Source of the DNA: Hadesarchaea archaeon
Lineage (GTDB): Archaea; Hadarchaeota; Hadarchaeia; Hadarchaeales; WYZ-LMO6
NCBI GenBank assembly: GCA_029259185.1
Contig: JAPDJF010000054.1
Span: 1 to 39,589 of the forward strand
Direction: 5' to 3'
DNA: 39,589 nucleotides
In this document: piece after piece, positions 1-39,589 of the stretch
How the letters are laid out: every line of letters starts with the position of its first letter
Numbering within the stretch: position 1 is the first letter of the stretch
Made by a program: the position numbers and the translations under genes
The notes under the pieces: generated by a model
Told to the model about the DNA's origin: nothing
Seen by the model: the letters and a program-made list of their open reading frames with translations, nothing else
The model's database searches: none

Positions 1-1
1 G

Positions 2-979
2 GGAGAGCACATAGTCTCGGACCTCGCGTTCTCCTTCAAGCACGCCCGCGTGGTGCGGATGGGAAACAAGATGTGGTACCAGCGGATGCGGGGGACCAAC
101 GAGCCCGGAGGATTCCCGGATGGGTTCATATGTGATTTCATGCAGTGTGAGCGAGACCTACCCGCTAGGAGGTTCATAGAGGTCGTGCAAGAGGATGAGG
201 ATGAGGCCCTGAAGTACTCCCATGCGATGAGTGAGGGTATCGGAGGGATAGGGGCCGTGCTGGACAATGTCATATGGCTGGGATTCTACATGAGCGGGGG
301 AATAGGGTTCTCCAACACCGTGGCCTCGGCGGCTTATTCGGAGGTGCTTAACGAGATGTCGCTTGAGTTGATTGAGCTCTCCCACCGATACATGCAAGGG
401 GTGAGGAAGGTTCCCTTGAAATGGGAAACAATAAGGACAATGGTTAACACCTTAGTGCAGTATGCGATGGAGAGTTATGAGAAGTTCCCCACCCTCTCTG
501 AGTTCCATTGGGGAGGGGCCCACAGGGTCTCCGTTATCGGGTCGATCGCAGCATCGTCGGCAGCGATGCTTACTGGAAGCTCGACGATGGGGATGATGGC
601 AGGCAACTATGCGATAGCATTCGCGATGAAAGAGGGATGGTTGAGAACGGGCTGGGCTGGGCAGGAGATCCAGGACCACATAGGTCTCCCCTACCTCTGT
701 AGCTTCAGACCCGAGGAGGGAAACCTCACCGAGCTCAGAGGTCAAAACTACCCGATGCAGTCCTTCAGCGCGGCCCACGGCAACATGCGAGCAGCAGCTG
801 TCTATTCAGCAATGATAGGCAGGGGAAGTGCGTGGTGTCTCAGTCCGATAGTCAAGGTGGCATTCGCCGATCCTCACCTCGTCTTCGACTTCAAGCGCCC
901 GAGGTTGGCGATAGCCAAAGCGGCGATCAGACAGTTCATGCCCGCCGGGGAAAGAGATCCCGTGCTTCCACCACACTGA
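2..979 (+). CDS. mcrA: Methyl/alkyl-coenzyme M reductase alpha subunit, C-terminal part (5'-truncated by the window), divergent ACR type
   Basis: Frame is open from base 2 (GEHIVSDLAFSFKHARV...). McrA motifs are recognisable: RGTNEPGG, IWLGFYMSGGIGF, HWGGAHR, ELRGQNYP, KVAFADPHLVFDF, RQFMPAGERD. Many active-site substitutions relative to methanogen MCR. Confidence 0.95.
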   Translation, partial: GEHIVSDLAFSFKHARVVRMGNKMWYQRMRGTNEPGGFPDGFICDFMQCERDLPARRFIEVVQEDEDEALKYSHAMSEGIGGIGAVLDNVIWLGFYMSGGIGFSNTVASAAYSEVLNEMSLELIELSHRYMQGVRKVPLKWETIRTMVNTLVQYAMESYEKFPTLSEFHWGGAHRVSVIGSIAASSAAMLTGSSTMGMMAGNYAIAFAMKEGWLRTGWAGQEIQDHIGLPYLCSFRPEEGNLTELRGQNYPMQSFSAAHGNMRAAAVYSAMIGRGSAWCLSPIVKVAFADPHLVFDFKRPRLAIAKAAIRQFMPAGERDPVLPPH

Positions 980-987
980 GGGAAAAC

Positions 988-1572
988 ATGAGGAAAGTTC
1001 CCTCTCTACGGGAGATGTACCCGAAGTTCGCTGAGGAATTTGAGAAAACCAAACCACCATCTGTAGTGGAGAGGGTTACCCCAGACCCGCCTCCTCCTCC
1101 CAGTATGTGCACACCACGCCCGGATGGGTGGTGGAAGCAGCCGCCTTACTCGAGTTGGGTTGGGGACAGGGGAAGAGAGCCTACAGCATATGAGCTCTTT
1201 CTGGACTTCATAATCGGGAAGTCCATAAAAAGTCCGAAGGCGATGGAGGTCGCTAGCACCCCTCCCTCTCGTCTCATAGTGTATGAGATCAGACATCCCA
1301 AGAGAGGGACGGAATTCGTAAGACTGTTTTTGAATCCAACCCAAGTGCTTGAAGGTCCTCCAGAGGAGGAACCCGATCTATGGATCAAGATGGACTATTA
1401 TGACTTCGTTCCGGTGCTAGGAGGGGAGATCAGCGTCTTCAATGCGTTATACGAGGGAAGGGCGACGTTGATAGGTAACACCACAGCGGGCTTGGATCAG
1501 TACGACATTATGGCAGCCATCCAAGGTTTCGAGATCCCGAGGCCTAGATGTTGGCCGAAGGGGCACCCCTGA
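988..1572 (+). CDS. SCP2 sterol/lipid-carrier domain protein with Pro-rich N-terminal extension
   Basis: ATG at 988, 8 nt after the mcrA stop; the track start at 832 overlaps mcrA. C-terminal PDLWIKMDYYDFVPVLGGEISVFNALYEGRATLIGN fits the SCP2 pattern. Confidence 0.7.
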   Translation: MRKVPSLREMYPKFAEEFEKTKPPSVVERVTPDPPPPPSMCTPRPDGWWKQPPYSSWVGDRGREPTAYELFLDFIIGKSIKSPKAMEVASTPPSRLIVYEIRHPKRGTEFVRLFLNPTQVLEGPPEEEPDLWIKMDYYDFVPVLGGEISVFNALYEGRATLIGNTTAGLDQYDIMAAIQGFEIPRPRCWPKGHP

Positions 1573-1646
1573 CGGGGGAGAAGCGTGAGGAGGGCCCCGA
1601 TGAACTCTCGAGGAGCCCGAGCGTGATGAGTCCCAAGAAAAACGGT

Positions 1647-3110
1647 TCATTCGTTACCGTTTTTCCAGAACCCGTTGATCCTCTCCTTCAGCAACTTATA
1701 CTCAATGAGTTTTGAATAGGCTTTTCCCGCGTCCTCGGGTGAGAAGTATACCGGGATTTTGTTTCTTCGCAAGAGTTTGATCGACCTCGACTTGTCAAGG
1801 GGTTTCAGTGCTACTCCGAATACAGTTTTTCCCTTCTTACTGAATTCAATTATTTTTTTTACTAACGGTGTCTGTATCGTGTCTACGTAGTACTTCCGCA
1901 TCTCCTTGTCAAGGAATCTGACGGCATAAGCTCCTAATCCTCCAAGTATTATCACGCCTCCCACATCCCACTTTTCGAGAATACTCAAGATCTTGAACTC
2001 AATGGAGGGATCCAGTTCAGCCACCGTGTCTATAGGATTTCCCTTACTCCAGTAGGGGGGCATGAATGAGTTGAGTTCCTCCAGTATCCTAGGTGGAGGT
2101 GGAGAAATATCCACTAACCCCTCATCACAAGCATCAGTAGCTGCCACCCCCCATCCCCCACCCCGGGTCAAGATCACGAGTTTGTTGTTCTTCGGTATGG
2201 GTTGATCGAAGGCCATAGCTATTTTCAATAGGTCTTCTGTAGTTTCGGCTTCGATGATCCCGGCTTGTCTGAATGCCCCCCGATAGACTTGAATCGAGCC
2301 GGCTAGGGAGCCGGTGTGTGATCTAGCGGCCACACTTCCAGCTCTGGTTTTTCCCACCTTGAGCGCGATTATGGGTTTTTCCTTGGTGGTCTCCTTGGCT
2401 TCTCTCAAAAATTTTCTTCCATCTTTCACCCCCTCGATGTAAGTGAGGATCGTCTTGGTGGATTTCCTTCTGCGTAGGAACTCGATGAAATCCTCACATC
2501 GAAGGAAAGCTTCGTTACCACTGCTCACGAACACGTCGAATCCAAGCTGGTAGTACGTTCCCCTGTCGAGAAGTTGGGTTCCAAGGTTCCCACTTTGAGA
2601 AATGAATGACACGCTCCCTTTAAGCGGTTGAACCGAAGCCATAAGTGCCAACAAGTTTGAAGTTGCGCTGAAGACACCCATGCAGTTTGGTCCAACGAAA
2701 GGAAAGCGTCCTTCTTCAGCGATCTTTATGAGTTCGTCCTCAAGTCTTTTGCCTTCCTCCCCCGTCTCCCGAAATCCTGCCGATATGATCACACCCGCTT
2801 TTACTCCTCTCTCCACACATTCTTGAAGGATGGCCGGAACCGTGCGGGCAGGTGTGGCCACCACTGCGAGGTCCGTTTCTTCAGGGACTTTAGGGTAGAC
2901 TTTCAGTCCCATTATTTCCTTCTCCTTTGGGTTCACCGGATAAACCTCTCCCTCGAACTTTCCATCGATGATGTGTTTCAGAATTATAGTTCCCCATTTT
3001 AACGGAGAACCGGATGCCCCTATCACGGCCACAGAGTGTGGATCGAAAATGTACTTAAGACGATCAAAGACTTCTCGGGAGTTCTGTCGGTTTTCTTGCC
3101 CAGCGGTCAT
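1647..3110 (-). CDS. acdA: ADP-forming acyl-CoA synthetase alpha subunit (ACD/succinyl-CoA synthetase superfamily)
   Basis: PHSVAVIGAS CoA-binding fold, GPNCMG, FISQSGNLG, phospho-His motif ARSHTGSLAG, GNPID. Confidence 0.92.
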   Translation of the reverse strand: MTAGQENRQNSREVFDRLKYIFDPHSVAVIGASGSPLKWGTIILKHIIDGKFEGEVYPVNPKEKEIMGLKVYPKVPEETDLAVVATPARTVPAILQECVERGVKAGVIISAGFRETGEEGKRLEDELIKIAEEGRFPFVGPNCMGVFSATSNLLALMASVQPLKGSVSFISQSGNLGTQLLDRGTYYQLGFDVFVSSGNEAFLRCEDFIEFLRRRKSTKTILTYIEGVKDGRKFLREAKETTKEKPIIALKVGKTRAGSVAARSHTGSLAGSIQVYRGAFRQAGIIEAETTEDLLKIAMAFDQPIPKNNKLVILTRGGGWGVAATDACDEGLVDISPPPPRILEELNSFMPPYWSKGNPIDTVAELDPSIEFKILSILEKWDVGGVIILGGLGAYAVRFLDKEMRKYYVDTIQTPLVKKIIEFSKKGKTVFGVALKPLDKSRSIKLLRRNKIPVYFSPEDAGKAYSKLIEYKLLKERINGFWKNGNE

Positions 3111-3344
3111 CTTTTTTGATTATTTTCAGTAGGTCGTATATAAGCTGGTGGGACGATTTTCTGAAGAGTTTTGGAGACATGGGTCCCCACGATTTCTGCA
3201 TTCATGGTTCTCCAGCTCCCACCAAAAAATGGCCACCGTTTCTTTTTCCTCACCTCTTCGCGTTTTTGTAGGAATCTCAGCTATCGAGCCAAAACGGCGA
3301 ATCCGTTAATGAAAATTTTTAAGGAATGTTTGAGTAATTAATCT

Positions 3345-3815
3345 GTGCCTCTCGTAATAACCAAAGAGTGGTTTGAAACCATAAAAGAAAAATGGAATTC
3401 AGACTCCTCGAACGTTGAAAGTTTGAAGGATTCGCACGAGACGATCCTTTGGATCGTGGAGGAGTTACCTTTATCCAAAATCTCGGGTGAACTTGAGAAG
3501 TCTATATTGGGGAGCGGGATGGTGGATCCCGCGTATTTTCAGGCGATGAAGAAGGAAAACCGGGCGGATCTCATCATCAAAATCGAGGGTGGGAAAATAA
3601 CCGAATTCAGACCGGCAAAGCAAGGGGAGGAACACACGGGAATGATCAGGGGCAAATACTCTTCATTTGAGAAGGTGGTGAAGGGTGAGGATCTCATCTG
3701 GTTGATCATGGACGGAGAAATACATTTTAGGGGAAGGTTGCCAGAATTTGCGAAGAGACTTGACGGCTACACGAGACTCACAATCACCTTTGTATCCAAT
3801 ACCGAACTTCCGTGA
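3345..3815 (+). CDS. SCP2-like lipid-binding domain protein
   Basis: N-terminal ITKEWFETIKEKWNSD and C-terminal MIRGKYSSFEKVVKGEDLIWLIMDGEIHFRG resemble SCP2-family proteins. Confidence 0.65.
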   Translation: MPLVITKEWFETIKEKWNSDSSNVESLKDSHETILWIVEELPLSKISGELEKSILGSGMVDPAYFQAMKKENRADLIIKIEGGKITEFRPAKQGEEHTGMIRGKYSSFEKVVKGEDLIWLIMDGEIHFRGRLPEFAKRLDGYTRLTITFVSNTELP

Positions 3816-3824
3816 GGTGGGAAT

Positions 3825-5300
3825 ATGGCGGAGATGATGGAGGAGAGAAGTCAACAGCTGAAGGCTGAGTGGGAAGAGTGGTTTAGGGGAATGGGGTTCG
3901 ATAAGGTATGGAAACGGTTAGACGTGATCAATCCTTTCCCGGGTAGCATCCCAACTAACGCGGAAATATTCATGGTAATGCCCGTGTGGCGACACGTCTT
4001 CAGGGAACTCCACATGGATCCAGAAGTGTGGCGAAGGTTGAAATACGAGAATTTTGTTGAATGGTCTTACAGAGTGGATCAAGCAGTCGAGACCACGAAC
4101 CGTGTGGCTAAAAATCCCCCTTCTCCCGATGAGATGTATTGTATTGAGAACCTGTGTTATTTGAGCCATCCCCCTGCATATCTTTGTAAGCCGGATGTGG
4201 GAAAGAGCACATGTCAAATGCTTTACGGGAAATATGCGACCGTTGAGTACGTGCACGTGGATGATTTCTCCAGAGAGGTTTACTGGATAAATGGGTATCA
4301 TAACGAGGATGGATTCCCCGTGCACAGATGGACCGTAGGGGTTGCGAGTGATATCTCCCAATATTTCGATGAAGAAGACGAGAGAGCATTTCTCACAAGT
4401 ACTGAAAGCTGGACGGGAGCCTCAAACAGAGAGGAGCTAGACGATCGTTTAAACCGGAGACACCTCAGAACTGGAGTGAAGATAAGGGATGTGCCGAAGG
4501 TGTACTGGGATCCATATGACTGGGGGATGGGGGTTAGAGATGTAGTGAACGATATGCGGACAGAAGTTTTTTCTAAATGGCTCCACGCCACGTTGTACAT
4601 GTCATGTGTCTCAGCATACATCAGCACGATCGCGCAGAATGCCCTAATGAGCAGTGAGTTTTTCCTTTACGTGTACTACGGATTGAATACGAGCGCATTA
4701 GGTGTGAAGTATAATTTGTTCTCTTATGTACCGATTCCTCCGATCCTGAGAACTCTGCTCAACCTGCCTCAAGAGACTTTCGTTAAGCGGATGAGTGAGC
4801 TTTTCTTAGGTGGATACAACGCAATTCATAAGTATGCTTGTAATGAGAAGAAGGTTCCTCATCTCTTCAAGATCAGGAAATTCATCTTCGATCACGGTCA
4901 GTTCTATCCGCACGTCAAGGGAATAGTCCCACCTATGGCAATGGCGAGAGCTATCCCTCCCTCGATGGAGGTGATAAACCTGGACAGGTATTTGGAGACT
5001 CCTCCCAGCAAGGAGTTCTTGGAATTGTTAGAGGCCGATGGGGGTCTGAATCCCGAGACGGGCGAACTCCCACCCGTAGACGAAGTCGGACGATTCAGTT
5101 TTCTCATAGATCCATCTATCGAACCGATCAGGCCAAGCGACTTTCCACCATTAGACTGTAACCAGGGACAGATCTGGCCATTCGACATAACAAGAGAAAA
5201 AGTGGAGATAATGGTGGAAGAGGGTTATGACGGCTCTGGGAAAAACGTGGAACACTACAGCAAACTAGCGGATAAGAAGATGGGTAAGAAAGTGGATTGA
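3825..5300 (+). CDS. Hypothetical protein (491 aa), aromatic-rich, with a four-Cys cluster
   Basis: Long ORF with SD GAGGTG directly after the SCP2 gene. No family recognised. Confidence 0.8.
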   Translation: MAEMMEERSQQLKAEWEEWFRGMGFDKVWKRLDVINPFPGSIPTNAEIFMVMPVWRHVFRELHMDPEVWRRLKYENFVEWSYRVDQAVETTNRVAKNPPSPDEMYCIENLCYLSHPPAYLCKPDVGKSTCQMLYGKYATVEYVHVDDFSREVYWINGYHNEDGFPVHRWTVGVASDISQYFDEEDERAFLTSTESWTGASNREELDDRLNRRHLRTGVKIRDVPKVYWDPYDWGMGVRDVVNDMRTEVFSKWLHATLYMSCVSAYISTIAQNALMSSEFFLYVYYGLNTSALGVKYNLFSYVPIPPILRTLLNLPQETFVKRMSELFLGGYNAIHKYACNEKKVPHLFKIRKFIFDHGQFYPHVKGIVPPMAMARAIPPSMEVINLDRYLETPPSKEFLELLEADGGLNPETGELPPVDEVGRFSFLIDPSIEPIRPSDFPPLDCNQGQIWPFDITREKVEIMVEEGYDGSGKNVEHYSKLADKKMGKKVD

Positions 5301-5302
5301 AT

Positions 5303-5878
5303 TTATTTCCCCTGCTTAAACAGCTCTGCTACTTCCATCATCGCGGATGAAACTTTCATCCCAAGGGGAATACTTCCCCCTTCCATCTTTATAACCTGTT
5401 TGAAAAAAGCTTCAGTAGGATCTATTTCCCCGACTAGCACACCTATCAAGGATTTGGTGTATCCTTTGATGGTCATATCCGCATTCGCAAGTGGATATCC
5501 CCCCCCAGATAATTTTCCTTCAGATATCTTCAAGTGACCTTTCATGGGACTGTCTATTGCTTCGAAATTTACTGACACTTCTCCAGCTTTTTTTAGCGCT
5601 TCCTTGATATCAGGATTCTTCTCGACCATGACACTTATCCCCTCCCACAATAAATCCATGAACTTAGCAGAAGCTTCAGGGGCCTCTTTCACGAACTTGA
5701 TCACGTCCACATTTTTTAGCTTGTTGATGAGCTTTGGAACAAGATCGGGGACGAGTTCTATCAGCTGTGCTACACCGAATTCTTTTATGCCATTCAAAAG
5801 GGGAATCAGGTTTTCCTTCAGTTGATCCACAGGTAACTCTAGGGCTTCCTCAACAGCTTTCTTGAGATCTTCTCCCAC
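5303..5878 (-). CDS. SCP2-domain protein with helical N-terminal region
   Basis: ADMTIKGYTKSLIGVLVGEIDPTEAFFKQVIKMEG is a typical SCP2 C-terminal pattern. Confidence 0.75.
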   Translation of the reverse strand: MGEDLKKAVEEALELPVDQLKENLIPLLNGIKEFGVAQLIELVPDLVPKLINKLKNVDVIKFVKEAPEASAKFMDLLWEGISVMVEKNPDIKEALKKAGEVSVNFEAIDSPMKGHLKISEGKLSGGGYPLANADMTIKGYTKSLIGVLVGEIDPTEAFFKQVIKMEGGSIPLGMKVSSAMMEVAELFKQGK

Positions 5879-6203
5879 GGCCTAATAAGAGGCGGGAATC
5901 TTTTAAAACTTTTGGGAACCGGTTCTTCGCGCAATCGGTCTTCGTTTTAGTCGGCATCCACACCCTATACTGAGGGGTGATGTTGGCTTTCGTAACCCTA
6001 GACGTTATGATGATCAATGCGCCGGCAGTTGTGGGATCGAGGGGAGGGACCGCATAGCTTGGGTGAACATTGCCGAACCCGAAGATGAAGGGTGAGGTTC
6101 GGCCGGGTGTGGGAAATGATTGCGAACCCATCAGTTGCGTACTCCAGATTGCGTGACAGAACCTGGGACCCAAACCTTTTAGCAGTCCATTCTGAAATAG
6201 GGT

Positions 6204-8174
6204 GTGGACTATTTCGGATATTCGGGGCTCGTGCTCAAGGTTGATTTGGATAGAGGAAAAGTGGAAAGTGAAACACTCTCCAAGGAGCTGATCGAGAAAT
6301 TCATCGGGGGATGGGGAATCAACTTAAAACTTTTCAGAGATTGGAGCAAGCCGCTCGTGGATCCTCTCTCTCCAGAAAATCCCCTGATCCTGGGGGCAGG
6401 TCCACTGGTCGGAACGGCAGTCCCAGGAGCGGTCAAGCTTGTGGCTACAACGAAGTCACCAATAGCGGACAGGGCGGGGAAGCATTTCATCGACTGTGCG
6501 GTTGCGGGTGGAAAATTTGGCCCAATGCTAAAGAAAGCGGGCTACGATCATGTGATAATAACCGGCAGAGCGAGTGAACCCGTCTACCTGAGTATAGAAA
6601 ACAAAGGAGCTGAGATACTCGATGCTTCGGATCTATGGGGAAAAATGGATACGTACGAAACCACCGATTGGCTCCTCCGCAGACACCCGAATGCAGCCGT
6701 GATTTCAATAGGCAAAGCTGGGGAAAAGTTGGTGAGATACGGGATGGCCATCGTCGATCGCTTTGCCACGTTGGGGAGATTCGGGGTGGGGGCGGTGATG
6801 GGATCGAAAAATCTCAAGGCCATAGCCGTCAGGGGAGATGGAGGGGTTCGGATAGCAGAACCGGACGAATTCCTGCGGTGGGTTAGAGAGTGGAGAAAAG
6901 ACATAGAGAAAAATCCGATCCTCTCTGAATGGCGCGTTCTCGGTATAACGGCAGGGTGGGCGGTTCACTCTCCCCTAGTTCGGGAGGGGGTTTGGGAGTA
7001 TTCCAGATGGGCGGAACTCTACGGGCCGGAACGTTGGGTCGAGTTCAAGTGTAAAAAGAGAAATTCAGCTTGCTATGGGTGTCCTATGAGTTGTAGGGTG
7101 GATTTCTGCATAAAGGATGGGAAATACAGGGGTCTTGCTTCCTTCACCGGCTCGTACATGCTTCCAGCTAGGGTTGGACAAAGACTAGAACTCGAAGATC
7201 CGCGAGAAGCCGTCAAGTTGCTTGATATCTGCAACAGGGCCGGGATGTGTTACTTCACCACAAGCCAGCTCGTGAACTGGGTCACGAGATTGTATGGGAG
7301 GGGCAAAATTTCGAAGAAGACAACAGGTGGGGAGGTTCTGGAGAGAAAATTCGATGTCTACCTGAGACTCTTCGAACAAGTAGCATCAAGAAGTGGATTC
7401 GGGAAAATCCTAGCGGATGGGTGGTATCCATTGGCCAGACGGATAGGTGCCGATCCAGATGAATTCGAAGAGGGGACAGGAGTCTTCAGGGGTTGTGATG
7501 TCATTCAAGATGCGAGATTCACCAGACTTCATCCCCAAGCGTTTTCTCATTTCACGAGCCCGAGACCTCATCACGGGGGAACCCAATCGGTTTACACTAT
7601 CCCGAACTTGCCACTCGAGGTTCTCAGGGAGGTGGACGCGAAGGACATGGGCTTATCGGAAGAGGAGCTTCACCGGATATTCGGCGATCACAGGTTCGGA
7701 AGGTTTAACGTGGGGAGGTACGCCAGACATGCTGAGGATCGGATGGCGGTTTACAACAGTTTGGGGGTGTGTATTGTCCATGCGCTTTGGGGTTTCTTGG
7801 GAATAAAATACCTGAACCTGAGGTGGATAGCGAAAATTTATTCATCAGCTACCGGGATTCAAACGAGTGTAGACAAACTCAAGAAGGGTGGAGAGAGAGC
7901 ATTCACTTTTTGGAAGCTTTTGAACGCCGAGGAAGGATTCTCCAAAGAAGACTACAGATGTTCGGAGGTTTGGCTTAATCCGAGGAAAACTCCGGAAGGT
8001 GAATGTGGGCTGATGGATTACTATGGTGAGATACGCATCTCAAGAGCGGAGGTGGAGAAATTGTTGGAAGAATACTATGAGGAAAGGGGATGGGATAAGA
8101 AGACAGGGCTCCCCACTCTTGAGAAACTCAAGGAGCTCGGGTTGGAGGAGAATTTCAGGGTTCGATCAACTTAA
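6204..8174 (+). CDS. aor: Aldehyde:ferredoxin oxidoreductase family tungstoenzyme
   Basis: DPLSPENPLI, LKKAGYD, GRFGVGAVMGSKNLKAIAVRG, CYGCPMSC Fe-S motif, YYEERGWDKKTGLPT. Confidence 0.95.
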   Translation: MDYFGYSGLVLKVDLDRGKVESETLSKELIEKFIGGWGINLKLFRDWSKPLVDPLSPENPLILGAGPLVGTAVPGAVKLVATTKSPIADRAGKHFIDCAVAGGKFGPMLKKAGYDHVIITGRASEPVYLSIENKGAEILDASDLWGKMDTYETTDWLLRRHPNAAVISIGKAGEKLVRYGMAIVDRFATLGRFGVGAVMGSKNLKAIAVRGDGGVRIAEPDEFLRWVREWRKDIEKNPILSEWRVLGITAGWAVHSPLVREGVWEYSRWAELYGPERWVEFKCKKRNSACYGCPMSCRVDFCIKDGKYRGLASFTGSYMLPARVGQRLELEDPREAVKLLDICNRAGMCYFTTSQLVNWVTRLYGRGKISKKTTGGEVLERKFDVYLRLFEQVASRSGFGKILADGWYPLARRIGADPDEFEEGTGVFRGCDVIQDARFTRLHPQAFSHFTSPRPHHGGTQSVYTIPNLPLEVLREVDAKDMGLSEEELHRIFGDHRFGRFNVGRYARHAEDRMAVYNSLGVCIVHALWGFLGIKYLNLRWIAKIYSSATGIQTSVDKLKKGGERAFTFWKLLNAEEGFSKEDYRCSEVWLNPRKTPEGECGLMDYYGEIRISRAEVEKLLEEYYEERGWDKKTGLPTLEKLKELGLEENFRVRST

Positions 8175-8601
8175 ACACGCTATCTGGGACTGTTGAGTTA
8201 CTCATTCCCCCTGCTATCAACGATATGAGTTCGAAGTCCAGTTTATCAACACCTTTGGTGATTTTCAGCTTTTCTTCCGCTAGAGCGTTAGAGAGTTCTT
8301 CTCGTCCAGAGAGAATATCCTTCCACGTGGACCACTCTCCTTCTAACACAACATCCGCTTCGAAAGGGCTTGTACTCACTTCGGATTCCACGCGTTGATC
8401 CACCAAACGGATGTGCATGTAAACATCGCTCATACCTTTTTCCTTAAATGGATCGGGAACCCTTATCACGGGGGAAAGGGAGAAATCTTTTCCCTTCGTT
8501 TTTTCTTTGAAATCCGGCTGGGCTTCGATGTTGCTCATCAAGACGTTTAGAAAACTCCTTATACCGGCGATGAACAATTCTGATTCGATACTTCCGGTCA
8601 T
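8155..8601 (-). CDS. SCP2-domain protein
   Basis: EADVVLEGEWSTWKDILSGREELSNALAEEKLKITKG fits the SCP2 pattern. Confidence 0.75.
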   Translation of the reverse strand: MTGSIESELFIAGIRSFLNVLMSNIEAQPDFKEKTKGKDFSLSPVIRVPDPFKEKGMSDVYMHIRLVDQRVESEVSTSPFEADVVLEGEWSTWKDILSGREELSNALAEEKLKITKGVDKLDFELISLIAGGMSNSTVPDSVFKLIEP

Positions 8602-8625
8602 CTTCTAACAGAGGAAAAAATGTAT

Positions 8626-9255
8626 TTAACTCCTTCGCCGAGAAGTTTTTGTCTCTTCCCCGAGGATTTTTGCGGCTGCGGTCTTAGCAGCCTCAAGGAG
8701 TGGTTGACTACAGAGCAACACGGGACAAGCGGATATCGGCACCTTCACGATCTTCTCAAGAGTAGTGCTTACAATGGGTGCGCACACAATAGCTTTGGCT
8801 CCCTCTTGTTCAGCGTTGAGGGCAGCAATGATCACGTCCTCAATGGTTGTTGCTCCGTATTCCTTTATTTTGATCTTCTGCCCGTGCACACTTATGTACT
8901 GGGTTTGTATCGAGTCGAGCGTTGGTCTTGCTGCGATTATAGCGATAAAAGGTTCCCGACCCCCTTCCACGTTTTCAAGTTTTCTTATGGCCTTCACTAT
9001 CTCTCGAAACGTTGAGAGACGGGGGTTGGGTCTGTCTCCCGAGATAATCTTGTAGAGGGAACTTTCAGATATGCCCGAGATCCTGCTGAATTCTTTTATA
9101 TCCAAGCGCAGCTCCCTCAGGACTTTTTTCAGAGTCTCCCTGAAGCTTTCATCCGATTCTAAACTCGACTTGAATACTTCCTCCCACTTCAAGAAGCCGG
9201 CCATTTTCTTCCTATTATATGATTTACCCAATTTGGGAATAAATACTTTCATCAA
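8626..9255 (-). CDS. XRE-family HTH transcriptional regulator with C-terminal alpha/beta sensor domain
   Basis: IKEFSRISGISESSLYKIISGDRPNPRLST HTH; C-terminal AKAIVCAPIVS domain typical of archaeal regulators. Confidence 0.85.
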   Translation of the reverse strand: MMKVFIPKLGKSYNRKKMAGFLKWEEVFKSSLESDESFRETLKKVLRELRLDIKEFSRISGISESSLYKIISGDRPNPRLSTFREIVKAIRKLENVEGGREPFIAIIAARPTLDSIQTQYISVHGQKIKIKEYGATTIEDVIIAALNAEQEGAKAIVCAPIVSTTLEKIVKVPISACPVLLCSQPLLEAAKTAAAKILGEETKTSRRRS

Positions 9256-9276
9256 AATGGAACTGAGTTTGGAGAG

Positions 9277-9318
9277 TTAGACCATCCCATGTCAATACCT
9301 TTAAACGGGGTGGTCTAA
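9277..9318. promoter_or_regulatory. Inverted repeat (putative operator) flanking a TATA-like element between divergent genes
   Basis: TTAGACCATCCC-N18-GGGGTGGTCTAA (11/12 match), with CTTTAAA in the spacer. Confidence 0.5.
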
Positions 9319-9369
9319 AGTTTTTCAAGCGCGGGCGATTGTGTAGCTTAGACGGGTGGAGGGAAAAAC

Positions 9370-10713
9370 ATGGGAATAGGATGGTCGTACGTGCTAGATT
9401 TCGTATTCCTCAGCGCGCTCCTTCTCTTCTCAACTCTCCTGCGTGCAAAGATCAAAATCTTTCAAAGAGTTCTAATGCCGAATGCACTGGTAGCGGGGAT
9501 CTTCGGACTTTTGTTGAGCCACCAAGTTCTCGGTTTGGTTCCATTTTATCACCTGAAGGATATGGTATATCATTTGTTGAATCTAACGTTTGCTTTTCTA
9601 GTTCTAGGTATTCCTATGGGAAAGGGGACTTATGGTCAAGCCGCTAGTACGGGTATTCTAATGAGTTTTGTTTTTGCCCTGCAACTTTTAGTGGGGCTGT
9701 CTTTAACCTTCGTTCTTTTATACACGTTCATGCCCACTCTCTTCCCAGCCTTCGGCGCGCTTATGGGGATAGGTTATGCTTCCGGTCCAGGACAAGCGTT
9801 CGCGATAGGTTCGAGCTGGGAGTCCGCTGGGTTCCCGCATGGTGGGGACGTGGGATTGATTTTCGGAGTGATAGGTTTTTTCTGGGCTTATGGTGTCGGG
9901 GTGATGTTGTTGAATCGCGGAATAGGGAAAGGTTTGAGCACCAAGATCAAGGACATGAAGAGTGTTCCGAAAGAGGTTTGGAGCGGGATACTACCCGAGA
10001 GGAAACAGAGACCGGTTGGAAAACTCACAACCTCTTCAGAGGTGGTGGACACGTTTACGGTTCAGATAGCCCTGGGCGGATTGGTCTATATGTTGGCATA
10101 CATGGTGGCGAAGGGTGTGGATGAACTGATTTCGGTCAATGCTGTCTGGGGGGTACTTTTCATACTCACGGTGATCACGGGTTTTGTGGTTAGGATGATT
10201 ATCGAAAGAACTGGTGGGGATAAGTTGTTGTCTCCCGGGGTCCAGAGACACATGGCTGGAGCATGCGTTGATTACACAGTAGCTGCGTCGGTGGCGGCCA
10301 TTTCCATACCGGTGGTGAGCGAGTATGCAGTACCCTTGGTCCTCATAGCTCTCATGGGCGGGCTCGCAACACTTCTGGTGTTCTTTTGGTTGCCGAGGAA
10401 AATCTGGCGGAATTATCGGTTCGAGAGAACGCTCGTATGTTACGGAACCCTTACGGGAACGATGGATTCAGGTATTGCCCTTTGTAGGGTAGTGGATCCC
10501 GAACTCAGCACTCCAGCGGTGACCGATTACGTGCGTGGAATGCCTTTGATGTTCGTTTTAGTTATGCCTCTCTTCGCCATAGCTTCCATACCCGTACTCG
10601 GTTACGGTCTTCCAGATTCCTCTCTCTATTGTATCTCCGCGATCCTCCTTCTCTTAGTTTGTATGGGGGTCCTAGTTGGGTTATGGAAAAAAATAGGGTA
10701 CTGGGGGGACTGA
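9370..10713 (+). CDS. Sodium:glutamate symporter (GltS/ESS) family transporter
   Basis: About 11-12 hydrophobic segments; MPNALVAG, GYASGPGQA and YGTLTGT re-entrant-loop motifs. Confidence 0.85.
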   Translation: MGIGWSYVLDFVFLSALLLFSTLLRAKIKIFQRVLMPNALVAGIFGLLLSHQVLGLVPFYHLKDMVYHLLNLTFAFLVLGIPMGKGTYGQAASTGILMSFVFALQLLVGLSLTFVLLYTFMPTLFPAFGALMGIGYASGPGQAFAIGSSWESAGFPHGGDVGLIFGVIGFFWAYGVGVMLLNRGIGKGLSTKIKDMKSVPKEVWSGILPERKQRPVGKLTTSSEVVDTFTVQIALGGLVYMLAYMVAKGVDELISVNAVWGVLFILTVITGFVVRMIIERTGGDKLLSPGVQRHMAGACVDYTVAASVAAISIPVVSEYAVPLVLIALMGGLATLLVFFWLPRKIWRNYRFERTLVCYGTLTGTMDSGIALCRVVDPELSTPAVTDYVRGMPLMFVLVMPLFAIASIPVLGYGLPDSSLYCISAILLLLVCMGVLVGLWKKIGYWGD

Positions 10714-10795
10714 TCTCCCACTGTTTTTCGTAATCGTTCAGAATCGGAAGAGGAGCGGATGACGAGGGGATGAGGTGCCCCTGCTGGAGCAGTGT

Positions 10796-11569
10796 TCACA
10801 ATGGTCGGAGGGGGATAACTTGGGGTTTTTCATCTTCCCATAGCACCTTCACCTTTACACCATAGCAATTCTTCAAATTTTTTTGAGTCAGGACTTCCTC
10901 AGGTTTTCCTATCGCGAGGATTTTCCCGTTGTTGAGCATTATCATTTCATCGGAGAACCTGGATGCTAGGTTCAGATCGTGCATGGCCATGAGTACAACG
11001 AGTTTTTCGTGTTTCAGAGTACTCCTGATGAAAGCGAGCACTTCGAGTTGGTGTCTGATGTCCAAGTTCCCGGTGGGCTCATCCAAAAGCAGAATCTTGG
11101 GCTCTTGCACCAAAGCTCTGGCTATCATGACTTTCTGTTTCTCACCATCACTGAGTTCATCGAAGTATCTGAGGGCTAGGGCCTCCAACTTCATACGCTT
11201 CAGAATATCCCACATTACATCGATATCACGAGTGCTGGGTTTCCATCCGATGTAGGGTTTCCTTCCCAACATGAGGACATCGAGAACGCGAAATGGAAAA
11301 ACATTCGGATACGTCCTCGGCACGTAGGCGATGAGCTTTGATAGCTCCTTGGATCCCAATTCACTTATCTCCCTTCCGTCGACCATTATCGTCCCCCGCT
11401 TGGGTTTCAGTATGCGATCTATACACCTCAACAGAGTGGTTTTGCCTGAGCCGTTTGGGCCCACCACACTCACCACGCTTCCCTCCTTCACCTTCATTGT
11501 GATGTTGTGGAGTGCTCGGGTGCTTCCGTAGTCGAACGAAATCCCACATATCTCGATTTTCATCCCCAA
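10796..11569 (-). CDS. ABC transporter ATP-binding subunit (FepC/BtuD type)
   Basis: Walker A GPNGSGKTT, signature LSDGEKQK, Walker B LLLDEPT, MHDLNLA. Confidence 0.95.
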   Translation of the reverse strand: MGMKIEICGISFDYGSTRALHNITMKVKEGSVVSVVGPNGSGKTTLLRCIDRILKPKRGTIMVDGREISELGSKELSKLIAYVPRTYPNVFPFRVLDVLMLGRKPYIGWKPSTRDIDVMWDILKRMKLEALALRYFDELSDGEKQKVMIARALVQEPKILLLDEPTGNLDIRHQLEVLAFIRSTLKHEKLVVLMAMHDLNLASRFSDEMIMLNNGKILAIGKPEEVLTQKNLKNCYGVKVKVLWEDEKPQVIPLRPL

Positions 11570-12615
11570 TACCTCCTTCTCTCTTTCATGAGGAGATACA
11601 CGAAGAAGGGCACCCCCATAAGGGATGTCGGGATCCCAACCGGGATCTCGGTTGGTGCAATGATCGTTCTAGCCACGGTATCTGCTCCCAACAAGAGAAG
11701 GCCTCCCATCAGACAAGCGCATGGCAACGAAAATCTATGGTCCCCCCCAACCGTCATTCGAGCCATGTGTGGAGCAACGAGTCCGATGAATCCAATGGTA
11801 CCGGTAAAGCACACCACGGTAGAGACGATGAGGGTGGCTAGAACGAGTGAAGCGGTTCTGACGAATCCCACTTCGACACCTAAGCTGGCCGCGATTTCGT
11901 CTCCGGCACTCACAGCGTTGAGATCCCAAGTCATCCGGATCAGTAGGGGAAGTAGCAAAAACATCATCATGGTGACAGGAACGAGTTCTTCCCAGGTGGT
12001 GGGGTTGAGACTCCCCATTAACCAGAAAACGATTTGTTGAAGTGCATCGGGTTCAGCTACATATTCTAAGAGGGAGGTCATGGCTGCAAACATGTACATC
12101 ACGACGATCCCCGTCAAAATTACAGATTCGGAGGTCATCCCTCTCAATCCGCTTATTCCAGAGACTAGGAAAGCCGCGAGTAACGAGAAGATGAACGCAT
12201 TCGTAATGACCAAATACTTAGATCCTCCAACCATCCCCACCCCAAGCACGATGGCTAAGGCAGCCCCGAAGCCGGCGGCGGAGGACACACCAATGGTGTA
12301 GGGGCTTACAAGGGGATTTCGGAGGGTTGCCTGTAGCGTGATCCCAGAAACTGCGAGACCACCGCCGGCCACTATCGCCATGAGCACGCGTGGTAGCCTG
12401 AATTCCCAAACTATGAATTCCTTCACCCCCCTCAGGGGCTCGAGGGGATGGGTGATTTTCGAAACGATAGCAGAGATCGTATCTCTAAAAGTCAGGTCAG
12501 CGGCTCCTAGCGTGGTGGCTACGATAGCTGTGAGCAAGAGCAGAACCCATAGGAGTAGGAGGGTGAAAAATTTTTCTGCGGTTAATCTGTCGTAAATCCT
12601 CCCTCGAGTTTTCAC
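11560..12615 (-). CDS. FecCD/BtuC-family ABC permease
   Basis: RLPRVL, LRNPLVSPYTIGVSSAAGFGA, IGFIGLVAPH. The likely GTG start at 12615 overlaps the upstream stop (GTGA). Confidence 0.93.
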   Translation of the reverse strand: MKTRGRIYDRLTAEKFFTLLLLWVLLLLTAIVATTLGAADLTFRDTISAIVSKITHPLEPLRGVKEFIVWEFRLPRVLMAIVAGGGLAVSGITLQATLRNPLVSPYTIGVSSAAGFGAALAIVLGVGMVGGSKYLVITNAFIFSLLAAFLVSGISGLRGMTSESVILTGIVVMYMFAAMTSLLEYVAEPDALQQIVFWLMGSLNPTTWEELVPVTMMMFLLLPLLIRMTWDLNAVSAGDEIAASLGVEVGFVRTASLVLATLIVSTVVCFTGTIGFIGLVAPHMARMTVGGDHRFSLPCACLMGGLLLLGADTVARTIIAPTEIPVGIPTSLMGVPFFVYLLMKERRRYWG

Positions 12616-13688
12616 GGGTACGCGAACACCCCTTTGTACTCGAGTCCTATGAAGTTCTCTAAGATGGTGCGGTGAATCAGCTCTGGATCCAAGTTCTCGA
12701 AAAGCTGTGGATAAAACCATTTGGCCAAATAACACATACCAACCACCTCTCTAGGCCCCAGCCAAACGGCTTGTGAGAGGAGGTGAACTCTCCCCTCTTT
12801 CACAGCTTTCATGTGCTCCTGCCATCCAGTTCTTCCTGTTATATCCTCCATCAGTTCTTGGAGGTCTTCCGTGTCCAAGACACCGTATCCACATCGGAGT
12901 GTCTTCGGCGTGAGTTTTATTACCACATCTGGATCTCGTTCAAGTATCCATTCTGAACTCACTTTAGGATAGGGCACGGGCTCGGCGGCAGCGATGTTTA
13001 TTCCTCCAGCAATGGTTATGAGTTTGTGTGCTGCGCCCTCCGAGTTTGAAGTGTAACCTGTGGCGCTCTCATAATATACTCGAACTCTCTCCCCAGGTTC
13101 CAGATCTTTCACACGATCTTTTATCTTATCCATCCAAGACTGGATGAACTTAGCGTATTCGTTAGCCCTTTCGGTCTTGCCAAACATCAATCCTATCGTT
13201 TTTATGTCGTTTATGAGCGTGTCCACTTCGTAGCAATTGAGCCGCACGACCTTGATCCCGAGGGACTCCAAAGTTTCTTCTAGCTCGGGTCCAGGCCATT
13301 TCTCATATGTTATTACTATCTGCGGATGGAGTTCGGCTATCCTCTCATAGCTGGGGGAATACCACTTACCTACTGTGGGAGTGTTTTCGAATATAATTCC
13401 AAGTTCTCTGGTAACCGAGTCTTTGGTAGCGGTGTAGTCGTTTACACCAATCACTCTGTTTTCGGCATCCAAGATACATATCGTCTCAGCGGCATCGCTG
13501 TTAAGAACCACTACACGTTCTAATGGTAGGGGGACTTCGACGTACCTACCGGCGGAGTCCACGATCGTGAGAGTGTTTTCGGTGATGAGCTTACTCCCTA
13601 TGATGTGTCCGATCCCCATTCCTACGATCACAGAGATGGTTATGCCGATTGTTCCGAGGATTATCGGATATTTCGACTCAGGAACCAT
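12612..13688 (-). CDS. ABC substrate-binding protein, cobalamin/iron-siderophore (BtuF-like) class
   Basis: N-terminal membrane anchor; IVDSAGRYVEV, PSYERIAELHPQIVI, VSSEWILERDPDVVI. Confidence 0.92.
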   Translation of the reverse strand: MVPESKYPIILGTIGITISVIVGMGIGHIIGSKLITENTLTIVDSAGRYVEVPLPLERVVVLNSDAAETICILDAENRVIGVNDYTATKDSVTRELGIIFENTPTVGKWYSPSYERIAELHPQIVITYEKWPGPELEETLESLGIKVVRLNCYEVDTLINDIKTIGLMFGKTERANEYAKFIQSWMDKIKDRVKDLEPGERVRVYYESATGYTSNSEGAAHKLITIAGGINIAAAEPVPYPKVSSEWILERDPDVVIKLTPKTLRCGYGVLDTEDLQELMEDITGRTGWQEHMKAVKEGRVHLLSQAVWLGPREVVGMCYLAKWFYPQLFENLDPELIHRTILENFIGLEYKGVFAYP

Positions 13689-13723
13689 CTTTATCTAACC
13701 GAAAATGTGTATTTAAAAATTAC

Positions 13724-13741
13724 TTGTTTCATATGAAACAA
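13724..13741. promoter_or_regulatory. Perfect 18-bp palindrome, putative regulator site
   Basis: TTGTTTCATATGAAACAA, next to the TATA-like element (13711-13719) of the ABC operon and upstream of the divergent DUF2117 gene. Confidence 0.55.
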
Positions 13742-13788
13742 ATTCAAAAATATATCAGAAGAATTTTTCAAGTGATTAGGGTGATTGA

Positions 13789-14859
13789 CTGAAAATTGCA
13801 GTTTTCTTCCACATGCCGGGAATCTTTGACAGCGGATGGGCCAAACGGATCATAGATTTTTTGAGAACCAAACACGAGGTTCTACCCACGACATACGGCA
13901 CGATGGGAAGAACTGCTTTGTTCGATAGCGGTCTGGAAAGGGAAATCCAGTTCGTTAAGGGAGAGCCCAGTGAGATACTCACGAAAATTTCGAAGACGGT
14001 TGATGCTTTCGTCTTACCGATGTACGCGACTTCCCCTTTGAAAAGTCATGCGCACTGTTGGCACCTCTTGAAGTCCTCGGGCATCACAAAACCTTTGGTG
14101 GAGATAGAGGCAAAAAGCAGGTGTGTGATCCCTTGGAACAAGGAGGCTAGAGAACTCTCATCCTGGATAGCGAGTGGACTTAGGCTTGAGTTAAAGGAAG
14201 CCCCAGCTTTTGGTGAGACCTTTTGGGTCTCTGGTGGGAAGAAATACAGGAGAATCTTAGGGGTGGAGGTGGGGGATTATGTAATGGTTAACAGAGTAGT
14301 GATTGGAAGGGCCAACTCGGAAAATGTCATTTTAGTGGAGGAGAATGGGGTCTTGACGGAGTTCGTCGGAGTGGATCTAAAACTTGGGGGTTTGAGAAAG
14401 CTGCAAAAATTGGAGAAGATCGATCTGAAGAAAATTAGAGTTGAGACCACTTCTTCCTTGAGGTTCACGACCAAAAAGCCGAGGATGATCGAGATCCCGA
14501 AAAGAAGCGGAGTAGTTTTCATAGATCATGCGGGATACGATGTTTACGATCTAGCTTGGGGTGTAGAAGGTGTGGTGGTTGTAGGAGATGATACTTCTTC
14601 GATAGTGGGGGATATCCTCTTCCGTTTGCAAGTCCCGATATTGGGCATCGTGGATGGAGATGAAGACAAATTGTTGAAGGGATCTCAATTGAGTGAGGGA
14701 TCGGTAATACTCACCGTTGAAAACGACGATTCCGTGGGTGAAGAGGTTTTCAGAAAGGTCTTCAAGCGGAAGGCGAGACTCGGACGAAAGTTCAGCGAAG
14801 TCAAGCGAGAGATAATTTTCCTCTTAAGAGACAAGATCAAGAGAATTCTCGAAGTTTGA
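13789..14859 (+). CDS. DUF2117-family archaeal protein
   Basis: (M)KIAVFFHMPGIFDSGWA, GTMGRTALFDSGL, VVVGDDTSSIVGDILFRL, GIVDGD. Probable CTG start at 13789 after SD GGGTGA; the track start at 13813 truncates the first beta strand. Confidence 0.75.
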   Translation: MKIAVFFHMPGIFDSGWAKRIIDFLRTKHEVLPTTYGTMGRTALFDSGLEREIQFVKGEPSEILTKISKTVDAFVLPMYATSPLKSHAHCWHLLKSSGITKPLVEIEAKSRCVIPWNKEARELSSWIASGLRLELKEAPAFGETFWVSGGKKYRRILGVEVGDYVMVNRVVIGRANSENVILVEENGVLTEFVGVDLKLGGLRKLQKLEKIDLKKIRVETTSSLRFTTKKPRMIEIPKRSGVVFIDHAGYDVYDLAWGVEGVVVVGDDTSSIVGDILFRLQVPILGIVDGDEDKLLKGSQLSEGSVILTVENDDSVGEEVFRKVFKRKARLGRKFSEVKREIIFLLRDKIKRILEV

Positions 14860-14960
14860 CCTGGCGGTCGAACAGACAGGTGTGGAGGATAGATTTCGGT
14901 CGCGGAGTGTCACTTTTAAAACTCAAATTTTTAGCCAACGATGGCAAAAATTAAGCTGGT

Positions 14961-15077
14961 AGCCCCGTGGGGTAGGCCGCTTTAGGTTAGCGGGCCCAAT
15001 GGTCAGGCTTAAGCCCCATAAAAGCCTACGGGCCTTTGGAGCCCGTGACACCGGTTCGAATCCGGTCGGGGCTACCA
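14961..15077 (+). tRNA. tRNA-Gln(TTG) with two non-canonical introns (14976-14999 and 15005-15021)
   Basis: Acceptor stem AGCCCCG/CGGGGCT plus ACCA; anticodon arm CGGGC-CT-TTG-GA-GCCCG; T arm ACCGG-TTCGAAT-CCGGT. Both inserts form bulge-helix-bulge motifs. Confidence 0.92.
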
Positions 15078-15204
15078 CTCTGTGCCGTTAACTCGTTCTG
15101 CAGTCTTTTATAGGAGGTAAGCTAGAGCAAGGAGTTTGGTTCAGTTACCTCTACGGGGTTTTTGGAGAAAGTTTTTGAGAGTCCAGAGGCTTATCTAATT
15201 TAGT

Positions 15205-15306
15205 AGCCCCGTGGGGTAGGCCGCTTTACGGTTAGGCGGGCCCAATGGTCAATCCTGCGAGGCTCTGGACCTCGCGACTCCGGTTCGAATCCGGACGGGG
15301 CTACCA
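15205..15306 (+). tRNA. tRNA-Gln(CTG) with one D-loop intron (15220-15245)
   Basis: AGCCCCG/CGGGGCT plus ACCA; CGAGG-CT-CTG-GA-CCTCG; TCCGG-TTCGAAT-CCGGA; 26-nt BHB intron at position 15/16. Confidence 0.93.
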
Positions 15307-15401
15307 CTTGGGATAGTTTCGGTGGATGAATAGTTCCCCCTAGCCGAAGATCATTCCTACTTCCACTTTCAGGTGCAGGAAATCTGAATCGGTCGCCGAG
15401 T

Positions 15402-15635
15402 TCAAATTTCTACTACAATCGCAGTGTTTGTATCCACAACGCCTTTTATCCGGTGGATTCCCCCCACCACGGTATTCGTGAGCGATGCTAGGTCCTTTGT
15501 TTCCACGAAAGCGATGATGTCGTAGGGTCCCGTGACCGTGTGGATAGATTTGATCCCTCGAACCTTTCTGAGTTCCTTGGCAACCGATTTGACCTTCCCT
15601 ATGGCCACGGTTATCAAGACGTAGGCTTGCATCAC
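15402..15635 (-). CDS. Stand-alone Lrp/AsnC ligand-binding (RAM) domain protein
   Basis: AYVLITV...VTGPYDIIAFVE...GVVDTNTAIV; no HTH. Confidence 0.9.
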   Translation of the reverse strand: MMQAYVLITVAIGKVKSVAKELRKVRGIKSIHTVTGPYDIIAFVETKDLASLTNTVVGGIHRIKGVVDTNTAIVVEI

Positions 15636-15648
15636 TTAAACTAAGTTT

Positions 15649-16356
15649 CTAGGTATAAAAGCAGTCCGAGGCCTCCCACTCGTATCTTCCCACCCAACTC
15701 TTCGAGAGGATTCGAGAGATACCCGGCAGATGACCGGCCCCCACCACACAAACGATTTTGCCATCCGTTTTGGTGAGGAGAAGTGAAATCTTCTCAGCCA
15801 TGTACCAATCTCTTTCCTTGATGAGCACTTCGTACATAGTTTTCGAGATCTTCTTCACCTCCCGGAGGATTCGTTCCACCGTTTCTTCCTCGGTGAACTT
15901 CTCTAAATCCAATCTCCTGCCTATGGGTAACATGGCTGTTGAGAGCATAACCAGTAGCTTCATTTTTTCGATAGTACCCATTCTCGAAATGAGCTTTTCC
16001 ATGGTGGTTCGAAAGCTTTGGTCTATGAACTCGATTCTAGCCCCAACTTCGCGAGCCGCCTCTGCAGCTGTTATCATTTCCCTTCCAGCCGGAGTTCCGG
16101 TGTGGCGAGACAGGTAGTTTTGCAGGTAGTGCATGAGGCGCCAGAGTATCGGTATAGAGGTCTTTTGATCGATCATTTCGTTGCTTGATGGCTGGGAGGC
16201 ACCCCTCCTCAACATGTCATATCGTTCTTGGCATAGTTCTAAGCCCACGACGGCAGGCTTTTCCTTCTTTATGATTTCTTCGACTTCTCTCGAACTCTGA
16301 GGAAAAATGTGCGCGACCCCGACAAGGAACAGCTTGTTTCCTACTCTCTTCAACAC
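15649..16356 (-). CDS. TraB/GumN family protein
   Basis: LVGVAH, VGLELCQER, GREM, LIKERDWYMA, VVGAGHLPGI. Confidence 0.9.
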   Translation of the reverse strand: MLKRVGNKLFLVGVAHIFPQSSREVEEIIKKEKPAVVGLELCQERYDMLRRGASQPSSNEMIDQKTSIPILWRLMHYLQNYLSRHTGTPAGREMITAAEAAREVGARIEFIDQSFRTTMEKLISRMGTIEKMKLLVMLSTAMLPIGRRLDLEKFTEEETVERILREVKKISKTMYEVLIKERDWYMAEKISLLLTKTDGKIVCVVGAGHLPGISRILSKSWVGRYEWEASDCFYT

Positions 16357-17006
16357 TTCGAACCCCTAGGACGATAAGTGAGGAGTAGATCCTCCCCGAC
16401 CCTCGAAATTCTTAAGAGCTCCAGCTTTATCCCTTCATTCACTCTAAAAAAACCCTCCCCTCCCACCAGCGTTTTGGCCTCGGTGCCTCCCACAATGCGG
16501 GGGGAGATCGCTATCCTTATCTCGTCCACGAGCCCCCTGCTGAGCATGGCCCAGTTAAGGGTTGAGCCACCCTCAAGAAGGAGTCTCCGAACTCCCCTTT
16601 CGTAAAGCTTCTTGAGGAGGAGGGCCAAATTTACTTCGTCCCTTCCGACCTGGATCACTTCGGCCCCCACCTTTTGTAGATTCTTCACTTTGTCTCTTCT
16701 CGCCCTCCGGGAGACCGCCACAATCGTTTTTGATGAATTATCCAATGCTTTTGCACCCGGTGGAACTCTGGCCGTTCCATCGATTATCACCCTCATCGGG
16801 TTCTTTCCTTTGGCCCTCCTCACGGTGAGGGAGGGATCATCTGCCAGCACCGTGCCGGCACCAACCATCACGGCATCCACACTGGCCCTGAGCTTATGGA
16901 GCCTATCTAAATCTTTAGAACATGAGATTCGACTGTCCCCCCCCTTTGTGGCTATTTTTCCATCGAGTGTCATCGCGGCGTTCATGATGACGTATGGGCG
17001 AGGCAT
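16350..17006 (-). CDS. arfC: 2,5-diamino-6-ribosylamino-4(3H)-pyrimidinone 5'-phosphate reductase (archaeal RibD-reductase)
   Basis: AMTLDGKIAT, DAVMVGAGTVLADDPSLTVR, LLLEGGSTLN. Confidence 0.9.
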   Translation of the reverse strand: MPRPYVIMNAAMTLDGKIATKGGDSRISCSKDLDRLHKLRASVDAVMVGAGTVLADDPSLTVRRAKGKNPMRVIIDGTARVPPGAKALDNSSKTIVAVSRRARRDKVKNLQKVGAEVIQVGRDEVNLALLLKKLYERGVRRLLLEGGSTLNWAMLSRGLVDEIRIAISPRIVGGTEAKTLVGGEGFFRVNEGIKLELLRISRVGEDLLLTYRPRGSKC

Positions 17007-17184
17007 TCATTTTCATTTCGGTGTTTCAATCTTTAATTCCATCGGGGGGCAGTGTTTGGAAGCTTTGTTCGAATGAGTCCTCAAATAACCCAATAACAGT
17101 CAAGGACGACGAAGCACCTTTTGGATAGGGGTTCTAGTAAATATTCGTGGCTTAAGGATTTAGGGGGAACGCCAAGTTACTCTG

Positions 17185-17933
17185 ATGCTGGTCTCCAAAA
17201 CCGTGAGGGCTGAACCGCACGGCCTCACGAGAAGCGAGCTGAGGGGAACTGGAAGACCTCCAAGCGTGGGATCGCGCCCAAGAGGGACTACAAGAAGCTG
17301 AGGGAGCAGACTAGGCTATCCTCCTACTATAGGTCGCTCAGTTGGAAGGCAAAAGACGGGCGCAAATCCCCTATTCTCCTCGATAAGGACGCATTCAAGA
17401 TCGTGGAGACCGACAATAAATTTGCCCGGTTTTTCATCTCGATCCCGACCCCCAGGCAGGATTTGGTGCCCCCTGCGGATGCGGAAAAACCACGAGCGCC
17501 TGTTAGTCCAAGGGGGGAGGTTTCGGACTCCCAGATCACCAAGCGCGGGGGGAAGTTCTTCCTCCATCTGGTCGTTAAACGAGAGGTCAAGCTGACGCTT
17601 CGCTCGTCCGTCCCGCAGTGGACTTGGGGGAGCGCTTTCTCGCGGCGTCTGTGGTGCTGTCGGAGGAGGCCAACATCACCTCCCCCAAGCTCTACGGGAA
17701 GGAAGCAAGGGGAGTGAGGCGTCATTGCGCGTGGCTCCGAAAGCGGCTTGGAGAAACGAAGGGCGAAGGGTCTCGAGCTTCTTCAAATGCCTATCGTGCG
17801 GCCTAGAGTACAACGCCGATCTCAACGGAGCCGTAAACATAGGAAAGAGGTTCGCCGACCATTGGTTGGCGGACGGGGCACTAGGGTTCGTGCCCTTGAG
17901 GGAGGATCCCAGCTACCTCCCAAGGTAAGTCAC
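17185..17933 (+). pseudogene. tnpB: Degraded IS200/IS605-family TnpB with right end
   Basis: Fragments in several frames: MLVSKTVRA, KFFLHLVVKREV, VDLGERFLA (RuvC I), FKCLSCGLEYNADLNGAVNIGKR (Zn finger/RuvC III). Internal deletion and frameshifts; ends in TCAC at 17933. Confidence 0.88.
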
Positions 17934-17954
17934 GAATACTTACCAGAACTGGAT

Positions 17955-17969
17955 AGTTAAGGTTTATAT
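17955..17969 (+). repeat. Left target-site duplication (15 bp)
   Basis: AGTTAAGGTTTATAT, identical to 27526-27540. The TSD/TIR boundary is ambiguous by 1 nt each side (13-15 bp). Confidence 0.92.
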
Positions 17970-18173
17970 TTTTTACATTATTTGCATTTTCGACCCCAAC
18001 TTTATGCCATCTGAAGGTAGATAACATACGTTTTAGCCAATCAGAGCACTTATTGAGCGGCGAACAACGAAATACGGATTAAACAGTCCTTTTTCAATTT
18101 TTACGTTACCTATTCTTCCTCCTTTCGGCTTCGACCAAAACCCCGAAAATCGAATTAGGGTCAGGATTTGGGT
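17970..18173 (+). repeat. Left terminal inverted repeat (204 bp)
   Basis: TTTTTACATTATTTGC...AGGATTTGGGT is the exact reverse complement of 27322-27525 (compared by eye). Confidence 0.95.
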
Positions 18174-18202
18174 TCAGAGTAGCTTATTGGGGTTATGAAG
18201 TT

Positions 18203-18553
18203 ATGAAGCAACATTTATTAAAGTCAAAAATCACATGCAATGGGGTGTCAGGAATTCAAGTCCCAATCCCTCCCGAATACGCCTGGTTGATTCCAATCGT
18301 CGTGCCTTTTATAATCGGTCTGCTCGTGGGGACAATAATCAAAAAAGTCATAAAGTTGGCTTTGGCTGTAGTAGCTTTAATAATCGTTTTAGTCGCCACC
18401 GGATCCATGACCATGACTTTTGAAGACCTGTGGGGTAAAGCGATGGAATTCCTGCCTAAGTTGTACGAATCGGGTGAGGGATACTTAGACGTTTTGCCGT
18501 ACACATCCGCAACGTTTTTGATCGGCCTTGCGCTGGCGCTTTGGAAAGCTTAA
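18203..18553 (+). CDS. Small membrane protein (casposon cargo)
   Basis: Two to three hydrophobic segments; start uncertain. Confidence 0.65.
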   Translation: MKQHLLKSKITCNGVSGIQVPIPPEYAWLIPIVVPFIIGLLVGTIIKKVIKLALAVVALIIVLVATGSMTMTFEDLWGKAMEFLPKLYESGEGYLDVLPYTSATFLIGLALALWKA

Positions 18554-18577
18554 AAATAAGAAATGTGAGGAATAAAT

Positions 18578-18838
18578 TTGCCTATTGATATGAAAGATGT
18601 TGAAAAAACTGTGATGAGTTGGATAAGATCTAGGTATAAAAATGTTAGAGCTATACGGATTACCAAGATATGGAGAGAGCAGGACTTTTGGAGCGTCGAT
18701 GTAGAATTCGAGATTCCGACCGAAACCACATTTGGCTTTGACCCGCTTTTGCCTGCAAGTCTCAGGTCGCGGGGGATAAAACGTATGCGTAGGTTTCAAG
18801 TGGATAGATCAAGCGGGGAGGTTATAGGGGTTAAATAG
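18578..18838 (+). CDS. Small hypothetical protein, possibly PepSY-like fold
   Basis: WSVDVEF...FQVDRSSGEVIG pattern; SD-like GAGG before TTG. Confidence 0.55.
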   Translation: MPIDMKDVEKTVMSWIRSRYKNVRAIRITKIWREQDFWSVDVEFEIPTETTFGFDPLLPASLRSRGIKRMRRFQVDRSSGEVIGVK

Positions 18839-18922
18839 AAATTGTCGGAAATTCAGATTCAATCCTCTCGAAACTATTGCCATAAAAATAATAAGGTTAA
18901 GATTAACATAAATGGTGATTTC

Positions 18923-19516
18923 ATGAAAATAATCGGAGTTTTTAAAGAATTGGATGAAAATGAAAAATTAATTTTCGAAAGTAAAGTAGTAACTCCAACG
19001 ATCTTCGTCAAGGAAGCCGAAGTTAAAAAATTAATCGGAAGAGAAAGACGGGAAATCCCTATTTCTTTCTCTGCTACCAATCTTTACTTAACAAACAAAC
19101 GGCTTTCTTTTCTTATTTTGTACCAGCTTGAAGCGAGGACAATTTCAGAGAGTGGGGCTCCAAAATTAAGTGGAGTTGCTGGCACATGGTTTGAAATTCC
19201 AGTAAGCGCAATATCTTCAGCTGACATAAGACCCGTATTTCTAAAATCATTTGAAAAAGAAGTTGACATGAAAAGGCTTGTCGAGTGGGGGGTAATAAAA
19301 AAAGAAATGGCGGAGAGAGCATCAGCCGTCGAACTGATTTATAGCGAAGAGGATGCTGTTGGTAGAATTAAAGATTATATGCAATCTTTGTTAAAAATGG
19401 GTTTCTGGGGTAAAATTTTTAAAAAAATTGAAAGAGTATCAGATAAATTAATGATAGTAGGCGAAGAAGCAACAACAATAGTTCCCTCAATAAAAGGCTT
19501 GATAAAGAAACAGTAA
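18923..19516 (+). CDS. Hypothetical protein with possible PH/GRAM-like domain
   Basis: LDENEKLIF...NLYLTNKRLSF...FEIPVSAISS pattern; ATG at 18923 after GGTGA. Confidence 0.6.
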   Translation: MKIIGVFKELDENEKLIFESKVVTPTIFVKEAEVKKLIGRERREIPISFSATNLYLTNKRLSFLILYQLEARTISESGAPKLSGVAGTWFEIPVSAISSADIRPVFLKSFEKEVDMKRLVEWGVIKKEMAERASAVELIYSEEDAVGRIKDYMQSLLKMGFWGKIFKKIERVSDKLMIVGEEATTIVPSIKGLIKKQ

Positions 19517-19656
19517 TCTCTAAAAAATCTTAATGAGCTTTTGTTCCCAAGCACTTAAAAACGGTTCGAAATATGTTGAGGTGGTAGTTTTTCTGGCAAT
19601 TTTAATCTAGAGATTTGCTGGCCTATATCAGTAGGGGGGCGTTGGAGAAGTTAGAT

Positions 19657-20004
19657 TCATAGAACTTCATCTTCAAAAGGAATCCCAAACTCTTGTTTTA
19701 GGAAATTCTTCAGATAATATTTCAGACCTCCATCCTTTTTCAGCAGTTCAATAAGCTTGTCTTCCTCCTCGTGTTTTGAGGTCTCAACCTTCTGCTTCTC
19801 CAACTCCTCTTGTAGGATCTTTCGAATGAGGGGTTCGATGTCTGACCTCGCTTTATCCCTTGGTCGGGCTTTGTATCTCCCTTCGTCATGATCGCTTATC
19901 CGATGCTTTTCGACTTCCCACGCTGCTTGACAACACCTAAAGTAATGTTTTCCCCTCGTTTGGTGCAATTTGCCACATAAGGGACACTTAACTATCTTTT
20001 TCAT
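19657..20004 (-). CDS. Zinc-ribbon protein (casposon)
   Basis: VKCPLCGK...YFRCCQ; ATG at 20004 after GGTGA, with an alternative ATG at 20079. Confidence 0.65.
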   Translation of the reverse strand: MKKIVKCPLCGKLHQTRGKHYFRCCQAAWEVEKHRISDHDEGRYKARPRDKARSDIEPLIRKILQEELEKQKVETSKHEEEDKLIELLKKDGGLKYYLKNFLKQEFGIPFEDEVL

Positions 20005-20100
20005 GTCTTTTTCACCATTTTTGGCACGGATAAACTGGTCTTTTCCATACCCTTTGGGTAAAAAATACCTCTTTTTCATGTCTTTTTGATGGTTTTTGCA

Positions 20101-20190
20101 GCGATATGCCTACATTATCCTCAATATGTCGTGATTTTCTTACATTTGACGCAATTTTCCGAGATTTGACAAGATTTGATGTCATTAGTA
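20101..20190. repeat. Degenerate 10-bp-period array (9 units)
   Basis: gcgATatgcc tacATtatcc tcaATatgtc gtgATtttct tacATttgac gcaATtttcc gagATttgac aagATttgat gtcATtagta. Confidence 0.6.
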
Positions 20191-20195
20191 CACCT

Positions 20196-22157
20196 CTAAA
20201 ATTCTGTGGCATAAGCGCATTCATGGCACTCCGGAGCAACGCAAAGCTCCTTCCGCTTCAAAGCTTCGCTTGCTGTCAAACCGCAAGGCTTGATCTCATT
20301 TTCCCAGTTTATCCAAAGCCTTCTCGGCCTGGTCTCCATAACTCTGGCCCTTTTCTTTTGCCTGATCGCTTCTCTGACTTTGGTCATGTGCTTAGCTATG
20401 TATTCGTTTGACTTGTCCCTGTAAAGCCTGAGCAGTTCTATGACGTTTCCCCAGAAACCGTGCAAGGCGTATTTCGGGAAGAACTTCCACGTGTCTTTGG
20501 GATGAGTCTTCAAATGCTCTTCAATTCGGTCAAGATTTTTTCTTGACCACGCCCTTAGATCCCCTCCAAATTCTCCCATCACTTCCTTTTGAATCTCCTC
20601 CGAAAACATGACGTAGAGCTTGGGTCTAATCAAGAGGAGCAAGCCACGATGCTCGCGCTTCAGTTCGCCAAGACCCGAACCAGTCGGTATGTCGTTTCTC
20701 CTCGTCTTGAACGAATCTGTAGCACAGTCTACCGCTTCGTATCGGTGCAAATCTTCATGAAGCTTGGCCCTGCACATCGAGGTTATCCAAGATCCAACAT
20801 GGGGGAGGTAGATGCCACCGGCGCGGTAAAGGATCCTGTTTCTAACACACCGCTTTAGTCTCTCATCCCAGATAAGCTCAGGCTCCTCTTCGTAATCCGT
20901 TTGCCTGATCGCTTGGTATGTTTTGCCGTAGAGGGAGTTCAACAAGAGTTTATACATTTGATAGCGTGGATCATCTTCAGGTGTTTCTTGCTTTAGACGG
21001 TAAAATTCTTCCACGTAGTCTTTGAACGGATTTTCTGCACGGTTGGAAGGAACCCAGACATACCCTTTGACCTTTGCTAAGTCTATTTCGTCATGCTTCA
21101 GGGCTTCCCTTAGTTCATAAGAGACAACTGGCGCACGCCTTACGTGTTCATCGTTGGCAAACTCGAAGTTATTGGCGTTCTTCAGGATTATCGGATACTT
21201 GCACTTATTCACATAACCATCAACCAAATAGAACCCTTCAAACTCATCAACGAAATCATTAACCTTCAGCCATTTGCCCTCGGTCAAAGGTGGCAAATTC
21301 GCCATTGCCCAAGGGTAAAAGGAGTTATAATCGTAATAGTTCACGTCTGGGATTACCGCTATTCCATCAACAAAGGTGCTCGCCCTCCCGCCATGTATCG
21401 ATTGTTCGGCAAGCCGCCTAACCCAAGAGGGAACTTGCGGGATCTTGGTTTTTAGAAAGTGCTTCTTGAAAACTTTGGAAGCGAACTGAGAAGCCGAGAC
21501 CGATATTGCTGTATCATAACGCTTGTGCATGTCCAAGATGTATTGGGCTAAATCATATGTGGCTAAAATTTCGACTCTGCAATAACGGTAGAGGTCTTGC
21601 CATTCACTTCGTGTTTTAGGTTTCTTACCTTCTCTGACGAATTCGGGCCTTATCCCCTTTTGATGATTCAGGTTTAACTTTCTGGATATTTCGTAAAGTG
21701 AACCTCGAACAAAAGAGCCCGTATCGATAACTTTGATGTAAGCTCCATTTCTCAATCCTATTCTAGCGAACCAGACCTTTTGAGAATAGATTTTTTCAAA
21801 CGTGCCAAGTGGGTGTTCAAGTTTTGGTGGGTTCAAATATCGAAATAATTCATCTTCCTTTTCGCACAGAACAGCCGTTAGGTCAAACTGCAGGTTGTGG
21901 GCAAATAATAAATTTGTTCGGTGGTTGGCGCATCTCTGGCTCAGATATCTCATGAATTCGTCTAAAACAGTTCTTTGAGTTACCCTGATGTAAGCCGGTC
22001 TGATCCCATCGTGAAACGTTAAGAGATAAGGAATGCCGTCCTCAGTTTCCGTGTCAAATACCATGAGGTTGACGTTTCTCGGAAAAGAATTTCTTAGCGG
22101 TTTTACTCCACCAGCAAGATACCTGGGCAATTCAACCGATTTATCCATGTCTACCAC
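20196..22157 (-). CDS. polB: Family B DNA polymerase, protein-primed type (casposon)
   Basis: Exo I FDTET, Exo II AHNLQFDL, SIHGGR, motif A YDYNSFYP, motif B KLLLNSLYGK, motif C variant CATDS, RPKLY. Size and motif layout resemble phi29/linear-plasmid polymerases. Confidence 0.9.
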   Translation of the reverse strand: MVDMDKSVELPRYLAGGVKPLRNSFPRNVNLMVFDTETEDGIPYLLTFHDGIRPAYIRVTQRTVLDEFMRYLSQRCANHRTNLLFAHNLQFDLTAVLCEKEDELFRYLNPPKLEHPLGTFEKIYSQKVWFARIGLRNGAYIKVIDTGSFVRGSLYEISRKLNLNHQKGIRPEFVREGKKPKTRSEWQDLYRYCRVEILATYDLAQYILDMHKRYDTAISVSASQFASKVFKKHFLKTKIPQVPSWVRRLAEQSIHGGRASTFVDGIAVIPDVNYYDYNSFYPWAMANLPPLTEGKWLKVNDFVDEFEGFYLVDGYVNKCKYPIILKNANNFEFANDEHVRRAPVVSYELREALKHDEIDLAKVKGYVWVPSNRAENPFKDYVEEFYRLKQETPEDDPRYQMYKLLLNSLYGKTYQAIRQTDYEEEPELIWDERLKRCVRNRILYRAGGIYLPHVGSWITSMCRAKLHEDLHRYEAVDCATDSFKTRRNDIPTGSGLGELKREHRGLLLLIRPKLYVMFSEEIQKEVMGEFGGDLRAWSRKNLDRIEEHLKTHPKDTWKFFPKYALHGFWGNVIELLRLYRDKSNEYIAKHMTKVREAIRQKKRARVMETRPRRLWINWENEIKPCGLTASEALKRKELCVAPECHECAYATEF

Positions 22158-22929
22158 CTTTCGCCTTGATGACCTTTGGCTTGCGTTCAGGCGAGAGGAA
22201 AGTCAGGGCGATTATCCGCTCGATTACGAAAGGTGCTCTCCGGTATTGCTCAGCCAAAATATCGGGCATGTTCTCCTTCGCCCAAGCGTAGATCTCATCG
22301 AAGTCAACGGGCTTGTCTGAATACCTGATTTGAGTTGTGTTGATGAAATAGACATCCGATTGTTCAACGATGAAGTAAGCTCCAACGGTTGTGAACTTTC
22401 CTCTCGGGTTTCTCTTTCTATCGGAACAAACAAGTGTTCTGGGATTGATGAACTTAAAACGTGGATATGCGATGTTTCCGAAGCGATAGATTCTGTTAAG
22501 CTTATCGATGTATTTTTGTGTTGGAATCCATTCTCTTTCCGGCTTTGGGAATCTCGGCCTCTCAACAGACGGCTTCCTCCCTCTCTTCCTCAGCCCCTTC
22601 AAGCCGTACTCCCTGATTTTCCGCTTGATGGTGGACTCAGAAACTCGGTAATAGCGGGCTATGGCTTCGGTCTTTTTGTCCTGCTTAAGAAATCGCTTAA
22701 GTTCCTGTTTCGTGATCCGCTTCGGCTTTCTGACCCTGATTTTCGGCTTGGGTTTCCCCCTGAGTTTAGCTTTGAGCCTCCGAACCTCTGATTTAAGTGT
22801 CCGAATCTCGGCCTCAAGCTCGGCAACGCTTTTATGCTTTACTCGCAATTTTTTCTTATGGGGATTGCCGACTAGGGAAGGTTGTCTTCGCTTCCTAGCC
22901 ATTGGGGGAGATGGGATGGCTTTCTTCAT
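22141..22929 (-). CDS. Highly basic coiled-coil plus HTH protein, coupled to polB
   Basis: K/R-rich N-terminus; TEAIARYYRVSESTIKRKIREYGL HTH; overlaps the polB start. Confidence 0.8.
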   Translation of the reverse strand: MKKAIPSPPMARKRRQPSLVGNPHKKKLRVKHKSVAELEAEIRTLKSEVRRLKAKLRGKPKPKIRVRKPKRITKQELKRFLKQDKKTEAIARYYRVSESTIKRKIREYGLKGLRKRGRKPSVERPRFPKPEREWIPTQKYIDKLNRIYRFGNIAYPRFKFINPRTLVCSDRKRNPRGKFTTVGAYFIVEQSDVYFINTTQIRYSDKPVDFDEIYAWAKENMPDILAEQYRRAPFVIERIIALTFLSPERKPKVIKAKGGRHG

Positions 22930-23129
22930 CGGATATCCCCTTTTTTGACTTGTTCTCTGATCAAGGAGAGATCCGAGAGAAATGCATACAGCGCAGTTCT
23001 GACTACTTCAGCCTGAGAACATTGCAATCTTTGAGACGCTTCTTCTACTGCACGTTTTAATCCACTTGGAACTACTAGGTCAAGCACAGGTTTTGGAGAC
23101 TTCCACGATTTTTTTGTATTCATGATCAT
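22926..23129 (-). CDS. Ribbon-helix-helix (CopG-like) protein
   Basis: VLDLVVPSGLKRAVEEASQRLQCSQAEVVRTAL. Probable ATG at 23129 or 23123 downstream of a TATA at about 23151-23160; ATGA overlap with the next gene. Confidence 0.75.
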   Translation of the reverse strand: MIMNTKKSWKSPKPVLDLVVPSGLKRAVEEASQRLQCSQAEVVRTALYAFLSDLSLIREQVKKGDIR

Positions 23130-23220
23130 CAAAAACAAGTTCACGTAAGTCTTATATAGACCTTTAAGGTAATTACTCGATGGGTATGATATATACCCGA
23201 CGCAAAACATTGGTGATATA

Positions 23221-24138
23221 GTGCCTAAGAAAATCGAGAACCCACTGCGGGAAGGCCTGCCCTCTAAGATTTATTTGTTATCCTACTGTGAACCTCTTAC
23301 CGCCTATGAGATAGCTAAAAGAATTTATGGAGTAAAGCCCCCCCATATTCCGCCTACTTCTAAAGTTTCGACTTGGGTAAAGAAAATGAAGGAAAATGGG
23401 ACCCTTTCCGAGAATGAGGAAAAGAAAACTTATGCCCGAGTTGACCCTCTAATAGTTGAAATTGAAAGCACCCTGAAAGAACACGATGTTGAGCTATCCG
23501 ATTTTGAAAAACATATGATCTCTCGTCTCTTGGATTCCCAAGAATTCAGATGGCTTGTTAAGAAATTGATGCCCCCAATGAGTTATGATATCGACTCGGC
23601 TTGGATTATCATGAACCATCTTGCACTTGTGGCTTCTGTGCGGGTTCTTAGAGAAAAGATGCCAGAAGTTCCACAGCTGGAAACACCAAGGGGCTTTATC
23701 CAAAAACATGCAGGAAAATTAGAGGAAACCAGAGAATTTAGGAGTCTGGAAAAGATTGGGCGCTTTCCATCAAAAGAGTCAGAGTTTGATGAAAGACTGA
23801 AAATTCTCAGAAGGTTTTGGGAAACGAAGGAATTCAGGGAACTTACATCTGAAATAACCGAATTGCTTAAAGAAGCGGAAGTTTTTGGGGATCTCTCGGA
23901 CGAAGAAGTTTTAGAATTTTTCAAACTTGACCTGTTGCTAAGATCGATTCCAATTTCAACTTTGGAGAAACTCACCAATTTGGGTTTTTTAAACAGATTG
24001 ATATCAATACCCGCGCTAGCAGGGTTTGACTTCTTCCCCTTTCATCGGTTGGAGAGAGTATTAGAAAGAGAAGTAAATCGAATGAAGACACGTGAAAGGA
24101 AGAAGCTTTTGAAAAATTCCGGAGTGGAAAAAATCTAG
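23221..24138 (+). CDS. Winged-HTH protein upstream of cas1
   Basis: EPLTAYEIAKRIYG...SKVSTWVKKMKENGTL; helical C-terminal region of unknown function. Confidence 0.75.
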   Translation: MPKKIENPLREGLPSKIYLLSYCEPLTAYEIAKRIYGVKPPHIPPTSKVSTWVKKMKENGTLSENEEKKTYARVDPLIVEIESTLKEHDVELSDFEKHMISRLLDSQEFRWLVKKLMPPMSYDIDSAWIIMNHLALVASVRVLREKMPEVPQLETPRGFIQKHAGKLEETREFRSLEKIGRFPSKESEFDERLKILRRFWETKEFRELTSEITELLKEAEVFGDLSDEEVLEFFKLDLLLRSIPISTLEKLTNLGFLNRLISIPALAGFDFFPFHRLERVLEREVNRMKTRERKKLLKNSGVEKI

Positions 24139-24152
24139 AACGAGGTGAGAAC

Positions 24153-25139
24153 ACGCAGATAATCCTTAACGAGTTCGGCCAGTATCTCGGAAGCGACAAG
24201 GAGAACTTCATCGTTTACAAAGACAACAATCCGATAAAACGCATCCCATTTTACAAGGTGAAACAAATCATCTTGACACCGGGCAACACGGTTTCGACTT
24301 CGGCTTTGTTCTGGTGCTCGATTTACGGGATCAACCTAATGATGACCTCAAATACAGGAAGACCTCTAAGCATGATGTTGCCTTTAACTTCGAGCGCGCA
24401 TGTCAAGACAAGGATAAAGCAGTATGAAGCCTATTACAACTCAAAAGGTGTTGAAATTGCGAAGGCGCTTCTGACCACCAAAGTCAACAACCAAATCGCA
24501 CTGCTTGAAAAATACGGGTTTGATGGCCACAAGCTTGATTATCTCGTGGAAAAGCTTCAAAGAATCGATGGAGAAAAGGTCGATGACGTAAGGCCAAGAC
24601 TGATGGGGATAGAATCGAGGTGTTCAAAAGTCTATTTCAGAAATCTCAAGACCCTGTTTCCAGATTTCTTGCAAACATCAAAGCGAATGAAATACAAAGC
24701 CGAAGACCCCCTGAACAATTTGCTAAATCTTGGCTATGAAGTCCTGAAGGGAGAAGTTTACAGGGGCGTGATGTATGCCCACCTAGATCCATACTTAGGT
24801 TATCTGCATTCAATCCAGTTTGCTAAGCCATCTCTGGTTTGCGATATTCAAGAGGTCTTCAGAGGTCTGATTGACGAGTTTCTAATCAGATACGCTCAGA
24901 AGTTAAGTGAGAACGATTTCGAAAACAAAAACGGAAGGATGTTCTTGAAGCAGAAGGAGAGCTATAAGCTGATAGAAGCTGTCAACAGGCTTTTCGACAA
25001 GCGGATCAAGCACCAGAGGATAAAGAAATACGGAGAGCACTCGAAGATAAGAACGGCAATAAGGGAGGAGCCGATAAAACTAGGTCAGTACTTGAGGGAC
25101 GAAAAGAAAAAGTATGAACCAGTTGTGATGCCAAGATAA
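24153..25139 (+). CDS. cas1: Casposase (stand-alone Cas1 integrase)
   Basis: LMGIESRCSKVYF, DPLNNLLNLGY, LDPYLGYLH, SLVCDIQEVFR (catalytic E/H/D-E). The frame extends 35 codons upstream of the track start to ACG-QIILNEFGQYLG behind SD GAGGTGA. Confidence 0.95.
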   Translation, partial: TQIILNEFGQYLGSDKENFIVYKDNNPIKRIPFYKVKQIILTPGNTVSTSALFWCSIYGINLMMTSNTGRPLSMMLPLTSSAHVKTRIKQYEAYYNSKGVEIAKALLTTKVNNQIALLEKYGFDGHKLDYLVEKLQRIDGEKVDDVRPRLMGIESRCSKVYFRNLKTLFPDFLQTSKRMKYKAEDPLNNLLNLGYEVLKGEVYRGVMYAHLDPYLGYLHSIQFAKPSLVCDIQEVFRGLIDEFLIRYAQKLSENDFENKNGRMFLKQKESYKLIEAVNRLFDKRIKHQRIKKYGEHSKIRTAIREEPIKLGQYLRDEKKKYEPVVMPR

Positions 25140-25149
25140 TGGTGAAGCC

Positions 25150-25978
25150 ATGAAAAAGCCAACGGTCATCTCCACGTTTACTAAAAAAGGACAAACAGAT
25201 ATAGTAGAAATCATTAGAGGGATATTCGTTATTATTGTTCTTGCTTGGGCTGGGTGGATAATAGCTGGAGTATTTGAATTACAAGAAATCGTTGGGGCGA
25301 TCCTCGTTAGTGCTGGCATTTTAGCCGTTGCGAGCATTGTTGCATATTTAGTTTACATTGTTTTGGGATCTTTAGGCATTGCAGCTGTTGTTTTTCTTTC
25401 CCTAGCTGGGTTGCTCGCAGCAATAGTCTTTGGGGTACCAGCTCTTGTTAATATTGGTATTGGTGTTGGCATCACAGTTATCATAATTCTTTGTGTTTAC
25501 TTCACTTATTAACTGCGGAAATGGATGTTTGAAGCAAGACAACACAAGAAAGGTCTAGTGAAATTTGTTGATAGAAAGGGAAACGAAAGATGGGGGAAGC
25601 CAGAAGAAATAAAAAATGGAAGCAGGAAGATTTTGAACAAGCACAACTCGAAAAGGGATTAGTGAAATATAAAGGGAATTGGGTAACTCTTAAGAAAAGG
25701 AAAATCTGAAGAAAGGTTATGTTAAATATGTAGAAAAACAAAAAGGCGCCTCCAGACCCGATATTGTAATTGACAATATAGGAATAGAAATCAAGGGCCC
25801 CACACGCAGAACAGATCAACTGGACTCGATAGTTAGTAAGTGTATGAGGTACTCCCAACACTTTGAAAAAATAATTTTGGTTTTATTTGATGTAGCCGTT
25901 AGCGAACACTACTACGAGGAGTGGTTAGAAGGATTAAGAAGAAAATATCCCGAAGTAAAAGTGATACGAAAGGATTAA
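25150..25978 (+). pseudogene. Disrupted membrane-anchored PD-(D/E)XK nuclease
   Basis: The multi-TM ORF 25150-25512 continues in frame past TAA (LRKWMFEARQHKKGLVKF). Two frameshifts (about 25615 and 25690) then give EKGLVKYKGNWVT and SRPDIVIDNIGIEIK...MRYSQHFEKIILVLF, with stop at 25978. Confidence 0.7.
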
Positions 25979-25995
25979 AATAACGAAACAGAAAC

Positions 25996-26154
25996 TTGGG
26001 TGATGATGATAAAAATGGTAAAAAAGAAGAGGATATATGTGGACCCCTCACAGGAGAGGTTATTACAGAGTCAAGACGGAAGGTGAGGAAAGATGAATAT
26101 GTTGATATCTGGTCAGGCAGGGTCAAGAGGAGAAAGAAATACTCTCTGTTTTGA
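25996..26154 (+). CDS. Possible 52-aa protein
   Basis: TTG-started frame MGDDDKNGKKEEDICGPLTGEV...YVDIWSGRVKRRKKYSLF fills the intergenic gap; below the track length cutoff. Confidence 0.4.
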   Translation: MGDDDKNGKKEEDICGPLTGEVITESRRKVRKDEYVDIWSGRVKRRKKYSLF

Positions 26155-26180
26155 CTCTTATGACCTGATTAAACAGTTTT

Positions 26181-26744
26181 GTGATCAAAATGTTCGGACT
26201 CACAAGTTTATTCGATGAAGTTCTTCGACTTGTAAACGCATGGAAACCGCAAAAAAGATACAGATCTGAAGATGGTTATAGAGACGAACTAAAAGAATTC
26301 CTTAGGACAAACTTGAATAGATCCAACGCACTCAGCATTGGACCACAAAAGCCGATTAAAGTTGCTTCAGAGTCGGGTAGGCATCTTTGTGATATAGCCG
26401 TTGACGAATCAGTTGGTGTTGAGCTGAAGAAAGATCTCAATAAATTGGCAGAAGTTGATAGGTTGTCTGGACAGTTAAGCAGGTATAAGAAACAATATTC
26501 TGGGATAATTGTTGTATTGGTGGGCAGCACAAATAAAGACGCTTACGCTGAATTGGTGAACCGAGTTTATGAAATGCAGCAAAGCACAGGTATTTCTCTT
26601 GGGTTTACTGCGGGAACAAAAATCAGGGTTGTGGATAAGGGATTTACAGGGGCTGGAGCAGAGAAAACTAGAGTAAAAAACGCACAACCCAAAAGACCGT
26701 ATTGGGTGAACCCTCTTACAGGTAAAAAAGAGCCTTTATTCTAA
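26181..26744 (+). CDS. PD-(D/E)XK restriction-endonuclease-like protein
   Basis: SEDGYRDEL...CDIAVDESVGVELKK...GQLSRY...IIVVLVG. Confidence 0.75.
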   Translation: MIKMFGLTSLFDEVLRLVNAWKPQKRYRSEDGYRDELKEFLRTNLNRSNALSIGPQKPIKVASESGRHLCDIAVDESVGVELKKDLNKLAEVDRLSGQLSRYKKQYSGIIVVLVGSTNKDAYAELVNRVYEMQQSTGISLGFTAGTKIRVVDKGFTGAGAEKTRVKNAQPKRPYWVNPLTGKKEPLF

Positions 26745-26942
26745 AATTGAATTCAACACCTATGCTGAGCCGCCCGCTTTCGCCGACCTCCATCTTTTTA
26801 CGGGGTTTAACGAAGGCTACGAAAACGGGTACACGGATGGCCACAGGCTGGGCTGACACAGAGAGCTAGACATGTTGAACACTGTTTTTTACTTATTTAT
26901 TAGTAAATGAGTAAATGATTTGGATAATTAAGAGGTTCGAAG

Positions 26943-27257
26943 ATGGAACTACATGCACATGGGATAGTGGTATTGACAGCTTTGTGTGTAGCTTTTTTGG
27001 CTTGGTTTGGAGGCGAATTTTTTGCGGGATCCATGATACTCGATGAGGTCGCTGATGAATACTATGAGCGGGGGTATTATGAAGATGCAATAGAGGCGAG
27101 AGATCAGGCAAGGGAAGCCCATGACTATTTCGTCTATTGCATGGCAGGGGTCGTGTTGGTTATCATCGGTGGTGCCGTCTGGGCGTGGAAGTGGGAACAC
27201 GGGCAAATAACCCAGCCCGGGGCGTTCTGGAAGACCGTCGGTGATTTGCGAAAGTGA
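26943..27257 (+). CDS. Two-TM membrane protein (casposon cargo)
   Basis: Two hydrophobic helices flanking an acidic loop; SD GAGGT. Confidence 0.65.
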   Translation: MELHAHGIVVLTALCVAFLAWFGGEFFAGSMILDEVADEYYERGYYEDAIEARDQAREAHDYFVYCMAGVVLVIIGGAVWAWKWEHGQITQPGAFWKTVGDLRK

Positions 27258-27321
27258 GATGGCCACAAAATGACCAAGCCCGTTCTCCAAACCCTAAAAG
27301 CGTTGGCGGAAAATCTGCATG

Positions 27322-27525
27322 ACCCAAATCCTGACCCTAATTCGATTTTCGGGGTTTTGGTCGAAGCCGAAAGGAGGAAGAATAGGTAACGTAAAAATTG
27401 AAAAAGGACTGTTTAATCCGTATTTCGTTGTTCGCCGCTCAATAAGTGCTCTGATTGGCTAAAACGTATGTTATCTACCTTCAGATGGCATAAAGTTGGG
27501 GTCGAAAATGCAAATAATGTAAAAA
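27322..27525 (-). repeat. Right terminal inverted repeat (204 bp)
   Basis: Reverse complement of 17970-18173. Confidence 0.95.
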
Positions 27526-27540
27526 AGTTAAGGTTTATAT
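27526..27540 (+). repeat. Right target-site duplication (15 bp), includes putative BRE/TATA of the next gene
   Basis: AGTTAAGGTTTATAT, ending 30 nt before ATG 27571. Confidence 0.92.
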
Positions 27541-27570
27541 CGTACGTAGCATGCAGAAGCATGGTGGAAG

Positions 27571-27822
27571 ATGATCAGACTCTCCCAAGTTCACGGCCTT
27601 CGGATATATAATGACCGAGCGAGATACGTGGGGAATGTTCGTGATATAGTATTGGACGATGAGGAGGGTAAAGTAGTCGGTCTAGCCTTCGGGCGTAAAG
27701 GAGACACAATTCTGTCAGTCCCTTACGATAGTGTGCTCGCCATAGGTGATATAGTTCTAACCAGAAGTAAGGAATCTGAGCAAGCTGGGGAGGGGGAGGG
27801 GTCTCAAGCCCCCGGGGGATGA
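27571..27822 (+). CDS. PRC-barrel domain protein (CdpB-like cell division protein)
   Basis: LSQVHGLRIYNDRARYVGNVRDIVLD...VPYDSVLAIGDIVL. Confidence 0.85.
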   Translation: MIRLSQVHGLRIYNDRARYVGNVRDIVLDDEEGKVVGLAFGRKGDTILSVPYDSVLAIGDIVLTRSKESEQAGEGEGSQAPGG

Positions 27823-27827
27823 GTTCC

Positions 27828-28949
27828 CTAGAGATAGTTGCTCCCACATGACTTTCGGCTGGGAGTTTGGAGTGGTAATGGTATGAAGGTCACCTCTAGT
27901 TGGTCGAAAGTTGGGTAGTATTCGATCCAAGCGAACTTGAGTCCTTTTTCCTTCTTAGATAAGGTTTCGGCTGTGATCGGATCTAGATCGAGTCTCTTTC
28001 TCTTGAGGTCTACCGATATGAGGTGGTTCGGGATCCTATATTTTCTGATTAACCTTCTTTTCTCTTTGATAAGCTCAAGTCGAGGAATTCCGTAAACGAT
28101 CCCCTTTACGAGAAGCCCCTCCCGGGTGATACGCTCGTACGGTTTCGCTACGTTCTTGGCCCTCCGTTTCAGACGATTTCGGAGTTGTACCCCATCTTTC
28201 AGTGAGCTAGGACAGTAGTGCACGTTCAGGTCAGTATTCTCAGCAGCCCAGTTCAATACCTTCATAGCTAGAGGCTCACTCCCCCTGACCGCGACCGATT
28301 CATCAGATTTTATCTTGAATCCTCGCTTGAGCAGGTTTGTGGAATTGGTTTCCGAAAATTCCAGTTCATTCAAATTAACGAAAAGGCACCCTATCTCGTC
28401 GAGTTCTTTTAGGAGGCGGATCGTCTTCGAAAAATCTCTCGGGATGGCTGGAATTTCAACTCCAGCGTCGAGCCCAATTTTGAGGGCAGATCTCACGGGC
28501 TCTCCAGTCCAAGTGTGGAATCTGAGTTCGTCCAATCCCGCATCCTTCAGTTCCTTGAGTTTTTCGTTAGGAAGTGCTCCGATGCAGTACATGTGCACGT
28601 GGTGTTCCTTCCCGAACTCTCTCTTCAGGAGCTTTAGGTACCGAATGACGCGTTTGAACTTCAGAGCGGGGTTGCCCCCCGTGATCCCTGTCCCCAGGGC
28701 ATCCATCAGTCTAGCTTCCTCGAGGATATCGGCATACGATTTTACCGGTCGCTCGTTAGCGTATACCACATCTTTTCCCCTCCTTTTCTCAGAGAGTGGA
28801 CAGTAATAACACGAGTGATTACAAATTCCGGTGACAAAGAGTACGAGCTTTGCCCCCCGAATGCAGAGCTTGCATCCTTCAGGCATCTCCCGGAGGAGAA
28901 GAGAGTTAGCAGGAGTACGCTTGATCTCCGGTGCCAATTCAGTGTTCAT
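27828..28949 (-). CDS. Radical SAM protein (conserved archaeal, PFL-activase-related)
   Basis: GCKLCIRGAKLVLFVTGICNHSCYYCPLS (CxxxCxxC), GITGGNP, LDELRFH. Confidence 0.9.
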   Translation of the reverse strand: MNTELAPEIKRTPANSLLLREMPEGCKLCIRGAKLVLFVTGICNHSCYYCPLSEKRRGKDVVYANERPVKSYADILEEARLMDALGTGITGGNPALKFKRVIRYLKLLKREFGKEHHVHMYCIGALPNEKLKELKDAGLDELRFHTWTGEPVRSALKIGLDAGVEIPAIPRDFSKTIRLLKELDEIGCLFVNLNELEFSETNSTNLLKRGFKIKSDESVAVRGSEPLAMKVLNWAAENTDLNVHYCPSSLKDGVQLRNRLKRRAKNVAKPYERITREGLLVKGIVYGIPRLELIKEKRRLIRKYRIPNHLISVDLKRKRLDLDPITAETLSKKEKGLKFAWIEYYPTFDQLEVTFIPLPLQTPSRKSCGSNYL

Positions 28950-29025
28950 TTTCAGACCTTTTTTTACTCGGAAGTCTCTCTCCTAACATTTTTAAAACTA
29001 GTGGGTGATTTTATACCTTGATAAA

Positions 29026-29565
29026 ATGCCCAAGCCGAGGGTGGATATAGAGATCCAAAACATAGTACTTTCGGTAGTATACGAAGGTACTACCTTTAAC
29101 TTGGAGAGGTTGGTCAAAGCCCTCGATAACGCGAGATATGATCCCGAAGTCTTTCCAGGAATAGCTTACAAATCAGAGGATCCTCCGGCCTCGTTCCTGA
29201 TTTTCTCTTCGGGTAAAATGAACTGTGTGGGTGCTAAGAGCATGAGGGATGCTAGACTCGCGATAAAAAAGCTCACTAAGAAGCTTAAGAAGGCCGGTGC
29301 TAAAGTGAAGTCTGAGCCCAAGGTTCAAGTCCAGAATATCGTGGCATCGTTTGACTTCAAGAGGGAGTTCGATCTTGAGCAGATATCGAGAACTTATGAG
29401 AACACAGAGTATGAGCCAGAGGTTTTCCCCGGTTTGGTTTTCAGGTTGGAAAAACCGAAAGCTGTAGTTCTCTTATTCGTGTCCGGCAAGGGGGTCTGTG
29501 CGGGAGCAAAGACGATGAAGGATATTGAAGCTGCTGCCAAGATAATAATGAGGACCCTCAAGTAA
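29026..29565 (+). CDS. tbp: TATA-box binding protein
   Basis: Two repeats: IQNIVLS...YDPEVFPG...LIFSSGKMNCVGAKS and VQNIVAS...YEPEVFPGL...LLFVSGKGVCAGAK. Confidence 0.97.
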   Translation: MPKPRVDIEIQNIVLSVVYEGTTFNLERLVKALDNARYDPEVFPGIAYKSEDPPASFLIFSSGKMNCVGAKSMRDARLAIKKLTKKLKKAGAKVKSEPKVQVQNIVASFDFKREFDLEQISRTYENTEYEPEVFPGLVFRLEKPKAVVLLFVSGKGVCAGAKTMKDIEAAAKIIMRTLK

Positions 29566-29603
29566 ACCTTCTTCTTTTTTGACTCCCACTTCTCTGGAGT
29601 ACC

Positions 29604-30869
29604 ATGGACATCGTGGTTCACGGAAAAGCAACAATCTCCGGAGAGATGCGACCACCCCCTTCCAAGTTTTATACTCACTTCACCACAGCCTTGGCCTCCC
29701 TTTCTCATGGAAAGAGTGTTGTTAGGGATCCCCTTCCAGTCAAGGACACACTTTCCCTCTTTAGGGCATTGGAAAAATTAGGTGTGGTGATTAGCCGTGG
29801 AGCGAGGGAGTGGGTGGTGTGGGGGACGGGGGGAGAGCTCAGGCCCAAGGGAAACACATTGGATGTGGGAAACTCGGCCACGGCCCTCAGTATTTTGACA
29901 TCCATTTCAACGTTGGCTTCCCGAGTTCTCGTGGTCACGGGAGACTCTCAACTGCGTTCCCGTCCCATGCCCTCCCTACTGCGTGGACTTCGTAGGTTGG
30001 GGGGAGAGGTGTACTCCACGAAGCCTGAGGAGAGCGCGCCCTTCATAGTCTTCGGAGGAGGGCTCCAAGGCGGGATGGTGGATGGAGTGGATGCGAGGTT
30101 TTTACCGGCGTTCCTACTACCGGCCCCATTCGCCTCCAAGGGAGTGGAGATACGGGTGAGGACAGGGGGAGAAGTCTTGGAAAGGTGTGCCGACTTCATC
30201 CAGAGGATGGGGGTCCCTTTGAGGATGCAAGGGAGGAGACTCATAATTTCAGAGGGAAGTTTCAGACCATCAACTCTTGTGGTTCCGCCGAGTCTCTACC
30301 AAGTAGCCCCTTTCATCGTCGCCGCGTGTCTAACTTATTCTGAGCTTCGATTGCGGGCTAATAAGGAAAAATGTGAAGGCGTGTTCTTGCTGAAAATCTT
30401 GGAGGAAATGGGCATGAACTTTCGATTCTCAAGGGAAAAAATAGTGATCAAGGGGCCCCAAAGAGCTGGGGGAGGTGTGGTGGATCTGGGTGGAAATCCG
30501 GACATCCTTCCACTGATAGCCGTCGTTGCTTCCCTAGCCCATGGGAGAACCCGGTTGGTGAACGTTTCGGGGGCGAGGGAGATGAAATCGGATCGTGTCT
30601 CATCAATGGCAAAAAATCTCAGAAAGATGGGGGCCAAGATAAAGGAAAGGCGTGGAGAATTGGTGATCGAGGGTCAGAGGGTACTGAGGGGAGCAGAGGT
30701 GGATGGGAGCGACGACCATGCGGTAGCAGCAGCGCTGGTGGTGGCGGGTTTGGTGGCGGAGGGACGAACTGTGGTGAGAGGCGGAGTTGGAGCCCTGCGT
30801 ACTTCTTATTCGAAGTTTTTATCCGAGTTTCAAAAGTTGGGGGCGGGAGTAAGTTTGAAGGGGGATTAG
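29604..30869 (+). CDS. EPSP synthase (AroA)-like protein with degenerate catalytic motifs
   Basis: Full-length AroA layout (PPPSK, LDVGNSAT, LRSRPM, NPDILP, SDR, DDH), but several invariant residues are replaced. Confidence 0.85.
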   Translation: MDIVVHGKATISGEMRPPPSKFYTHFTTALASLSHGKSVVRDPLPVKDTLSLFRALEKLGVVISRGAREWVVWGTGGELRPKGNTLDVGNSATALSILTSISTLASRVLVVTGDSQLRSRPMPSLLRGLRRLGGEVYSTKPEESAPFIVFGGGLQGGMVDGVDARFLPAFLLPAPFASKGVEIRVRTGGEVLERCADFIQRMGVPLRMQGRRLIISEGSFRPSTLVVPPSLYQVAPFIVAACLTYSELRLRANKEKCEGVFLLKILEEMGMNFRFSREKIVIKGPQRAGGGVVDLGGNPDILPLIAVVASLAHGRTRLVNVSGAREMKSDRVSSMAKNLRKMGAKIKERRGELVIEGQRVLRGAEVDGSDDHAVAAALVVAGLVAEGRTVVRGGVGALRTSYSKFLSEFQKLGAGVSLKGD

Positions 30870-31056
30870 AACGGAATCGAGCGAGAAACCCCCAGCGCTT
30901 TAGCCGTGAGGTGAATGCGTGTCGAGGGCCGATTCCGCAATAGCTAAGGGCCCGAACGAACGCCTGTGAGCTCAAGACCTCCGTAATCCGTCCTTCCAGA
31001 TGGGATCAGTCTGATCGTCAAAGAGGAAGCCCCGCTTTAGGGGTGTGGTAGTTGAC
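30870..31056 (+). mobile_element. Non-autonomous IS200/IS605 mini-element (omegaRNA-like)
   Basis: Left-end hairpin GAAACCCCAGCGCTTTAGCCGTGAGG, core ACGCCTGTGAGCTCAAGACCTCCGTAA, right end GAAGCCCCGCTTTAGGGGTGTGGTAGTTGAC. Left boundary approximate. Confidence 0.7.
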
Positions 31057-31057
31057 C

Positions 31058-31828
31058 TCATATCCCACCCAAGAGAGAGACGAGGGTCCAGTAAAAGTCC
31101 CCGTATAGAATGGCCGATAAGAGACCCACGGCCAGAGCTGGGGCGAACGGTATTCCCTTCTTTATTTTTATGGTATTTTTAAGTTTGCTATCGTTGACGA
31201 GGCGTTTGAGCGTCCTCACTTGATATCTTGTCAATCCAGCCGCCCGTCTTGGATTGGCGAAAAATTTGTCACCCTCTGGCCGAGGATGTATCCCGAATAT
31301 AGTGCTCCATCTCATGATTTTTCCTCCTTTTTCGTAGATGTACTCGGCTGGGATCATCCCCTCCCGGAGATCTGTTATTTTGATCTCTTCGTAAAAGATC
31401 CCTATTCCTCTCATGAGACACGTGAGCGCGTAAATGAGCAAGATGGGTACCATCATCAAAATGCTGTTGAACAGAATAGAAAGTGGAAACAGTGGATAAT
31501 CGCTAGCATAGGGAGCTGGGGATCTGGGGGAGGAATACATAGGTAGCAGTGCTCCAAACGCCGTGAACAGCTTGACATCCCCTCCTGCCCACCCCCCGAC
31601 CGACCAGAGGAAGTATGCTACACCGAAAGCTACACCCGCCCCGATGGCACCGGAGGACGCGATATACGCATTTCTTTCCCAAATACCCCTGAAGAGGTGA
31701 AAACAAATGCCCGCTCCTATCATCGGGATGGTGAGTTTATCCGGAATGATACGATCTCTGAATACATCGGTGTACACGGCCATGATCGCCGTGGTTACAG
31801 CTAACCCAACGGGAATCAACTCAAGCAT
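31058..31828 (-). CDS. A24-family prepilin/preflagellin peptidase
   Basis: YTDVFRDRIIPD, GGWAGGDVKL (two catalytic Asp), GIPFAPAL. Confidence 0.9.
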   Translation of the reverse strand: MLELIPVGLAVTTAIMAVYTDVFRDRIIPDKLTIPMIGAGICFHLFRGIWERNAYIASSGAIGAGVAFGVAYFLWSVGGWAGGDVKLFTAFGALLPMYSSPRSPAPYASDYPLFPLSILFNSILMMVPILLIYALTCLMRGIGIFYEEIKITDLREGMIPAEYIYEKGGKIMRWSTIFGIHPRPEGDKFFANPRRAAGLTRYQVRTLKRLVNDSKLKNTIKIKKGIPFAPALAVGLLSAILYGDFYWTLVSLLGGI

Positions 31829-31916
31829 CTTCTTTCTCCCCTCGTGGTTTTGGATTTAAATTTTTGTGGCGGGTGGGCTTTGCACAAAAATTAGCCTCTG
31901 AGGCCAATTTCCGTGC

Positions 31917-32140
31917 TTGGGGGCTCGGGGTCCCCTAAGGGCCGAAAGCCCTACGGCCCAGGCCCTTGAGAAGGATTACCGGACTCTGAGAGAGCAAACG
32001 AGGCTGCCCTCTTACTACTGCCGTGCTTGGCTTGGAAGGCTGGCGATGGGCGGAGGGTTTCCTTCAAGCTCGTCGACACGGCTTGGATCGGAGGCCGTAG
32101 GGTTCAGCCCTTATCGCTTGGAGGCCAACCTCAACCACGA
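31917..32140 (+). pseudogene. Short TnpB relic related to the 17.2-kb copy
   Basis: KDYRTLREQTRLPSYY matches RDYKKLREQTRLSSYY at about 17285; shares TAGGGTTC..CCCTT near the 3' end. Confidence 0.6.
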
Positions 32141-32247
32141 TCTTTTGGATCCATTTGCTTTTGCAGTATTTTTGTGCAAAGCGTAAAGGTTCGAAAAGTT
32201 TTAAGAGATTCTTCCTCAAATAAAATCGAGAAACTTTGAGTCAAGAG

Positions 32248-32769
32248 ATGGATGAAAAAAGGGTAGCGAGAGAAGTTGCGATGTTTATGATTCTCTCGGC
32301 TAGGACAGCGCCTAAAGCGAGGGGGATAGATCACCTCAAGACGGCAATACTCACAGGCCAAGAGAAAGATAGGTTGGCAGGAGAAATGGAAAAACTCAGT
32401 TCAGAGTATGGTTTCTTTGAAAGGGACGCAAAAAATGTGAGAAGTGCTGAAGTAGTTCTGTTGATTGGTTTGTCAGCTGCTCCTATAGGCCTGAACTGTG
32501 GTGCATGTGGGAGGACATGTACAGAACTTCAAGGGGAATCCTCTAAAGAGGGGAAAGGGTATAGGGGGCCCCTCTGTGTTATGGACATAATGAATTTTGG
32601 TATTGCTTTGGGTTCAGCCGTTAAGACAGCCTCGATGTTTAACGTGGACAATCGTATGATGTTTTCTGCTGGGGTGGCGGCTAGGAAGTCAGGAATAATG
32701 GACGCGGATGTCGTGATAGGAATTCCTCTTTCCATTAAAGGCAAGAATATCTTTTTCGATCGGAAGTAG
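32248..32769 (+). CDS. DUF2148-type ferredoxin-domain protein
   Basis: SARTAPKARGID, NCGACG, GIALGSAVKTA, VDNRMMFSAG, GKNIFFDR. Confidence 0.85.
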   Translation: MDEKRVAREVAMFMILSARTAPKARGIDHLKTAILTGQEKDRLAGEMEKLSSEYGFFERDAKNVRSAEVVLLIGLSAAPIGLNCGACGRTCTELQGESSKEGKGYRGPLCVMDIMNFGIALGSAVKTASMFNVDNRMMFSAGVAARKSGIMDADVVIGIPLSIKGKNIFFDRK

Positions 32770-32831
32770 GGCTCAGTTGGTTCTTCCTAAGGTTATCTTC
32801 ATCGCCCCTACTCGTGTTCTCTTCCATGTTT

Positions 32832-33019
32832 GTGAACTACCCCTCCCTCACGGAAGGAGCTTCTCCGACCGTGCCTTCACGGCTTGGGGAACTCCAGCAC
32901 GGGACCCCTTTACGGAGACCTCTGTCCCAGAGGCGTCCCCGACAAAGAAATATCACAAAAAGTGTATATATGAATTGTGGGCTCCCGTCCCCTCCTTTCG
33001 GACTTCCCGCCCGCATCGG
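32832..33019 (-). mobile_element. Non-autonomous IS200/IS605 mini-element (omegaRNA-like)
   Basis: Minus strand: TTTAA target, internal TATATA, ACGCCTCTGGGACAGAGGTCTCCGTAA core, right end GAAGCTCCTTCCGTGAGGGAGGGGTAGTTCAC. Confidence 0.65.
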
Positions 33020-33077
33020 TTAAAGATGGGGTCAGTTGGGGTAGGGAGAGGCGTGTTTTCCAGATTTTCCTGCATGT

Positions 33078-33337
33078 GTGAACCACCCCCAGCTCTCGCA
33101 GGGGGCTCCCTGCTTCATCCACCGCGCTCGATCCCCTCACAGGTGCGGTCATCCGCTTGCCCGCCGGCGCTTTCAGCCTTGCGGACCTGCGGGAGGTTAC
33201 GGAGGTCTTGTCTCCACAGGCGTTCGCTCGGGCCGTCCCAGCCCTACTCAAGAGAGTTTTTATCACCAACTACCAACTATATATGTGTTCCACCTCTCAT
33301 TCCCTCCCTTGCGGAAGGGGACTTCTCGGCGGTGGAG
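33078..33337 (-). mobile_element. Non-autonomous IS200/IS605 mini-element (omegaRNA-like)
   Basis: Minus strand: TTTAA target, left-end hairpin GAAGTCCCCTTCCGCAAGGGAGGG, TATATA, ACGCCTGTGGAGACAAGACCTCCGTAA core, right end GGGGGTGGTTCAC. Confidence 0.7.
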
Positions 33338-33372
33338 TTAAAGTTAAGGAGACCCGTCGAAGCTTTAGAGGG

Positions 33373-34065
33373 GTGAAAATTCATCCTTTTGCTGGCTTTG
33401 AGAAAGTTGGTTTGACATTCCTAATAATTTCGATCTTGAGTACGGTTCTCTTTCTCATAACTTCCACATTCCCCACACTCGTGAATGCGCTCTCTTTATC
33501 CTCTGAGCATCCTTGGGGAATTTTCACATCTATTTTCGTCCACGAGGATCTCAGCCACCTTTTAAACAACATATTTTCCCTTTCGGTGTTTTCCGCGTTT
33601 TTTGTCTTAGTGAATTCCCTATGGAAAGAGGAGCTTAGGAGATACTGGAGCACGGTTTTCTTTCAAACGATTTTTCTTTCGGGAATCGGAACAAACACTG
33701 TTGAGTTCGTTCTCCGCAGATACACTTGGTCAACCATAAGTTCATGTGGAGTTTCAGCTGTTGTTTATGCCTCAAAGGGGATCCTGATGATCGCGTCCCT
33801 TTACAATTTTTCAGTCTATTTGATTGGTTTCTCTAGATTTTCGAAGAAGCGAGACATCGCTGGAATATTCGTGATTTTCCTCTCTATTATGATTATTTCT
33901 TCATTCTTGTTTGAGCTGATATGGGATCCGAAAACATTCTTTGGTGCCGCCCCCCATGTTAATACATTTGCTCATTTTGTTGGGTTTCTGCTGGGGATGG
34001 CCATTTCCTCTTCTATACTTTTCATCCACAATCTCAGAAGAGTTTCCCATGCCGGTATGGTCTAG
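33373..34065 (+). CDS. Rhomboid-family intramembrane serine protease
   Basis: WGIFTSIFVH...HLLNN, CGVSAVVY (GxS), AHFVGFLLG. The track start at 33157 lies inside the mini-element. Confidence 0.85.
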   Translation: MKIHPFAGFEKVGLTFLIISILSTVLFLITSTFPTLVNALSLSSEHPWGIFTSIFVHEDLSHLLNNIFSLSVFSAFFVLVNSLWKEELRRYWSTVFFQTIFLSGIGTNTVEFVLRRYTWSTISSCGVSAVVYASKGILMIASLYNFSVYLIGFSRFSKKRDIAGIFVIFLSIMIISSFLFELIWDPKTFFGAAPHVNTFAHFVGFLLGMAISSSILFIHNLRRVSHAGMV

Positions 34066-34363
34066 TCCGGTTATATTCCATCTTCCGTTTGAGTGCGCTC
34101 TCTAGATCTATCCCTCTTGCTTCACAGTAGTCAAATATGCGTATCAAACAGTCAGCGAGTTCTTCTCCGACTCTTTCTTTAGATCCTCCCGATCGAAGGA
34201 TTTGCAAGCACTCGGAGAGCTCACTGTGCATCAATGCGATCAATTCGCCATCGTTCCGCTCTCGGTCCCACCACCCTTTTGACCTAGCTATCTCATGAGC
34301 CTCTTTACAGAGTCTGGATATCTCTCCCATCGAATCAAGAGTTGTTTTTAACTTTTTATCCAT
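34034..34363 (-). CDS. MazG-like nucleotide pyrophosphatase
   Basis: LMHSELSECL, EELADCLIRIFD, KMEYNRTRPYRHGK. Confidence 0.88.
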   Translation of the reverse strand: MDKKLKTTLDSMGEISRLCKEAHEIARSKGWWDRERNDGELIALMHSELSECLQILRSGGSKERVGEELADCLIRIFDYCEARGIDLESALKRKMEYNRTRPYRHGKLF

Positions 34364-34377
34364 TTAAGTTCGACAAA

Positions 34378-35025
34378 TCATTCTTCCTCTTGAGATTTTC
34401 TTGCTCTCTCTACCAGGGTCTTCAAGGCCTCTACCGGTTGGGATTCAATTTTTCTTTCCATTTCTAATAGGAAGCGATTAGCGGTTGGGCCTCCTATTTG
34501 CCAGAGGTCCACATAGAGTTGAGCAAAAGGAGCAGATCGGTCTTGTTTTAAAAGTTTAAGGTGGGGGTCAGACTTGAGGACAACGAGGTTGTGGTCTTTG
34601 ACGTTCGATTCAGGGAATTTTTTTCGAACTTCGTCGGGGTCGGCATAAACGAAGACTTCTTCATAGGGGACAGGGGTTGTTTTGAATGTGAACTTGTATC
34701 CAGAGTACCCCGTAAAGATGGCTTCCTCTGGTAGAGCATCCTCTATTCTATCTGGGGAGTAGGGTGAGAAAGTCATGTAGGCTATATCGTTCGGAAGGTT
34801 TCGTGTAGCGGCCCAGTAAGTTAATACTTTTTTTGGCTCCGTCACCCTAAATCCAAAAGGTCTCTTCTCTACAGCGCGTAATCTATCGAGTTTTGTCACG
34901 AGCCGATTGACGGTGTCCATGGATAACCCACAAGTAGCAGCGATGGATTTCTGGGTCATGAATATTTCGTTCTTTTCATAGACTCGGAAAAGGATTTCCC
35001 GCAAAACCCAGTCTATTTTTCTCAC
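34378..35025 (-). CDS. Winged-HTH transcriptional regulator (AbiEi-like C-terminal region)
   Basis: TQKSIAATCGLSMDTVNRLV HTH; APFAQLYVDLW. Confidence 0.75.
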   Translation of the reverse strand: MRKIDWVLREILFRVYEKNEIFMTQKSIAATCGLSMDTVNRLVTKLDRLRAVEKRPFGFRVTEPKKVLTYWAATRNLPNDIAYMTFSPYSPDRIEDALPEEAIFTGYSGYKFTFKTTPVPYEEVFVYADPDEVRKKFPESNVKDHNLVVLKSDPHLKLLKQDRSAPFAQLYVDLWQIGGPTANRFLLEMERKIESQPVEALKTLVERARKSQEEE

Positions 35026-35287
35026 ATCGAGAATAAATTGAGAGTTCTATTAAGTGTTTCGGAAAAATCCGACATAGCTTTTTGGATCCCAAGTCCTTTT
35101 TTATTCTAGTGATTTGAGGCACCCAAAATCTGCGGAAGTAGATAGAGACAGACTTAGAAGACTTGACTTTCCATATCAAAAATTTGATATCCATTTTTTC
35201 GAGCTGGTTCTAGTTTTTTTGACCTTAACGTTATTCAAATATTGACTTTTGAAAAGTGAACGCGACATCTTTGAACTGCATGGGTAG

Positions 35288-35329
35288 TGTATTTACATTT
35301 GGGTTTGTTTTGATTGCAATGTAAATACA
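35288..35329. promoter_or_regulatory. Perfect 12-bp inverted repeat, putative operator
   Basis: TGTATTTACATT-N18-AATGTAAATACA between divergent DNA-binding genes. Confidence 0.5.
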
Positions 35330-35419
35330 TCAAAGTGATATGTATGTGCACAGGAGAAACACTTTTATACCGTCATTTTTAACGGAATACAGACAGGGTG
35401 CCCCTGGGAGGTACGATGA

Positions 35420-36184
35420 ATGAAGATACCACGGAGGAAACGGCAAGTTACGACTATTACTCTAGACCCAGAGGTCCTTAAGAAAGCCAAAGAGCACAAT
35501 TTGAATATCTCAAGACTCAGCGAGGAAGCACTCAGGGAGATGATAAAAAGGATTGAAAGGGAAGGCGAGACGCTGGGGGCACCTGAGATAAAAAAAGGAG
35601 GTGAGAGAGTGGGAGTCAGAACTTGGGGAGCGATCGCGTCGGTCATCGTGTTAGTGGCAGTAATCGGAGCGTGGGCACTTTGGCCTACAGCACCATCTAC
35701 GCAACCAACTGGTACAGCAACGGTATCGGCAGTAGCAGCTTCGGGGACGGTCTTTGCAGCGGGGACACCTCCAGGCACAGCTTCTGGAATAGAAAATGTA
35801 TACATAATGAAAAGTGGTCTCTATACTAAGACGGAGAACTTATCTGGGCACGAAAATATCCTGGGAGTCATCACGGAAAGCGGTGGGTCTGTGGATATCC
35901 CCTATGATACTCCCTTTGATATCGTTATCGCCGTCAAAGCTGGAACTGACAACATGGCATATGCGGTGTTAGAGAATATGGAAGTGGAGCTGACCGTGGA
36001 TGGGTCATTCTCTCTAGGACCAGAAAACTGTACTGACAAGAATCTATTCGAGAACAGTGGATACGGAACTTCCGACGGCTGGATACGTGTGAACGCTGTG
36101 TGGGACAACAACGGAAGTGGATATACATTGCCGGCCGGGGGATCGATCTCGCTCGATCCTATAAAACTATGGTGTTGGGGTTAA
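35420..36184 (+). CDS. RHH (CcdA/VapB-like) domain in frame with a secreted or membrane-anchored beta-rich protein; internal start at 35609
   Basis: VTTITLDPEVLKKAKEHNLNISRLSEEALRE, then SD GGAGGTGA plus GTG 35609, a hydrophobic segment and a T/G/S-rich extracellular domain. Confidence 0.75.
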   Translation: MKIPRRKRQVTTITLDPEVLKKAKEHNLNISRLSEEALREMIKRIEREGETLGAPEIKKGGERVGVRTWGAIASVIVLVAVIGAWALWPTAPSTQPTGTATVSAVAASGTVFAAGTPPGTASGIENVYIMKSGLYTKTENLSGHENILGVITESGGSVDIPYDTPFDIVIAVKAGTDNMAYAVLENMEVELTVDGSFSLGPENCTDKNLFENSGYGTSDGWIRVNAVWDNNGSGYTLPAGGSISLDPIKLWCWG

Positions 36185-36246
36185 GCTAGGATGAATTAAC
36201 TTTTCCCCTCTTCTTTTTTTATGATAAAGAGAAGAGTGAGAGACTG

Positions 36247-36720
36247 ATGGAGAGTAAGCATGTTACGGTAATATTACTGAGCTTAGTAGCAATTGGGGGA
36301 ATAGGATGGGGTATCTCCGAGTTTATGCTAGAGCCCGTGCAGGTCCTCCCACCGAGAGTAGATAACTGGACGAAAATATTTCATGGATATGAAGCATATC
36401 TCGACAACCAGATTTTTTATTCCACAGTCAGCGGCACCAGCATGGCACCTACGATCAAGGATGGTGATGTCGTCCTTTGGGTGAAAGCGGATCCAGCTGA
36501 ACTTGAAGTCGGTGATATCATCGTCTATCAACACCCTACTCAACCAGGAGAAAAACTCATCGTCCACCGAATAATCCGAATAATAAAGGAAGGAGGGGAG
36601 TACATGTTTGAAACTAAAGGGGATAATCGGTTGGAATCGGATGCCGAAACGGCTATTGGTGCTTATTTAGTAGGGGAGGATGACCTAAGGGGGTTGGTGA
36701 TAGGCGTAGTGTACTACTGA
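36247..36720 (+). CDS. Signal peptidase I (S26, Sec11/SipW type)
   Basis: SGTSMAPT, VGDIIVY, IVHRII, TKGDN. Confidence 0.92.
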   Translation: MESKHVTVILLSLVAIGGIGWGISEFMLEPVQVLPPRVDNWTKIFHGYEAYLDNQIFYSTVSGTSMAPTIKDGDVVLWVKADPAELEVGDIIVYQHPTQPGEKLIVHRIIRIIKEGGEYMFETKGDNRLESDAETAIGAYLVGEDDLRGLVIGVVYY

Positions 36721-36897
36721 AAAATGAGGGGAATTTTTTCACTTTTTATTTGTTTCGGGAAAATTCTTAACTCCATAAACAAAACCAGCTAATGTTTTTA
36801 ATTTTGAAGCTTTCGGAAAAATCCTTAACTCCGTCTTTCATTTCCTCTCTTTAAACGCCCTAGATACGATTTTTCTCTGCAAAAAAATGGCAAAAAA

Positions 36898-37170
36898 ATG
36901 GTGCGCACTATGAAAAATTCTATTTTAGTTGTGGGGAGGGAACTTCTTTCAAGAGAGTGGGTCAGCCAAGTCGATTTGTGCCAGTTTACTGGATTTCCCG
37001 CTTGGAAAATCTCGCGTTTGTTTAAACGTCTAGAAATTTTTGGATTCGTAGAGGTCAAACGAGAATCTCGTTTCGTTAGGGGGAGGCCGAGGAAACTCTA
37101 TAGGCTAACTTCGAGTGGAGTCGAGTACTTCGCAGACTTGGTGGGGGGAGAGAGTCAGAGGTATCGGTAG
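36898..37170 (+). CDS. Small winged-HTH regulator
   Basis: SQVDLCQFTGFPAWKISRLFKRLE...RGRPRKLYRLTSSG. Confidence 0.75.
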   Translation: MVRTMKNSILVVGRELLSREWVSQVDLCQFTGFPAWKISRLFKRLEIFGFVEVKRESRFVRGRPRKLYRLTSSGVEYFADLVGGESQRYR

Positions 37171-37181
37171 AGGTGGGGGGC

Positions 37182-39589
37182 ATGATGATAGAAAGGAGTA
37201 ACTGGGTAAGACTGAACTTAGAGCAGAAAGCTCGAGCAGTGACACCGATCATGCTTGTTTTATTCTTACTCACCCAACTGGCACCAGTCACAGTTTCTGG
37301 CTCTCAAGGAATCAGGTTCCAATCTCTAGGTGGAGGTGCTGATGACGTATTGTCTGAGAACTCAACAGTGGAGAACTCGATGAGGGTTATCGAGGAGATA
37401 TCCCACAACTACTCGCTTATCGAGTTCTGGTCTGGCATCGTTGAGGAATATCCAGCTTGGCAGCTCGTTGAGAAGTGGTCTAAGAGCGTGGTCGAGAATC
37501 GGTTCAACGATAAAAGAACTGAAAACCTAATCACGAGTAAACAAATTGTAGAACGAACCAATGTTCCATTTAAAATCGTTATGGGATGGAGTTCAGTTGA
37601 AGTCTGGTCTGGAATGATCAACCCTCCTTCAACAGAGGTTATGGAGTTTCGCATATCTAACTCACCAGTTAGACGGATAAGGATTGTTGCAAAAGAAACG
37701 GTCACCACGGAAGTACAAGTAGAGTCGTTAGGGAAAAGACCCATGGGCGTGCCATCACTCGAAGGAATTGGAATTTATGATTATTTGGAAATATCAGCAT
37801 CGATTCCGAACGAACTCATCTCGAGGGTTGATATCGAGTTCAGTCTCTCGAAAGCTTGGATGGCACTTCATCAGGTGTATAGGAAGAGTATTGTTCTCTA
37901 TCACTACGACGGTTTGAGTTGGGAAGCGCTACCGACTTTCGAGTTAGGAGAGGATAGTGAGCAGGTATATTTCTTGGCACACAGTACCGGGTTCTCGATC
38001 TATGCCATCACATACGCCGGGGTGGAAACTGTCTACGAAGGTGGGACAACAGGTATTTCTGGAGCTCAAGATGATGATGGGATCTACGAAAACCTGTATG
38101 AGAACGATTACGGTGGGCTCATGTCGACTTTGTATAATTTTTCCTCCGGCGGAGGAACCGACAAGTGGTTCTACGATAGCGACGCAGGTGACGAGGGCGA
38201 CCCTCCAGCCGATCCTTCAGACGCTAGTTGGGAGGAGCAGACAGACTATGATTCAATTGCCAGTTCGGACGATATTAGCCACACATATACCATAACGGCA
38301 AACGTATTCAACAATCCCCACACGATGTTTAAGTTCACAATTTCTGAGGATCCATCATCGATAGAGAACATCGAGTGGTTATGGGAAGGCCATGCTGGAG
38401 GTGATGACATCGAAATCTTTGTATGGAACTCAACTACCGCCGCTTGGGAGTCTGTGGCCACCGATACAAGTGGCACGACTACGGATATTGTCCTCTCAGG
38501 GGCTATTACTGCGAGCGTTTCCGATTACATTGACGCAGATGGGTATTTCTATCTCTGTGCGATGAACGACTCAAACCGTGGGACGGATATTTCTACAGAC
38601 TATGTCGAGGTAGTGGTGAACTACTCTGGAGTGGCATATCGGATGGATATCCAACACGACATTACTGGAATTTTGGAGGGTGACAATTACGAACTCCAGA
38701 TCGAATACTATCTCGACGGAGATTCTGAAGCAGTTAGCGTTTACCTTTACAACTTTTCAACTACAGGCTGGGATAACGTTGGGGTTCTCACTTCTACGAT
38801 ACTTGACAACTTCACCTATGATCTCACGGGCACGGATTATATCTCTGCCGGTGAGGTTCGGGTACGATATGTCCAGCCTGACAACGATAGCATCCAGACT
38901 AGCTTGATGTTAGATTACACACGCGTAGAGACACGGCTGTGGCAGGTAGTTGAAAGTTGGGGTGGAACTACCAATGGACCAGCCAATTGGGTGCTTGTAG
39001 AAAGTTGGGTTGGAGCTATAGAAGCTCCCAAATGGTCAGTCATAGAGACATGGACGGGTACAGTCCAAGCACCTGCCGAATGGCAGGTAGTTGAGACATG
39101 GACCGCGAGCATGCAGGTCCCGGCAGCCTGGCACGTGGTCGACGCGTGGACCGGAACCGTGCAAGCTCCGGTGGGATGGAAGGTCGTCGAGACCTGGACG
39201 GGTACGGTGCAGGCGCCCGTCAAGTGGAGGATCGTTGAGGCATGGGTTGGAACAGTAAATGCCCCACCACCTGCTTGGGAAGTAATAGAGACTTGGACGG
39301 GTACAATAAGTGCGCCGATACCTACGTGGCAGGTAGTGAATGTGTGGAGTGGAACCGTGAGTGCACCACTTCCTAGTTGGAGGATCGTTGAGACATGGAC
39401 GGGCGCGGTGAGCGCACCCGCCGAGTGGAGGGTCGTCGACACATGGACCGGAACGATCACATCACCTGCCGAATGGCAGGTAGTTGAGACATGGACCGGA
39501 ACGATCACATCACCTGCCGAATGGCAGGTAGTTGAGACATGGACCGGAACGATCACATCACCTGCCGAATGGCAGGTAGTTGAGACATG
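37182..39589 (+). CDS. Large secreted surface protein (>800 aa, 3'-truncated) with PGF-pre-PGF-like domain and Trp-rich tandem repeats
   Basis: SD GAGGTG, ATG 37182, signal-like IMLVLFLLTQLAPV. IYDYLEI...WEALPT...YFLAHSTGFSIYAIT domain, an acidic beta-rich domain, then repeats. Absent from the track because there is no stop within the window. Confidence 0.85.
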   Translation, partial: MMIERSNWVRLNLEQKARAVTPIMLVLFLLTQLAPVTVSGSQGIRFQSLGGGADDVLSENSTVENSMRVIEEISHNYSLIEFWSGIVEEYPAWQLVEKWSKSVVENRFNDKRTENLITSKQIVERTNVPFKIVMGWSSVEVWSGMINPPSTEVMEFRISNSPVRRIRIVAKETVTTEVQVESLGKRPMGVPSLEGIGIYDYLEISASIPNELISRVDIEFSLSKAWMALHQVYRKSIVLYHYDGLSWEALPTFELGEDSEQVYFLAHSTGFSIYAITYAGVETVYEGGTTGISGAQDDDGIYENLYENDYGGLMSTLYNFSSGGGTDKWFYDSDAGDEGDPPADPSDASWEEQTDYDSIASSDDISHTYTITANVFNNPHTMFKFTISEDPSSIENIEWLWEGHAGGDDIEIFVWNSTTAAWESVATDTSGTTTDIVLSGAITASVSDYIDADGYFYLCAMNDSNRGTDISTDYVEVVVNYSGVAYRMDIQHDITGILEGDNYELQIEYYLDGDSEAVSVYLYNFSTTGWDNVGVLTSTILDNFTYDLTGTDYISAGEVRVRYVQPDNDSIQTSLMLDYTRVETRLWQVVESWGGTTNGPANWVLVESWVGAIEAPKWSVIETWTGTVQAPAEWQVVETWTASMQVPAAWHVVDAWTGTVQAPVGWKVVETWTGTVQAPVKWRIVEAWVGTVNAPPPAWEVIETWTGTISAPIPTWQVVNVWSGTVSAPLPSWRIVETWTGAVSAPAEWRVVDTWTGTITSPAEWQVVETWTGTITSPAEWQVVETWTGTITSPAEWQVVET
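38940..39589 (+). repeat. Coding tandem repeat, at least 14 units of 45-51 bp (WQVVETWTGTxxxPAE)
   Basis: The last three 48-bp units (39441-39584) are identical at DNA level. Confidence 0.9.

What the first reader, a model, noticed from the sequence alone, without database searches (positions are those of the whole stretch)
27526..27571. Casposon target site is a core promoter (BRE/TATA) that the TSD duplicates
The TSD AGTTAAGGTTTATAT contains TTTATAT with a purine-rich upstream segment, 30 nt before the PRC-barrel (CdpB-like) gene. The right copy keeps that gene's promoter intact. The left copy (17955-17969) creates a second promoter pointing into the left TIR and the + strand cargo genes. 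Casposon targets I know include tRNA genes and aEF2, yet two tRNA genes 2.7 kb away were not used. Promoter- or TBP-guided integration would parallel leader-directed spacer insertion by CRISPR Cas1.
Basis: partly seen in the sequence, partly recalled or inferred. Interest (0 to 1): 0.7.

Follow-up and report, generated by a model that had tools for sequence, protein, structure and literature searches.

The report
Casposon landed in a promoter
A self-replicating transposon of a deep-vent archaeon sits in the TATA box of a small gene, but its relatives show that it picks a specific 15-letter DNA word rather than promoters as such.

Summary
AGTTAAGGTTTATAT occurs exactly twice in the 1.27-Mb genome (17955-17969, 27526-27540). 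The two copies bracket a 9,556-bp casposon with 204-nt inverted ends, a viral-type PolB and a compact Cas1.

A contig from another sample of the same study joins 17954 to 27526 with a single copy of the 15-mer, so an empty-site allele exists.

The right copy very probably carries the PRC-barrel gene's TATA box. TTTATAT ends 30 nt before the ATG. AGGTTTATATC is conserved upstream of the orthologue in 5 of 5 sister-genus genomes. The position lies in the genome-wide TATA peak. No transcript data exist.

Promoter- or TBP-guided integration is not supported. Every related Hadesarchaeal casposon or remnant I could bound sits next to the same quasi-palindrome, AGTTAAAWTTTAACY, often in tandem arrays. 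In 7 of 10 loci with an identified flanking gene, that gene's 3' end faces the site (ndk, HypF, HycI, fibrillarin and others).

The window's site matches the consensus at 11 of 15 positions. It scores in the top 5.5e-5 of genome positions under a matrix built only from other loci.

Best reading: sequence-specific casposase targeting that here hit a degenerate site overlapping a promoter, which the duplication regenerates. This is a new member of a known kind, of moderate interest.

The parts
17130..17949 (+). Decayed IS200/IS605-type element (TnpB pseudogene in several frames). Its right end lies 5 nt before the left TSD copy.
   Evidence: Pfam Cas12f1-like_TNB hit on the 17725-17928 ORF. Multiple copies elsewhere in the genome; homology with copies on C33 and C24 stops at 17949. 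Repeat boundaries at 17130 and 17949 also appear as loose ends. The empty-site contig already contains 17849-17954, so the IS predates the casposon or its excision.
17955..17969 (+). Left copy of the 15-bp target-site duplication AGTTAAGGTTTATAT. It places a second TATA/BRE-like copy facing into the left TIR.
   Evidence: Exact repeat. Promoter activity here is inferred only.
17970..18173 (+). Left terminal inverted repeat (204 nt), beginning TTTTTACATTATTTGC...
   Evidence: the repeat finder I1, 99% complementary. Termini resemble those of related elements.
18203..19516 (+). Three + strand cargo ORFs (18203-18553, 18578-18838, 18842-19516) with no family match. No TATA-like hexamer lies 25-40 nt before the first one.
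   Evidence: ORF list; Pfam none; PHROGs none for 18842-19516; sequence read.
20196..22157 (-). Family B DNA polymerase of the organellar/viral (protein-primed) type.
   Evidence: Pfam DNA_pol_B_2 E 5.2e-25. PHROG DNA polymerase families E 1.8e-30. 75% nucleotide identity to the L021 casposon. No PDB sequence hit.
22141..22929 (-). 262-aa ORF immediately upstream of polB, the position where terminal proteins of protein-primed systems are usually encoded. Function not shown.
   Evidence: Only sub-threshold Pfam hits (HTH_23, DUF1192). The positional argument comes from PMC4046053 passages.
24153..25139 (+). Casposase (Cas1 homologue), 328 codons if read from 24153. The codon aligned with the ATG start of the 80%-identical relative is ACG here. 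The first standard start codon is the GTG at 24258.
   Evidence: Pfam Cas_Cas1 E 2.9e-52; frame reading; BLASTP 260/323 identical to L021; TIGR00287 cas1 for the L021 protein.
27322..27525 (-). Right terminal inverted repeat (204 nt).
27526..27540 (+). Right copy of the TSD. 27534-27540 TTTATAT is the probable TATA box of the PRC-barrel gene; 27526-27533 AGTTAAGG covers the BRE position.
   Evidence: AGGTTTATATC is conserved in 5 of 5 sister-genus orthologue upstream regions. The hexamer start at -37 lies in the genome-wide peak of -39 to -25. A-rich positions -5 to -3 upstream of such TATA hexamers.
27571..27822 (+). PRC-barrel protein gene (83 aa). Its promoter is regenerated by the right TSD copy.
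   Evidence: Pfam PRC E 1.5e-11. Orthologues found in 38 of 41 related genomes searched.

Best explanation
The window holds a recently mobile casposon of a Hadesarchaea-class archaeon. Its Cas1-type casposase chooses targets by DNA sequence.

The lineage's preferred target is a 15-bp quasi-palindrome, AGTTAAAWTTTAACY. This genome and its family contain no exact copy of its 13-nt core GTTAAAWTTTAAC, and this genome has no 15-mer within 1 mismatch of the consensus. The element integrated instead into a degenerate version, AGTTAAGGTTTATAT, which keeps the AGTTAA end and the central TTTA. That 15-mer happens to be the TATA/BRE region of the PRC-barrel gene.

Staggered cuts 15 bp apart, followed by fill-in, duplicated the 15-mer. 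The right copy therefore leaves the PRC-barrel promoter intact, and the left copy places a second TATA in front of the left TIR.

Shown: the element, the TSD, the empty-site allele, the family-wide target motif, and conservation of the TATA.

Inferred: that the casposase itself reads AGTTAA...TTTA, that the TATA is active, and that the left copy drives transcription into the element.
For: (1) Anatomy: exact 15-bp TSD, 204-nt TIRs, Cas1 and PolB.

(2) Empty site: an X4 contig (3,520 nt) joins 17954 to 27526, skipping 9,571 nt with 15 shared letters. Its flanks show 0 and 1 differences.

(3) Family target:
- All 9 TIR junctions of related elements (L021 x3, L054, L062, L060, L057, L055, L059) abut R/CGTTAA(A/T/G)NNTT(A/G)AC-type 15-mers.
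- L101 is flanked by AGTTAAAATTTAACT and GGTTAAAATTTAACT; L100 by GCTTAAAATTTAAAT.
- GTTAAAWTTTAAC occurs at 46 places in 21 of 65 class genomes, against 3 places for the reversed control, with 0 in this genome and 0 in 5 genomes of its family.
- By eye, about 18 of the 22 sites examined have a TIR-like terminus beside them.

(4) Fit of the window site to a model built without it:
- Within 4 mismatches of the consensus, as are only 179 of about 1.27 million positions.
- PWM from 6 other loci: 140 of 2,534,236 strand positions score as high, 5.5e-5.
- The shared core AGTTAANNTTTA occurs at only 4 distinct pre-insertion places in the genome. That motif was chosen post hoc.

(5) Repeated use of one site: tandem arrays in L021 and L101.

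(6) Context is not promoter-specific: gene 3' ends face the site in 7 of 10 loci. These are ndk 0 nt, HycI +8, integrase -14, ADI +15, HypF +17, IDH -37 and fibrillarin +55.

(7) Precedent: sequence-specific casposase targeting with conserved terminal TSD nucleotides and an AT-rich remainder is published for M. mazei (PMC4779613 passages), A. boonei (PMC6614799 section 11) and N. koreensis (PMC8464041 abstract).
Against: - The window site is not the best match in its genome. 114 distinct positions score at least as well under the PWM, 46 of them in crude intergenic DNA. Two sites lie within 2 mismatches of the consensus. Sequence alone therefore does not explain why this site was used.
- Two of 10 loci (window +30, L121 +28) put the 15-mer at the canonical TATA distance from a gene start. 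A third (L114) lies 51 nt before a gene.
- The ndk site lies in the ndk-infB intergenic region, which holds infB's promoter in other genera.
- For most remnants only one flank is known.
- Many related sites come from one genus (g9) and may share ancestry, so they are not independent.
- No biochemical data exist for this casposase. In this copy its start codon position reads ACG.
- The PWM rests on only six sequences.
Confidence: 0.8

Rival explanations
1. Promoter- or TBP/TFB-guided integration. The casposase is directed to core promoters by the bent, factor-bound TATA/BRE DNA, as IHF and the leader direct Cas1-Cas2. The shared motif would then be only a promoter consensus.
For: - The window's TSD covers a conserved TATA at a typical promoter distance.
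- L121's TSD lies 28 nt before a PIN-ATPase gene start, and L114's empty site lies 51 nt before druA.
- The consensus has an AT-rich centre that contains TATA-like hexamers (TTTTAA on one strand).
- 113 other distinct positions with an equal or better sequence score are not flanked by this element's TIR, which occurs only at 17970 and 27525 in this assembly.
Against: - The best-conserved positions are the AGTTAA and TTAAC arms, which no TATA/BRE model requires.
- This genome has at least 106 ORF upstream regions with a TATA hexamer at the right distance. Yet the site used is one of only 4 places in the genome with AGTTAANNTTTA.
- In 7 of 10 loci the identified flanking gene presents its 3' end to the site.
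- The sister genus's equivalent promoter matches the consensus at only 7 of 15 positions (my count).
Confidence: 0.07
2. Loose targeting plus survivorship. The casposase needs little more than an AGTTAA end and AT-rich DNA. The sites observed are those where the duplication regenerates a functional element (a promoter here, a stop codon or 3' end elsewhere), so that the insertion is harmless and persists.
For: - The right TSD copy restores the PRC-barrel promoter.
- In genus g9 the ndk reading frame ends inside the TSD.
- Coding DNA is about 88% of the genome by a crude ORF call, yet all bounded insertions are intergenic or at gene ends.
- In A. boonei, two-thirds of the TSD can be deleted without loss of targeting (PMC6614799 abstract and section 11).
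Against: - Both arms of the palindrome, not only one, are conserved in nearly all relatives. That points to direct recognition of most of the 15-mer.
- Tandem re-use of one site is what site-specific integration predicts.
- Selection cannot be separated from preference with these data.
Confidence: 0.1

Closest known systems
Family 1 casposons of Thaumarchaeota (e.g. NitAR1-C1 of Ca. Nitrosopumilus koreensis)
   Same: - Viral/organellar-type (protein-primed class) PolB.
- Compact Cas1 without an added HTH domain.
- An ORF directly upstream of polB.
- TIRs and a TSD of similar size (13 bp there, 15 bp here).
- Sequence-specific targeting with key nucleotides inside the TSD.
Sources: PMC4046053 passages; PMC8464041 abstract.
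   Different: - The host is a Hadesarchaea-class archaeon.
- The target is an intergenic quasi-palindrome, not the 3' end of the aEF-2 gene.
- Whether the Cas1 branches with family 1 was not tested, because no family 1 sequence was at hand.
Family 2 casposons (MetMaz-C1 of Methanosarcina mazei; AciBoo-C1 of Aciduliprofundum boonei)
   Same: - 14-15-bp TSD.
- Intergenic as well as tRNA targets.
- Conserved nucleotides at one end of the TSD with an AT-rich remainder (CGCA + AT-rich in M. mazei).
- Tandem arrays at one site.
- Natural or experimental empty sites with a single TSD copy.
Sources: PMC4779613 passages; PMC10359463 passages.
   Different: - Family 2 Cas1 carries a C-terminal HTH, and the elements carry HNH and RNA-primed-type PolB (PMC4046053). 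None of these was found here.
- A. boonei needs a leader motif 8 bp upstream of the TSD (PMC6614799 section 11). I saw no conserved sequence outside the 15-mer here, by eye.
Leader-directed spacer integration by CRISPR Cas1-Cas2
   Same: Homologous integrase. Staggered attack on the two ends of a fixed-length segment, which becomes duplicated (the repeat there, the TSD here).
   Different: No CRISPR array, cas2 or other cas gene family appeared in the Pfam scans of 14 ORFs inside the element. No evidence was found for a host bending factor or promoter-like leader in target choice.

Membership tests
Casposon (superfamily) | Cas1-family integrase encoded inside the element | tested here: met
   Pfam Cas_Cas1 E 2.9e-52. 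TIGR00287 E 1.7e-61 for the 80%-identical relative. PDB Cas1 and M. mazei casposase 6opm hits.
Casposon (superfamily) | Family B DNA polymerase inside the element | tested here: met
   Pfam DNA_pol_B_2 E 5.2e-25; PHROG DNA polymerase.
Casposon (superfamily) | Terminal inverted repeats flanked by a target-site duplication | tested here: met
   204-nt TIRs at 99%. Exact 15-bp TSD. Empty-site contig with one copy.
Casposon family 1 | Protein-primed-type PolB | tested here: met
   Met at Pfam level only: PF03175 'organellar and viral'. No PDB sequence hit and no phylogeny.
Casposon family 1 | Compact Cas1 without extra domains | tested here: met
   328-334 aa. The only Pfam domain is Cas1. Nine NCBIfam hits, all Cas1 models.
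Casposon family 1 | Cas1 clusters with thaumarchaeal family 1 Cas1 in a tree | not tested
   No family 1 reference sequence was fetched.
Casposon family 1 | Target at the 3' end of the aEF-2 gene | tested here: not met
   Targets here are intergenic AGTTAAAWTTTAACY sites at many loci.
Casposon family 2 | C-terminal HTH fused to Cas1; HNH endonuclease gene | tested here: not met
   No HTH or HNH family reached threshold among the element's ORFs. The casposase is about 100 aa shorter than 6opm.
Archaeal core promoter (BRE/TATA) at 27526-27540 | TATA-box sequence at promoter distance from the gene | tested here: met
   TTTATA starts at -37 from the ATG. The peak of TATA hexamer starts lies at -39 to -25 for 954 crude ORFs of this genome.
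Archaeal core promoter (BRE/TATA) at 27526-27540 | Conservation upstream of orthologues | tested here: met
   CCGTCAGGTTTATATC in 5 of 5 sister-genus genomes, ending 22 nt before the ATG, with diverged flanks. 11 nt are shared with the window. The 14 more distant orthologue loci examined carry other upstream motifs.
Archaeal core promoter (BRE/TATA) at 27526-27540 | Transcription start about 23-26 nt downstream of the TATA | not testable with these tools
   No RNA run holds this DNA.
Promoter/TBP-guided integration | Related elements sit at TATA boxes of diverse promoters without shared non-TATA sequence | tested here: not met
   Related TSDs share the AGTTAA/TTAAC arms. In 7 of 10 loci a gene's 3' end faces the site; in 2 of 10 the site is at canonical TATA distance.

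The most novel reading that the evidence does not exclude
Promoter architecture licenses integration at degenerate half-sites. The casposase reads only one AGTTAA arm plus AT-rich DNA. At sites that lack the second arm, such as this one, TBP/TFB-bent or nucleosome-free promoter DNA substitutes for it. That would be a host-factor-assisted mode parallel to IHF-assisted Cas1-Cas2 integration at CRISPR leaders. As a by-product, the duplicated TATA would give the element a ready-made promoter for its + strand cargo.
Probability: 0.08. Interest if true: 0.7.

Novelty: new member of a known kind. Interest (0 to 1): 0.35.

Why it matters
Casposons are the presumed ancestors of the CRISPR adaptation module, and only a few have defined targets.

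This lineage adds three things:
- A Hadesarchaeal host.
- A family-1-like gene set (viral-type PolB, compact Cas1) outside Thaumarchaeota.
- A symmetric 15-bp target used again and again, together with a natural occupied/empty polymorphism.

It also gives a clean natural example of how a TSD can regenerate a core promoter, so that an insertion into a TATA box need not silence the gene.

It does not open a new targeting principle. The promoter overlap is best read as incidental.

Tried and rejected
- Transcript evidence: the look-up of sequencing runs listed no RNA holder. The predicted starts near 27563-27566 and 17991-17995 could not be checked.
- ARAGORN found no tRNA although two tRNA-like sequences are visible.
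- The bacterial sigma-70/terminator scan of the left end is not informative for an archaeon.
- The first cargo ORF (18203-18553) has no similarity to the first ORF of the L021 element.
- PolB gave no PDB sequence hit, so the protein-primed assignment rests on Pfam only.
- I first read the sister-genus TATA as lying at the same 30-nt distance as in the window. Recounting showed 22 nt there.
- I tried to decide whether the ndk-proximal target in genus g9 was once the infB promoter. The remnants are too decayed to tell.
- I tried to find both ends of the decayed relatives. Only one end was found for L054, L055, L057, L059, L060, L062 and L063.
- Where the roughly 97%-identical variant casposon of run X4 is inserted could not be determined, because contigs are not retrievable.
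- Literature checks:
  - 'casposon' + 'Hadesarchaea' returned 1 paper, unrelated by its title.
  - 'casposon' + 'TATA' returned 7 papers. Judged from titles and abstract starts only, none treats a target site as a promoter.
  - 'promoter' occurs 0 times in the main texts of PMC4779613 and PMC10359463.
Supplementary file S2 of PMC4779613 lists the intergenic target coordinates and could bear on whether such targets overlap promoters.
- Papers seen:
  - PMC4779613, PMC10359463 and PMC4046053: passages.
  - PMC6614799: abstract and section 11.
  - PMC8464041: abstract and outline.
  - PMC5137440 and PMC6977970: search listing only.
- 'CdpB-like' for the PRC-barrel gene, and the figure of about -26 for TATA-to-start distance, are recalled and come from no call.

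Full report
THE OBSERVATION

The string AGTTAAGGTTTATAT is present exactly twice in the window, at 17955-17969 and 27526-27540. No further copy exists within two mismatches, and none of 100 shuffles gave two matches. It occurs nowhere else in the 54-contig, 1.27-Mb genome. The bases just outside differ on both sides, so the repeat is exactly 15 bp.

Between the copies lie inverted repeats of 204 nt at 99% identity (17970-18173 and 27322-27525). The repeat finder reports 210 nt because the repeat runs 6 nt into the partly palindromic duplication.

The 9,556-bp element encodes:
- a family B polymerase of the organellar/viral Pfam type (20196-22157, minus strand);
- a Cas1 homologue (Pfam E 2.9e-52).

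None of the other 12 ORFs inside the element that I scanned matched a cas, HNH or HTH family above threshold. G+C is 37-49% inside the element in 500-nt windows, against 52% for the genome. This is a casposon.

EMPTY SITE

Four public DNA runs of one study hold the stretch. When they were laid on 16001-29500, run X4 contained a 3,520-nt contig that joins 17954 directly to 27526. It skips 9,571 nt, and 15 letters fit either side. Its flanks show 0 and 1 differences.

The same population therefore carries an allele with a single copy of the 15-mer. This is either the pre-insertion state or a precise excision. In M. mazei, excision also leaves one copy (PMC10359463 passages).

X4 also holds a variant casposon, about 97% identical over the polB-cas1 core but with different cargo segments.

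The empty-site contig already carries the right end of a decayed IS200/IS605 (TnpB) element. That element ends at 17949, 5 nt before the 15-mer.

IS THE 15-MER A PROMOTER?

TTTATAT (27534-27540) ends 30 nt before the ATG of an 83-aa PRC-barrel gene. Three lines of evidence support a TATA box.

1. Sister-genus conservation. In the five genomes of the sister genus, the orthologue is preceded by an invariant CCGTCAGGTTTATATC embedded in diverged sequence. Eleven nucleotides (AGGTTTATATC) are shared with the window. The spacing there is 22 nt, a leaderless geometry, not 30 nt. The 14 more distant orthologue loci examined carry other upstream motifs.

2. Genome-wide position. Across 954 crudely called ORFs of this genome, starts of TATA-like hexamers pile up between -39 and -25 from the start codon. 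The window's hexamer starts at -37.

3. BRE-like context. Positions -5 to -3 upstream of such hexamers are A-rich (41-49% A in 106 cases). The window has A at -4 and -3.

No RNA run exists, so no transcript start is known.

The left TSD copy necessarily carries the same TATA and BRE positions, and it faces the left TIR. The first + strand ORF (18203) has no TATA-like hexamer of its own at the usual distance. That the left copy drives cargo transcription is plausible but purely inferred.

WHAT RELATED ELEMENTS SHOW

I searched with the casposase in three places:
- a genome collection;
- the 65 genomes of the class;
- a metagenome collection.

These gave two full-length relatives with both ends (L021, 80% identical Cas1, from a MAG titled Hadesarchaea; L101), one with a left end (L100), and many decayed remnants.

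In one search, all nine TIR junctions from relatives abut a 15-mer of one type:
- AGTTAAAATTTAACT and GGTTAAAATTTAACT (L021);
- AGTTAAGATTTAACT (L054);
- AGTTAAAAATTAACC (L062);
- AGTTAAATTTTAACC (L055, L060);
- AGTCAAATTTTAACC (L057);
- AGTTAAATTTTAACG (L059).

L063 adds AGTTAAAATTCAACC. L101 is flanked by AGTTAAAATTTAACT and GGTTAAAATTTAACT. L100 is flanked by GCTTAAAATTTAAAT. L021 and L101 are parts of tandem arrays in which successive elements or remnants share one 15-mer.

The 13-nt core GTTAAAWTTTAAC occurs at 46 places in 21 of the 65 genomes, against 3 places for the reversed control. It occurs nowhere in the window's genome or in the five genomes of its family. By eye, about 18 of 22 such sites have a casposon-like terminus beside them.

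One site (L114) looks empty. It lies 14 nt after a tyrosine-integrase gene and 51 nt before a druA gene, at the locus that is occupied in L021.

DOES THE WINDOW'S SITE BELONG TO THIS TARGET CLASS?

It matches the consensus at 11 of 15 positions (AGTTAA..TTTA..T).
- Only 179 of about 1.27 million positions in the genome come within 4 mismatches in either orientation, the two TSD copies included.
- Under a weight matrix built from six other loci, 140 of 2,534,236 strand positions score as high, a fraction of 5.5e-5.
- The core shared with nearly all relatives, AGTTAANNTTTA, occurs at just four distinct pre-insertion places. I chose that motif after seeing the data.

Against a purely sequence-driven choice, 114 distinct positions score at least as well, 46 of them in crude intergenic DNA. 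Two sites lie within two mismatches.

ARE THE RELATIVES' SITES PROMOTERS?

I could name a flanking gene at ten loci (Pfam; distances).

A gene's 3' end faces the 15-mer at seven loci:
- ndk, where the reading frame ends inside the 15-mer in genus g9;
- HycI, +8;
- integrase, -14;
- an arginine-deiminase-family gene, +15;
- HypF, +17;
- isocitrate/isopropylmalate dehydrogenase, -37;
- fibrillarin, +55.

A gene start lies downstream at four loci:
- PRC-barrel, +30 (the window);
- a PIN-ATPase gene, +28 (L121);
- druA, +51 (L114, also counted above for its integrase flank);
- primase large subunit, +92.

Two of ten loci thus have the canonical TATA geometry.

Three caveats apply:
- For most remnants only one flank is known.
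- The ndk site lies between ndk and infB, where other genera have infB's TATA.
- Many sites come from one genus.

Even so, the common denominator is the sequence, not the promoter geometry.

MECHANISM

The best-supported account is sequence-specific casposase targeting of a 15-bp quasi-palindrome. Staggered cleavage at its two ends and fill-in then produce the duplication.

In a genome without an exact copy of the palindrome's 13-nt core or any 15-mer within 1 mismatch of the consensus, the element used a degenerate site that retains one arm and the central TTTA. The AT-rich centre of the target resembles a TATA box, which makes occasional promoter hits unsurprising.

Because the whole TATA/BRE lies inside the 15-mer, the right copy restores the PRC-barrel promoter. 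This is the promoter analogue of TSDs that restore tRNA or gene 3' ends.

This parallels published casposases:
- conserved terminal TSD nucleotides plus an AT-rich remainder in M. mazei (PMC4779613 passages);
- a leader motif plus a dinucleotide at the TSD border in A. boonei (PMC6614799 section 11);
- key TSD nucleotides and a ruler motif in N. koreensis (PMC8464041 abstract).

A symmetric target with both arms conserved, and no obvious conserved flank, differs from the asymmetric A. boonei site. Whether a leader-like flank exists was judged only by eye.

FAMILY PLACEMENT

The viral-type PolB, the compact Cas1 (328-334 aa, no HTH) and an ORF just upstream of polB match the published definition of family 1 (PMC4046053 passages). 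The family 2 hallmarks (Cas1-HTH fusion, HNH) were not found. The family 1 target (aEF-2) is not used, and no tree was built. I file the element as a casposon with family-1-like architecture in a Hadesarchaeal host.

VERDICT

- The promoter identity of the 15-mer is well supported but not shown by transcripts.
- The idea that promoters or TBP guide integration is not supported.
- The element is a new member of a known kind.
- Interest is moderate. It rests mainly on the defined palindromic target, the tandem arrays and the natural empty site.

Noticed in passing
window 14958-15078 and 15203-15308: Two tRNA-like sequences have matching acceptor ends (GTAGCCCC...GGGGCTACCA), each with roughly 45-50 extra nucleotides inside, possibly introns at unusual positions. 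ARAGORN finds none. Rfam finds only a partial tRNA at 15012-15074.
   Followed up: partly
window 24153-24155: The casposase reading frame is open from 24153, but the codon aligned with the ATG start of the 80%-identical relative is ACG. The first standard start codon (GTG, 24258) would drop 35 conserved N-terminal residues. This copy may be poorly translated or disabled although its TIRs are 99% alike.
   Followed up: partly
window 17130-17949 and G000 contigs C1, C3, C4, C9, C15, C24, C33, C34: A family of IS200/IS605-type TnpB elements and fragments. Copies on C33 and C24 share the right end ...CTTACCAGAAC. The copy in the window is broken into several frames with an internal gap.
   Followed up: partly
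window 29005-29565: The genome's TBP gene (Pfam TBP, E 2.3e-53) lies only about 1.5 kb downstream of the insertion site. This looks like a coincidence, with no evident link.
   Followed up: no
run X4 laid on window 19665-25129: A 9,507-nt contig carries a variant casposon about 97% identical over polB-cas1. It lacks similarity at 18251-19600 and about 25130-26930, so the cargo differs. Its insertion site is unknown.
   Followed up: no
L114 565-2885; L021 2671-3576: One recurrent casposon target lies between a tyrosine-integrase gene and a Druantia druA gene, that is, at the edge of what looks like another integrated element or defence island.
   Followed up: no
L055, L057, L060, L066-L079 (ndk 3' ends): In many genomes of genus g9 the ndk reading frame is extended by about 12 codons and ends inside the casposon target 15-mer. 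Casposon remnants fill the space up to infB.
   Followed up: partly
L021 13562-14300; L101 1488-1620 and 12182-12316: Tandem arrays: full casposons are followed by short TIR-bearing remnants, each separated by one copy of the 15-mer.
   Followed up: partly
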